Below, piece by piece: positions 1 through 64,000 of a DNA stretch of 64,000 nt. The notes beneath the pieces are model-generated. The model was not told the DNA's origin. It did not search any database and saw only the letters and a program-made list of their open reading frames with translations. The translations under genes and the position numbers were made by a program. Every line of letters starts with the position of its first letter. Positions within the stretch are counted from its first letter, which is position 1. This stretch comes from Nemertoderma westbladi (lineage: Eukaryota > Animalia > Xenacoelomorpha): assembly GCA_032718475.1 (NCBI GenBank), contig JAUCBJ010006769.1:1-64000 (forward strand). The letters are read 5' to 3'.

Positions 1-920
1 AACATTAGTTCATTAGTGAATATAATGAATAAGAACACCATTGGAATCAGTCAATGAAGATAATTTTATTCCTTCGCTCGGGGAACTAATTGAGTTTCTA
101 TTAGAACTCCAAACCTCTATGGATGTTTGTGTTCCCATGATAGCTAAGCGGCATCCTGATGACATCATATCGTTACTATCATGGGGTTTCGTACATCGTC
201 GGCGGCCAGCGATCCCACGCCGGGCAGCCATGGCACCACCATGGGTGGGTCAGTAACGGTTGGATGTTGCGCGACACAAACGGAATAACGTGGATCTCGA
301 TTTTCATCATTCCTCCCAGATGGAGTCGAGGAGTCTGTGCGATGAGGATGCAACCTATCGATCCCAAGAACAGTGTGGCCACTGCAACTGGCAATCACAA
401 AGTTAGTACTCATTGTTTTCAAGTTCAACTGACATTGATTGCTTTGCAAGGTAATGCAATCAACTTCCAATCAATGGCCAATGACGTCTCTTCACCCAAG
501 TGACCAGATCAGATATATCGAGAATCACCTGTTTCCGAGTCCAGTTCCTGGAGACGCGAAGTGGCAATGGAAGAAATTATTACGAGTGAAGTTAAGGGGC
601 ACTCATTAGAAGATCAAACTAAAGGTTGGCGAATAAGGGACGAATAATTCTCATCATGTGATATTGTGGTTAGACTAAATATTATTACTGCATCGGCCAC
701 ATGGATAGGAGTTTGTGTCTCCGGGTGGCACGTATGGTACAGCAGCAGTGATTTGGCATTGCAATGCCAAAGAGTAGTATGAACAACCCTAGAAGGCTGT
801 GGTGCCGAATGGCGATTCGAGATTTTAGATTAACTACATTTTCGTGTTCGGAAGTCAAGATAACAAGACGGGATTCAGCCATCACGATAATATTTGAGTT
901 TACATTGATGAATATGCCGT

Positions 921-3900
921 CTAGTTTGAATTAACTTTCTTCAATTTATGTTTCGAGTGTTTCTGTTTCTTTAGATAATAAGTGCCGAAAAGTAGTGATT
1001 CAATTAGACGTTTTTGTAAATTATTAGATATAAAATCTTTAAGATCGCTTACAGCTCTTTCTGTAAATTCAAAATAATGAAAATCAGAATTGTCGAGAAG
1101 AACTTGGAAGGAGTCGGTTACCTTTTCATCAATTAAAGTATATCCATGTATTTTCGAAATGACTTCCGGTAAAACATCCCATGCTTGATGGATGTACGGT
1201 TCTGTACCACCAATCATTCGCCAAATGTTTGATAACCCATTAAATGTTTTATAATGGCAATGATCTGGTATTGATTTAGAGAATAATTCTACCATATCTT
1301 TTTGGATAAATCTCTGGTAAACATGATGTTGGTGAATGTTCCGGCACAGAAAGAGAACAAATTTTGTTTCTTCAAATGCGAAAAGTTCGGATTTTTCACA
1401 AGACATTGAATGTTGAAGGAAGCCATCTGGAAATGTTTTGCGCCAAGCTTCCAATCGTTGATCCAAAGGCGCTGATTGAGATAAATTTACAGCAGAAGTT
1501 GATAAGTCATCAACAAATTGGTTATATGGAGAATTAACCAGAAAAAAACGTTCGATTGCAGTCTTAGCATTTGGTCTCCATTTCATTGCTGTAACTATGG
1601 TGAACTTCGGACCTGGACTGAGAACTATTATGCGTATTACACCAAGCATGAAAAGTGTTTGCCGTTTTGTAATTTCAACAATATGCGCTGAATCTGTACA
1701 ATGTTCACTACGAAAATAAGGTCTATATAATCCGTGTATCATGGCATCACCATAATCATCTGCCTTTGATAAATCCGTATCTTTAAATAAAGTAATTACT
1801 TCTTTTGATACAGTTATCTCTTGACTATATTGTAATGTTCGTCCCGTTAATAATGACCGTGCAAGAACTGCTGTTTGCTTCTTTCTTTGTATTATGTCTT
1901 GCCTTCTTGCTGCTTCCTGTTCATCAACACCTTCAAAAGTATCATGATATGTCGGTCGTCGCACATATAAGGAAATTCCCAAATACTGGATAATTTTCGG
2001 TAAATAAACTAATGGACCTCTGGTAGCGTGTAGTAAAAATCCAGAACTATGGAATACTCTCAATGAGGAATCTTTAAGACTGAATAGTGATACATTTTCC
2101 AAATAGGTTCGCAAACCATCAACTAACCGCTTAGTCATCCAACGCAAACTTGCATGGTCGGGAAACTGCTCTACTGCTATTGAGAGTTCATTGCATATTG
2201 GCAAGAATGGATTATCGGTGGACTTGTTGTCAAGAAGTATTCCAGAAAGTGAAGGATGAGATTGTAATAACACCTCAATCAGTGTAGACTCTGAAGTAAA
2301 TTTATCAACATGTTCTGAAAGCTTATATTTTACACAGTAGACCAACATTGGAGCCTTTCGTTGTTCACAATGCCATACAGCTATTGCCATATTTACGACA
2401 CCAGGATCAATACCAATGGAACGGATTGTGTAGGAACTACTACCAGGACTAATTGCGTTAGTAGACCTAACATAAATTCCAAACCTTTCAATAATATTAT
2501 CAATTCCAAACGTTACAATGAACTTATCACTATTAACTGATAAAACAGATTCCTCAGCACGACGTTTAATGTCCATTTTAGAATTACTCAACTTCAAAAA
2601 TGTCTCCAGAGAGAATGGCTCCGCAAAGAGGTTACGGCAGCTATCGGCACGAGTAAATGCTACCTGAACAAGTTGGCTCAACAGTGATATGTTTGTTTGT
2701 ACTAATTTATCTGCATTTAGATTAACATAAACTGGTTTCTCACGGTATTCTTTTCCTTGGCATTTGTGTACTGTGATTGCGTGAAGTGGCACAAAGGGGA
2801 ACTGCGTTCGACTTATTCTTTCTGCAAATCGCCGTCTCTTTTTACCTGTGAGTCTTGCAGATATTGGGAATATTCGGACAAATGTAGGATTTAAAGGAAA
2901 CTCGCAATCAGATATACCCTCCTCATTGAAATCTGGAATGTCAACAATGACATGGTCTGGTTGGGGATGTTCACCATTCAACACAGCAGCAGCATCACTT
3001 TCATTAAAAACGATGTGTATCACAGTTCCTTGGGTACCATTGGCTATGCGCCTTTGGACACTGACATTATCAACAAATATAATTTTCAGGCCAACATATA
3101 ATGGAATACAGTCCTCCAACATTACATCAAATTCTGATGGGCTCAATCTATTTAGATTGGTAAAAGTTGCATTATATATCGACTTGGAAATGAATAATGT
3201 TTGATCAAGTGAACAAATCTGATCAACTGATAATTTGGCATTATTAAGCATTCTCGTAACATTGTCATACATTATACAAACTGGAAGCTCCCCCAGCGTC
3301 GCCATGCTTGGTGTGTTACCAAGTTCATTTATTGAATGAAAAACCGTCCTGTAGTCTATTTCATCTTGCTCCCCATTCCTAATACGACTGGTTAGTTTAG
3401 CTAGCTCATCATCAGACCTGTAAACTTTCCTTAAGCAGATAACATTCGGACGCATATGAGAGGCATATAATTGATGACCATATAACGAATGAGCTTTACC
3501 TTGACGATTTCTAAGCCGAATTCTAGCACCAGGGGAAACAACTTCAGATTGCGAGGGTGCATTCCACAGTTGGCGTGATGAAACAGGTGGGAGTTGTCCC
3601 ATATCTCCTACCAGTAGAAGCTTTTTGCCGCCCCACAGAATGTCTGGATTACCACTGGCATGGCGTAATGATGAGTCCAACAACGCTAATGTTCCTGGTT
3701 GGCACATAGAAATTTCATCTACTATGACAAAATCAACACTTTGAACATATTTCACAATGAGAGTTTGACGTGAAGTTACCTTGTCGGTATTCTGATCCCA
3801 TTGAGTCTTGTTGTTATACAAGCCAAAAAAACCTTCAAGTGTTGCGCAATACAAATTTGCAGCAGCAGCTCCACTGATACCTAATAACAAGACCTTTTCA

Positions 3901-6380
3901 CCAAGATGATAATAAATTCTCTTTATTACTTCGGTTTTACCAGAACCACCAGGTCCATGTAAAAATATTGTCTGAGGTGTAGGCTTGTTATTGATAGTGT
4001 CATTAATCATCAAATTGACAACAAGTTGTTGAGTATCATCCAATTTAGGCAAATCATTGAAATTTATGGGAATCTTAGGTCCACCTTTAAATGTCTTTGA
4101 TGATTTACAAAGCAATTTCCACTTTTGTTGAATTTGGGAATACAAGGGGGATTGCAAATTAATTGTTAAAAACGAATCTGCATTTCTGTCATCTAGTTCT
4201 TCTATGGCAGAACTCAAAATTCGATATGGATCCATATATGCATCAAAATCAAATGCATCACTAAGTATACAATCAATAGAAAGTGATTCTACATTTAAAT
4301 CAATCAAAGGTTCGTCTACAATATCAATAGTTTCTCCAGTTCCATCTGGCTCTTCTATGGGAATACAATTTAACTCGGATCTTATTTTGTACATTGCCTT
4401 TTTATGATCCATTTCACACCCATATGTATTTTGAAAGACACGAAATCGAAAACAAGGGTCATCAAATGTTCCATTTATACTCCTGTGGTGAAGTAATTCC
4501 ATCCATTTATTATGAAATGCCTTATAAATTAGAATTATATCTTTCTCACCATTTGATATTTGTTGTTGCAAATTCTCTGATATAATGTAATCACTAACAT
4601 TACCAGAAAATGGGATAAATGCGATACATTCTAATCTGACATTTTGTAGCAAATTCTTAAAATGGTTATCAATGGTGTTCCACGTGATACTATCGTCAAA
4701 TAACAGGGATTCAGGACGTCCGGTGATTAAATGTGGAATGAAATGTGGGATTCTGGTATCTTTAATTCCTTTATACGTAAATTTAGATTGCTCAGTGTGA
4801 GGCTTGAAATCCACCAGCGACAGAAATTCGAAATACGTAATTTTATCAGAAGGGATGAGACCACCTGGCCAATCATCTGAACACCGTTTGACATATGCTG
4901 TCACTGACGATTTCGGAGGCAATATAAACAATTTTTTTACCTGAAAGTTTGTAATTTCATTCGTATCAGCTTGTTCAACATTCACTATAGGTTCATCTTC
5001 TTCATTAGTTGCTACATCTTCAGATGGATTGTTCACTGATGGAGTTATTTGGCATAAAATAGGTGCACCACTAGAACACTTTAATGGGACAATACGTGGC
5101 ATGCATTTAATGACATCACTCAAGCCAAGGGCATGAAACATCAACTCCCATCTCGACATATCTTTCGGATTGAAAACATGGGCAATAGTTAGTCTCTTAA
5201 CCACACTTTGGATAGAAATATCTGGTTCACTTTCTACAACCTCCATTAATTTTACTACAGCATCATCAACACAAGAAAGCATACTTGTGCATTTGGAGAC
5301 ATATTTGAGGGTATAACGTAGCAATGCAAATGGACAACTTATAACAGTGAGATCACTATTTGCACGCCAATACAGCTGTAGAATTCTATTAACATTATTA
5401 AGGCGAGTAAATGATTTGTGTCGACGTTTTGTCAACACATGACATTCTGTAAATAACATTGACTCTGTTGTCTTTGCAAATCCAACTCTTGTAATATCTC
5501 TTCTAGGCTTAATACCGCCATGTCGACAACCATCCCCTTTTACATTTCCACCACATGTCTCAGGATAGCAATTATGCATTTGCACTATTGCGGCAAGCAA
5601 TGCACTCTCCTTGTTTTCTGAATTGCAGTGTTCTAAAGTATTAACTGTATCTCTCATCAGGGGATGATTTTGAGGAGTATACTTTGTGTCATCAGGAAGT
5701 TCATTCCAATCTTTCAGCAGTTTATATAAATCGATCAAATCTCCATTATCATCACAAAAATCAGTTTGAATCAGGCTATCATACACTTCCGTCATGTATC
5801 TTTCAGCAAGATAACCAGTATTAACAATATGTATTGCCTCACTCCTAAATTCTTCAGTCATTCTTCCTTGCAACCAATATTTTCTTACAGTTCGCATTCT
5901 TTGAATTAAATGAGCCAGCAGAATTAATTCGAATATGTGAGGTAACCTAGCAAGAAAGTGCCAATGCTGTACAGCACGTGTTGGACCCCATTCTACTCTT
6001 CCCCAATGCCAACTGTCTCTTGAATTGATGCTGCAAACTTTTCTGAAGAATGCATTGGTCATAATCTCCATTTTTAAACGGAGGTATTGCTCTATAATTG
6101 CTGCGTGTTTATCAAGCAATTTATCCCAAACCTTTCGATTTATTTCAAACCAAGAGTGTTGAAATACAGCATCCAAGCCATATTCTGATAAAAATACCAG
6201 CCGCCTCACACCATAATCTGTTCGCAGATTATTATTGAATGTGATAAACACATTTGGAAACCCTGAGTTGGTACAAACAGAATATAACTCTTGCCTCATA
6301 TGTTTCCACCGTTGGGCGGAATGGGGATATCGTCTTAGATGGGCAATAAGCATCGGTGCAACAGTTTCAGGATTGCCCAT
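921..6380 (-). CDS. RepHel protein, main part: HUH Rep + PIF1 (SF1B) helicase + RuvC/A22-like nuclease domain
   Basis: Rep motifs VFITFN, VEWGPTRAVQHWHF (HUH), RYTLKYVSK (Y2). Helicase motifs GPGGSGKT, VDEISM, GDMGQLPPV, IANGTQG, TVHKCQG, VAFTRA. C-terminal SIGIDPGVVNMA...IAVEQ...RKK...KADDYGDA. Confidence 0.92.
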   Translation of the reverse strand: MGNPETVAPMLIAHLRRYPHSAQRWKHMRQELYSVCTNSGFPNVFITFNNNLRTDYGVRRLVFLSEYGLDAVFQHSWFEINRKVWDKLLDKHAAIIEQYLRLKMEIMTNAFFRKVCSINSRDSWHWGRVEWGPTRAVQHWHFLARLPHIFELILLAHLIQRMRTVRKYWLQGRMTEEFRSEAIHIVNTGYLAERYMTEVYDSLIQTDFCDDNGDLIDLYKLLKDWNELPDDTKYTPQNHPLMRDTVNTLEHCNSENKESALLAAIVQMHNCYPETCGGNVKGDGCRHGGIKPRRDITRVGFAKTTESMLFTECHVLTKRRHKSFTRLNNVNRILQLYWRANSDLTVISCPFALLRYTLKYVSKCTSMLSCVDDAVVKLMEVVESEPDISIQSVVKRLTIAHVFNPKDMSRWELMFHALGLSDVIKCMPRIVPLKCSSGAPILCQITPSVNNPSEDVATNEEDEPIVNVEQADTNEITNFQVKKLFILPPKSSVTAYVKRCSDDWPGGLIPSDKITYFEFLSLVDFKPHTEQSKFTYKGIKDTRIPHFIPHLITGRPESLLFDDSITWNTIDNHFKNLLQNVRLECIAFIPFSGNVSDYIISENLQQQISNGEKDIILIYKAFHNKWMELLHHRSINGTFDDPCFRFRVFQNTYGCEMDHKKAMYKIRSELNCIPIEEPDGTGETIDIVDEPLIDLNVESLSIDCILSDAFDFDAYMDPYRILSSAIEELDDRNADSFLTINLQSPLYSQIQQKWKLLCKSSKTFKGGPKIPINFNDLPKLDDTQQLVVNLMINDTINNKPTPQTIFLHGPGGSGKTEVIKRIYYHLGEKVLLLGISGAAAANLYCATLEGFFGLYNNKTQWDQNTDKVTSRQTLIVKYVQSVDFVIVDEISMCQPGTLALLDSSLRHASGNPDILWGGKKLLLVGDMGQLPPVSSRQLWNAPSQSEVVSPGARIRLRNRQGKAHSLYGHQLYASHMRPNVICLRKVYRSDDELAKLTSRIRNGEQDEIDYRTVFHSINELGNTPSMATLGELPVCIMYDNVTRMLNNAKLSVDQICSLDQTLFISKSIYNATFTNLNRLSPSEFDVMLEDCIPLYVGLKIIFVDNVSVQRRIANGTQGTVIHIVFNESDAAAVLNGEHPQPDHVIVDIPDFNEEGISDCEFPLNPTFVRIFPISARLTGKKRRRFAERISRTQFPFVPLHAITVHKCQGKEYREKPVYVNLNADKLVQTNISLLSQLVQVAFTRADSCRNLFAEPFSLETFLKLSNSKMDIKRRAEESVLSVNSDKFIVTFGIDNIIERFGIYVRSTNAISPGSSSYTIRSIGIDPGVVNMAIAVWHCEQRKAPMLVYCVKYKLSEHVDKFTSESTLIEVLLQSHPSLSGILLDNKSTDNPFLPICNELSIAVEQFPDHASLRWMTKRLVDGLRTYLENVSLFSLKDSSLRVFHSSGFLLHATRGPLVYLPKIIQYLGISLYVRRPTYHDTFEGVDEQEAARRQDIIQRKKQTAVLARSLLTGRTLQYSQEITVSKEVITLFKDTDLSKADDYGDAMIHGLYRPYFRSEHCTDSAHIVEITKRQTLFMLGVIRIIVLSPGPKFTIVTAMKWRPNAKTAIERFFLVNSPYNQFVDDLSTSAVNLSQSAPLDQRLEAWRKTFPDGFLQHSMSCEKSELFAFEETKFVLFLCRNIHQHHVYQRFIQKDMVELFSKSIPDHCHYKTFNGLSNIWRMIGGTEPYIHQAWDVLPEVISKIHGYTLIDEKVTDSFQVLLDNSDFHYFEFTERAVSDLKDFISNNLQKRLIESLLFGTYYLKKQKHSKHKLKKVNSN

Positions 6381-6391
6381 TTTAAATTTAT

Positions 6392-7957
6392 CTAATAGTG
6401 TTTTGACATTAACTTCATCAAGTTCATTTTGTGTGTTGGATAAAACTGTATACTGTCCAAGGAATATGCTAAATGCATTTGGTCATAAGCAACAAAAGCA
6501 TAAACAGGATCTTCAGCATATGGCCATCTTAGCTTACCATCATTGCCAAATACTGCATATCGCAACTGGTGAGCTAGTGCTTGCTTGTGAACATTGATTC
6601 CAGCAAATTTCACATTTCCATCATCATCTTCCCTATACATAATACATGTTAATGAACGCTGGCCATCAGAATGTAAATCTGGAAATTGCTCCTCCAGTTT
6701 CCAATGAAAAGATGACAACTTTCCGTCCCACATATTCCTGAGATTTATCTTAATCGGGGAACCTACCAACTCACTCTCCATAGCCTGTCGGACACTCGTC
6801 TGCAAATAACCACCTAAACTTTCATTAAGTCGATACATGCTATGCTGTGAAGCGTCTGACTGGGCATACATATCATCTTGGACTGCTCTAACTGCTGCTG
6901 GGGCAACATCAATAGTATTCACGATGTCATCTGTACACTGAACACTCAGTGTTTCTAATAAATCATGATTAATGGTGAATATATCTTTGTATCCTTCTCT
7001 ATTGTTCAAGAGATGAGTTGTCCAGGATTTGACAACATCTGACCGCACTGGAAGTTTCCGAAAACTCGAGCCATCCATCCTTTCAGACATTATTAAAACA
7101 TCACATGAATGTTCGAGATGAGGTAAAACATGATTCAGTGTATTTCGAATTTTATGGCCAACAACTAAACAATGGCTTCCAAATACTTGTCTACGGTTAT
7201 AATTAAACATTATACTTGTAAATGCCTGTTGTTTTGCTATAAGGCAACGTTCAGCTGGTGTGCAAAGTGGAAGCTTCCCGACATTGGCTTGAAATGTTGC
7301 TGCTGGTTCAGTTGTACTTAGAGCAATATCCCTCACACTAGAAGTCTTCTTACTGCGTGCTCTCCTAGAATTAGCTTGGCACCGTTTACATTCTTTAAAT
7401 TTAGATGAGTCATAATTTAACTCTAGATATATTTCACAACAAGTTGTACAATGTTTTAATTTCCAACCAGTAGACCAGTCCTCAACAGCCTTTCTCATAA
7501 CGTATTGTACATATCGTGAATCTTGGGACCTTATTTTATCAACTTCCTTTTGCTCAGCATCATTCAAAAATTTAGTATGATCTCTGGGCCGCTGATCCCA
7601 AGGCCATAATGGAATTTGCATTTGGTTTGATTGTTGCTGTGCCTCAGGAAGAATAACATCCTCAAAAACGCCACATTCATTTTCATTCGGATCCACATTC
7701 TGAAGTTGAATATTTATTATTTCATCGTCTCGAGGTATTCCCCAATTGTTTAGAGAATTCTTTAATTTATTAACTTCACCCTCCAGTTTGCAGAAAAATT
7801 GGCACTTTTCTGAAAATTTCATTCTATCAGTCCAGGACGCAGGAGAAGGAATTAAGGAGGAACCAGCTATATTTTTCTTCTTCACTTTATCGGATACACT
7901 ACAATCAGATATAGAAGCGGACGCACTGGAGATGCCATCCTTTTGACATTGCACCAA
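6392..7957 (-). CDS. RepHel N-terminal region (Zn ribbon + DUF6570-like), frameshifted from the Rep ORF
   Basis: CTTC..CKRC, LPLCTPAERCLIAK, VRSDVVKSWTTHLLNNREGYKDI, EEQFPDLHSDG and YAEDPVYAFVAYD match motifs typical of the region preceding Rep in Helitron2/Helentron proteins. Confidence 0.8.
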   Translation of the reverse strand: MVQCQKDGISSASASISDCSVSDKVKKKNIAGSSLIPSPASWTDRMKFSEKCQFFCKLEGEVNKLKNSLNNWGIPRDDEIINIQLQNVDPNENECGVFEDVILPEAQQQSNQMQIPLWPWDQRPRDHTKFLNDAEQKEVDKIRSQDSRYVQYVMRKAVEDWSTGWKLKHCTTCCEIYLELNYDSSKFKECKRCQANSRRARSKKTSSVRDIALSTTEPAATFQANVGKLPLCTPAERCLIAKQQAFTSIMFNYNRRQVFGSHCLVVGHKIRNTLNHVLPHLEHSCDVLIMSERMDGSSFRKLPVRSDVVKSWTTHLLNNREGYKDIFTINHDLLETLSVQCTDDIVNTIDVAPAAVRAVQDDMYAQSDASQHSMYRLNESLGGYLQTSVRQAMESELVGSPIKINLRNMWDGKLSSFHWKLEEQFPDLHSDGQRSLTCIMYREDDDGNVKFAGINVHKQALAHQLRYAVFGNDGKLRWPYAEDPVYAFVAYDQMHLAYSLDSIQFYPTHKMNLMKLMSKHY

Positions 7958-7972
7958 TGGAGATGCGTTCGG

Positions 7973-9184
7973 TTATCTGAAACGTACACGTGCATAGTAA
8001 GCTTTAATTCGTTCAGCTGATCTCACCACAGGATCTAACCGCTTCTTACGCATAGATTCCCGGTTGGCTAAACGAACAGCAGGATCTAATCGTTTCGTAC
8101 GTTTTGATAATCGTTCAGCCGATCTAACTTCAGGATCTAACCGCTTTGTACGTTTTGATAATCGTTCAGCCGATCTAACTTCAGGATCTAACCGTTTCGT
8201 ACGTTTTGATAATCGTTCAGCCGATCTAACTTCAGGATCTAACCGTTTTGTATGTTTTGATAATCGTTCAGCCGATCTAACTTCAGGATCTAACCGTTTC
8301 GTATGTTTTGATAATCGTTCAGCCAATCTAACTTCAGGATCCAACCGTTGCGTACGTTTTGATAATCGTTCAGAAGATCTAACTTCAGCATCTAACCGTT
8401 TCTTCCGCATAGATTCCCGGTTGGCTAAACGAACAGCAGGATCTAATCGTTTCGTACGTTTTGATAATCGTTCAGCCGATCTAACTTCAGGATCTAACCG
8501 CTTTGTACGTTTTGATAATCGTTCAGCCGATCTAACTTCAGGATCTAACCGTTTTGTATGTTTTGATAATCGTTCAGCCGATCTAACTTCAGGATCTAAC
8601 CGTTTCGTATGTTTTGATAATCGTTCAGCCGATCTAACTTCAGGATCTAACCGTTTCGTATGTTTTGATAATCGTTCAGCCAATCTAACTTCAGGATCCA
8701 ACCGTTGCGTACGTTTTGATAATCGTTCAGAAGATCTAACTTCAGGATCTAACCGTTTCTTCCGCATAGATTCCCGGTTGGCTAAACGAACAGCAGGATC
8801 TAATCGTTTCGTACGTTTTGATAATCGTTCAGCCGATCTAACTTCAGGATCTAACCGCTTTGTACGTTTTGATAATCGTTCAGCCGATCTAACTTCAGGA
8901 TCTAACCGCTTTGTACGTTTTGATAATCGTTCAGCCGATCTAACTTCAGGATCTAACCGCTTTGTACGTTTTGATAATCGTTCAGCCGATCTAACTTCAG
9001 GATCTAACCGTTTCGTACTTTTTGATAAACGCTCAGTAGATTTCACAGCAGGATCGAATCGCCTTTTTTGCATTTTCTCACGAGCTTCAATACGTAAGGA
9101 ATGAATTTTGCATAACTTGGAGCGCACTTGATGGGTTTTAAGTCCACGTCCCGAATTAAACGGCCGTTGGCAAGTATCACACAT
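7973..9184 (-). CDS. RepHel extreme N-terminus: C2H2-like zinc finger plus basic 17-aa helical repeats
   Basis: CDTCQRPFNSGRGLKTH followed by about 20 RLDPEVRSAERLSKRTK units. A TTTTGTTTTAG acceptor-like site at ~9189 suggests an upstream exon. Confidence 0.7.
   Translation of the reverse strand: MCDTCQRPFNSGRGLKTHQVRSKLCKIHSLRIEAREKMQKRRFDPAVKSTERLSKSTKRLDPEVRSAERLSKRTKRLDPEVRSAERLSKRTKRLDPEVRSAERLSKRTKRLDPEVRSAERLSKRTKRLDPAVRLANRESMRKKRLDPEVRSSERLSKRTQRLDPEVRLAERLSKHTKRLDPEVRSAERLSKHTKRLDPEVRSAERLSKHTKRLDPEVRSAERLSKRTKRLDPEVRSAERLSKRTKRLDPAVRLANRESMRKKRLDAEVRSSERLSKRTQRLDPEVRLAERLSKHTKRLDPEVRSAERLSKHTKRLDPEVRSAERLSKRTKRLDPEVRSAERLSKRTKRLDPEVRSAERLSKRTKRLDPAVRLANRESMRKKRLDPVVRSAERIKAYYARVRFR
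8005..9065. repeat. Coding 51-bp tandem repeat with 357-bp (7-unit) higher-order structure
   Basis: AGGATCTAA recurs every 51 bp; the variant unit TTGGCTAAACGAACAGC occurs at 8064, 8421 and 8778. Confidence 0.95.
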
Positions 9185-9644
9185 AAATCTAAAACAAAAT
9201 AAAAATAAATAATAATAGTATATGAATTATGAAGCAGTGATAGGTGACTGCAATTGAACTGTTACACCATGCCCTGGAATATAATGTCTTAATTAAATTC
9301 GATATAGATAGGACTCACTTCTTACTTATAAAATAATTAATCGCGCATTATTTAGGCCTATTACATTTTAATACAATTTACTACACCCTTAAGATTTATT
9401 ATAATTTATATATTTTATGCGATTTGTGCTTAATATAGTATGTATTATATGAACCTTGATGGTTTGAATAAAATAAAATAATAATAATAATTCAGTAGTT
9501 TGGTCCCCCCACCCAAAATAAAAATATTTCTACAAATCGTAATGAGATTGCATGAAATTTAAAACAGAGATAGTTACATCTCCGAGCTCCGACCACTTAC
9601 TGGGTGAGCCAGAATTTTTATTTTTGCTTTCATTCTTTAGCTAC

Positions 9645-9995
9645 AAGTGTTTAACATATAATAACAACTTAGCAGTAGAAATTGTTGTTCATTATTCTTG
9701 ATGTTGGCTTCTATTCCAATGATGTCATTTCCTGATTTGATTTCATTAATGTTGCTGAAGATACTTCTCCTGTAGAGTAAAGCAACACCACCCGCACTTC
9801 GACCGCCATTACCGAAAGCTTTCGTATACCCACCCAAAGTTGTTGTCTAGACTGTTGAAAAGATGTGATGCTTCGAGCTCATTGAGCCAGTGCTCTTGAA
9901 GTGCTACAACATCGTTTTCACCAAGAAGGTGCTGCACTTCATCGAAACTAGAGGCTAAGCCCATGCAATTAAATGTGGCAACACGAAGTTCCACA
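9645..9995 (-). pseudogene. Non-LTR retrotransposon AP-endonuclease N-terminal fragment
   Basis: LRVATFNCMGL...DVVALQEHWL, then a frameshift to GGRSAGGVALLYR...LLLSCY. Confidence 0.8.
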
Positions 9996-10769
9996 GTTTT
10001 ACTTATGTTTGAGGCCTGACCAACTAACCCTAACCAAAATAACAAACCAAATATCCCATAAAAGCCAAGACAGCAAGGTGTGGCCCACAATAGACTTCGT
10101 AGTGGCAGCTATGGCAGACAGTCAAGTTACAGTATAATACTACCAGTACGGTAGATGAAACTGTTAGTACCTGAAAGTGCATTGAACCAACTTCACAGAA
10201 ACATGAAGAAAGTAAAGTAACCAACCTTAGTGGTGAATCTTGTACAGCTTCCGCATCCATAGTAATAGTAGCTGGACTCTGGACAGTGGAGTACAGAAGA
10301 TGGACTTGTTTCTTCAGAATCTTGTATGACTTAAAGGTACCGGTACATCTTGAAATAAATATCCTTTGCTTTTATGTAATTCGCACATATCTAAATGTAA
10401 AAAATAAAGGAATATATAAACTCAGAGACTTTCACAATATACATGTCGGATGTCGCCGGTGGTACTTAAACTTGATTGATGGATACAGATAGAACTAAGC
10501 AACCTACTGCCCTTCACCCTACAGCCCAATGAAACATAAACTGATAATAAACATTTCAGAAGCACTGCAATTATATGGTACGGTAACCGATGAAGCTTCC
10601 TAAAAATTATATTGTATGCCATTTGATTTGATACCGGTAATAATAGTAAGTATAAAGGCATTTAGATTGAATGTTACATTTAAAAAAAGAAGCCGGAGGC
10701 GGAGGCCGGCCCCATTTTTATACAGGTAGCTGCTAGGTCATATAGGTAGAGGTGGGCGCTACTCATGTA

Positions 10770-10980
10770 TCCCAGTATCCCTAGTTTTGTTCTTCTCAGT
10801 ACCGTAATTCAACTGGTACTCATTTTCTCGACGCCATTGGATGAAAGGCTGAGTGGACCCTAGCATTGGCGGGGCTCGAACCTCGAACCTACATCCTACA
10901 ACCAGCAATAGATAGTGAGCCTGAAGCCTGGCACGCACAGTGGCACATGGCGCTCAACAACTGAGCTACCCCGCGCCCGC
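10770..10980 (-). mobile_element. tRNA-derived SINE with Nin/Deu-like core
   Basis: Minus strand: A box TAGCTCAGTTG, B box GGTTCGAGCCC, then GGGTCCACTCAGCCTTTCATCC...GAGAAAATGAGTACCAG, resembling the conserved Nin-domain core (recognised from memory). Confidence 0.65.
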
Positions 10981-12338
10981 CTTCAATAAAAAATCTACCA
11001 ATAAATATTAGGGCCTACATTTACTTAGGCCTAATGATTTCTTTTTTAATTTAATCTAATTAATCACCTTGGGCCTATTTATTTATTTTAAATTTTGGTT
11101 ACCGGTCCGGTACCTACCGGTAATCGAGTGTAATTATAAATAAATAAATTTAATGTACGGCGGAATAAATACATTGAAATATATTTATTACAGCAGTATT
11201 ATACAGTAGGCTACATTGTAGGCCTAGTTAAGAAAAAGAATATTGTCAAAGATATTCGCATTGTATGCATAAGTAGGATAGGCCAGGCCTATATCACAGT
11301 TAAAGTAAATAAAAAAAATAACTATGAAACAATATAATAATTAACAGTCCAATTCAACAAAAATAAGTGTACCAGTAACAACAATAAATCACAGTATAAC
11401 TCAATATGCTTCCAACTGCCCAATACATACCTCAACTTTCAAGCCAGCCCATCAAGAGGGGCATATTCCAGTAGCAGTCTTCAAATCCACATGTAGAAGA
11501 GAGTAGGCCAAGAACTATCTTAGAACAGTTACAATCAGATAACTATACCGCTACCGCGGTAGGAGTTATAGGATAACGCTCAACAGGATAAGCTAATAAG
11601 TTCAGAAGTTATAAGATGATAAATAATTATAAATGAGACAATAAAATATCACACAAATCACCAATCCAACTGCCCTATATATATACAGACACCGGCTCCT
11701 CTACCTCAAGCTAGGCCGTCCACCTTCCCCAATAAGGCACTGTGAATGGCTAATAATCTTACCACAGTATTAATGAGAGGCCGGTTTAACTAATGCAATT
11801 AATTGGCAGATTGGGTTTTAAACATAGAAATATCTCAACTGAACAACTAACACTAAAGACCACAACAACTGGACATGCTGGGAACACTACACTACACACC
11901 TTGATCACATGCTTATATAATAGCTTGTACGGACAGGCCGGTTTTCATTGGGGGGTCCATAGGGTGGAGACTGGTAGATTGGATTGGGATGTCAGATTGG
12001 AATGTGGTGTGGAATGTTAGGAATGTATATGAATCAGCAGTCCGGTAGAGGTTTACATATTTAAAAGAACTGCCGAAATATAAGTTATATGAGTATTATT
12101 TGTTATGATTTCTACCATTATATTCTTCCACGCAAAGTTCCTAGTCCTATAGGTCCAATCAAAACATTCTGTATATTGCCAATGGTTCAACGTAATCAAA
12201 GAGACGACGCTAGACACGCACGCAGCCAATCCCAGTGAAAAATGCACGCAAATAAGTAGTCATAAGTGATAATTCTAGAAAGGCTTTTCTGCGAATGTAG
12301 GCTATTGTGTAATTCATTTCAGTACCGGTCTGCCTAAC

Positions 12339-12566
12339 TGTCTGCACCAGGTGTCTGCACCAGGTGTCTGCACCAGGTGTCTGCACCAGGTGTCTGCACC
12401 AGGTGTCTGCACCAGGTGTCTGCACCAGGTGTCTGCACCAGGTGTCTGCACCAGGTGTCTGCACCAGGTGTCTGCACCAGGTGTCTGCACCAGGTGTCTG
12501 CACCAGGTGTCTGCACCAGTTGTCTGCACCAGGTGTCTGCACCAGGTGTCTGCACCAGGTGTCTGC
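12339..12566. repeat. 13-bp minisatellite (TGTCTGCACCAGG)n, about 17 copies
   Basis: Near-perfect tandem array read directly. Confidence 0.97.
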
Positions 12567-12689
12567 TTAACGTTTACACCCCAATTCCGCTTGGTTTATA
12601 TCTTGATTATCAATAAAATAGTAACGTGAAATATTTATGGAGCGTATATTTGAGAATGTTGAAATAATGCGTTTAGTAGTGTGACCAGC

Positions 12690-13370
12690 GTCTTGAATTT
12701 CCGCTTACCTCTAGCGGCAGACTGGAGAAATGCAGATCGACCACCTTCCTCAGAAAGACGCAGCATGTGCTCTAGTACATATGCCAATATTCACTTTAAA
12801 TAAATTAATATCAAGGAATTGGGGACAGTTATACATTTCGCCCTCTAGCGGCAGACTGGAGGACTCCAGACCGTTTACTGCCTACCAAAGACTCAGGCCG
12901 ACTTCTACTACATATCTGCTACGTTTCAGCTTGAACGGATCATAAATAACGAGATGGGAGAAAGATTTCACTTTCAAACATTTCGCCCTCTAGCGGCAGA
13001 CTGAAGAACTGCACACGGATTAGCCTTCAATTCAATTCAATTCCTTCTTTCAAAGTCACAGCTAATGGTCTAGTACATATCTGCCAAATTTCAGCATAAA
13101 TGGATTAAAAGCAAAGAAATGGGAGGACATTTAACGTTTAGACATGTGGCCCTCTAGCAGGAGACTATTGCTCTGATGGTGTCTGAAAGTCTCTCAAACG
13201 TCTCAACTTTAGCTCATATTGATACCTACAAATTTTCAACTTGGCAGCTTTAAATCCGACAAAGTTATTAGCATGTCAAAATCGTAACGACGACAACGAT
13301 TTCACTTTCAGACCTTTGGCCATCCAGTAAGCAACCGAGGGTGGACTCTCTATAGCCGAGGGGCACTTGT
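12690..13370 (+). mobile_element. Non-autonomous DNA element fragment (Helentron/DINE-like) with repeated CGCCCTCTAGCGGCAGACTG
   Basis: Internal subrepeats. 13050-13295 is a close copy of 32695-32940. Confidence 0.5.
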
Positions 13371-13468
13371 ATAATAACTAATAATCACGAACCCCATCCT
13401 CTTATAATATATAACTCTGTAGTAGTCAGTAGTAGTAGTAGTAATAGTAGTAGTAATAGTAGTAGTAG

Positions 13469-15569
13469 TGTTACGGTATATGGCGCTGTATCCATATTAT
13501 TAGTCATCATGCAGTATGCAATATTAGTCCGTTATACTGTACGTAATATTAGTCCGTTGTGCAGCATAATATTTTAGATAAGGCATAATGACGCAATGAT
13601 ATTTAGATAGGGAAATCGGAACGCCCATATATTTGCATCCATTTATTTTGTATAGTATGTAGCCCTACCTACGTAATTTTGTATTAGGTTATATGTAGAT
13701 AGTTCCAGGGTAAGTTTATTCGGACCCTGGATTCCGTGCTTGCTGATATTAGCTTTAGTAGGGCTAGCATATAGGGACGCCGTCCTGGCCATTCAGTAGC
13801 CAGAGACGTGAACCATTACCATATATGGTAATAATTTGAGCAATAGGGCTACAATCCGGCCTCCTTATTGGATTAACTGCTTCCAGGTTGGTCTAATGCT
13901 AGCATGGACTGGAGAGCCAATAGGAGAGCGATTGAGTCACCCTATTGCATCATCCCACCCGGATCACCTATAAATTGGCGGTGTGCCGGTAGAGCCTGTT
14001 ATCAATCTCTCACTCACATGACACATTCTCACTGCTGTTGAGCTGTCTCTAATTTTGTATTAGGATATCGTACTTTCTGCAATTTGCTAATTTGATTTTT
14101 TTCGTGAAATGATTTGCTAGTGCGATTACTTGCTTGTGTTTCTCAATAATTCCTTCGATTACTGCTAATTACAATTGAACTATGATTTCTACTCTTTGAT
14201 TAATGGTTCTATGTGATTCTTTTCTGCGCAATAATCCTAAGGGATTTCTGAGACTGTCAGACTTTGTGATTTGCATGCGCCGCTACGGTAGCTATTAGCA
14301 TAATGGAGGGCTAAGGTGCCAGTGGGCGATGGGCTCATCGGGGGGTTAGCGACGAAGGGAGTGCGGAGGATTCAAAAGCGGGCAACGCTGGCGGGGGTCA
14401 ACGTTGTGGTCGGGCAGTTTGGACTGTGGGTTGGAGACCGCTCGCCGGTACAGTAATTAGGGGGCTGATGATCCAAGGTTTTGTCTCTATTTAGTATTAG
14501 GGGGCAGGAATTGGGTTAGTTAGGAAGCCTAGATGTACCCGGGAGGGGCCTGCATACCTTACAGTAAGTAAGTAAGGGGGTAAGTACGTAAGTAAGTTGC
14601 GAATTATATAATTGCAGATTGTATAATTGCAAGTCGTGCTATTGTGATCCGTGATTGCTGACTCTGATTGATGTGTTACTAAAGTGTGCCTAAGATTACG
14701 AATGCTTAGATAGGCGCTCTTTTCCCTTTGATTGATTTCTATCTCTTAGTTTACTGTAAATAATTACTGATTAGGTCAAAGTAATACAGTATTTTAGGCT
14801 GTTACATATTTGTGACTGTAATTAATTAGTAAAATTAAGAATTAGTACGCAGCATAGCGGAGAGTAGCTAAGGTAATAATTAGAGTACCGTAAACTATTC
14901 ACGCTGAGCGGTTATTTGAATTAGCGGGCAATAAACTAGATCGCAATAGTTAGTACGCAAGACACTAGTAAGTTGCTGGCCTAAAGCCAGCTGCAGGCAA
15001 GTTTAGACCCAGAGCGGTAACACCTACGAAAGACATTGTACTGTATCATTTTGATTATTTTAAATATTCTCGCATTCACACATTCCGTTAGGGAACCCTC
15101 AGTATTCGCGATTAGAAAAGACGTAAGCATTGGCGTATTTCAGTAGTAAAATTAGGCGTAAGAATATACTCTGAGTGCAAAGCCCCTCGCACTCGTCTTA
15201 AGTAAGCTTAGGGAGCCGACTCGGGTTTATTGTTTTGGTTATTCCCGCGTGGCTCATAGATTCGAACAGTTAGCTCTCTATCGAGCGATCGGTAGAGAAA
15301 GGAACAAGCGATTTTGCAGGAGCTGTGTAAATTTAGTAAAATATATTAGCGGACGGCAGATTAGCGCCATCCAACGGTAAGTAGCGGTTTTGTATTTAGC
15401 AACCCTTACAATTTAGTAATAGCACACTCCTGATCCCCTTTACTTAACAGTAGAGCAGTCTTTGTGTCTTATTGGTTAGGCGAGAGCTCATTAGGTTGGC
15501 AGAGAGGTATACGGGTATTTGTCTGTTCAACAGTTCTGCTGTTAGTATAGGTGTCGCGGTTGTTTAACA
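13469..15569 (+). repeat. 5' LTR of element A
   Basis: Direct repeat of 27895-29995. Only two mismatches seen by eye (13644/28070 and 14329/28755). Confidence 0.98.
13860..14010 (+). promoter_or_regulatory. Putative LTR Pol II promoter (CCAAT boxes + TATA)
   Basis: ATTGG ~13867, AGCCAATAGG ~13915, CCTATAAA ~13967. The LTR of B has the same layout (CCAATAAG twice at 51083/51143, TATATAAAG ~51010, minus). Confidence 0.5.
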
Positions 15570-16812
15570 GTAAGGTATGTGTTATTGTCTGCTGTAGGCC
15601 TACCGCGTACAGTAGGACATAGAGTATATTCTTAGGCCGTGAAGATTTAGATTTACTGATACTTCGTAACAGTAAGGTATGTATTTTGTTTTTCTGTACT
15701 GCGTACAGTAAAGTAAGATTAAGATTACTGTATTAGGCACTGTACTGCGTACAGTAAGACATTAAGTATATTCTTTTAGGCTGATAGTTTAGATTACTGT
15801 ATTCACTGGCTGCGTACGATAGTACAGTAGTACATTAGGCTGATTGCTGTTACTGCGTACGGTAGAAGGACATTTGTTTGCCGTACCACACACACAGTAT
15901 CATTAGGCTGTTAGGTTGGTGTACTGTTTTACTTACTGTACTGCGTACAGTGGATGTACGATAGTGCGTTTTTGCTAATTGCGAATACAGCAGTTCCTTG
16001 GGCTTTAGGGCGAATTGTAATTAGTAAGTTTTTTGAAATTTTAGCTAGGTTTGCGAGAATTCAGTTTCGGTCAAAATTATTTTGTAAAATTCTAGAGTTT
16101 TGTACCGGTATGTTAGGTAACCGTTTAGTTATTTTATACCATCTGGAGATACATGGCAAGACGGAACTTCTGAGTTTGGGGTTCGTGTGGGTCTGCGGGT
16201 TCGGTTTGCAATCAGCGAAGGGACTGAATCTTTGGACGCGGACGTGGAATCTCACAGCAAACAAGGTTAGTTGTTCTGTTGGCACCACTGTGTTTGTGGA
16301 AGCAGTAAAAAATTACCGGTTGTTTAACTGCGAAGCTGAACTCAATTTATTAGTTAGGATATTTAGGTTTAGCCGGCCATGGTTTTTTGAATCGCTCAAG
16401 TTAGAGAGAGAGTTAGAGAGAGTCGCAACCCGAAGATGTAGCCACGCGCTAGTGGATACATATAATATTTGAAACTAAAATTACGTTGATTAGAGCTATA
16501 TATATATAAAATTAGAAATATTCAGGTGGCAAGTATATTTTGAATATTTTGTATTAGATTCAGAGTTATTTTGTGCTATACCGGTATTTAATATTATATA
16601 GTAGCTATATAATAATATTTTTGTTTAAATATTGTGCTAGTATTTGCTATAACTATATACCCCATTAAATTCACAATATTGCATTGCGAATTTATTTGAC
16701 ATTTGGACCAACTGATTATTTGACAAATAATTTGACCGTATTTCGGTTAAATTATAATTATATCTCGAACTTTTGCGAGATATTTTGCCGGAAGGCAAAC
16801 ATTATTTAGACT

Positions 16813-19800
16813 ATGAGTGTCTCAGACAAGGAGGCACTAGAGGACAGCTATGAGACGGCGGCTGGACCGCCGACTGACGATAGCGTAAACATTACTGTTG
16901 ATGACAATGCCGACTATGACGACGCAGCGAGCGACGCTGACGTAAGTGAACAGGAGGACGAGACAGTGACTAGTGAGGAAGAACAACAACCTCAAGTAAT
17001 AGTATTAGGATCCCCTACCGCTACTGTAAGAAAGGACTGCACAGCAGCCCGGACAGAGGTGAGTGATAGGGAGGGTAGTGTAGCAGAAGCGAGAGCCCGG
17101 AGCCCGGTTTCCAGACCTGTGGGTATGGTAAGTGCCGTGGTCCCAACGGCTGTTAGGAGTACCCGTAGTTCCCGAAATAATCCTTCAAGTCCACCGAGTG
17201 TGAGTCAGGTAAGCGAGAGAGAACTTGATATCGCGATAAAGAAGAAACTTCGCGCGCACGCCGGACATATAACTCGGACGACGGACAAGGTAAGGAAGAT
17301 GTTAGCCGACTCAGCGAACATCGGACGGGAAGGGTTAGTAGAGATTAGAAGAGGATATAACTCAGCGTTATTCAAGCAGACGGAGGAGCTTGCAGTCCTA
17401 GCGAAGAAGGCAGTAGAGTCTCAGTCGAGCGACGTGGCGACGAGGATTTACGACAGGGTTTTAGCAGCCTTGTTGGAGCACCGCGAGTTATCGGAGCGAT
17501 TCCGACGAGTTAGGACGGAGAACTGGCTGCTATGGGCATCACAAACGCAGGCGACTCAGGTGAGTGACGCAGATTTAAGAGACTTAGTGGAGCGGGAAGA
17601 GATCCAAGATAAGGAAGAGCGCCGGTATCAAAGGGAAGTTACTAGCTGGCTGATGCAGAATGGAGTGGTGGTGCCGGGCCAGGTGCTACCGACGACGGAG
17701 AACATCCAACAGAGGACGTTGACTCCACCCGACGATGCATCCAGAGACAGCGGCGATTCCCAGGTTAGTCACGCGCGAGGGAAGGTTATATGTGCTAGAT
17801 CCCTTGTTTCTCACAACTCGGCGGAGGAGAGAAGACGCCGACTAGACGAACAGCAGGCGGAAGTTTTGCGTGCACAGGAAGCACGGAAGGAAGCCGAGCG
17901 GGAACGGGAGCGCACACGTAAGTTAGACGCAAAGTTGCGAGAGTTGGAAGAAAAAGGTAAGCGTGAGCAAGCGGAACGCGAACAGGAAGAACGCGAACTT
18001 CAACTTCAACGCGAACAGGAAGAACGCGAACTTCAACTCCAACGCGAACGCGAAGAACGCGAACTCCAACTCCAACGCGAACGCGAAGAACGTGAACTTC
18101 AACTTCAACGCGAACGCGAACGGGAAGCTAAGGAATGCGAGCAAAGAAGACGCGAACTCCAACTCGAACGCGAGCGCAAGGAGCGCGAACTTGAGCGCGA
18201 GAGGGAGCGACGGGCGTTGTATGAAGAGAAGGCGCGTGTGGAAGAAGAGGGCGCAGCGAGACGAGCGAGGGAAGAAGAAGAACGTAAACTGGCGCAGTTG
18301 GAAAGTGCGAGATTAAGTTTAGAGAGCGAAGAACGGACTAGGAAGGCGAACGAAATCGCCGAGAAGGGGATGCGAATGATCGAAGAATGTGGGGCGAGTG
18401 TAGGGACAGAGTTGCGAGAACTGTTCGCACTGCAGAAGGCCGAACAGGAAGCGAGAACTCCGACCATACGCGAGTCGACGACGACCAGAATTCCTATACC
18501 CGGTCCAGCTATTACGAGTACACGGATCGCTAAACCGTTCTCTACATATCGCACGCCGGTTGGTATTGGTGCTTCACCCATCGCTCAGGATCCACGTCAT
18601 CGGAACACCGCACCACTATACACCGAACGCGAGAACGAAGAGTTTAGAGAAACTCCGACGGGCCAAGTATTTGGCGAACCGAACCCGCGGGTTTGGATTA
18701 CGCAGACGGAGCGCCGACCCAGTTCGACGGAGAACTTCCGGGTTAAACCGGAAGAGGGATCATATGAGAGACAGCGGATTACTCAGATAGAGCCGACTAT
18801 ACAACAGAACCCTAGCCAGGAATTTATTACGAGGGATGAGTTAAGTGCTAGTTTAGCGCAAGCTATATCGCCACACATCCAACCTATAACGGACATGCTT
18901 AGCAACCTACGGTTAAAGGAAGCAGCCCAGGTAAGAAGTAATTCAAATCCTAGCAGGCCTGAGTTAGATAAAGTCCAGCCTAGTCAACGAGTACGCATAT
19001 CGGAGGAAACTATACCACATAGACCTCAGGTAAGGACGCCTGTCCCGAATATTCATAATCCCAATTTCGAAAATTCGGCCGAGAAATTTATTCAGGATGC
19101 TTGGGTCAGGGCCTCGGCGCGCAAACCATCGCGAGCGCTAAGGACTGACACCGAGTCAAGCGATGAAGAGGAAGACATGAGACGTCAGAAGTCCCGAAAC
19201 TATAAGGAAAGAAGGACCGACGCGGAGCAGGTAAGTTGGAACCACCGGGAAAGGACCAGACTTAACAACCCTGCGGAACTAAACCATTTGTTAACCCGGA
19301 ACGACGCAACCCTTAGAGACATAGGTAAGTTTGCTGCTAGGCAAGGACTGCCGACGCAACAACCCCAGAAGTTTATGGGTAACCATAAGCATTGGAGGAC
19401 CTTCAAAACCTATGTCGACGAGCAGCTAACCAACAGCACCTTTACTCCCAACGAGAAGTTCAACTATTTGCTTCAGATGCTCCATCGAGAACCTAGAGCC
19501 ATTGCTGATAACTTCGTCGGCAATGAGAGGGCATTTGAGCTAGCGATGAAGACACTTAGTGACATCTACGGGAATAAAACCAAGATGGCGCAGTCGATAG
19601 TAGAAGACTTGGGTAAGGGCGGAAGGATTACAACTCCGTTAGAGCTGTTGAACTTAGCGAACGCTATTTCGAACGCATTGGACATCTTGAGGACGGTAAA
19701 TCTACCTCATCATGGTGATCACGCCGAAGTTTTAAAGAGCGTAATAAGACGTCTAAACATGCGTTACCGACAGAAATGGCGCAAATTAGAGAATAAGTTG

Positions 19801-22800
19801 GAGGGCCAAGGTAAAGTATTGACACTTCAGCATATTCATGACATGATAGCCACAGACGCAGTAGCAGAGATGAAATCAAACTTCTCAGAAGAGAATATGA
19901 GAGAGTCTAAACCTGTTACCGGTAAGTCTATGGTAAGTTTTGACGACGACAGGACCACTGTGACATTTAACTCAGTAGACAGATATAATTCGAGTACCCC
20001 AGCCTTTAGATCAGACTCGCGAGTATGGTCAGGTGAGCGGTTAGATAGACCTAGGTTAAAGCAACAGGAGTTGCCGGATGGATTTGCAGGTTGCCAATAC
20101 TGCTTACTAAAGGAGGTAAGATCTGACGACCATAAGTTAGATAGTTGCAGACGGTTCAAAGAATTAAATTCGGAACAGAGAAGAGTTCAAGTGCGGACGT
20201 TGGACACCTGTTGGGCATGTCTTGCGCCAGGTCATGTACGGCGGCAGTGCCCGAACAGCAAGGACGGATGCATGGAATGCGGCAGACTACATCACAAGTT
20301 GCTACATGCGGATTTCCACACCCCAACGGACCGTTACTTACAGCGAAATCCTCACAGGAAGGGGAGCAAAGAACCCGTATCGATAAGGAGGAATACGTAC
20401 ACTGGCATCCAGGACGATGGTTACCAACCAGGTTCGTCGGACGAGGATGGCGAGTCGAGCGCGAGAGAAGTGACCTGCCAAGGTTTCACCGCGGATAGTT
20501 CATCGACCAGCGCGCGGACGTATTTATCATCGGCCACGTCGGAAATATTTAGCGTGATTCCGGTGAAACTCACTGGCGATAAGGGATCGAAGCGAATATA
20601 TGTGATGTTGGACACTGCGTCCACATTATCCTATATCGACGAGGAAGTGGCGAGAGCCGTTTCTAGCTTCCAGGACGCCGAGGAGATCCAAATAGAGTTG
20701 AAGTCTATGCATGGGGTAGGAGACCTCAATGGACACAGAATTTCGGTGGAACTAGATTCCCTACTTCCGAGAGACCAACACACTCGACAAGAATGGAAAG
20801 CTTTGCCATTGGACGGATTTAAGTGTCTAGCTATGAAGGGATTCGGCAGGCAGTTAGGTAAGGTGCCGCCGATGAGTCCCATAGCACAGGAGTATTTTGA
20901 CAAGCTCAGGATACCCAGACACCAGGTAGGTTATAGGAATGTTTCTATGTTGATTGGTGCAGAACAGCTGATCGCACACCAAATATGGGAAACGAGACCA
21001 GCTGAGCCGCATGTCAATGGACCACATGCCCATAGGACTATACTAGGTTGGTATACAAGAGTACCCATGTCTTATGAGTTTACAGGTGGCGACAAGCCAA
21101 CAAACAGATACGACGAATTACAGCCTATAATTCAACCACCGTTAGTAGAACCACCAGACATAGACGAGTTTAGGAGAACCTGTATTGACCACTATAGTGA
21201 CTTTAGCGAGTCGGACGAGGAGTTGATTCCCGATAATGTTAGGTTGTCGGAACCACTTCATAATGACCGGACAGATAGTGAACCCGAGGACTACTGTTAT
21301 CAGACCCGTGGGTCTGGTTCAACGGTCCACGCTACCTATTTGACTAACGTTTTGACTTATACAGACATAGTGGAGGGTCAAGTGGCTAAATATCGAGACC
21401 TAGACATTTTCCAATACAGTGAGGAGGAATTACAGAAGGAATTGATACGCCAGGACCTCGAGACAGGAGCCAGAACCGTCGAATGGCTGGATAGGGACGC
21501 AATGGAACCCGGTGGATATGACCTAGCCATGTCTACTGATGAGAAACGGTCGCTGGAGATGATGGAAGACACCATACGTCTGCTACCGACTGGACATTTT
21601 GAAGTTGGAATGTTGTGGCGTCGACAACCACCTAAGTTGGAGAACAACTACAGCTTAGCCTTGAAAAGATTAAACGGAGTAAGGGCTCGGTTGTTGAAGA
21701 ATCCGGACATTAGGGAGAAGTATTGCGCCCAGATCAACAACTATTTCGCCAAGGGATTTGCTGGGAAGGTAGAGGACCCTGACTTAGTGACAGACCAGAC
21801 TTATTACCTTCCACACCACTATGTGACTCACCCTGACAAGCCAGACAAAGTCCGAGTAGTCAACGACTGCGCAGCAGTCTATAGAGGTATGTCCCTGAAT
21901 TCAGAGTTGATGGATGGTCCCAACCTGAACAATTATTTGATAGGAATACTGTTGCGTTTTAGACAGCGGCGATTCGCATTTACTTGTGACATCGAGGCGA
22001 TGTTCCACCAGGTAAGAGCCTGTAAGGCAGACCAGGATAGCCTTCGATTTCTCTGGTTTGAGAATGAAGACTTATCCGGCCCAGTGGTTACATACCAAAT
22101 GTACGTTAGGATATTTGGCGCCCGCGATAGTCCAAATGGCACGCTGTTTGTTCTAAAGAAAACGGCAACAGCCCAGATTGGTAAGTATCCAGTAGAAGTA
22201 ATCGAGTCCATCTTGAGAAACTTCTATATGGACGACGGATTGGTGTCCAAGGACACGGCGGAACAAGCCATAGAAGTGGCTCACGGCCTGCAAGAGTGCT
22301 TGGCTACAGGGGGTTTTCCTCTGACCAAGTTCACTACGAACTCGGAGGCCCTATTAGAGTCGTTCCCGGTAAAAGATCGCGGGAGCGGAGACATAGAATT
22401 GGGGGTAGAACCAATCCCCATGGCGCGAGTACTGGGACTCGCTTGGAACCCGAACTCAGATAAGTTCCAGGTAAGAGTTAGATTTGAGCCCAGTAGCCCA
22501 GACAAAGTTTTGACAAAGAGAATTTGCTTATCGACTTTAAGTAGACTATTTGACCCGATGAACTTTATCAGTCCGGTTATATTACAGGCACGAGCGTGCA
22601 TGAGGAAAATTTGGTTGTCCGACGTAGAGTGGGACGAACCAATATCTCCTATACATGCAAAGCAGTGGAGGGAGTGGGAAGCCGAGTTGCATCTATTGAA
22701 AAACATAGATGTACCCCGTTCCTACTTTCCGAATCAGCTGGTATTTCCAACTGATTTAGAGCTGCACCTATTTAGTGACGCAAGTGACACCGGCTTTGGT

Positions 22801-25200
22801 ATGGTAGCCTACCTTCGCCGAGAGGTAAGTCAGGACAAATTTGAGACGGCCTTTGTGACTTCTAGATCAAAGACAATGCCGGTCAAATACATGACTGTCC
22901 CTCGTGCAGAGTTACAGGCGGCTGTAGTTTCGGTCGAGGTAAGTAAGCAAATAACTGAGGAGTTAGACACGACATTGACCTTATTCTATTGGACGGACGC
23001 ATCCTTGGTGTTAGTATACATTGCGGCCGACAATATTGCACTAAAGACATTTGTGGCCAACAGACGCGCTCAGATCGTTGACTTTTCGACGAAGGAACAA
23101 TGGAGACATTGTCCGGGAGTGTTAAACCCGGCCGACATAACTTCGAGAGGTGCAATGCCGGCGGAATTCTGTCAGGAAGAGTCGCAGGAGTTTTGGTTGC
23201 ATGGACCTGATTTTCTAACGAGGACGCAGGAACATTGGCCAGAGCGACTAAAGATTGTGACCAATCCGATGCCTGAAGATGCAGAAGTCAAAGTGGAGAA
23301 AGTCTCTAAGTCAAAGTCTAAAGCCAAACTTAAGTCATTGGAGCGGCCTGAAGAGTCATTGGAGCGGCCTGAAGAGTCATTGGAGCGGCCCGGAGACCTG
23401 TCAGACCAACAGACTTACGTGACTACTAGGTCCGGAAGGGTAAGTTATGACATCAAACCACCCTTACAGACTAAACCGGAGTCACAATTGGTAAGTGACG
23501 GACAGAAAATGACCGACACAATGGAGTCTTTGGTTTCCAAACCTGCGGGTTTGGATTCGAAACTTCCATTAGTTAGCGGACAACCGTCGCTGGCATTAGA
23601 GCCATGTAGTATTTATGACAAATTACTAAATTCGTCTGCCTCTTGGCTGACAATTTGTAAAAGAACTGCGTGGTTAAGCCGATACATTTTGTACCTTTGT
23701 TTAAAACATTCGAAACATTTGAGAGAACCATTGAGCACCAATAGTGAGCGAATTCGGAAATTGAAACAACCTCTGACAGAGGATGAGATTGATCAAGCGG
23801 AATTAAAGCATTTGAAACATTATCAAATGTGTGCCTTCCCTAAAGAATTCCATCTATTATCGGCTCAACGACCAGTTCTCTATAAACCCCTTAGAAAATG
23901 GAGTCCATTAATCCATAAGGGTTTAATTTGTCATAGATCGAGAATCCAGACTGTCGACATAAACTCACAGTTTCGGTTCCCAGTGATAATCCCTAGTCAC
24001 CCAATAGAATTGCAAAGAGCGATTCTATGGGATATACACAAGAGGTTGCATCACGCGGGAAAGTTACACTGTTTGTCGGCAGCGAGACAGCGATTCATTC
24101 TATTGCAGCCAAGCAGGGCAGTCGGCACTATGTACGACGCCTGTCTGGTTTGCAAGAGGGTGAACGCCAGAGTATTGGAACAGGAGATGGCTGAACTCCC
24201 GGAAGCGAGAGTGCAGGCATATAACCCACCCTTTACGAACACAGGGGTGGATTGTTTTGGTCCGATTGAAGCAAAGAGTGGACGGCTGACCCATAAGCGA
24301 TGGGGTCTGCTACTGACATGCATGGCTAGTAGAGCCATACACATCGAGCGTGTGGCAGACATGTCGACCAAATCTCTGCTCCTGGCCTTGAAGAGATTTA
24401 TGGCCAGGAGAGGACTAGTAAAGGCGTTCTACTCTGACAAGGGTACAAACTTTGTCGGAGGGAATAGCGAGTTGAACGCGGCTCATAAAGCAGCACAGAA
24501 TAAGGAAATTTCTGCAGCACTTTTGCCGCAACGAGTAGAATGGAGATTTAATACTCCAGAAAGTCCTTGGAGAGGAGGAAGTTGGGAGCGTTTAGTTCGC
24601 TCTGTAAAGCAGGCCATTGCCAAAACATTGCCTGTAAACAAACAACTTACCGACGACGAACTGGTCACAGCTTTCATTGAAATCGAGCATACCCTAAACT
24701 CGAGGCCGATAGCTATGTTGCCAGACGGTGTTGCATTAACGCCGAATCATTTGCTAATGCAGAGTCCAGCATTTCTTGTGCCGGCATCAGAACCCATTAG
24801 TGCCGACCTATATAGTCGTAAAAGCTGGAAAGTAACACAGTTTGTGGCGTACACATTCTGGGAATATTGGCGGGAATACTATCTTCCCACCATATCCACC
24901 AGAACAAAGTGGTACAAAACGGTTCGGAGTCTCCAAAGGGGAGATTACGTATTGATAACCGAACCTATTGTCAAGAGAAAGTATTGGGAGACGGGAGTGA
25001 TCTTGCACACACACCCAGACGTGCAAAACATAGTGCGCACAGTCACTGTGAAAATTAGGTGCAAGTGTCCGCACCCAAAAAAGTGTAAAACTAATGGTTT
25101 ACACACCTTGGACCGACCGGTCCAAGATATCGTGTTATTAGAGGAGACACGTATCGAGACGGGAGATTATAGTTTGTCTCCTGCCTCAAAACAGAATTAG
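16813..25200 (+). CDS. BEL/Pao gag-pol polyprotein (Gag with triple Zn knuckle, aspartic protease, RT, RNase H, integrase)
   Basis: CWACLAPGHVRRQC and CMECGRLHHKLLH; MLDTAS; YLPHH...DIEAMFHQV...FYMDD; FSDAS; NPADITSRG; HHAG..CLVC; DCFGP, SDKGTNF, WERLV. Confidence 0.98.
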   Translation: MSVSDKEALEDSYETAAGPPTDDSVNITVDDNADYDDAASDADVSEQEDETVTSEEEQQPQVIVLGSPTATVRKDCTAARTEVSDREGSVAEARARSPVSRPVGMVSAVVPTAVRSTRSSRNNPSSPPSVSQVSERELDIAIKKKLRAHAGHITRTTDKVRKMLADSANIGREGLVEIRRGYNSALFKQTEELAVLAKKAVESQSSDVATRIYDRVLAALLEHRELSERFRRVRTENWLLWASQTQATQVSDADLRDLVEREEIQDKEERRYQREVTSWLMQNGVVVPGQVLPTTENIQQRTLTPPDDASRDSGDSQVSHARGKVICARSLVSHNSAEERRRRLDEQQAEVLRAQEARKEAERERERTRKLDAKLRELEEKGKREQAEREQEERELQLQREQEERELQLQREREERELQLQREREERELQLQREREREAKECEQRRRELQLERERKERELERERERRALYEEKARVEEEGAARRAREEEERKLAQLESARLSLESEERTRKANEIAEKGMRMIEECGASVGTELRELFALQKAEQEARTPTIRESTTTRIPIPGPAITSTRIAKPFSTYRTPVGIGASPIAQDPRHRNTAPLYTERENEEFRETPTGQVFGEPNPRVWITQTERRPSSTENFRVKPEEGSYERQRITQIEPTIQQNPSQEFITRDELSASLAQAISPHIQPITDMLSNLRLKEAAQVRSNSNPSRPELDKVQPSQRVRISEETIPHRPQVRTPVPNIHNPNFENSAEKFIQDAWVRASARKPSRALRTDTESSDEEEDMRRQKSRNYKERRTDAEQVSWNHRERTRLNNPAELNHLLTRNDATLRDIGKFAARQGLPTQQPQKFMGNHKHWRTFKTYVDEQLTNSTFTPNEKFNYLLQMLHREPRAIADNFVGNERAFELAMKTLSDIYGNKTKMAQSIVEDLGKGGRITTPLELLNLANAISNALDILRTVNLPHHGDHAEVLKSVIRRLNMRYRQKWRKLENKLEGQGKVLTLQHIHDMIATDAVAEMKSNFSEENMRESKPVTGKSMVSFDDDRTTVTFNSVDRYNSSTPAFRSDSRVWSGERLDRPRLKQQELPDGFAGCQYCLLKEVRSDDHKLDSCRRFKELNSEQRRVQVRTLDTCWACLAPGHVRRQCPNSKDGCMECGRLHHKLLHADFHTPTDRYLQRNPHRKGSKEPVSIRRNTYTGIQDDGYQPGSSDEDGESSAREVTCQGFTADSSSTSARTYLSSATSEIFSVIPVKLTGDKGSKRIYVMLDTASTLSYIDEEVARAVSSFQDAEEIQIELKSMHGVGDLNGHRISVELDSLLPRDQHTRQEWKALPLDGFKCLAMKGFGRQLGKVPPMSPIAQEYFDKLRIPRHQVGYRNVSMLIGAEQLIAHQIWETRPAEPHVNGPHAHRTILGWYTRVPMSYEFTGGDKPTNRYDELQPIIQPPLVEPPDIDEFRRTCIDHYSDFSESDEELIPDNVRLSEPLHNDRTDSEPEDYCYQTRGSGSTVHATYLTNVLTYTDIVEGQVAKYRDLDIFQYSEEELQKELIRQDLETGARTVEWLDRDAMEPGGYDLAMSTDEKRSLEMMEDTIRLLPTGHFEVGMLWRRQPPKLENNYSLALKRLNGVRARLLKNPDIREKYCAQINNYFAKGFAGKVEDPDLVTDQTYYLPHHYVTHPDKPDKVRVVNDCAAVYRGMSLNSELMDGPNLNNYLIGILLRFRQRRFAFTCDIEAMFHQVRACKADQDSLRFLWFENEDLSGPVVTYQMYVRIFGARDSPNGTLFVLKKTATAQIGKYPVEVIESILRNFYMDDGLVSKDTAEQAIEVAHGLQECLATGGFPLTKFTTNSEALLESFPVKDRGSGDIELGVEPIPMARVLGLAWNPNSDKFQVRVRFEPSSPDKVLTKRICLSTLSRLFDPMNFISPVILQARACMRKIWLSDVEWDEPISPIHAKQWREWEAELHLLKNIDVPRSYFPNQLVFPTDLELHLFSDASDTGFGMVAYLRREVSQDKFETAFVTSRSKTMPVKYMTVPRAELQAAVVSVEVSKQITEELDTTLTLFYWTDASLVLVYIAADNIALKTFVANRRAQIVDFSTKEQWRHCPGVLNPADITSRGAMPAEFCQEESQEFWLHGPDFLTRTQEHWPERLKIVTNPMPEDAEVKVEKVSKSKSKAKLKSLERPEESLERPEESLERPGDLSDQQTYVTTRSGRVSYDIKPPLQTKPESQLVSDGQKMTDTMESLVSKPAGLDSKLPLVSGQPSLALEPCSIYDKLLNSSASWLTICKRTAWLSRYILYLCLKHSKHLREPLSTNSERIRKLKQPLTEDEIDQAELKHLKHYQMCAFPKEFHLLSAQRPVLYKPLRKWSPLIHKGLICHRSRIQTVDINSQFRFPVIIPSHPIELQRAILWDIHKRLHHAGKLHCLSAARQRFILLQPSRAVGTMYDACLVCKRVNARVLEQEMAELPEARVQAYNPPFTNTGVDCFGPIEAKSGRLTHKRWGLLLTCMASRAIHIERVADMSTKSLLLALKRFMARRGLVKAFYSDKGTNFVGGNSELNAAHKAAQNKEISAALLPQRVEWRFNTPESPWRGGSWERLVRSVKQAIAKTLPVNKQLTDDELVTAFIEIEHTLNSRPIAMLPDGVALTPNHLLMQSPAFLVPASEPISADLYSRKSWKVTQFVAYTFWEYWREYYLPTISTRTKWYKTVRSLQRGDYVLITEPIVKRKYWETGVILHTHPDVQNIVRTVTVKIRCKCPHPKKCKTNGLHTLDRPVQDIVLLEETRIETGDYSLSPASKQN

Positions 25201-25939
25201 TGTTGGACGCAACTCACTTCGTATGCATTCCTCGTATGCAAATACAAGGAAATGCATAGGAGCGGGGTTGTGGTGATTTGCGTTGAGTTTTGTCTGGTGG
25301 GTATCAAAACAAAATTTTATTTTCAAAATTTTTGGAAAATTAGAAAATTTTAAAAATTAGAAGTGAACCCAAGACAATTCCAGACGCTGTGTATAGACGC
25401 GTTTTAGAATTCGTCTATAGATAAACAGTAATTTGAAAAGTCGTGAAGCCTGGAAAATAGCATTTAGAAACCATGGTGACGGCTATATTACGTAGGAGTG
25501 TAAATTGAGTTTAGCAACTTCCACAGATTGGTGCCAACAGTGCAACTAAGGTGCTAAAGGTTAGTAGCACCAGAGGCGTACATGGACCCCACTCAGTAGT
25601 TTGCAGGATGTGTGATGTTCGATTATCAAACCTGTGGGTTTGGTATAGTCGAGTATTGTGGCTATAGTCCTTTCTAACTACTGTAGTTTAGTAACGAGTA
25701 ATGGGAGTAGTTTGGGCATCAAAAAGTGAGTTGGTCACGGCCAGTTTATCTCCAAACTTTTTGCGCTATGCATGGGAATAGGTTAGAGAATAGTTAGTTA
25801 GGAAGAGACGGGATCTAGAGAGTCGAACCTGAACTGCTGGAAGGCGGGGGGGTTCGGGAGGTCTGTCCTTCGGCGACATCTAACTGATTACCCACAGTGT
25901 AATTGGTTTGCGTAACGGAACACTTATTGGGATATATAT

Positions 25940-27024
25940 GTATATACGCGGGGCGTAATAGAGAAGGATATTAGAGCGCAACCGCGCAGGGGATTTACTG
26001 CCAGAGAGGAGGCGGAGTTACCATTCGCGCGACCGGGATGTAAAGATTCGAACGTTTACTACCATGGGCGGTCGGTGATGGAGCTAAATGGGAAATACAA
26101 ACCCACGATTCCCGACCGACTAGACGAGCAACATCCAGAACCGATATTAACGCGTTGTCAAGCTCACCAGTTCCTTAGATATAACGAGGGAGGTTACCCG
26201 ATGAGCGACCCGATGATCAGTATCGACTTCGGCGAAAGCGACCTCCGAGACCCATTACGCCGACCGTTACGACTTTAGATCCGTATACAGAGATTAAACC
26301 TGTTCGACACCCGCTTTGATAGACACGGCGGCGGCCATTTCGCTATACCGAGCCTATAAAGACCTAGAGGCGCGGCGCGAAGCGGTACGGGACTCGAGTT
26401 CCTGGACCACGTTCACTTCGCTTCACCAGGAGAGGAAGGTCACGCCTGAGTATCCAGGCGAGATTCGCGCCGTCCATCCGTCTACTAACTATACCCACGA
26501 TCCGCGGTTTATACGATATTTACTCCAAATTATTTCGGGAAGTTTCGACGAACGCATTATTAAGCCCGAATATGTCCAATCCTTTATATATCATCGTCGC
26601 TCTGATATATACGTCTAGATTTATTACCCAGCGCACAATTGGCGGCCTAAGGAGACTCGTTTGGGGTCATTGACCTCTGAACGAGTGGAGGATCAGGACC
26701 GCCGCGCCCACAGCGACAACAGCCGGAGCTCACAGCTCGCGGCAAGTACCAGAAGGAGGAGTCCTTGGCAAGCGTCAAGCCAAGGACGAGCAGTTCTATT
26801 CGACGGTTGAAGAAAAGGAGTTGGCGGAGGCGCCCACAGGGACACGGCAAATGGGACGAGGCCGAGGGAGGAGCACCAGTCAGGAGATAGTCGGTGCCCA
26901 GGGAACGTCGTCGCCGGTTCCGGGAAGTGACGCCTCAAGGACGCCGTCAACAGAGTCTACAGGGGGTAGACTGGTGTATCTGGAGAAGGGAGCGAGCCCG
27001 AGAGACCCAGGAGCTAGCCGATGA
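25940..27024 (+). pseudogene. Decayed accessory ORF of element A, homologous to 52230-54544
   Basis: Homologous blocks PRRGFTAREEAELPF, PEPILTRCQAHQFLRYNEGGYPMSDP, SLYRAYK, HDPRFIRYLLQI and GRGRGRST, split by stops and frameshifts. ATA lies where B has ATG. Confidence 0.8.
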
Positions 27025-27887
27025 GACTATAATATCACGGAGCGACAAACTCTAGACATATACATCATCGTCGCTCTGATGTATATCGTAGGTTTTGATC
27101 AATCATTCGACTGGACTCATATACACTAGTCGTATCCATATTTTAGAATTTTATTTTCGAAGGCCGAAAAATATTGAAAGGAAATACTTTATTTTGTAGT
27201 CCGATTGGAAATAGTAAATACTTTAACTATATTTGATTTTGTGTATATGACTTTATTTGCTCTAAAGTTTATTGAAAGAGGCAAAGGAAGTGATTGGGGA
27301 GACAAACCCGCGGGTTTGGCTTACTCCTATCACTTACCTGAGCAATCATCAAACCAAGATGATTTGCGCTTTTATAAGAAATTAAGTAAAGTCCGAAAAT
27401 GAAAGAAATTATTACGTATTTTATATTTAGTTTGATTATCGGCCTTTAATGCAATTTAGTTAAAAATTTAGCCTCAAATACGTTTATATTTAGTTTATCT
27501 TGTTAATGTTGATCGTTAATTTGAGATGGGAAATGGGGGACATTGTCCTAGCCATGTTCCATTTCAATAGGTAGACAGTCAATTTGTAAATAAATAAAGG
27601 AAGTAATATTTTTGTAATTTAATTTTGTATGTAGTAATCATTATGTAGAACGAATGAGAAACAGTATTTTGTAAATTTAATTTGTATGTAATAATCGTTA
27701 ACAGTGAGAGAGATAATATTTTGTAATTTTAATTTGTATGTAAATTCATTATGCAATATCTATGGCAATATTTGTAAATAGTAGAATTATTATGTTATTT
27801 AGATTGGTTGGAAGAAATTTATTTTGTTTTGTATACATCACCTTATACTCTTCTACAATTGGAGGGAAACATTGTATGATTTCCCTT

Positions 27888-27894
27888 GGAGCGG
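27888..27894 (+). other. Plus-strand priming tract (GGAGCGG) of element A
   Basis: Directly abuts the 3' LTR TG. The same heptamer abuts the LTR of B (51421-51427). Confidence 0.7.
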
Positions 27895-29995
27895 TGTTAC
27901 GGTATATGGCGCTGTATCCATATTATTAGTCATCATGCAGTATGCAATATTAGTCCGTTATACTGTACGTAATATTAGTCCGTTGTGCAGCATAATATTT
28001 TAGATAAGGCATAATGACGCAATGATATTTAGATAGGGAAATCGGAACGCCCATATATTTGCATCCATTCATTTTGTATAGTATGTAGCCCTACCTACGT
28101 AATTTTGTATTAGGTTATATGTAGATAGTTCCAGGGTAAGTTTATTCGGACCCTGGATTCCGTGCTTGCTGATATTAGCTTTAGTAGGGCTAGCATATAG
28201 GGACGCCGTCCTGGCCATTCAGTAGCCAGAGACGTGAACCATTACCATATATGGTAATAATTTGAGCAATAGGGCTACAATCCGGCCTCCTTATTGGATT
28301 AACTGCTTCCAGGTTGGTCTAATGCTAGCATGGACTGGAGAGCCAATAGGAGAGCGATTGAGTCACCCTATTGCATCATCCCACCCGGATCACCTATAAA
28401 TTGGCGGTGTGCCGGTAGAGCCTGTTATCAATCTCTCACTCACATGACACATTCTCACTGCTGTTGAGCTGTCTCTAATTTTGTATTAGGATATCGTACT
28501 TTCTGCAATTTGCTAATTTGATTTTTTTCGTGAAATGATTTGCTAGTGCGATTACTTGCTTGTGTTTCTCAATAATTCCTTCGATTACTGCTAATTACAA
28601 TTGAACTATGATTTCTACTCTTTGATTAATGGTTCTATGTGATTCTTTTCTGCGCAATAATCCTAAGGGATTTCTGAGACTGTCAGACTTTGTGATTTGC
28701 ATGCGCCGCTACGGTAGCTATTAGCATAATGGAGGGCTAAGGTGCCAGTGGGCGGTGGGCTCATCGGGGGGTTAGCGACGAAGGGAGTGCGGAGGATTCA
28801 AAAGCGGGCAACGCTGGCGGGGGTCAACGTTGTGGTCGGGCAGTTTGGACTGTGGGTTGGAGACCGCTCGCCGGTACAGTAATTAGGGGGCTGATGATCC
28901 AAGGTTTTGTCTCTATTTAGTATTAGGGGGCAGGAATTGGGTTAGTTAGGAAGCCTAGATGTACCCGGGAGGGGCCTGCATACCTTACAGTAAGTAAGTA
29001 AGGGGGTAAGTACGTAAGTAAGTTGCGAATTATATAATTGCAGATTGTATAATTGCAAGTCGTGCTATTGTGATCCGTGATTGCTGACTCTGATTGATGT
29101 GTTACTAAAGTGTGCCTAAGATTACGAATGCTTAGATAGGCGCTCTTTTCCCTTTGATTGATTTCTATCTCTTAGTTTACTGTAAATAATTACTGATTAG
29201 GTCAAAGTAATACAGTATTTTAGGCTGTTACATATTTGTGACTGTAATTAATTAGTAAAATTAAGAATTAGTACGCAGCATAGCGGAGAGTAGCTAAGGT
29301 AATAATTAGAGTACCGTAAACTATTCACGCTGAGCGGTTATTTGAATTAGCGGGCAATAAACTAGATCGCAATAGTTAGTACGCAAGACACTAGTAAGTT
29401 GCTGGCCTAAAGCCAGCTGCAGGCAAGTTTAGACCCAGAGCGGTAACACCTACGAAAGACATTGTACTGTATCATTTTGATTATTTTAAATATTCTCGCA
29501 TTCACACATTCCGTTAGGGAACCCTCAGTATTCGCGATTAGAAAAGACGTAAGCATTGGCGTATTTCAGTAGTAAAATTAGGCGTAAGAATATACTCTGA
29601 GTGCAAAGCCCCTCGCACTCGTCTTAAGTAAGCTTAGGGAGCCGACTCGGGTTTATTGTTTTGGTTATTCCCGCGTGGCTCATAGATTCGAACAGTTAGC
29701 TCTCTATCGAGCGATCGGTAGAGAAAGGAACAAGCGATTTTGCAGGAGCTGTGTAAATTTAGTAAAATATATTAGCGGACGGCAGATTAGCGCCATCCAA
29801 CGGTAAGTAGCGGTTTTGTATTTAGCAACCCTTACAATTTAGTAATAGCACACTCCTGATCCCCTTTACTTAACAGTAGAGCAGTCTTTGTGTCTTATTG
29901 GTTAGGCGAGAGCTCATTAGGTTGGCAGAGAGGTATACGGGTATTTGTCTGTTCAACAGTTCTGCTGTTAGTATAGGTGTCGCGGTTGTTTAACA
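27895..29995 (+). repeat. 3' LTR of element A
   Basis: Direct repeat of the 5' LTR, followed by the TSD. Confidence 0.98.
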
Positions 29996-31019
29996 AGTAG
30001 TATAAGTAGTAAGTAATAGTAAAGGAGATCGGTTTAAACCAAAGTGATAAAGTAACATTATTATATAACATAATCATATAGACAAAGTAGAATAAGATAC
30101 AGATTCATAATTATTTTATCAAACTCATGTACTACTTACTTCAATGTGCCAATTGTAATAATAATTAAACATATTATTCCGATTAATCTGCGTTTGGCCC
30201 TATAAGATATTATACTGAAGTGTTTTATATCAATATATCCATGCGAGTAAACAAGAAGTGAAGTAAATGTTTATTATTATAGTTTTAGAAATTGAATGAT
30301 ATACCCAAGATAGTGAAATAGATAATATACAAGAAATTGCCATTTGATCAGATATATCAAAACGGCATCTTTAGTATAATACCGTAATAGTATCAATTAA
30401 CTCTGTTATACAATGTAAATATACTAAATCTATTTATAAATATATTATAAGCCCTACATTGTATATTTCTCCTACAGGTAGACAATGTAGATGTTAAAAC
30501 TTGATATAATTTGGTATAATGTATAACATATTACAAATAAGACTGAGGCAGCTAAACTATATTGCAAAGAAATCAAATATCCTAAAGTAATATACTAGAC
30601 CCTCCCTCCACCCTATAAATAGTGTTCACCACCTACCCCACCCACCGCCCTTATTACTTCATAATAATGAAAGATAGTACTGGCGCTCCGGTCACTCCGT
30701 TCCCTCCGCTGGGGGGGTTAAGTTGTAGGTTTTGACACTATGCAAAATCCGAGCACAGAGTTAGAAGCGCATTGGATAGGCGAACATTTCTTGCAGTGAA
30801 AGTATTTCCATACCTATTATAGTTTTCAAGAGAGTCAGACATGAGTAGCTAAAATTTAAATTTTTTCGGTAAAGTCTGATTTCACCGGTACCTGTCATCC
30901 GAAATATGGATTGTGATATATAGTTAAATGCGGGTCCACTAACTGTACATTCACATTTTTTCAAGAAAAAAATTCGATCAAGGGTTTTCGAAATATTTTC
31001 GAATTACCGGAAGCAGACT

Positions 31020-32260
31020 TTGGACGACCATATCTCCGGTACCGGTAGGCCTATTGAGTCGAAATTTTTTTTAATCAACTTAGAACACTCCAGTGAATGT
31101 TTTTTAGTTTGAAAGTTTTGCCCCAAAATGCTCAGAAGTAATTTCGAAAAAACTGATCATTTCGCGATCATGATCTTTTGACCCCCTAGAATTGAACTTT
31201 TTTATGGTCAAATTTTGGCTACCCCCCCTAATTCGAGGGTGAGGAATCTTTTTGTAATGTTAAGTTTTTTCATACGGTGAACTCACAGGACTTGGTCTTC
31301 GAAATAAAACCGAAAACATGATCTTTCCTGATCATGGCCTGATCAAATCGCTTTTTGAAAATTTCGAAATGCCCAAACGTTGCCCCTTCTTAATAGAAGT
31401 CGATTAGTAAAAAAAAAATCGGTGGTCTCAAACAAAGTTTTCGAGAAAATCGGGAAAAACCAAAAAACACGATCTTTTATGATCTGGAAGCTGATCTCGA
31501 GAACCGGTTGACCGATCGAGCCAATTATTTTTTTAATCAACTCAGAATAGACCATTGAACATTTCTTACAAAGAATGTTTATTAAAAAAATGCTTAGATT
31601 CGATTTTAAATACACTGATCTTTTCGCGATCATGATCTTGAGTTTTGACCCACTAGACTTGAACTTTTTTATGCCCAAATTTTGGCTACCCCCCATAATT
31701 CGAGGGTGAGGAATCTTTTTGTGATGTTAAGTTTTTCCATACGGTGAACTCCCAGGACTTGGTCTTCGAAATAAAACCAAAAACACGATCTTTTCTGATC
31801 GCGGCCTGATCAAATCGCTTTTTGAAAATTTCGAAATGCTCAAAAGTTGCCCCTTCACCATAGAAATCGATTCGTAGAAAAAAAATCGGGGGTCTCAAAC
31901 AAAGTTTTCGAGAAAATTGGAAAAAACCGAAAAATATGATCTTTAATGATCAGGTATCAGATCTCGAGAACCGGTTGTCCGATCGAGCCAATTTTTTTTT
32001 AAGCGATTCAGGGCGGTGTTCTGAACGTTTCCTACAGTAATTGTTTATATCCAAAATGCTTAGTTACGATTTTACAAAGTCCGATCTTTGCGCGATCATG
32101 ATCTTGCGTTTTGACCGGGAAGAATCTTTTAACGGGAATCATGACTAATGTGGGGTCGCTGAATCTTTTTGTAATGTTAAGTTTTTCGATTGGAGCAAGC
32201 CTTGAGTGTCCGATTGCTGATCAAAACTGATCTTTGCTGATCATGGTCAAGATCATGATC
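31020..32260. repeat. ~465-bp tandem repeat, about 2.6 diverged copies, inside a probable non-autonomous Helentron-like element
   Basis: GATCTCGAGAACCGGTTG at 31493 and 31960; CGCGATCATGATCTT at ~31163, 31625 and 32091. Downstream (GAC)n at 32931-33010 and a small terminal hairpin at ~33065. Confidence 0.75.
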
Positions 32261-32930
32261 TGATCGCTCCAAAAAAAGATATTTGAATGTAAACCCATGT
32301 GCTGCCTATCGATTGGCGCCGGTCCCAAGTCCGTAGCATTAGCGGTTCTGGACTTATACGCATAGCAACGTGGTTGCTAGGGAAGCGGACTTTTTGACTC
32401 AAATTAGTCCTAGACGGAGAACCGTAGACTTTTTTAACACATTATGTATGGCGAAAAGTCTTCTAGATAAATTTTGGGGGGGGGGGGGGGTCTAGGAACA
32501 TCCTATTGTTCGTTTTCGCTTAGTTGCTGAGATCCTCTCGTCCCACAAATTCCAGGATTCTATAAAGGCATTCTGCTGGACTAGTTCCGTGGCCGGAATA
32601 GTGTTCGGTGTTCTGCGAACAGAGAACCTAATCGGTTTTGGGCCCTGACCGTCTAGCGGCAGACTGGAGAACTGCAGATGGATTCGCCTCCTTTGAAAGT
32701 CACAGCTAATGGTCTAATACATATCTGCCAAGTTTCAGCTTAAACGGATTAAAAGCAAAGAAATGGGAGGGCATTTAATGTTTAGACATGTGGCCCTCTA
32801 GCGGGAGACCATTGCACTGATGGTGTCTGAAAGTCTCTCAAAAATCTCAACTTTTGCTCATATTGATACCTACAAATTTTCAACTTGGCAGCTTTAAATC
32901 CGACAAAGTTATTAGCATGTCAAAATCGTA

Positions 32931-32982
<52 letters not shown>

Positions 32983-33089
32983 AGACGACAACGACGACGA
33001 CGACGACGACAACTATTTGCATAAATTGACCCACCCCCTAACAGTGTCAATTCGCTAAGGCTCCGCCAACTTCGTGGCTCGCCCCACAC

Positions 33090-33215
33090 CGATGAGTCAT
33101 TCTCTAGGTAATACTGAATAATTTCCTTAAGGGTAAATATGCACAATTCGGTACCATGGCCTTCCTTAAAACCAAATTGTGAATCTGACGTTAATAGCTT
33201 ATCACAGAGCCGATC
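33090..33215 (-). pseudogene. Non-LTR reverse transcriptase fragment
   Basis: LLTSDSQFGFKEGHGTELCIFTLKEIIQYY. Confidence 0.75.
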
Positions 33216-33609
33216 GATATATAGTCCGTAATAATAATAATAGTAACCAGTTTGAATGATAAACATACACATTCTGGGGTAAAAAATTATGGATATTTCT
33301 GGTATTAGTTTTTCAATTATCTGTTGCTTTCATGAATTGTTTTCTATATAATTTTGTTTTTATAAATTCTGTACCGGTAGTCCCTTATCGTTATGTCCTC
33401 TATATATCCTTTCGTTATCAGATGGCGTTATTTAGTTTCTATATATTATTTTATTATTTGTTTATGCACAACAAATTTCATTATTTTATAAATACTTTAT
33501 AGGCCTATTTATTATTGGGTATTTTATATTCTCACTTTATATTAATACCGTACTTTTTATTACTATCAGGTACTTTTTATGTTACAGTATTACTGTATTT
33601 ATATTACAA

Positions 33610-35410
33610 GGTTGAGAAAGCTAAGGACGATCTTAAATTTGCCTACAACATCAGCCAGGAAAAGTACATACAGGATAAAACTGAAGCAATTACAACTGCT
33701 CACATACAGCAACAATCAAGACTTACCTGGCAAACTGTAAATGAGGTATCTCGGTATCTGGTCGGAAAAGTTGTGCAAAGGGGCGCCTCAAAGACCTGAA
33801 GAACGTGTTGGGAAGTGGAAAAATCACTTTCAGCAACTTGCTTGGGCAGCCACCAAACATCGAGGTCAGCCCTACAAGGAAAATATATGACAAGACACTA
33901 CCTATAGAAACAGGGGACTTCACACCTGCCGAACTCCAAAGTAGCATTAAAAGCATGTCCAATAATAAAGCGAGTGGATTAAATGAAATCCCAGCGGAGG
34001 TATGGAAAACCGGAGTGCTAAACAGACCATTATTGAATGTTTGCAACCGGATGTTAAAAGGGGAAAAGCCACCACCAATTTGGACTAAAGGTCAACTAAA
34101 GCCTCTCCCCAAGAAAGGAGACCTCGGCATACCAACAAACTATCGTGGGATCTGTCTGCTTGTGGTAGCTGCCAAAATATAAAATAAAATGATTCTATAT
34201 AGGATTAGGCCTCACATAGAGAAACTACTCCGTAAGAGCCAAAACGGATTTCGACCAAGTAGATCAACAATAGCTCAGATACTTGCACTACGGAGACTGA
34301 TTGAAGGAATTAAGTCAAAGAATCTCCCCGCAGTCATGACTTTTGTGGACTTCAAGAAGGCATTCGACTCCACCCATAGAGGTAAAATGCTTGAAATCCT
34401 AAGAGCTTATGGAATACCAGAAGTAATTGTTGCCCGCATTGGATTGTTATATTGTGACACAGAAGCGCAGGTACTCTCACCAGATGGTCAAGCTGAGTTT
34501 TTCTCAATCCTGGCTGGCGTACTGCAAGGTGACACATTAGCACCATTACTATTTGTAATTGTGCTGGATTACGGCCACAAAGGGTGAAGATCTCGGATTC
34601 ACACTTCAAGAACGCAGAAGTAGTAGATATCCGGCAACTACAGTCACAGACACCGACTTTGCGGATGACATCACCCTGCTGTCTAATACACTAGTAGATG
34701 CACAGCTTCTACTAAATAAAGTGGAGAGGGCTGCTAATGAGGTTGGATTGCATATAAATGCTACCAAGACCGAATTCATGACCTTTAATGTTGATGGAAA
34801 CTTGACAACCATTGATAATAATCAACTAAGGAAGGTCGATGACTTCCAGTACCTTGGATCATGGATAGAGAGTAGCAAAAAGGACATAGAAGTTAGGAAA
34901 GCAAAGGCTTGGGTAGCTCTATCAAAAATGATACCATTTGGAACTCAGATCTCCCCAGGCACCTGAAGACTAAGTTCTTTCGAGCCACAGTGGAAAGTGT
35001 ATTTTTGTACGGGGGTGAGACCTGGACACTGACTAAATCACTTGAACAACGAATTGATGGTTGCTACACAAGACTACTAGGGGCAGCCCTAAACATCAGC
35101 TGGAGACAACACATGACAAACGCCGAGCTTTATGGTACAATACCACCTGTATCAACTACCCTCCGTGAAGGCAGATTAAGATTCAGTGGGCACTGCTGGC
35201 GAAGTAAAGACGAGGTCATAGCAGATCTACTTTTCTGGCAACCAACTCATGGAAAGCGTAGTCGTGGACGACCTGCCATAACATATATAGATCAACTTGA
35301 AAGGGATACTGAACTTGGGAGAAACGAAATTGCGACAACTATGGAGAATCGGGAAGCCTGGAAGGATCTCATTTCCACTGCCCGAGTTCGCTCGACCTAG
35401 TAGTAGTAAG
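33610..35410 (+). mobile_element. 5'-truncated RTE-clade LINE, disrupted RT, (TAG)n tail
   Basis: NYRGICL, QNGFRPSRST, FVDFKKAFDS, GVLQGDTLAP, DFADDI, FQYLGS, LYGGETWTL, RLRFSGHCWR. Stop at ~34180 plus frameshifts. Ends TAGTAGTAG. Confidence 0.93.
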
Positions 35411-36291
35411 AAACAGTTGGTTAATGAGGAAGATGAAAGTAAAGTAAATCAACCAGCTTTTACTAATTTTCGAAGACCTATGATAAAAAACTCTCTTTCA
35501 GTATATGCCCGCGCAGGACGACGCTATTGACATTTGTTTGTTTGAGTTCCTTTCATAATAGTATTAGGGCTATTTATCCAAAACAATTACATTAGTATTA
35601 GGACTATTTATTCATAACAATTATATTAGTATTAGGACTATTTATCCATAATAATTATATTAGTATTATAAATGTATTTACCCCACAATATTTATTACTA
35701 TTAGGTCTATTTATTCAAGAAATTATATGTTTTTATAATATACTTTGGAAAATTGGTCGACTAAGTCATAATTTTTAAAACTTTAAATAAGGGTTGAGTT
35801 ATTTTATAAAGTTAAGAAGAGTGAATCAATGGAGGCAACCTGAAGTCTAATCTCTTGGCCTTTACTCATAAGACCGCAAATTAACTCCCAAGGTTGCATA
35901 CTATCACTATAGCTGGGAGAGTCAAAGCTAGTGTACACTAGAGTCAGCCTAGAGCTAGGAAAAATAATAATGCTCTTCTAGGGTTCGAACTCACGACCTT
36001 CTAATTAGAAAGCTAAGCAAATGATCAGCTTGAAGGCCTTAGACCCTTAATCTGAGGCATCGAGCAGCCAATGAGAGAGCAGATGCGAGTACAGCGGTAA
36101 AGCCCATCCATGGTGAGATAACGTCACACTAACTCTCAAGGATAGTTATACTCACCATTCAAATCTCCCTCGCAAACCAGACAAACCAGATTCCCCCCAG
36201 CATCTAAAGTATTCCACTTCAATGCAAAATATATAGAGGTTTAGTTGGATTTGAACCTGTGCTTGTAAACTCTTTTGTGCTCGTATATTGA

Positions 36292-36995
36292 AGTGAGGCA
36301 TAGACTATGCCTCAGTGAGGCAGAGTCTATGCCTCAGTGCCTCAGTGAGGCACTGAGTGAGGCATAGTCTGTGCCTCACTGAGGCACTGAGTCATAGTCT
36401 ATGCCTCAGTGCCTCAGTGAGGCATAGTCTATGCCTCAGTGAGTCATAGTCTATGCCTCAGTGAGGCATAGTCCATGCCTCAGTGCCTCAGTGAGGCATA
36501 GTCTATGCCTCAGTGAGGCAGAGTCTATGGTCTATGCCTCAGTGAGGCACTGAGTGAGGCATAGTCTGTGCCTCAGTGAGGCATAGTTTATGCCTCAGTG
36601 AGTCATAGTCTATGCCTCAGTGAGGCATAGTCAATGCCTCAGTGAGTCATAGTCTTGCCTCAGTGAGGTATAATCTATGCCTCAGTGCCTCAGTGAGTCA
36701 TAGTCTATGCCTCAGTGCCTCAGTGAGGCATAGTCTAAGCCTCAGTGAGGCATATACTATGCCTCAGTGCCTCAGTGAGGCATAGTCTATGCCTCAGTGC
36801 CTCAGTGAGGCATAGTCTATGCCTCAGTGCCTCAGTGAGGCATAGTCTATGCCTCAGTGCCTCAGTGAGGCATAGTCTATGCCTCAGTGAGGCATAGTCT
36901 ATGCCGCAGTGCCTCAGTGAGGCATAGTCTATGCCTCAGTGCCTCAGTGAGGCATAGTCTATGCCTCAGTGCCTCAGCGAGGCATAGTCTGTGTC
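36292..36995. repeat. Palindromic minisatellite with 22/30-bp units (GCCTCAGT)1-2GAGGCATAGTCTAT
   Basis: Read directly. Confidence 0.95.
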
Positions 36996-37057
36996 AGGTC
37001 TTAAATGAGAGTCTTACAAATTCGAACGTCAACGAACAAATTCGACGGTTACTGTTC

Positions 37058-37122
37058 CACCTTGGTGTAGTGGTTGCATTGAATTCACATCTCCCGTATG
37101 TCATGGGTTCGATCCCTGCATG
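37058..37122 (+). ncRNA. tRNA-like / SINE head remnant
   Basis: A box TGGTGTAGTGG and B box GGGTTCGATCCC; no convincing cloverleaf. Confidence 0.4.
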
Positions 37123-37997
37123 AACCACGGCAGTTTTCGTTCGGTCAGCAATAGGCCTAACGTTGCAAAATGCAGTATTATTGCCTAGTAACCAATTCAT
37201 GGCTACCAGATGGTTTTCACTTTGAGACATTTCGCCCTCTAGCGGCAGACTGGGGAACTTCAGAATACTCTGTGACTCTGCAAAAAATATAGCCCATATT
37301 GTAATAGATACCGATTGGGGGGTTCAAAATTAAGTAATAATATATCTAAATAAGCCTCAAACATCTTGCCTCATGGCTCACCCCTTAGAACTGTTAAGCA
37401 ATATAACTTCATAGTTTCGCGAATTGTAATTAACAAAGCTAGAGAAGATGTTAATTTTCAAATAATACGCCCTCTAGCGGCAGACAGGGGAACTTCAGAC
37501 TACTCTATGACTCCGTAAAAGATATGCCCTATGCCGTAGTAGATGCCTACCGACTTTAAACCTATTCGGAATGAAAATAACAAAGTTAGAGAAGATGTTA
37601 ATTTTCAGATAATACGCCCTCTAGCGACAGACTATGTAACTGCAAGTAGCTGGATTTAGGTAAGAGTAATTAGTAATCAGAGGTGTCACGAGAGGGGGGC
37701 GGGGCGCTTGGATACAACTATTATTAATAAGCTGTTGCTTTGTTAAAGCTAATTGGGGGTCAAAGGTCAACGATAAAGATGTCTGGATATAGATAAGAGT
37801 AATTACTTAGCAGTATTGGAGCTGTATACCCTATGGCTAAGTATAACAAGATGAAAGTCAATGAGGTCATTTAGAAACCAATATATAAAACTAATTATTG
37901 GTAAATACAAATAAATAAAGTAAAATTAAATACAAATAATTAATTAAAATTAAATTCAAATAAATAAGTATTAATAAATAAAAGAGCTGCGGTGTAA

Positions 37998-38295
37998 CTT
38001 ATGACACCCTCTTGCGCCGGCTTTGTGACAGTTGGACCACACTGACACCATTGCGTATCGGATTGATTAATAAGGATAATCAATTAAACCCTAATTAGGA
38101 GTCGTAAGACACCTATTAGGGTTTAATTGTAGTAATTAATTGATGACACCTATCAATTAGGGTCTAATTAGCCTAATTAGAAGGTGTCACCAAGACATTC
38201 TGGCGCCAATGACACCCAATGACACCCATAGGTGTCATTGGGTGTCACCCAGACAGTCTGGCGCCAGTCAGTGGGGTCCATCTGTCACAAAGAGG
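37998..38295. mobile_element. Small foldback/MITE-like element rich in GACACC/GGTGTC; partial inverted copy at 49330-49500
   Basis: TTTGTGACAG..GGACC..ACTGAC (38022) pairs with GTCAGTGGGGTCCATCTGTCACAAA (38267); internal palindromes. Confidence 0.6.
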
Positions 38296-38315
38296 AGCAA
38301 GAACCTACTACTAAC

Positions 38316-38562
38316 GCAGATTAAGATTCAGTGAGCACTGCTGGCGAAGTAAAGACGAGGTCATTCATACCAGATCTACTTATCTGGCAACCAACTCATG
38401 GAAAGCGTAGTCGTGGACGACCGGCCATTACATATATAGATCAACTTGAAAGGGATACTGAACTTGGGAGAAACGAAATTGGGACAACTATGGAGAATCG
38501 GGAAGCCTGGAAGGATCTCATTTCCACTGTCCGAGTTCGCTCGACCTAGTAGTAGTAGTAGT
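38316..38562 (+). mobile_element. Second short 3' fragment of the same RTE LINE
   Basis: Close copy of 35172-35408, ending in (TAG)n. Confidence 0.93.
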
Positions 38563-38732
38563 ATTTATATTACCTTTTTCTTTTTTTATTTAGGGCATAT
38601 TACGATTGCCTACCCAATATTCCCCACCCCCACCCCAGCGTGTAAACACATCAATGGTAATCCCTGTTATGGACTCTTCATTAATTAAATAGATTACGTA
38701 ACAATCCTGCAGATAAGGGGGGGGGGGGGGGA

Positions 38733-39116
38733 ACTGGACGCAATAAAAATTCATCCCTCTCCAGGGGAAATTGGACACAAATAACTCTCAAAATTAAAAC
38801 TGTAACCTGTTCTATTGTGTTTAGTTTATTGTTTTGGTTAAAATAACGTGGAGAAATGTGTGTCAGTTTTGTAGTCTCTCTGTGCTCAGACGAGACAAGG
38901 GGGGAAACGGGACGCAAATTCCATCTCGGTGAATTAATACCCCGCCTTAATGTTATATTCTCAATTTTGGGAAAGGAGCAGAATACAGTGGCAAGTTATT
39001 CTAACCAAAACAATAAACGAAAGTCAATAGAACAGGTTACAGTTTTATTTTTGGGAAAGGTCAGTTGTTATTTGCGTCGAATTTACCTGGAGAGGGATGA
39101 ATTTTTATTACGTCGA
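38733..39116. mobile_element. MITE-like element with ~120-bp inverted arms; another arm copy at ~40815-40960
   Basis: GACGCAATAAAAATTCATCCCTCTCCAGG...GTTTTGGTTA versus its reverse complement at 38995-39116. Confidence 0.65.
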
Positions 39117-41204
39117 TAGACCACGAGTTGCGGGACAACCCTCATCTCGTCCTTGATCAGTGCAACCTGACATCTTGCAGTCTTGATATGGATGGTGATT
39201 TACTCAGAACTTTAGTTTAGCGCAGTTTGAACGACGAGGATCGCCTGTAACAGCCTGTCTTAACGAACGCATTTTGCTCTTTGAAGGCAATATTGCAAAA
39301 GTCTACAGAATCCGGTAACTTAATGGATAACCTTGGCAGCTTGGATTGCGATTATATAATCAACCCTTGTAATCGATTTTTCGCGCCTCCGTAGGCAAAC
39401 ATACAATAATACACTCCGTCGTGATTCTGATTTAAAAATGCAATAATCACTACACAATTATTCCCTTTTTCCCCCTTTCCCACCGTAATATTTCTCTCAG
39501 ATTATATCCAATATTACGACATACTTCCATCCCAGACATCTTTAGCCGGCCTCACCCACCAACTCCAACCAATATTGCCGGCTACTCCCCTACGAATCAT
39601 TTCAATTTGCTATCCAATAAAGGAGGTCGCTACACAACCTCCCTCCTTTCTCTCATTGGCCCCTTAATATGCCAACCTCACCCACCTATTACTCTCAGCC
39701 AGTTATTAATAAAGGAGTAATTGATTACCTTCAAACTCTATTGCCGTTCATCAATGATTAGATATTGGTCAGTCAAACAACCACGTATTAATTATATTTA
39801 CATGGGTTGAACGTAAAATCACTGCACAAGAGGAAGATAAATTGTGTTTAGGTGATAATTAGGGGTCAACTTCATATTGACTCCACACCGGGTTTAAAAG
39901 GGGCCACATTTGGATGGAAATGTCAGTCCCAAAATACAGCTTTATAGTTGGCCTCCTCGGTAGCTAAACTAGGCTCTGCTCCAAGGTAGAGGGCGTCTTT
40001 GTTCCCAGGATGGCCTTAGCGGGTTCGCGGTTGCTGGCAAGGTAAGACGATTCTGCCTAGGACTGAGTTTCGACTGAATTTCACTGGCTGGCTTGTGCAC
40101 TCTGTCCGCTGGCTAGGCTATACGGTTCATCCCAGGCTCACCAGGATCGACGGAATAGTTTTGAGTGCAAAAGTAACAGTAAGCATTTGCGTCCAATCGT
40201 TTCCACCCCTGTGTGGACTCAGACGGTAACCTGGTGTTCTGCACTATCGCCAAGTTCCAATAGCGTGAAGCTGCACCAAGTATATTACGACGTTCTACGA
40301 CTTCTATCCATAACTTTGACGTTTTTCACAACCTGTGACTTTTGTATATTTTTTCAGTGTATTTTTTTAGCAAAACAAAAGGACTAAAAATACTCTATTT
40401 TCTATATTTTGGATTATTGGATTATTTTTGATGCCATACTTTGGATCCTAACGGACCCAAAGCACCCCTCACCCGGTTTCTCTTTTCCTCATCCCAGAGG
40501 TTTTTCTATGGTGTTACAGTACACTATTTTTATATGCCAGAAGGGAGCAATATACAGTACGTCTTGGGAAGAACTGAAAATCACTGTGTTTTTGCACTAT
40601 ACTAAAAGGCTGTGGTTGTCCGTAAATAACAAGTCATTGGAGGACCGTATTCTAGTGGGAAATATTTCATGTCAGCCGGAAAACCAAAACACTAAGCAGG
40701 ATATAACACTCCCTGGAACTTTTTAGAGATTCAAAGCCGTTTTAGGAGCTTATCGTACGAAGGAGCACGAGAAATCCATTACATACTTGTTCTCCTGTTA
40801 TATTGGCTTTTGTTTTTTGTTTTGGTTAGAATAACGTGTTACTGTTGTTGTTACCTGTTATTTTCCCATTTAACTTTAGACGCAGATAGGGAGGGGGGGG
40901 GGGGGGGACTGGACGCAATAAAATTCATCACTCTCCAGGGTAAATTCGACGCAAATAACAGCTGATTATTCTCTTAAAAGGGAATTAAAAATTTTGTGTT
41001 CAAACTGAAAAGTGCTGGTTACTTGATTTTTTCATTTTTTGCCGACGTAGAGGACTATAGCAGCCATTTATACTAATCAGATTATTTGTAAATATATTCC
41101 AATGGATTTTACGCACCAGAAAACCTGTATTGAAAAACAATTAGCCGAAAATTGTAACTCTCAAATTTTATGAAAATTGTTCACTACTTGTAATTCACTA
41201 CATT

Positions 41205-41620
41205 GGGTGTGGTGTCCCAGGTGTTCGGCAGGGTGGTGTCCCAGGAGTTCGATAGGGTTGTGTCCCTGCAGCTCGGCAGTGTGGTGTCCCTATTGTTCGG
41301 CAGGGTGGTGCCCATGCCGAACACCAGGGTGGTCTCCCAGGTGCTCGGCAGGGTGGTGTCCAGGTGTTCGGTAGTGTGGTATCCCTGCAGCTCGGCACGG
41401 TGTGTCCCTATTATTGTTCGGCAGGGTGGTGCCCATGCCGAACACCAGGGTGGTCTCCCAGGTGCTCGGCAGGGTGGTGTCCAGATGTTCGGTAGTGTGG
41501 TATCTCTGCAGCTCGGCACGGTGTGTCACTATTGTTCGGCAGGGTGGTGCCCATGAGTTCGGCAGGGTGGTGTCCCAGGAGCTCGGTAGTGTGGTGTCCC
41601 AGGTGTTCGGCAGGGTGGTA
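41205..41620. repeat. GC-rich ~22-bp minisatellite (GGCAGGGTGGTGTCCCAGGTGTTC-like)
   Basis: Degenerate tandem units with a ~120-bp internal duplication. Confidence 0.85.
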
Positions 41621-41939
41621 CATTCACTACATAAACTAATATTGGATATTGAATTATGTTTTGATGTAGGCCTAGGCCTACACCGTGCCCACACTAAAGT
41701 TACAATAACTTCTTTTAACGTGTGGATGGATTTTGCTGAAATTACAGTACTTGCAAACCTTTTCTACTTCGATGCTCTTTCAACACTTGTAATAAAATAT
41801 AAAAAACTCCAAATATATAATTCGCCAGGATAGATAAAATCAAAAATAATTCGCCAGGAAAAGTAAAATCAATACATTTCTATGGGTTAGCCTACATTTT
41901 TCCCTAGGGATGACAAATAACTAAGTTAATATTCAAAGG

Positions 41940-42059
41940 TCGAATAATCGAATCGAAGTCGAAATTTTTCACCTGAGTCGAATCGAAATCGAATCGAAAA
42001 ATATATGGGAAATCGAAGACAAAAAATTGCCTTCGATTCGATTCGATGCCAGTCCCTGT
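41940..42059. mobile_element. Probable hAT-like element end with TCGAA subterminal repeats
   Basis: Clustered TCGAA/TTCGA motifs ending in GCCAGTCCCTG. Confidence 0.4.
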
Positions 42060-45000
42060 AAACCAAGGTCTCTTTGTTTAAGAAAATGAATTGAATAATT
42101 ATTGAATGCTTTTAATTTTAAATTTAATGTTGTAATTCAAAAATATGACACCCCCCCCCCCCTTCCCCAACTTTTATACAAATTTTAAATTGTATTACTA
42201 TATTTTTCGTGCACTTACACCCACTGTCTGTCTCTCACTCTAGGGTTCACACCCTTCAGCGCCCGGCTCGACCGTGGAGCTGTAAATCCATTTATTATTA
42301 TTATTATTATTATTATAAATGTAAATTAATATAAATTAAGTAATTTTGTTCAGAAGTGGAAAAAATGAGAAAGCGCGTCACCGGGGGTTGAACCAGCGCA
42401 AATTTTAATGAATAGCATGATATGAAACAGAGTTACCGTAGTTTCACCTTCCTCATCCTTAGTGACTGAGCCAGTATTTGTATCTTTGGTTTTTATTCTT
42501 TAGCATTTGAAAAAAGTGTCACCGGCGGTGATATTGCAGCACCAGTCCCATCTCAGTTCTCCAACCTTATATTGATTTGATGGTTCTGATGGAAAGCTGA
42601 CCATGCAAGGATTCCAAATATGTAAAAAATTTAAATTTTGGAAATAGCTGAGATATGGGCTTTCGAAAGCCGAATGTTTTTTTTCACGGCGCGAGTCTAT
42701 TTTTTTCTATAAATAAACCATGTTCTAGAACATGATGTAAAAATGCAACTAGACCGTATAACTGAAAAGTTGAAAATAAATCAGCTCATTTCAGCATTTC
42801 GCTCGCTATTTCTGTATTTCATTACTACATTTAGGCCTACTTGAGTTATCATTTAGTGTAATGAGAATTGTTAATTACTGATTGCCTAATTACTGATTAA
42901 TGGCTAGGCCTATTGCATTGATTTTACTTTTTTCCCGGCGAATAAAGCAAACTAAAATATTTTTGGTAGAATTTCTTAAATTTTATTACATGTGTTAAAA
43001 GAGCATCGACATAGAAAAGATTTCCACGTAATTTGAGCAAAATCCATTCACTCACTCAAAAGTTATTACAACTTAGTGTCTGCAAGGCGAACTACAAAAC
43101 AGAACTCAATATCCAATATTGGTTTATGTTGTTAAGCGGTTCTCTAGTTAAGTAATAAATATTCGAGAACACTAAATTATTTTAACATTGAGTAAGGCAG
43201 CATCAGGAGTTGAAGAGTTCAGTAATTTGAATCACAGTAACTATATGGAGGCAATATAGTAAAATACTCATTTCAATATATATTGTAACACTATATTACT
43301 ATATCTTCTATGAAAAAATTGAGCTGCTACAGAAAGGTACAAATTTAAGAATAAATTTTCGTTTTCCATAGGAAAAAACATAGAAAATTTTATTTCAATA
43401 TTATCTCCACCATTTATTAACCTCGCTGACACTCAGTAAATGAAATGTCCCGAGAATAGTGAAAAACAGTTCTACTTTTTTCCCCATGTAATAAATAATT
43501 ATTTATATTCTGCAGGAAATGCGGTGGGATAAGGGTCTAATCGCCCGCATCCGACTAACGACCAACGATTGAGATTTTCCCCTGAAATGGACGCGGCGAC
43601 AGTTTCTTGTACGACCTGCCTTCACCATTACCATTAATAAGAGTCAGGATCAGACTCTAAAGAAGGTACGCATATGGTTGGTTATATGAGCCATGTTTTT
43701 TACATGCCCAACTCTCAAGTATCTTCTTCACGTGTTGGCCATCCTGATAACCTTCACTACGCATTGAAAGAAACAGCCAATGGAGTCACCCGATTGTAAT
43801 TGATAAGTTTCATGAATGAGGACTACAAAATTCTCTAACTGGCGACACTGGAGATTGATTCGTGAGTCCGAGCCCAGATAAATTATCTATAGGGGGGACA
43901 CGTGCACGTGTAATCCGAGCTCGGAATGGAAGAATCTTTATTGAAAAATTTGAGCCACATCGATTTTTTGGCCGGATCTCATCTGGAATCCATCGCCTTA
44001 TTTGATATTCCATTGCATAATTGTGTAGTTTACAACTTTTTTTATTGGTTAAAATTAATTATTTTGTTCAGAATGATTTGGTAATCAATTGAATTTGGTT
44101 AATTATAAATAATTAAAATATCTTATTATTATTGTCACTGGGGAAACTCATTATGCAGAAATTCTCAAAGGCAGTTCAGTTCATGTGACTTTTATTCCAC
44201 TGATAACACTTCAAGGGCTGTGCGAAATGTGACAAAAGTGTCATTCTGAGATAATCACACTTTTGCGTTTTTTTTTTTACCTATACAATACAGTTGATGC
44301 TGGCATTCTGTATTTTTGCATGCAAGTACAGGGATGTATTTCAAAAATCTTTACTTTCAAAAAAACAATTTTCAAAAACTTCAAAATTGTACATAAGACC
44401 TTTTTTTGTTTTTTACGATTTTTACTATACATACAGTAGGACTATTTTACTCCAGGATATCAGGCAGTATTGTTCATAATATGATCTCAGAACCTTATTG
44501 GTAAGTTAAGTGAGGTCTCATAGGACCTCTGTAAGAGTATAACACTGATTCTAAGAAAATGTAACAAATATGACCTTTTTATGCTCTGCTCAGCCCTTCA
44601 CTTAATTTCTCACTTTGTGCGAGCTTGCGGTGTAACTAGAAAGTCCGTGGCCGAAGGACAGAGTACATCATAATCATAATGGCACAGCCCGTGCTTTGGC
44701 ATGAGCGAATGAATTTATAACTTTTTGAAAGTCTAGTTTCTAGGCCCTGTCCCGTTCAATTGAAAGAATGGCAAGGTCTGTTAGCCTCTGCTGCCCCATG
44801 ATTGAAAGTTTTCAACTATTTTACATTAATTTTCAAATGGGAGCGACCAAGCTTGAAATTATATTGTTCATTCACCCTGATTTTGCCCCCCCCCCCCCCC
44901 CCCCCCCCTCAGCTACGCCACTGTCCTACACGCTGGGTCGTGACTCGCATGTTCGCGCATCTATATGATGCAGACCATCCTGAGCCCGTGAACATAAAGG

Positions 45001-46668
45001 CTATCTCGAGGCTGGTTTTTTACACATTTACTTGATACTTGCATGAATGCGTATTTGAGGTAAAATGGCGGTCTGTATTTGTTTTGTTATCGGCCAAATC
45101 AAATTACTGGTCAGCAAGCAGGAAATTATAACAGCAGTTGCATCATCGCCACTCTGTTCTAACTGACACTTTGCAGAAGAAATTCTACCTGACCACAGGC
45201 TTCGTGTTGGGAGGACGCCGACCAGTTTGCGGTTCTTCAGTCTGCCACTAGGAGGCGAAATGTCTGAATGTGAAAATCTTATCCTATTTTGTTATTAATA
45301 ATGATTTTTAGAGGTCCTTCACAGAATAAGTTTATAATGTTTTTTTTGCTGATACCAAGCAGAGTATACTACACCTTAGGGTGTGTATTTGGGGAGACGA
45401 TGACCAATCTACAGTTCCCCAGTCTGCCGCTATCAGAGGATGAAATGTCTGAATGAGGAAACCTACAATTTTGTTGATTATGAATGTTTTTTTTGCTGAT
45501 ACTTGGCACTTCACAGAGGACTACTACACCATCGCCTTCGTGTTTGGGGAGGACGCTAAGCAGTGCAGAATTATCCAGTCTGCCACTAGGGGGCGAAATG
45601 TCTGAAATTAAAACCTTCCATTTTAATACGATAGAGTTGCTGCAGTGACCTACTGCACTATAGGTTATGTTTGCGAGGACGCTAACCACTACTCTGCAGT
45701 TAAACAGTTTTCCACTAAGGGGAAAATATTACACATAGATGAAACCTTTTCCAATTTTATTATTTGTAATCCATTGGAGGTGTTACTTGGAAGGTATCTA
45801 CTACAACATAAATAAAGCCTTATGTTTATTATTGTATGTAGCTGCAACTAAAGCGGGATCAGTGTGTTTGTTTGAGAGAATGCTCACTTATGTAAAGTTT
45901 TTAATTAATTAATATATTTACAGTGGCGGATCTAGGAATTTTTGAAGGGGGGGGGGGGGGGGGGGGGGGGGGGCACTTTTTATAAATACCGTACACTAAT
46001 CCTCTCATATCATATCATGCATTATGTTACCTAGATAGCTAGTAGATATAATTTGTTTTTGCAGTACAAGCTTACAGGCCCGTAGACAGAATTTTAAAAG
46101 GGCGATTCGTTTTACCAAAAAAGGGTACTTTTTAATTCGTTTAACTAATGAAATATAGGCCTATCCATTGGTTTAGCCAGAGCATAATTAAGGTAGGAGT
46201 AGGGTGGGGGTCTACTACTAGTACTGTACTGTAATCAACCTGCTGCATTGAAACTGAACATTGATATGCTATAACGGCTTAATAAAAGTATTTTTCACCA
46301 CCATGCAATCCACAATTGGCAAGCCCAATGCAGCGTGCATTAGGAATGCTATGCCGGCTTATCAACAAAGTAGCACCGCCACAACTCCCTGTTCGAGCTT
46401 TTAGACCTTTAGCAGTTTAACCTGCCAATTTTAGTTGTCCTCTTGTTTATAAATCGACTTTAGCCTATATCAATTATTTAATGTACTGAAATTACATCAG
46501 CGAAGCCAGTCTGTGCGCGATCATTCACCCACAGTTAAGGGAGACTGGATTCGGATGCCTTGAAAGTTATTGCAATGTAGACCTACTGTATTATTCGATT
46601 GATCGTTACTATATAATCCCTGACAATATATTTACTTTCGGGGAAATATTAACAGTTCCTTTAGGACG

Positions 46669-47301
46669 TGGCGCTTTAAGTATAAAAACAGAGTTATGAC
46701 TTATACTAATCACAACTAGATGGCCACAGAGTTTCGTAAATAGCGCATTCTTTAGGAGATGCTTTATTATCTGTCACACTACTTCACACGACTTCACACT
46801 ACTGCGCACTAATCTGCCGACCGTCACTGACTTGGATCATATATAAGGAGGATTGCAACTGACACAAGTAGGGATTATGAAATAGCATTTAATTCACACA
46901 AAAACCACTATTATTTAAGTCGCAATTGCTACCGGTAACCTGTTCCTCTTACCTTTAGTAATCTAGAAGATTGGGGGTTTTATGATTATTTATTGGTATT
47001 CTCCAAATATATCAGCAATATACATCAATATAACAACAATTAATAACAGAAGTAAAATAATGCGGTGAACAGTCAGTATGTGTTACGTAATGAAAGACCG
47101 TAATGTTACGAGGTGGTAGGTTCATCAGTCAGTATGTCGGTGATCCAGGTCAGTAGGTGTCGGGATAATAGATTTACGTTCTTATAATCAAAGCCATCTA
47201 ATGTTTAGGCCAAAGTCTGAAACTTCCAAAACAGAAGTACAGAAGATTCCAAGCCGGTTCTGAGGCTCAGAAAGGTAAATAAAGACCGTAATGCATTGCG
47301 C
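46669..47301 (+). repeat. ~600-bp dispersed direct repeat, copy 1
   Basis: TGGCGCTTTAAGTATAAAAAC...TAATGCATTGCGC, repeated at 48516-49116. Confidence 0.9.
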
Positions 47302-48515
47302 GGGTTTCCATAGGCCTCTGTCCAACATAAAGTGAAAATCGCTCTGATTGGCTGAATAGGCAGAACAAAGAGGTTCCACGTCTACAGGAAATCAGCTGAC
47401 AGATTTCGTCATCTGAGCTCCAATCTCTTCCCGTCACGTAGGGGAATAAATTCAGGGCTATTTTAGAGTATTCTGCGCATTGCGGAAAAAATGACTTGTT
47501 ATGTCCGCAAAAGCACCTACATTGCGCATTGCGGGAAAAATGACTTGTTATCTCCGCAAAAGCTTTTACACTCCCTATCATCCTTTCACATAAGCATACC
47601 AGCATAAGCGTAAGCAAGTTTGATCGATTTCCATGCCTATCCCAGGCATGGACCGTCTGTACTTGGCAATCGCTCAAATCCATTCAGCTGAATGGCACAG
47701 TAGAGTAAACTAAAGTAAATTCCCTATACAATGTTCTGAAGGGGAGACTGACAGAGAGTAATCCAACAATAAAACATTTTGCAATAATGTTGGCATTAAT
47801 GTAGCCAACACACTGTCATTCAGCTTACATTAGCAGAGTGAGATACTTCCATAGAATGCATTGGGAAGAGTAATTCAGCTGAGGCAATAATAGATTTCAA
47901 ACTAAACCAACCAGTTAATATTTGCTTTGACAGAGTGTCCTAGGGCTTAAACAAACAGTATGGGTGTACTGAGTACAATACTGTAATCTTGGCAACCTCA
48001 TCGATTTATACTAAGCCTTGTGTAGAAATCCATTACATAAGCCATTTTTCATCACGACACCAGCTGTTATTGGTGTTATTTTACCATTGCGCCTAAGGCG
48101 TTTTTTCGTTTATGTCTATTTTTCGAGCCCACGGCTCATGGACGAAATAGCGGAACATACCAGGGACCTTAGAATCGCGGTATCTAGCCGCTGTGAAAAT
48201 TTCATCAAAATCGTTAGAGTAGTTTTGGCTGTAGATCAGTCAGCCAGCCAGTCAGTCAGCCACGAGCAATTCTTACAGTAATGAACCTCTTAACAGTAGT
48301 GATTGCCTGCTGTCGTCGGCATCATTGATGGCATCAACAATGCCCCCTTGTTGTGGGAGGCCCTAGGCCGCGGCCTACTCGGCCTATATGCCTAAATCCG
48401 GCCCTGATTATTAAAAAAATAGATTTAAATAAATACATCAAATACATAAACAATTATATACTCTATCAACTTTATAATAGTAGGCTCCCTACTGCACTAT
48501 AATATTAAATATATA

Positions 48516-49116
48516 TGGCGCTTTAAGTATAAAAACAGAGTTATGACTTATTCTAATCACAACTAGATGGCCACAGAGTTTCGTAAATAGCGCATTCTTT
48601 AGGAGATGCTTTATTATCTGTCACACTACTTCACACGACTTCACACTAATTTACACTGATTCACACTAATTTGCCGACCGTCGCTGAATTTGATCATATA
48701 TAAGGAGGATTGCAACTGACACACGTAGGGATTATGAAATAGCATTTAATTCACACAAAACCACTATAATTTAAGTCGCAGTTGCTACCGGTAGACTCTT
48801 TCTCCGCTTACCTCATTAATCGAGAAGATTGAGGGGGTTTATGATTATTTATAGGTATTCTCCAAATATAATATCCTTAAATATAAACAACAATTAACAC
48901 AATATAAAACAGCAGTAAAACGGTGCTGTGAACAGTCAGTATGTGTTCATGAAGTTCAGTTTGGTGCAATGCGTCGTATTGAGTAGTTAATAGATTTACG
49001 TTCTTATAACAAAGGCCATCAGATGTTCTTGGGCCAAAGTCTGAAATGACCGTACTTAGTACAGAATCCTGAGAGGAATCTAATTCTCAGAAAAACCATA
49101 ACCATAATGCATTGCG
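48516..49116 (+). repeat. ~600-bp dispersed direct repeat, copy 2
   Basis: Diverged copy of 46669-47301. Confidence 0.9.
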
Positions 49117-49505
49117 CTAGTGGTAATTAGGGATTAGTGGTAATGTGGCTGAGGGCTACAACATTTAGATGGAGTCTTCTTATATTTAGCTAAGTTAACC
49201 TTTCTTTGGCTACCCAATATGCCTGGGTTGGGACAATGTTAATCCTATCTGGTCGGGCTGCTAATATAACTAACATATTTTGCTTTGCTGGAAAGGCAAA
49301 GCATTTTACAGAAGTAGTAGGGTCTTGGCCGGCTCTGCGACAGTTAGACCTAACTGACACCCATTGGGTGTCATATGACACCCAATTATCACCCTATGGG
49401 TGTCATTGGGTGTCATTGGCGCCAGACTGTCTGGGTGACACCTCCCAATTAGGCTAATTAGACCCTAATTGACAGGTGCACCCCATCAATTAATTAGTAC
49501 TAAAT

Positions 49506-51420
49506 TGGAGAGATACGCCTATTCCTACTATCGGAAGAGACGGTAACAATACCTGCAATATCCTACTGTAAAGTTTGTAAATCAAATCATAAATCCGACC
49601 TTCTCACCAAAACAGTAAACCCTAAGTAAGCGAATATATTGCAGTATCGATCTCTTTTAACCGGTGAGGCAGAAAACAGTCTACGAGCAGACAAACTTCG
49701 ATAAAACAAAATCCCGCGCAGCGAATCCTAAAATCAGGCTGACTCACTGACGGACTAAGGGGCTCGTATACTTTGCCGCGGTGTGATTTATATGGTTGGG
49801 CAAAGGGACGCTAGCTAGGTATAGAGCAGATTTGGAGATGGCTAACTAGCGAGCAAAGTGCAGTAAGGACGAAAGTTAATTTTATATATTTCGAGGTGTA
49901 AATAATTTCTAACGCGCGTGTGTTAATTCTGAACGGTCAAAACAGTTTTGCTCCTTCACATATATAATTACTGGGTACGGTGTGCATTTTACGAATATTC
50001 TAATTTTATAACTTGTAGGTCCAATACTCACGAATGATAAGGTTCCTTCCCCTCTTGCGTATTTCCAGGACTCAAATTCAGGCATAAGGTTAATACTACG
50101 CCCAGAATTCGGCAATTTTAGGTACCAGGTCCCTGATACTAAGAAGAGATGTGTTAGTTTACTACTGTAGGCGTACAGGTACTAATAGCTATCCTGGCTC
50201 CTATCTAGAATTTTAGTCACCCAGGTAGTCCGGGTAACTTCCTATTAGGGCGTTGGCGGGGACACGGTAGATGTTAGTATATCCCTGATAGCCTCAATTT
50301 ATTTGCGCCTAGCGTAAACTGCCCTACCGCCTGAACGGTACAATCCCAATTCAGGTGAAAACACAGCAACCCCCCTAGCCTACAAGTTCTGATGTAATAG
50401 ACACGGTCGTACTGCAAATAGTCGCACACACACCTGTACTTAGCAAGAGTTAAGCGTACAGTTTGCTGCACCCTAACCAATGTGTATGCCTTGTACCGGT
50501 GTGCCTACGTCCTATCTGCGTACTAGTATCTGCTCTCTCTCCTCCCCCCCCGTAGGAATATGAAGGTCTACTGCGGTTTTTCCCTGAATCAAGACAGTAC
50601 AGTCCCTATGATGTAATTTTAGGCTTGCAGCGTGTCACTACGTCTACCTTTGTATCTTTTGGTCTTACACTTAGGTAGCAAGGATCGAACGCTGTCTAAC
50701 CTTTCAGGCGATGGGCGAATAACTAGATGGTATTGCGGGTTGTCTCTCGTCTACATTCCCGTGATGTTCCCGTTCATTGCTGTGGCCCGATCTCTAGCTG
50801 GCCATCCTGTCCCTGAGTTTGTTCACCGTAGTGAAACCATATTAAAACAGATAGAAAAGCTGAGAGATGTGACTAGTATTTTTGACTTTATTACAAAACA
50901 TATAATAACTATTATACAATAAACAATGTAATCTGAAATAAGACAGAAAGTGAATGATGGAAATTGAGATTAGTAATTGATAACTAATGAACGAATCGCA
51001 CCTTTATATACTAAATTTGTGCCGCAATCAATCGAGAAAATTCTCGATTGTTCTATGGGTTCTAACAAGGTTTTAAAGATAGCTTATTGGTCCAGCTAAT
51101 ATATAACTTGCACGACATTGGTTACAATCAAATAACTACAGCCTTATTGGTACAGACAAATGCAATTAATTTGTAGCGGTTAATTTAAATGAGTTGAAAT
51201 TCTGCACAAAAAATAATTCGCACTTACTAGGATTCGAACTCGATACCTACTACACTTATAATTTCCAACGCTCTACCAACTGAGCTACTGAACCACTTGA
51301 CCGATAGATACATAATAGATAGAACCAATACTAATGAGAACTCAAAGTAATCTTTACAAAGTTAATTCGAATAAAATAAAATTTTGAAAATCCACGGCAT
51401 TTAGGGAATATAATTCTATA
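49506..51420 (-). repeat. Putative 3' LTR of element B
   Basis: Starts right after CATGGAGCGG (begins TATAG rather than TG) and has CCAAT/TATA. The distal end is inferred from the junction with the MITE at ~49500 and a terminal CA. Confidence 0.55.
51205..51295 (-). ncRNA. tRNA-like Pol III unit within the LTR of B
   Basis: A box TAGCTCAGTTGG, perfect D arm GCTC-AGTTGGTA-GAGC, B box GAGTTCGAATCC, then TTTTTT. Confidence 0.55.
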
Positions 51421-52229
51421 CCGCTCCATGAAAACAGGATATTATCGTGCATAAAATATACGGTTTTCACCAATAATCAATCAAACTATAGAATACTTAG
51501 GGCGTACTTACATATTTACAATTAAATTTCAAACAATACTTCCTTTCTTCGTAATGATTCGATACAAAATAATTACAAATTCAAACTTTACGTATTTAAA
51601 GGCTTTACTAAGTAAGTACAATATAAATCTAAATTAAATTCACCAATATAAATCTATTGCATCTCAAATATTGCATAAATTCAAACAATTACAAATACAA
51701 ATAAATGTAAACAATAAGAAAGGCTCGCAAGTCTTCCATCTACTATTGCATCCCAAATATTGCATAAATTCAAGTAATTACAAATACTTTCGTACCTAAA
51801 TGTAGATTGCATAAGTTTGGAATAATTACAAATATGAGTCTTTCTGAGCACAAAATTTTCTGTCTATATAACTTTCTCTTTTACACTGTAAATACAAATA
51901 CTGCTTATAAAATATAGTATTCGGAACAATACAAATTGCATAAGTTTGGAATAATATTGCATAAGTTCGGAATAATTACAAATATAAAATATAAATTCTT
52001 ACTAAATATAGATCTTACTAAATATAAGTCTTTACTTAAATATAAATATAAACTGCATAAGTTTAGAATAATATAAACCTTTGCATCTCAAATATGAAAC
52101 ATAAATCTTTCAAATATAAGTTCCTTCTAAATATAAACTTTGTTTTCTAAATATAAAACATATAATTCAAAATAAATCACAAATCATAAGAAAGGCCCAC
52201 GAGTCTTCCGTCCACCCTTGCCCTCCCTT

Positions 52230-53666
52230 TTATCGCTTAGTAGATCGAGCCCTGCCGCGTCCTCGAAAACTGCGCACAGGTGACTTTGCTCGCGATATGG
52301 GACTAATGGGGCGAGTCACTGGTTTACTTGGGACGTTGAGAGACGGTGCGACTATTTCCTCACAAATTCGTCTATTTGGCATCCCAAAACCTCGACCAAT
52401 TCCTCGTGACCGATCAGTTGTGGCTACAGTCGGTAGAACGTCTGGGAACGCGTGAGAAGCGGACGACGCAGACCCAAGAGTAGCTTGCGCCCCCTGTTGA
52501 TCAGCTGGTGTATGTCCCGATCCTCCTACCGGTTCTCTTGGAAGTGATACCGTATCCCGAGTAACTCGAATAGTCGGCTCAACTCCCTTACGTTCTTCCA
52601 CATTAATAATTTTCTTCAATTGTTGGCCCACCTTCTGGACCCGTATGATCCTACCCTGCCCGTCCTCCCGAGGGTGACGTGCAGACGGCGCAACCGGAGT
52701 GGCTGGTATATTCGTCGCCTCTAGGACCTCTTCTTCCTCGAATACGCTCGCTCGTATACGTTTATGGTAAAACGCGGCTCGGTACGCCCATGCGACGGTT
52801 AACCAAGCTCCTTTATTCCGCTTTTCGGTTCGGAAACGATCAAATTCACCATACGTGATACGATTTACGACTTTCTGAAAATTCCACGTGTTCTTGTTAT
52901 CCGGGTGAATCTGTAACAGATACTCGCGCACCACTCGGAATCCGCTGTCGTGGGGCAAAATATCAACAACCTCGATAAGTTCGTCATATTGGGGCATAGC
53001 GGAGATATATCCTTCCGACATCATCGTCTGAGGATTTACCGCCCAAAATCCGAGATGCGCTCTCATCGGAAACCGTCTTCTCTGTGCCGATACATGTTCG
53101 TCGGCTAAATCTTCCCACTCATCAAATAACTTCCTCACGAGTTTTACAGATTCGTGTTCATAAGGTATGTCTCTCAGTTGGCATTCAGATGCTCGATGTC
53201 CCTTTATATTGCAGTAAGTACATTGAGCCATAAATCTCCAGCAAGTATAAAAGGTATGAGACCCTTGATCCCCACACCATCCACAGATTAGCTGAGTCGT
53301 AGTAATGTGCTTTCCACTGCACTTTGCCATATGATGTCCAGCGACGCCACATTTACTACACATCGTATTAGCAGGGTACCACACTCGTTCGTATATAAGA
53401 TCTCCAATCGGTCGAGCGCTTCCTCCCATACTATAATCGTAATCATCTGGGTCTATGGGTTGGTAGGTTTCTGAAGGTTGTATACAAACTATAGCATCTG
53501 TTGCTTCGAGTTGTCGAATCTCCGTCTGAGATTTCTTCGGGAGGTTCCTTTCTATCTCAAGAAGTTCCTCTAAAGGATCGTCGGCGATCGTAGTAGTTAC
53601 GTTGAATTCATCACCAAGGTGACCGATAGGCGCACGCGTCTGCCGTGATTCATCCGTAATCTCCAC
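52230..53666 (-). CDS. Accessory protein, C-terminal part: three CCHC-type knuckles and an RG-rich basic tail
   Basis: CSKCGVAGHHMAKC, CGWCGDQGSHTFYTC, CTYCNIKGHRASEC; RGRGRARS. Overlaps the upstream ORF, so probably one frameshifted gene. Confidence 0.75.
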   Translation of the reverse strand: MEITDESRQTRAPIGHLGDEFNVTTTIADDPLEELLEIERNLPKKSQTEIRQLEATDAIVCIQPSETYQPIDPDDYDYSMGGSARPIGDLIYERVWYPANTMCSKCGVAGHHMAKCSGKHITTTQLICGWCGDQGSHTFYTCWRFMAQCTYCNIKGHRASECQLRDIPYEHESVKLVRKLFDEWEDLADEHVSAQRRRFPMRAHLGFWAVNPQTMMSEGYISAMPQYDELIEVVDILPHDSGFRVVREYLLQIHPDNKNTWNFQKVVNRITYGEFDRFRTEKRNKGAWLTVAWAYRAAFYHKRIRASVFEEEEVLEATNIPATPVAPSARHPREDGQGRIIRVQKVGQQLKKIINVEERKGVEPTIRVTRDTVSLPREPVGGSGHTPADQQGAQATLGSASSASHAFPDVLPTVATTDRSRGIGRGFGMPNRRICEEIVAPSLNVPSKPVTRPISPISRAKSPVRSFRGRGRARSTKR

Positions 53667-54544
53667 GATACGTTTTGAGCAAAGTTTATGCTCTCGAAAA
53701 CTTCCGGTGTCATCTCCTTAGCTGAAGTTTGATCGTGTGACGTCCAATGGCAAGGTAGGCTCGCGAGTCTTCCACCCCATTCTTCCATCTCACCTTTCTC
53801 GAAAGCCTTGTAGGCTCTGTATAGGCTAAGAGCTTCTTTCTTTTCGCGGGTTGACTGATTCGCCTCGTCCAGCGTAAGTTCAAATACATCGGGTTCAACA
53901 ACCTTAGGTGGGTAAATGACAGTTTCTCCCGCCTTTGGTCCGGTCATAGCAAATGAGTGATATGGATTCGATAAAGGATACCCTCCTTCCTGGTAGCGTA
54001 GTTGTTGATGATTCGAACACCTCGCCAATATCGGTTCGGGATTTTCCTTATTCAAACGCATCGGAATCGCATTTCGTTGTTCGCGCATACAAGAACCGCA
54101 TTGATAATAAAGTTTATAAACTGAAAATGCTTCTTTGGTTTCTCTATCGTCCCCTCGAGTTCGTCTGTAAAGATGCATTCCATCGAATTCATCTCTTACC
54201 GCGGGCATAGGTTCGTGCGCCTTTAGGTATTGCATGGTATGATACAAACGACTAATTTCAGTATCGGGGTCTTCGCTAATGTCTCCCGTATCACACAAAG
54301 CGTCGTACGGGTAAAGTTCATTGAAGGTTTGGCGCAAACTTTCGATTCTTTCGTTTAATGCGTTTTGCCTTCTCTTTAATACATTCGAGTCATATTTAGT
54401 TCTCGCGAGTTTCGCTGTACTTTCCGATAATTCTTTTATACCAAATATAGTATAATCCTTGGCTCCAAATCTTTCGAATGGCGCTGCTGCCTCCTCTTGG
54501 ATATCATATCCCCATCTCGGCTCTCCTTGTGTCCCTTTCTCCAT
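53597..54544 (-). CDS. Accessory protein, N-terminal part (unknown function); probable start MEKGTQ
   Basis: Long open frame with a homolog in element A; preceded by a branch point and acceptor. Confidence 0.7.
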   Translation of the reverse strand: MEKGTQGEPRWGYDIQEEAAAPFERFGAKDYTIFGIKELSESTAKLARTKYDSNVLKRRQNALNERIESLRQTFNELYPYDALCDTGDISEDPDTEISRLYHTMQYLKAHEPMPAVRDEFDGMHLYRRTRGDDRETKEAFSVYKLYYQCGSCMREQRNAIPMRLNKENPEPILARCSNHQQLRYQEGGYPLSNPYHSFAMTGPKAGETVIYPPKVVEPDVFELTLDEANQSTREKKEALSLYRAYKAFEKGEMEEWGGRLASLPCHWTSHDQTSAKEMTPEVFESINFAQNVSWRLRMNHGRRVRLSVTLVMNST

Positions 54545-55210
54545 AATTAGAGGTGTAGTTACATAATCATTACTACTAGAGGGAATACAACAGAGTTTGT
54601 GGTTAGTTGTGAGGAGACGTGAGAGTTTCGTCTGCCCTTTGGGCTTCGACAACGCTCTAACCTCCTACCCATAGCCTAAGATCTAGGGTTTCTTTAATGA
54701 CACGCTGCTTCTTATCTAAAATTTTTTTTTTGCCGAAGTAAAAACGAATTTGGGCTAAACTGGCCGTGAGTCTAAAATACTCACTTTTTGATCCCAAACT
54801 ATTATCAGAAAATAAGCAATCAAGAATTAGTAATAAATATAGGGGAGTCAAATTTGACGTAACTTATTGAAACAAGACCGTGTAAAATTTAATTAAAATT
54901 TTTAAGAAAGGCTCGCAAGTCTTCCTCTCTTGTTTCTCTAATTTTAAGTTCCACCCGACTGTACCCTGAAATCTATTCACTGGAGAAAATTTTAAAAAAT
55001 TTTTCAAATCCAAATGGATTGTCTAAAATTTCGAAAATGTCTCAATATTGTGAGTTCCAAGTAGAATTCCATTTCTTATACCTCCAAATCCCGCTCCTAT
55101 GTGACACATAAGGGTACTACCCTCAATGTTCACATATAAAGACAATGGAATTCTACCGCTGTCCTTACTACGGTGTACAGGTACGTGGAAATCTATTTGT
55201 AAACTCCTAA

Positions 55211-58200
55211 TTATTTACTAGTATTAGGTGGAGATTTGTAATCTCCAGACTCGTTACGAGTCTCTTCAAGAAGTACAAGACGTTGAGTCGGTCTGTCTAC
55301 TGTACGACCGTCAATTGTTCGTACCGTCACAGTTCTTGTCACTCCATCCATAGATGGATGTGTGGCTAAAATGACACCTGTTATCCAGAAGCGTCTTTTT
55401 AGATTCACTTCTGCCAACAGCACGTGATCTCCCGGCTTTAATGCGCGGGTGTTATTATACCAGTTTGTTCTGGCAGAAATAGAGGGCAAATAATGGTTTT
55501 GCCATATTTCCCAGAATTTGTTAGCCAGTAGTTGCGTGATTTTCCACGCTTTTCTCCCGTAACTATCGCTTTCCATTGGAATGGAAATCGGTGTCAAAGT
55601 CGTCGGTGCCTGCATTAGCAGGTGTGCCGGTGTCAAAGCAAACTGGGATTGTTTGTCATCGGGTACTAATACTATTGGTCTAGTATTTAGTATTGCCTCG
55701 ATTTCAACAAACAATGTTGTCAGTTGGTCGTCTGTTAATATGTGGTTTACTGGAATGACCTTTGCCATTGCTGTCTTTATAGATCTAATCAGTCTCTCCC
55801 AGACTCCGCCTCTCCAAGGACTATCTGGAGGATTGAACTTCCAAACAATCTTGTGAGGTTGCAGTTCGTTTGAGATTTGATCATGATCTAATTTCTTAAA
55901 GGCTCTAGCAATTTCATTCCGAGCACCAACAAAGTTTGTCCCTTGGTCTGAGTACAAGCATTTTACTAGTCCGCGTCTAGCGATAAATCGCCGCAGTGCT
56001 AGTATAAACGCGTTGGTGGAAAGATCCATCACACGTTCAATGTGAACTGCCCTACTGGACATACATGTGAAAATCAGTCCCCAGCGTTTTACTAGTATGC
56101 GTCCACGTTTAGTATGTATGGGACCAAAGCAATCAATTCCAGTCTCTGTAAAAGGTGGTCTGAATGCTTGAAGTCGTGCTTGTGGTAGTTCACTCATTTC
56201 TTGGGTACCTATTCTAGAATGTACCTTTTTACAAATAATACACGTACGTGTCACTGAACTTAATGCTTTACTGGGTCTAATTAATACAAATCTAGTACGT
56301 AAGTAGGAAAGACAGTGGTGTCTTCCAGCGTGTTTCAGATGTAGATGTGCGTCCAGTATCATTGCACGTTGTAGTTCGTGGTGTTGCGGTATTATTATTG
56401 GGTACCTAAAGTTCGTGTTAAAGTCAATGTTTTGAAGCCGAGATTTATGACAAATTAAGCCATTATAAATTATCGGACTCCAACTCAGTATCGGTGACGA
56501 CTTGATTGGTTGACCTTGATGTATAGATGTGAATTCGCGCGCGAAATATCGCAGTTGATAATGGCGAATTAATATAATCTCACACCTGTCAATCTCAGCC
56601 AATGTAAGTCGACGTGTGAAGTCACGTTTGCCTTTAACGTATTGTACAAAACGTACAATCCACGCTAATTTTCGGCAAGCGTTTGACCAAGAGTCTGTTA
56701 AGTTTACAATACGGTCGACGTAAGTATTTGTGACGTCATCAGGTAAGTCAATGGAGAACTTGGAAGGTTTTGAATTACTAGAAGGGCCCACGGGTCCGCC
56801 GGTAAGTATTCCCTTGTTGACTGTTGATCCGTCCGGGTCTACAAGTAATTTGTCCTTCTTTGTCTTCTTACCTTGATTGTCGGTACTTTGTAAGTCGATC
56901 GCTAATGGTGGTTTGAACTCTATGGGGTCAGCAGGTTTTGGTAAACTTAATTTTCTGCCGACATTAATCCCAGGTCTCAACGTAGGTTGCAAGTTCGGTA
57001 TGTCTCTTGAGCGCAAAGTAACACCTGTATTTACATTAGCGTAGGTACTACCCACATCTGCAATACATGAGGTTTCACCATGCTTATGGTTGCTCAAGTG
57101 TGTCAAAATTGGTAGTTTGTCAATACAAGGCCGCTCCAATAGAGAAACTGCGGCTTTATTGTTAGTCAATACATTACTAGTGTCTAGTCGACTGTCTAGT
57201 AGTGTGTCTGGCGATACGTCTGGTAACGTATCTGGTTGTTTGTCAATAGAAGGCCGCTCCAATAGAGAAACTGCGGCTTTACTGTTTGTCAGTGCGTTTC
57301 TAACGTCTGGTGGAACATTTTGTGATATGTCTGGCAAAATGTCTGGTTGGCTGTCTAGTAACGTGTCTGGTTGACCGTCTGGCGATATGTCTGGTTGACC
57401 GTCTGGCGATATGTCTGGTGTAGAAAGGCTCGCAAGTCTTCCTCTCTTGACCTTTGAAGTTATATCCTTCCATTTTGCCTTCGGTTTCTTCTTGAGTTTC
57501 GCCGCCGTTGTCTTTTTCTTTGTATCGACGGGCATTGTTGGTGTCGTTGGGGTAGGTAGACTCGCAAGCCTATCATCTGTCGTCGATGGAATCTCTAGCT
57601 GACTCGTCTTCTCCCCAAGTTCTAAACTCACCTTGTGGATTAGCTGCTCCTTGTGACTTATCATACTAGTTACACGTCTGTTATGTTTTGTATGTAAGGT
57701 AGTATGGTCTACGTCGTGTGAAAAGGAATGAATTGAATTTATAGTTAATAAACTACATGTACTCTGTACATCGTCTTCCTCGTCACTTACGTCTAGTGTG
57801 CGCACAGGCGCTCGAGTATACCACCCTATCGGCGTTCTGCAGGCGTATGCGTTTCCTGCTACAACTGTCGATGGTCTGGTTTCCCACACCTGATGTAGGT
57901 TGAATTGGTCCGTCCCGATCAGCATTGCTACCGATCTATAATTGGCAGGACATTCGGGTACACCAAGGTGTCTAAAATACTTACGGTCCTCTAGAGATTG
58001 TGCCGGCACTGGACCTAGTAGGTTACTAAAGTCCTTCGTGGCCGCAAAGGTTAAATCTCTAAAGGGTAACAAAGACCTCTCCCTCTCGCTGTGTTGCGAT
58101 TTTGGAAGAAGAGAGTCTAAGTCTAACTTAACTCGTGTCACTGGTATTGCACGCTGTCCGTGCATACTACTTACTGTATAACTGACGTGCTTACCTTGTC

Positions 58201-59129
58201 TAAGATCTGTTACGACGTCAGCTATCTTTTCATCTACGTAACTGTGAGATGAGGCTGAGTCTAGAATCGCGTAAATCCTCTTACTTCCTTTTGTGCCAGT
58301 AACTTTAATCGGGATTACACTGAATCCCTTCAGTTGGTCAGTGGTCAGGAGCGCGATTGACGGTTGTTCGTCTCCATTTGAATATTCGTCGTCTTCTGAT
58401 TCTTCGTCCGACGATCCGGATTGTTCTGAAAAGCAATCCTCTATATGGGTCACGAAAGTCGGAGTCGTTTTCGATTCCCGTTTTCGGTAAGCCGCATCAC
58501 ATCTCGCTGCTGCTTCCGGGTGTTCCCTGGCGAAGCGTTTCGTCGGCGTGTGGCTGTCTGTGTGGAGCAGACCGTCGTGGTTGCGTCCACAGGATGGACA
58601 AGTGTCGGTATTTGGGCAATCCTTACGGACGTGTCCGTGTCGCGTACACCGCCAACAAGAGTCCAGTGGCCGTATCTGCAGCCGTCGTTCTTCTGAGTTC
58701 AACTCGCGAAATTGTCGACAACCTCGTAACTTGTGACCAATATACCGCTTACCTAAATGTTCGCAGTATTGGCAGCCGTTGAAGTCGGCGCTGAGTTGCT
58801 GTCTCGTCTGTTTCGTTCCAATGGGCGCAGATACTCTATTACCGTCTGAGAATTGTCGTGATTCCGTCGGTGTGGCGTAAGTGGCCGTCTTTGTGGATGT
58901 TGTCTGGGGTTTTTGTCGGTTGGAGGATGGCAGTGTGATCCCTTCTGCCACGATGTGCTGGTCGGTATAGTTAGATCGAGTCTCTACTACCGCCTCCCTG
59001 GATATTAAAAGGTACACATCTTCTAATTTTAGGAATCCTCCTCGCTCCTCTCGCTGATATTCGACCTTCCTCCACTCCCGACGAAGTCGATGGTGGAGTC
59101 GTCCTATTATCTTTAATAACGCTTGTGTC
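55211..59129 (-). CDS. Element B polyprotein, 3' part: Gag knuckles, protease, linker, integrase (no RT/RNase H)
   Basis: CWRCTRHGHVRKDC, ILDSAS, RTPIGW, low-complexity linker, HAG..CIIC, DCFGP, SDQGTNF, WERLI. No YxDD or DAS motif. Confidence 0.92.
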
Positions 59130-60316
59130 CTTTTGGGCTCCTCCCCGAGGCGCACCCATGAGGCGGACACCTTTCCACCACCCCTGGGGCCAGTCCGACA
59201 GATGTTATTATCAGACCGGGCCGGAGGGTGGCCTGATGCTTCCCGGGTTCTGTTTTCGGTCCCCCGATCACACCAGCACAGCTCGTCGAACGTGTAGCCA
59301 GATGGGCGGCTACTGTCAACTTACTGTGGCCTGACTGTACATTGAGCCAACTCAAAGTATAACAAAGAGTCAACCGGCAGGTGGACCAGTCGATAGCGAT
59401 CGAGCACCAAGGTCGCCCTTGGGCCTAACCGACGGTCTTGTCCCATGTGGGCTTGCGCTACCCAACATGGAATATTGACACGTTTTCACCTGCCTCGCCG
59501 GCAGTATTGAGGGGACACCGTTCCTCAACAATACTGACTAGCTCGAAAGCTAGAAACAAGTAACCACTTACCCGTCCTGTACACGTGTACTCAACAGATG
59601 TTCACGAAATCAAGTACACTACGGTAAACACAAATCTGACACATACCATGCACACACAGAGGACATAATCGGGTAAAGACAAAATCGGGGTCAAAATCAG
59701 AAGGGACAAATTGTATCGATCGGAGGCAAATCGAGAGTACCTTACTTTGCCGTCAGGGCAAAATAACTTTGTGTGCACAAAGTATGCTGGGGTGCAGTAA
59801 AGTATGGTCCTACTAATACCAGCGGCGTCTTGTCCAACTGGTAAGGGTTCCCATACCCACTCGCAGTGGCCACACATACAATCACATGTACTCACGTACC
59901 CACAGCAACAGAAAGCTCAAAGCCCGACGGTTTATTCCAATGCCACCAAAGACCAATCAGCTGAACATGGAGACAATAACATATAGTATCAAAAAAACGG
60001 AACAGCTGATGGTCAATGGAACCATCCAAGCCCCAAGCAAACTGCCACTGATCGCCCACATACAAAACATAGTCCACGCCACATGAACCACAAATCACGC
60101 CATGCCACCACCCCTACTGTGTACAGGACTGGCAGTACGGCAACAGGCCGACTAGACGGTACCACGGCACCATGGCAATTCATGGTTCGTTAGACACGAG
60201 GGCCTTAAGTATCTCCCTAGCACTATATACCCCAATTTAACGTGCCCCCAGACCCTCACGAGTCCGCCGCCGCCTGTTACAGTCACCCCTATAGAGACCT
60301 CACCTCTTTAGGTAAC
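59130..60316. mobile_element. Unclassified 1187-bp insertion in gag of element B
   Basis: Flanked by TGTC at 59126-59129 and 60317-60320. Removal restores YGNTPTQALLKIIGRL in frame. Confidence 0.8.
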
Positions 60317-63232
60317 TGTCGGGGTATTTCCGTAATCCAGTTGTCCAATTGATCTTAAGGTAGTGATAGCGTTCTTAATCTCGTCGGCCAGTTTTAGTAA
60401 GTCGACGGGTTTAGTGATAGCCCCTCCCTTACAGAGTTCTTCTATTACTGACCTGGCCATACTTACTGTACCTCCGTATATCGAAGTCAAACGATCGTAC
60501 GCTAGTTCGAAAGCGTCTGGTACACCGACGAAAGTCTCCGCCAAACGTTTAGGTTCTCCTGACAACGTTTGGAGCAAGTAATTGAACTTCTCTCGTGACG
60601 TAAAGGCGCACACGGCGATCTGGGATTCGATATAGTCTACGAAGGTATGCCAGTGTTTTGAGCTACCGGAGAACTTCGGTGGTTGTTGTACCGGCAATCC
60701 CTGTCTGGCTGCGAATTTCGCTATCTCCTCGGCAACGTTCAGAGTTTCGCGTCCTTGGTTGGTAACCTGGTTGATGTTCTCCCTTCTAGGCGCTTTTCCC
60801 TGATACGATGTGGGGTTTGAAGGTACCGGTCTTTGTGGTCCCTTCGGGTGTCTATTGTGTTCGAATTCGGAATTTCTCGAACTGTCGGTGTAACCTTCCT
60901 CCAGACGTTCCTCGATCTGAGCCAACTTATTGACAACTGGTCGCAGAATGTCGGCGAACTGTTGTGTACTAATTGCGTCCGTTGGTTGTAACGCCTTCTG
61001 TGTTGGTGTATTCTGTGGAGGATTGTCTGCAAAGGAGTTGTCTGAACGCTCGCGTTTATATTCATCGGCCGCCCCTGTTCTAAATACCTCGCGTTTCGGG
61101 TAATCCGATTCGCTCGAAGTACTACTATCATCTGGATATGGTGGTCGACGTGCTCGCGTCCGTTGCGTCGTTCGAATTCTAACGGCTCGTTTCGGAACAT
61201 CGTCCACTGTTCTTCGTTGTTCGGTAGGCTCACAAGTCTTCCTCGAAGTCGTAGATTGCGATGTAAACTGAACCGGTCGCGTATCCACTGTTCTCCGTTG
61301 TTCGGTAGGCTCACAAGTCTTCCTCGAAGTCGTAGATTGCGATGTAAACTGAACCGGTCGCGTATCCACTGTTCTCCGTTGTTCGGTAGGCTCACAAGTC
61401 TTCCTCGAAGTCGTAGATTGCGATGTAAACTGAACCGGTGGGCGAATGACAGCATTTGAAACCGCTGGCCTTATAGGTCGAAACGTCATTGGATAAGCGT
61501 AATGTGTAACGGGTTTAGGTGTCAAAGGTGGACTCACCTGTTTTGTCGTCAGTAGTGCGGGTCCGGTCAATAAACTACTACGATCCGTAATCGGTGGGTT
61601 ACTTACCTTGACTCTCGGAATAGGCGACGACGTTGCTCTTGGCGGTATAAACTCGTTCGGAATAACAAACCTATGTTCCGTCGCACCATGGATAGGAGAA
61701 ATATCACTACTACCCGCAATCGAAACAGGTTCCTTAGTCGTAACCGGTGCAAACATATGAGTTACCTGTGGGAATCGTTGACACACGTCTTTTACTAATT
61801 GTCGTTCCCGTCCGGGTGCTCCTACGCTTCCTTCCTTCTTCCGTTCCTGAATTTGGCGATGTCTTACCTCTAACTGGTCCAAATCATGTCCGTCGCGAGA
61901 TCTCATCGATCGATCGCGGGCTAGAAGATCCAGATTTTCCTTAGTTTCGGCTAATTCTCTCGCCCTCTTCTCAAGTTCGAAACGAAGTTTAACTTCCTTT
62001 TCTCGTTGTTCCGTTTGTTGTTGTTGCGCCTCGAACTCTGCTTGTCGTATCGCTTGTTGGGCTTTTATTTGCCGTGTCTTCATCTCGACTCTGGCTTCCG
62101 AAACTAATCTTTGTCGCTCTAACTCTGCCGCAGCCGTTTGTCGCTCTAACTCTGCCGCTGCCGCTGCCGTTTGTCGCTCTAACTCGGCTGTTGCCGTTCG
62201 TTGCGCTAACTCGGCCGCTGCCGCTTGTTGGGCAATGTCCAACTCTAACCTTTCCATTTCGGCCGCTTCGAGTTCGGCTTGTTCCTGCAGATGAGAGATT
62301 CTCGCTACATTCGCAACACGTATTTTCTCTTCCTCTACTGCTGTTTGTATCATTAGAAGTTGAGCTTGTTCTTCCATCTCGTGTTGCTGTCTGTAGAACT
62401 GTTGCTGTTGTCGAGCAACTTCTGACGTGACTATACTTCCCTCGCAGATTTCGCTACGAATACTTACCAATGATTGATTTAGTATTCCCGGTGCCGATTC
62501 GATTTGTGCGAATGGAGTTTCCCTCGTGTATTCCGACACGGTTTCCAAATCGCCGACGTCTTCGCCGCACATGCGTAAGTGGTCCGTCAGGTGTTTTAAT
62601 TGTCCATCCAGTCGGTACAGTTCCTGTTCTTCCTCGGGTTGTAATAATTCGTCCGAAACTGACTCACCTAACAACTGGTCCGCTTGTTCCTGTTGTATCT
62701 GTCTAATCGTCGACTTAAACTGAATCAGTTTCTCTCTAGTGATCATTAGTTTCTCGAGGATTCTAAGTTGAGTATCCATGTCCTGTCTCTGTCTAGCTAG
62801 ATCTTGTAGGCCAACTAGATTATCTACGGACTTATATACTTTACTCTGTACTCTAACCTGGAGGGTGTAGAACTCGAATCGAGACATCGGAGCGGTCAAC
62901 CCGTCTAATATGCGTTGGCCTTCTCCAATGCTCCTGGTTATATGCGCCATATATCCTCCGACGCTTCTAACCACACTTTCTGTGCTTCCTGCTGAACTTA
63001 CCAATTCCGTTTCCCTATGTCTAGGTTGCGGAACAGTTAGAAAGTCCTCGGTCCTGCCGTCGCCTCGTACTACGGCATCCGGTACTCCCGTTGGATGTAC
63101 TGGTGACGCACACGGTGTAGGTTCGGTAGGCTCGCGAGTCTTCACCTGTTGTTCTTCCGCTGCTGACTTATCTCCGTCACACGAGTCATAGTCGGTTTGT
63201 GTATTCTTCGTATAGTCTTGTTTGTCACTCAT
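60317..63232 (-). CDS. Element B Gag, N-terminal part (coiled coil + DUF1759-like)
   Basis: IAKFAARQGLPVQQPPKFSG...EKFNYLLQ matches element A. Contains an 81-bp triplication at 61200-61440. Confidence 0.92.
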
Positions 63233-64000
63233 TTCGGTAGTTGTAAGTCAAGTGAAGTGAGTGTCAAAGTATCGAGTTTACCGTATTTGTATAAGACGGT
63301 ACTAATTACAGTCATATAAAATTAGCCTACCGGCCGATTTTATAGCAGATGGATAAAATTAGCCTAAACGGCCAATTTTACAGCAAATAAATGTCACGGG
63401 ATAAGTATATAATAAAATTAGCCTAGCGGCCAATTTTATAACAAATAAATCGGATAACGATATGCGTTATCAAAAGGTAAATTAAATACAATAATACGGA
63501 CTAATTCAGCAATGAACAAAGAAATCATACGTAATGCATAAATACTTGAGACAGTGGAACCCACAATAATTTTAACTAATACGGTAATGCCTAACTTATT
63601 TATGCAACTTTTCGAACTCACCCACTCCAATAATTCTCCAGAAAAACAGATTCCCAGATACAAACCGAACGTGAACCTTTCCGTTTTTAACGTTGCGGAC
63701 GAAACGCGATTTTCCCAACCAAAGTTGTTGAGTTATCTATCTCCCAAACTTGCTAAACACGGTCTTGCTCCCGTTACAGTCTAGAAATGAGTTCTGAATC
63801 CTGAAAAAACAAAAGAGTTAGGTTTTACTTTTACGAAAAATTTTGTACCGGTACAATATGGTATTTAAACCCTTTTTAAACACCGGTATTCAATTCCAAA
63901 AATATTTTACACGCGGTTCAAATCAAATTTTATTTCAAAAAATTAGCACTTAGCTAATCAAATACAAATTTTTACCTCAAAATACAAAATTTTCAAATAA

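Follow-up and report, generated by a model that had tools for sequence, protein, structure and literature searches.

A candidate spliced, non-env gene region with zinc knuckles behind pol in a BEL/Pao retrotransposon of Nemertoderma westbladi

Element B of the Nemertoderma westbladi window analysed here (the whole stretch of 64,000 nucleotides) is a BEL/Pao retrotransposon of very large size, present as a damaged copy. In the env position, 3' of pol, it carries a region (52230-54664, minus strand) that is best read as an accessory gene, or as two such genes. Our main interpretation, to which we give a probability of about 0.55, is a lineage-specific non-env gene region that is expressed from a spliced subgenomic RNA and whose product is predicted to bind nucleic acid. 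A previous sequence-only reading had also proposed a non-env gene in the env position, expressed by splicing, and this part of it is supported, whereas its argument that the two open frames were one gene, and the simple frameshift between them, do not. Extra genes behind pol are a route by which retrotransposons have gained virus-like abilities.

Results

The element and its third-gene region

Membership of BEL/Pao (Belpaoviridae) is indicated by a gag with DUF1759 in both elements of the window (E 1.5e-9 in B, 4.4e-9 in A) and by pol genes of Pao type, with Peptidase_A17 (E 3.4e-39), DUF5641 and Integrase_H2C2 in A, and with DUF5641 (E 9.6e-21) and H2C2 in B. The Peptidase_A17/RT region is absent from the pol of B, which is therefore a deleted copy; the NC-like knuckle of B itself lies within the pol frame, and one contig of run X3 departs from the window inside pol, at 57523. 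The insertion between gag and pol (Table 1) is bridged in 4 of 4 runs by joints 59118<->60315 or 59119<->60314. Element A spans 13468-29995 with LTRs of 2102 bases, and its integrase is only ~65% identical to that of B in DNA. In the available part of the source, BEL/Pao elements are described as 4.2-10 kb long with LTRs of 0.2-1.2 kb, although with no strict criterion, and A (16.5 kb, 2.1-kb LTRs) lies outside this described range (PMC8742986). Rfam found no family in 50000-64000 and ARAGORN no tRNA gene within the window.

The third-gene region, ORF3, consists of two minus-strand frames, an upstream frame (53597-54664, 355 codons) and a downstream or knuckle frame (52230-53717, 495 codons), the latter in the -1 frame to the former. 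Read from ATG 54544 through the break to the stop, they give 290 + 479 = 769 residues, which agrees with the split ORF of ~770 amino acids seen by the sequence-only reading. The longest stop-free run is 495 codons; when the region was shuffled 1000 times, the maximum was 298 and the mean 93. The codon usage of the two frames has a cosine to gag+pol of 0.87 and 0.90, against 0.78-0.81 for the off-frames, and their GC3 is 0.40 and 0.42, as compared with 0.435 in gag and 0.414 in pol. Among the 40 of 389 differences from other copies that were listed, 6 outside the frames being left out of the synonymous count, those in ORF3 are all synonymous and at third positions (4 of 4), with 19 of 27 synonymous in pol and 2 of 3 in gag.

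Table 1. Positions in the window of the features of element B, and of the related site in element A
Feature	Position	Strand	Basis
Leader splice donor: exon end 63622, intron opens GTGAGT (63621-63616)	63616..63622	-	sequence and joint
gag of B (DUF1759)	60308..63232	-	frame and family search
1196-base insertion between gag and pol, specific to this B copy	59119..60314	.	contig joints
pol of B: CCHC, integrase H2C2, DUF5641, without RT/RNase H	55211..59118	-	compared with A
Conserved non-coding stem-loop between pol stop and acceptor	54745..54805	-	core common with A
CTAAC branch-point-like motif, short pyrimidine run, acceptor AG (54577-54576)	54576..54604	-	sequence and joint
Three-codon mini-uORF (ATG ATT ATG TAA), first ATGs past the acceptor	54559..54570	-	sequence
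ORF3 upstream part, 290 codons from ATG 54544 to the breakpoint; predicted helical; related to the A remnant	53675..54544	-	frame and alignment with A
Breakpoint of this copy; five bases common to both sides; reading frame changes here	53670..53674	.	contig ends
ORF3 downstream part, 479 codons and stop	52230..53669	-	frame
Three CCHC zinc knuckles	53181..53360	-	pattern read; Pfam zf-CCHC below cutoff
Basic tail rich in R, P, S and G with RG repeats	52233..52697	-	composition
Acceptor-like CTAAC...CACAG (to 25897) in A, followed by a decayed relative (25916-26278) of the upstream ORF3 part	25880..26278	+	alignment

A structural breakpoint between the two frames

The change of frame had been put down to a frameshift at ~53650. 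It is instead a structural breakpoint at 53670-53674, with no one-base slip. Contigs of three runs (X5, a run with a related organism, X2 and X3) depart from the window there, on both sides, with loose ends at 53670 in X5 and X2 and at 53674 in X5 and X3, and other copies proceed with unlike sequence. Of the 1887 bases in one X3 contig, 816 lie on the window and the other 1071 off it, so that other copies contain over 1 kb of sequence that is missing here. A variant joint in a single X2 contig links 54385 and 53671 across two intervening letters, which suggests that the break point is recurrent. The split ORF is the product of a broken copy, and it is from intact copies, not from this window, that the gene ought to be annotated.

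Splicing of the third-gene message

In element B, CTAAC...TATTCCCTCTAG ends at 54576, where the sequence-only reading had placed an acceptor, and a single contig, from run X3 alone, uses exactly this acceptor. It joins 63622 to 54575 and omits 9046 bases, with GT..AG on the coding strand (CT..AC on the + strand). Its depth is 210.9 and its shorter side has 30 letters; an unspliced X3 contig over the acceptor (54523-54993) has a depth of 200.8, and 0 contigs of X1, X2 and X5 have the joint. The kind of run X3 was guessed as "DNA?", and among the runs listed none is recorded as RNA. We infer that the joined contig represents a spliced message, and a singly spliced subgenomic RNA is the likely source of ORF3 expression; were X3 a DNA run, the joint would be a DNA copy of spliced RNA and no proof of current expression. 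Production from a spliced message is a property of Rev-like factors, and ORF3 has it to the extent of this one contig, in a run whose kind is guessed. Exon 1, over the 379 bases of it that the window covers, has no ATG, and the next start past the mini-uORF is ATG 54544.

Comparison with element A

An acceptor-like sequence had also been noted in element A, and CTAACTGATTACCCACAG does end there at 25897. The remnant behind it lacks an ATG where the homologous start would be, and matches residues 34-74 (E 8e-7) and 185-234 (E 1e-13) of the upstream frame; a third short block, at 26334-26369 in another frame, reaches E 1.7. With the knuckle frame, nothing in A matches at E up to 10. The remnant had been said to join blocks from both ORFs of B, but as it matches the upstream frame only, it is no evidence for a single gene in the two frames, and the argument built on it falls away. 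A candidate leader donor of A, AAG/GTTAGT, lies at 16265/16266; no joint from this leader to 25897 is among the 15 of 101 joints listed, which does not speak against its existence, and an X3 contig passes the acceptor-like site unspliced. In 4 of 30 bins of A (19784-21715 and 23648-24291), X1 and X2 are covered and X3 is not. This gap suggested RNA-like behaviour of X3, an argument that we set aside, as missing cover is no evidence.

Motifs, relatives and folds

The knuckles occupy residues 120-133, 145-159 and 166-179 of the knuckle frame, two of them with the pattern CX2CX4HX4C and one with CX2CX5HX4C; Pfam zf-CCHC (PF00098) gives them 18.1 bits, below its cutoff of 20.8. In the tail (residues 341-495), R makes up 13.5%, P 10.3%, and S and G 9.7% each. 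The start region of ORF3 is hydrophilic and no hydrophobic segment was found, the top 19-residue Kyte-Doolittle mean being 0.47 in the upstream frame and 0.62 in the knuckle frame. A signal peptide and a transmembrane segment, which would mark ORF3 as env-like, were not seen in the parts present in this copy; the missing piece of more than 1 kb is unread, and the absence of env features covers the parts present. Pattern and composition thus bear out the three CCHC knuckles and the RG tail of the sequence-only reading, and the means of at most 0.62 agree, for the parts present, with its view that no signal peptide or transmembrane segment is obvious. Zinc knuckles and RG tails are typical of nucleic-acid-binding proteins in the cytoplasm or nucleus, and the knuckle/RG product of ORF3, as predicted from these motifs, probably binds nucleic acid.

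With the knuckle frame, a search of proteins clustered at 90% scored 7994 near-length and 6489 longer candidates, none with E <= 0.001. With the upstream frame, an exhaustive phmmer search against 1,835,955,588 representatives gave 0 hits, and this part has no family match. None of the 107 pattern matches in a metagenome scan, or of the 7 in a scan of viral contigs, was confirmed. Among PDB sequences the knuckle frame has 3 matches at E 0.79-0.95, the best of them an HIV knuckle peptide (E 0.79), and the upstream frame 0. The best Atlas scores, 0.87 and 0.82, are below the counting level; the nearest Atlas clusters are CCHC/HEXBP-like (0.87) and serve as a lead only. AlphaFold2 without alignment, applied to both parts, gave a mean pLDDT of 35.2 and pTM of 0.23 and 0.20. 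As neither part has relatives in these searches and both folds failed, the predicted function is drawn solely from short motifs, and the Rev-like or silencing-suppressor function put forward by the sequence-only reading stays a candidate.

A match to a known env or to a nested gag would have spoken against the sequence-only reading, and neither turned up in the searches made. The family search of ORF3 matched no env family. A nested gag of another element was rejected on finding no gag family at E up to 0.1, and is also opposed by three contigs that run continuously from the pol of B into the start of ORF3. We also rejected ORF3 as a duplicate of the gag-pol of B or A (best E 0.14, at a knuckle). 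That ORF3 is native to B is supported by the same contigs, by the B-specific 16-base motif on either side of the knuckle part, and by A, where a decayed relative of the upstream part occupies the corresponding place behind an acceptor-like motif resembling that of B.

Discussion

Alternative readings

It is conceivable, if somewhat unlikely, that two genes are present, the upstream part being a third gene and the knuckle/RG protein a fourth, with the deletion abutting them. In A, only the upstream part has relatives, more than 1 kb lies between the parts in other copies, and the summed contig depth of X3 is several-fold higher over 52304-53656 (1973-6043) than over 53657-54558 (324-470). Contig depth is a poor measure, however, and cannot rank the parts of a gene. 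Over gag-pol, the summed X3 depth likewise falls far below that over the 3' part. Moreover, the two parts are alike in codon usage and GC3, no second acceptor or start was seen, and the knuckle frame is without an ATG-led start tied to a joint. The same difference in depth, with the same weakness, would fit a chimera, in which recombination or template switching at 53670-53674 had attached to element B a knuckle part, with what lies downstream, whose source was a different element or a captured host CCHC gene. Knuckle contigs and upstream-part contigs do both pass into unlike sequence at the break, and the X2 joint makes this break recurrent, but we think such an origin unlikely: a B-specific 16-base motif (GGAAGACTYGYGRGCC, 16-22 bases, in nine sense-strand copies) occurs just past the stop of the knuckle frame (52209), at 51737 and seven times upstream, and flanks the knuckle part on both sides; the codon usage fits gag+pol; and the 90%-cluster search found no host-like relative of the knuckle frame.

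That ORF3 is env-like, with its signal peptide and membrane anchor in the piece lost from this copy, is very unlikely. More than 1 kb of the region does lie in that unread piece, and some BEL/Pao elements have an env-like gene at this place (PMC8742986, in its available part). Against this, the start is hydrophilic, no 19-residue mean exceeds 0.62, no env family was matched, and the knuckles with the RG tail fit cytoplasmic or nuclear nucleic-acid binders. We give hardly any credence to a programmed -1 ribosomal frameshift joining both frames in this copy, for although the second frame is the -1 frame and overlaps the first by 121 bases, there is no slippery X XXY YYZ heptamer in any frame of 53590-53725, and the change of frame coincides with the point where contigs of three runs depart on both sides.

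The accessory-gene reading can be put as a putative course of events. Leader donor 63622 would be joined to acceptor 54576 in a singly spliced RNA, and translation would start at ATG 54544 after the three-codon uORF. In this copy, more than 1 kb would have been lost at 53670-53674, probably by microhomology-mediated deletion, with an out-of-frame fusion of the upstream and knuckle parts as the outcome. The protein probably works on the RNA of the element itself, as a chaperone or as a packaging or export helper, a role modelled on RG-tailed knuckle arrays of the NC or CNBP kind; the choice among these roles is a guess.

Comparison with known systems

Tas, Cer7 and roo are BEL elements with env-like third genes. 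Like ORF3, the env-like genes of BEL/Pao lie between pol and the 3' LTR; unlike them, ORF3 has no signal peptide or transmembrane segment in the parts present, and has knuckles and an RG tail. In the literature examined the extra genes of BEL/Pao are env-like only, and narrow word searches of open-access full text found no zinc-knuckle third gene in this group; a spliced non-env knuckle gene would add a second kind, and with it a case besides the nematode Cer1 of an LTR retrotransposon that may regulate its own RNA. Retroviral nucleocapsid and the CNBP/HEXBP arrays share with ORF3 tandem CX2CX4HX4C knuckles, short linkers and basic or RG-rich surroundings, whereas the knuckles of ORF3 are in a separate downstream gene and the scores of likeness are below significance.

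The LTR elements of bdelloid rotifers have family-specific non-env ORF3s behind pol, typically expressed from spliced messages, according to the available part of their description (PMC5408684). They resemble the ORF3 of B as extra non-env genes 3' of pol; they differ in being GDSL esterase, DEDDy exonuclease, coiled-coil or transmembrane types, in other lineages (Juno, Vesta, TelKA and Mag), and the word "zinc" occurs 0 times in the available text of that paper (PMC5408684). In C. elegans, the CERV protein of Cer1 is an orphan accessory protein with a cysteine-rich stretch, made from a spliced element mRNA and needed for the export of unspliced genomic RNA (PMC10309623, in its available part); among tested proteins it comes closest to a Rev-like role. 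CERV differs from ORF3 in its five-exon mRNA that shares exons with gag, its G-protein-like domain and, as far as the available text goes, its lack of a recognised RNA-binding motif (PMC10309623); no CERV-like sequence was found by phmmer with the upstream frame.

We consider it unlikely that the spliced orphan knuckle/RG protein goes so far as to recognise the RNA of its own element and to control how the unspliced genome is exported, packaged or protected, as a regulator of the Rev/NC type invented independently outside the retroviruses and Ty3/gypsy elements. A BEL/Pao lineage would then have a genome like that of a complex retrovirus. The putative targets would be the nine GGAAGACTYGYGRGCC copies, the conserved intron stem-loop, or both. 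A Rev-like factor binds a cis element on unspliced RNA and has an export signal, and for this the RG tail, the stem-loop and the nine-fold sense motif are candidates only. The core of the stem-loop, at 54756-54792 in B, corresponds to 25718-25748 in A.

Probable accessory gene region of element B

The window DNA is eukaryotic and holds many transposons, among them two BEL/Pao retrotransposons, element A and element B (see table below). The two share integrase DNA that is about 65% identical, the rest being unalignable. The insertion of A is young, since its LTRs (2102 bases each) are 99.9% identical, and its gag-pol is a single frame of 2796 codons with DUF1759, Peptidase_A17, H2C2 and DUF5641. 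The portion of the ICTV Belpaoviridae profile that we consulted gives sizes of 4.2-10 kb with LTRs of 0.2-1.2 kb (PMC8742986); element A is far larger in both.

Main features of the window
Feature	Position	Strand	Description
Helitron	frames at 921-7972 within 921-9226	-	Helitron_like_N and PIF1 helicase domains
Element A	13468-29995	+	BEL/Pao, 16.5 kb
Element B	~51.4 kb to past window end	-	BEL/Pao
B gag	60308-63232	-	DUF1759 match
Insertion	59119-60314	.	1196 bases, non-coding-looking, between gag and pol, window copy only
B pol frame	55211-59320	-	CCHC knuckle, Integrase_H2C2 and DUF5641, without RT/RNase H region
Three-codon uORF	54570-54559	-	first ATGs past acceptor
Candidate ORF3 start	ATG 54544	-	after uORF; A at -3, G at +4
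ORF3 first frame	53597-54664	-	355 codons
ORF3 second (knuckle) frame	52230-53717	-	495 codons, -1 frame, 121-base overlap with first
GGAAGACTYGYGRGCC copies	63144, 61404, 61323, 61242, 57442, 54925, 53773, 52209, 51737	-	element B sense strand only

ORF3, the gene region in the env position of B, is separated from the pol stop by 666 non-coding bases and consists of two frames whose lengths are not due to chance, as the longest stop-free run in 1000 shufflings of the region was 298 codons (mean 93). The anatomy reported by the sequence-only reading is real: the parts read contain three CCHC knuckles (residues 120-133, 145-159 and 166-179 of the second frame), two with the canonical spacing CX2CX4HX4C and one with CX2CX5HX4C, followed by a 155-residue basic tail that contains RG repeats and is rich in R, P, S and G. 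The start region is hydrophilic, and neither frame has a hydrophobic segment (19-residue Kyte-Doolittle means of at most 0.62).

Probable splicing

The motifs quoted in that reading are correctly placed, with the acceptor AG of B at 54577-54576 and the CTAAC...CACAG of A running to 25897. We placed the contigs of four public sequencing runs (X1, X2, X3 and X5) on 50500-64000, where 15 of the 34 joints were listed. One contig of a single run, X3, joins 63622 to 54575, skipping 9046 bases, and thus matches exactly the acceptor that had been predicted at 54576. The ends of the joint are CT..AC on the plus strand, that is GT..AG on the coding strand, and the donor, GTGAGT, precedes the gag ATG by about 390 bases. 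This contig has a depth of 210.9, and the 30 letters on its shorter side are as expected for a junction-specific contig in a 31-mer graph. Another X3 contig, 54523-54993, spans the acceptor unspliced at a depth of 200.8, and the joint count is 0 in X1, X2 and X5. The kind of X3 is a guess ("DNA?") and none of the runs is on record as RNA; the joint is a spliced subgenomic message if X3 is RNA, and a DNA copy of one if it is DNA. In either case, donor and acceptor have been used as a pair. The joined form has no ATG within the 379 in-window bases of exon 1.

In element A, no joint from the leader to 25897 was found among the 15 of 101 joints listed, and an X3 contig (25752-26385) passes the acceptor-like site unspliced, so that conservation of the splice in A is not demonstrated.

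One gene or two

What had been taken for a frameshift near 53650 is a structural break at 53670-53674, exactly where the frame changes inside the overlap. Contigs covering 53670 and the positions above it run into unlike sequence below it (193 letters in X5, 20 in X2), and contigs covering 53674 and the positions below it run into unlike sequence above it (74 letters in X5, 60 in X3). One X3 contig of 1887 bases has 816 on the window (53670-54485) and never rejoins the knuckle part. At this point, therefore, the window copy lacks more than 1 kb that is present in other copies. No slippery heptamer was found in the overlap of the frames, and reading by eye gave no GT..AG for any cut position within 53670-53674. 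The two sides have these five bases in common, which is the mark of a microhomology junction. A joint in an X2 variant, from 54385 to 53671 with two intervening letters, indicates that the point recurs as a break. The split of the ORF3 frames is damage in the window copy.

The argument that both frames had been one gene relied on a remnant in A said to combine blocks of both, and it is not borne out. The remnant (25916-26278) matches the upstream frame only, at residues 34-74 (E 8e-7) and 185-234 (E 1e-13), with a third colinear block in another frame (26334-26369, E 1.7) and with ATA in place of the B start ATG; with E values up to 10 allowed, the knuckle frame has no match in A. Intact copies of B may carry either a single long frame or two genes. 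A native rather than foreign origin of the knuckle part is favoured by a B-specific 16-base motif, which immediately follows its stop and recurs further down, and by codon usage and GC3 that fit gag and pol of B. In X3 the summed contig depth of the knuckle part (52304-53656) is several times that of the upstream part (53657-54558), and in X1 and X2 it is roughly even over both. The X3 difference could mean that the knuckle part has a message of its own in greater amount, but summed-contig depth is a poor measure.

The window copy is damaged elsewhere too. A joint of 59118/59119 to 60315/60314 is present in all four runs; it excludes 1196 bases and so restores gag-pol continuity as in A; X3 depth over this insertion exceeds that of its flanks. 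An X3 contig departs from the window at 57523, the place of RT/RNase H in A, and at 57100-57530 (-) B pol has a repetitive DISPDGQP-type linker instead of that region.

Selection, relatives and possible function

Among 389 well-supported differences from other copies, 40 were listed, of which 34 fall in the four frames; the 6 outside were dropped. All 4 in ORF3 are synonymous changes at third positions, and 19 of 27 in pol and 2 of 3 in gag are synonymous. The sample is small, but it suggests that the protein was under selection while the family spread.

Pfam gave zf-CCHC at 18.1 bits for the knuckle part, under the cutoff of 20.8, and no match for the upstream part. No relatives of the knuckle frame were found among the 7994 and 6489 candidates scored in two word-indexed searches, and none of the upstream frame in an exhaustive search of 1.84 billion representatives; metagenome contigs, viral contigs and PDB sequences likewise gave none. 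The Atlas clusters nearest to the knuckle frame are fungal CCHC/HEXBP-like (0.87, a lead only), and single-sequence folds of both parts gave no confident structure (pLDDT 35.2). ORF3 is not a copy of gag-pol of A or B. In these searches ORF3 thus matched neither a known env nor a nested gag, and the best-supported reading is that of a lineage-specific accessory gene region in a very large BEL/Pao family.

ORF3 would be transcribed as part of the element, and a single splice would free it from gag-pol. Translation would begin at ATG 54544, and the knuckle array and RG tail of the resulting protein or proteins would probably bind nucleic acid. A Rev-like or silencing-suppressor role, as proposed from the sequence, is a guess. 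The nearest functionally tested analogue in the material consulted is CERV of the C. elegans element Cer1, described there as an orphan made from a spliced element mRNA and needed for export of the unspliced genome (PMC10309623). Bdelloid LTR elements are likewise described, in the sections consulted, as having non-env third genes from spliced messages (PMC5408684), and the only extra gene named in the consulted portion of the Belpaoviridae profile is env-like (PMC8742986). ORF3 adds to the extra genes of LTR retrotransposons.

Conserved sequences and other observations

The motif GGAAGACTYGYGRGCC, conserved over up to 22 bases and with a palindromic core, CTCGCGAG, has nine copies within 51722-63144 (-), with 0.02 expected by chance. 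It lies in two different reading frames, being read as RKTCEP in gag and as GRLASL in pol and ORF3, and also occurs at three non-coding sites, so that its conservation is one of nucleic acid. Possible roles are those of a binding site, a target of small RNAs or a hot spot of template switching. A weaker tenth copy lies at 57555-57570, near the RT breakpoint.

In the interval from the pol stop to the ORF3 acceptor, A and B share a single well-conserved non-coding block, at 54745-54805 (-) and 25706-25760 (+), with the core ATCAAAAAGTGAGT...TCACGGCCAGTTTA (2 matches, 0 expected). Each version folds as a stem-loop (z -2.7 and -2.1), the outer GUUUGGG stem being common to both. Lying in the intron, the block would be present on unspliced RNA only. 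The block includes a GTGAGT.

Soon after the pol stop stands TAGGAGCGGG, at 25257-25266 (+) in A and 55090-55099 (-) in B. GGAGCGG is repeated directly before the 3' LTR of A (27887-27893, +) and at about 51421-51430 (-) in B. A polypurine-tract-like signal may thus have been duplicated here when the extra gene region was acquired.

Downstream of ORF3, at about 51220-51295 (-), is a tRNA-like stretch, GTAGCTCAGTTGGTAGAGCG...GGTATCGAGTTCGAATCC, in which ARAGORN found no tRNA gene; a SINE-like repeat and a piece of the B LTR are both candidates. Summed depth in X1, X2 and X3 peaks in the bin 50951-51401. The Helitron frame at 7973-9226 (-) consists of about 20 tandem 51-base repeats. On 50500-64000, the contigs of X5, whose label names a different organism, contain this family with a likeness of mostly 95-99%. 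They share the gag-pol joint and likewise leave the window at 53670 and 53674; the B family is thus common to two organism labels.
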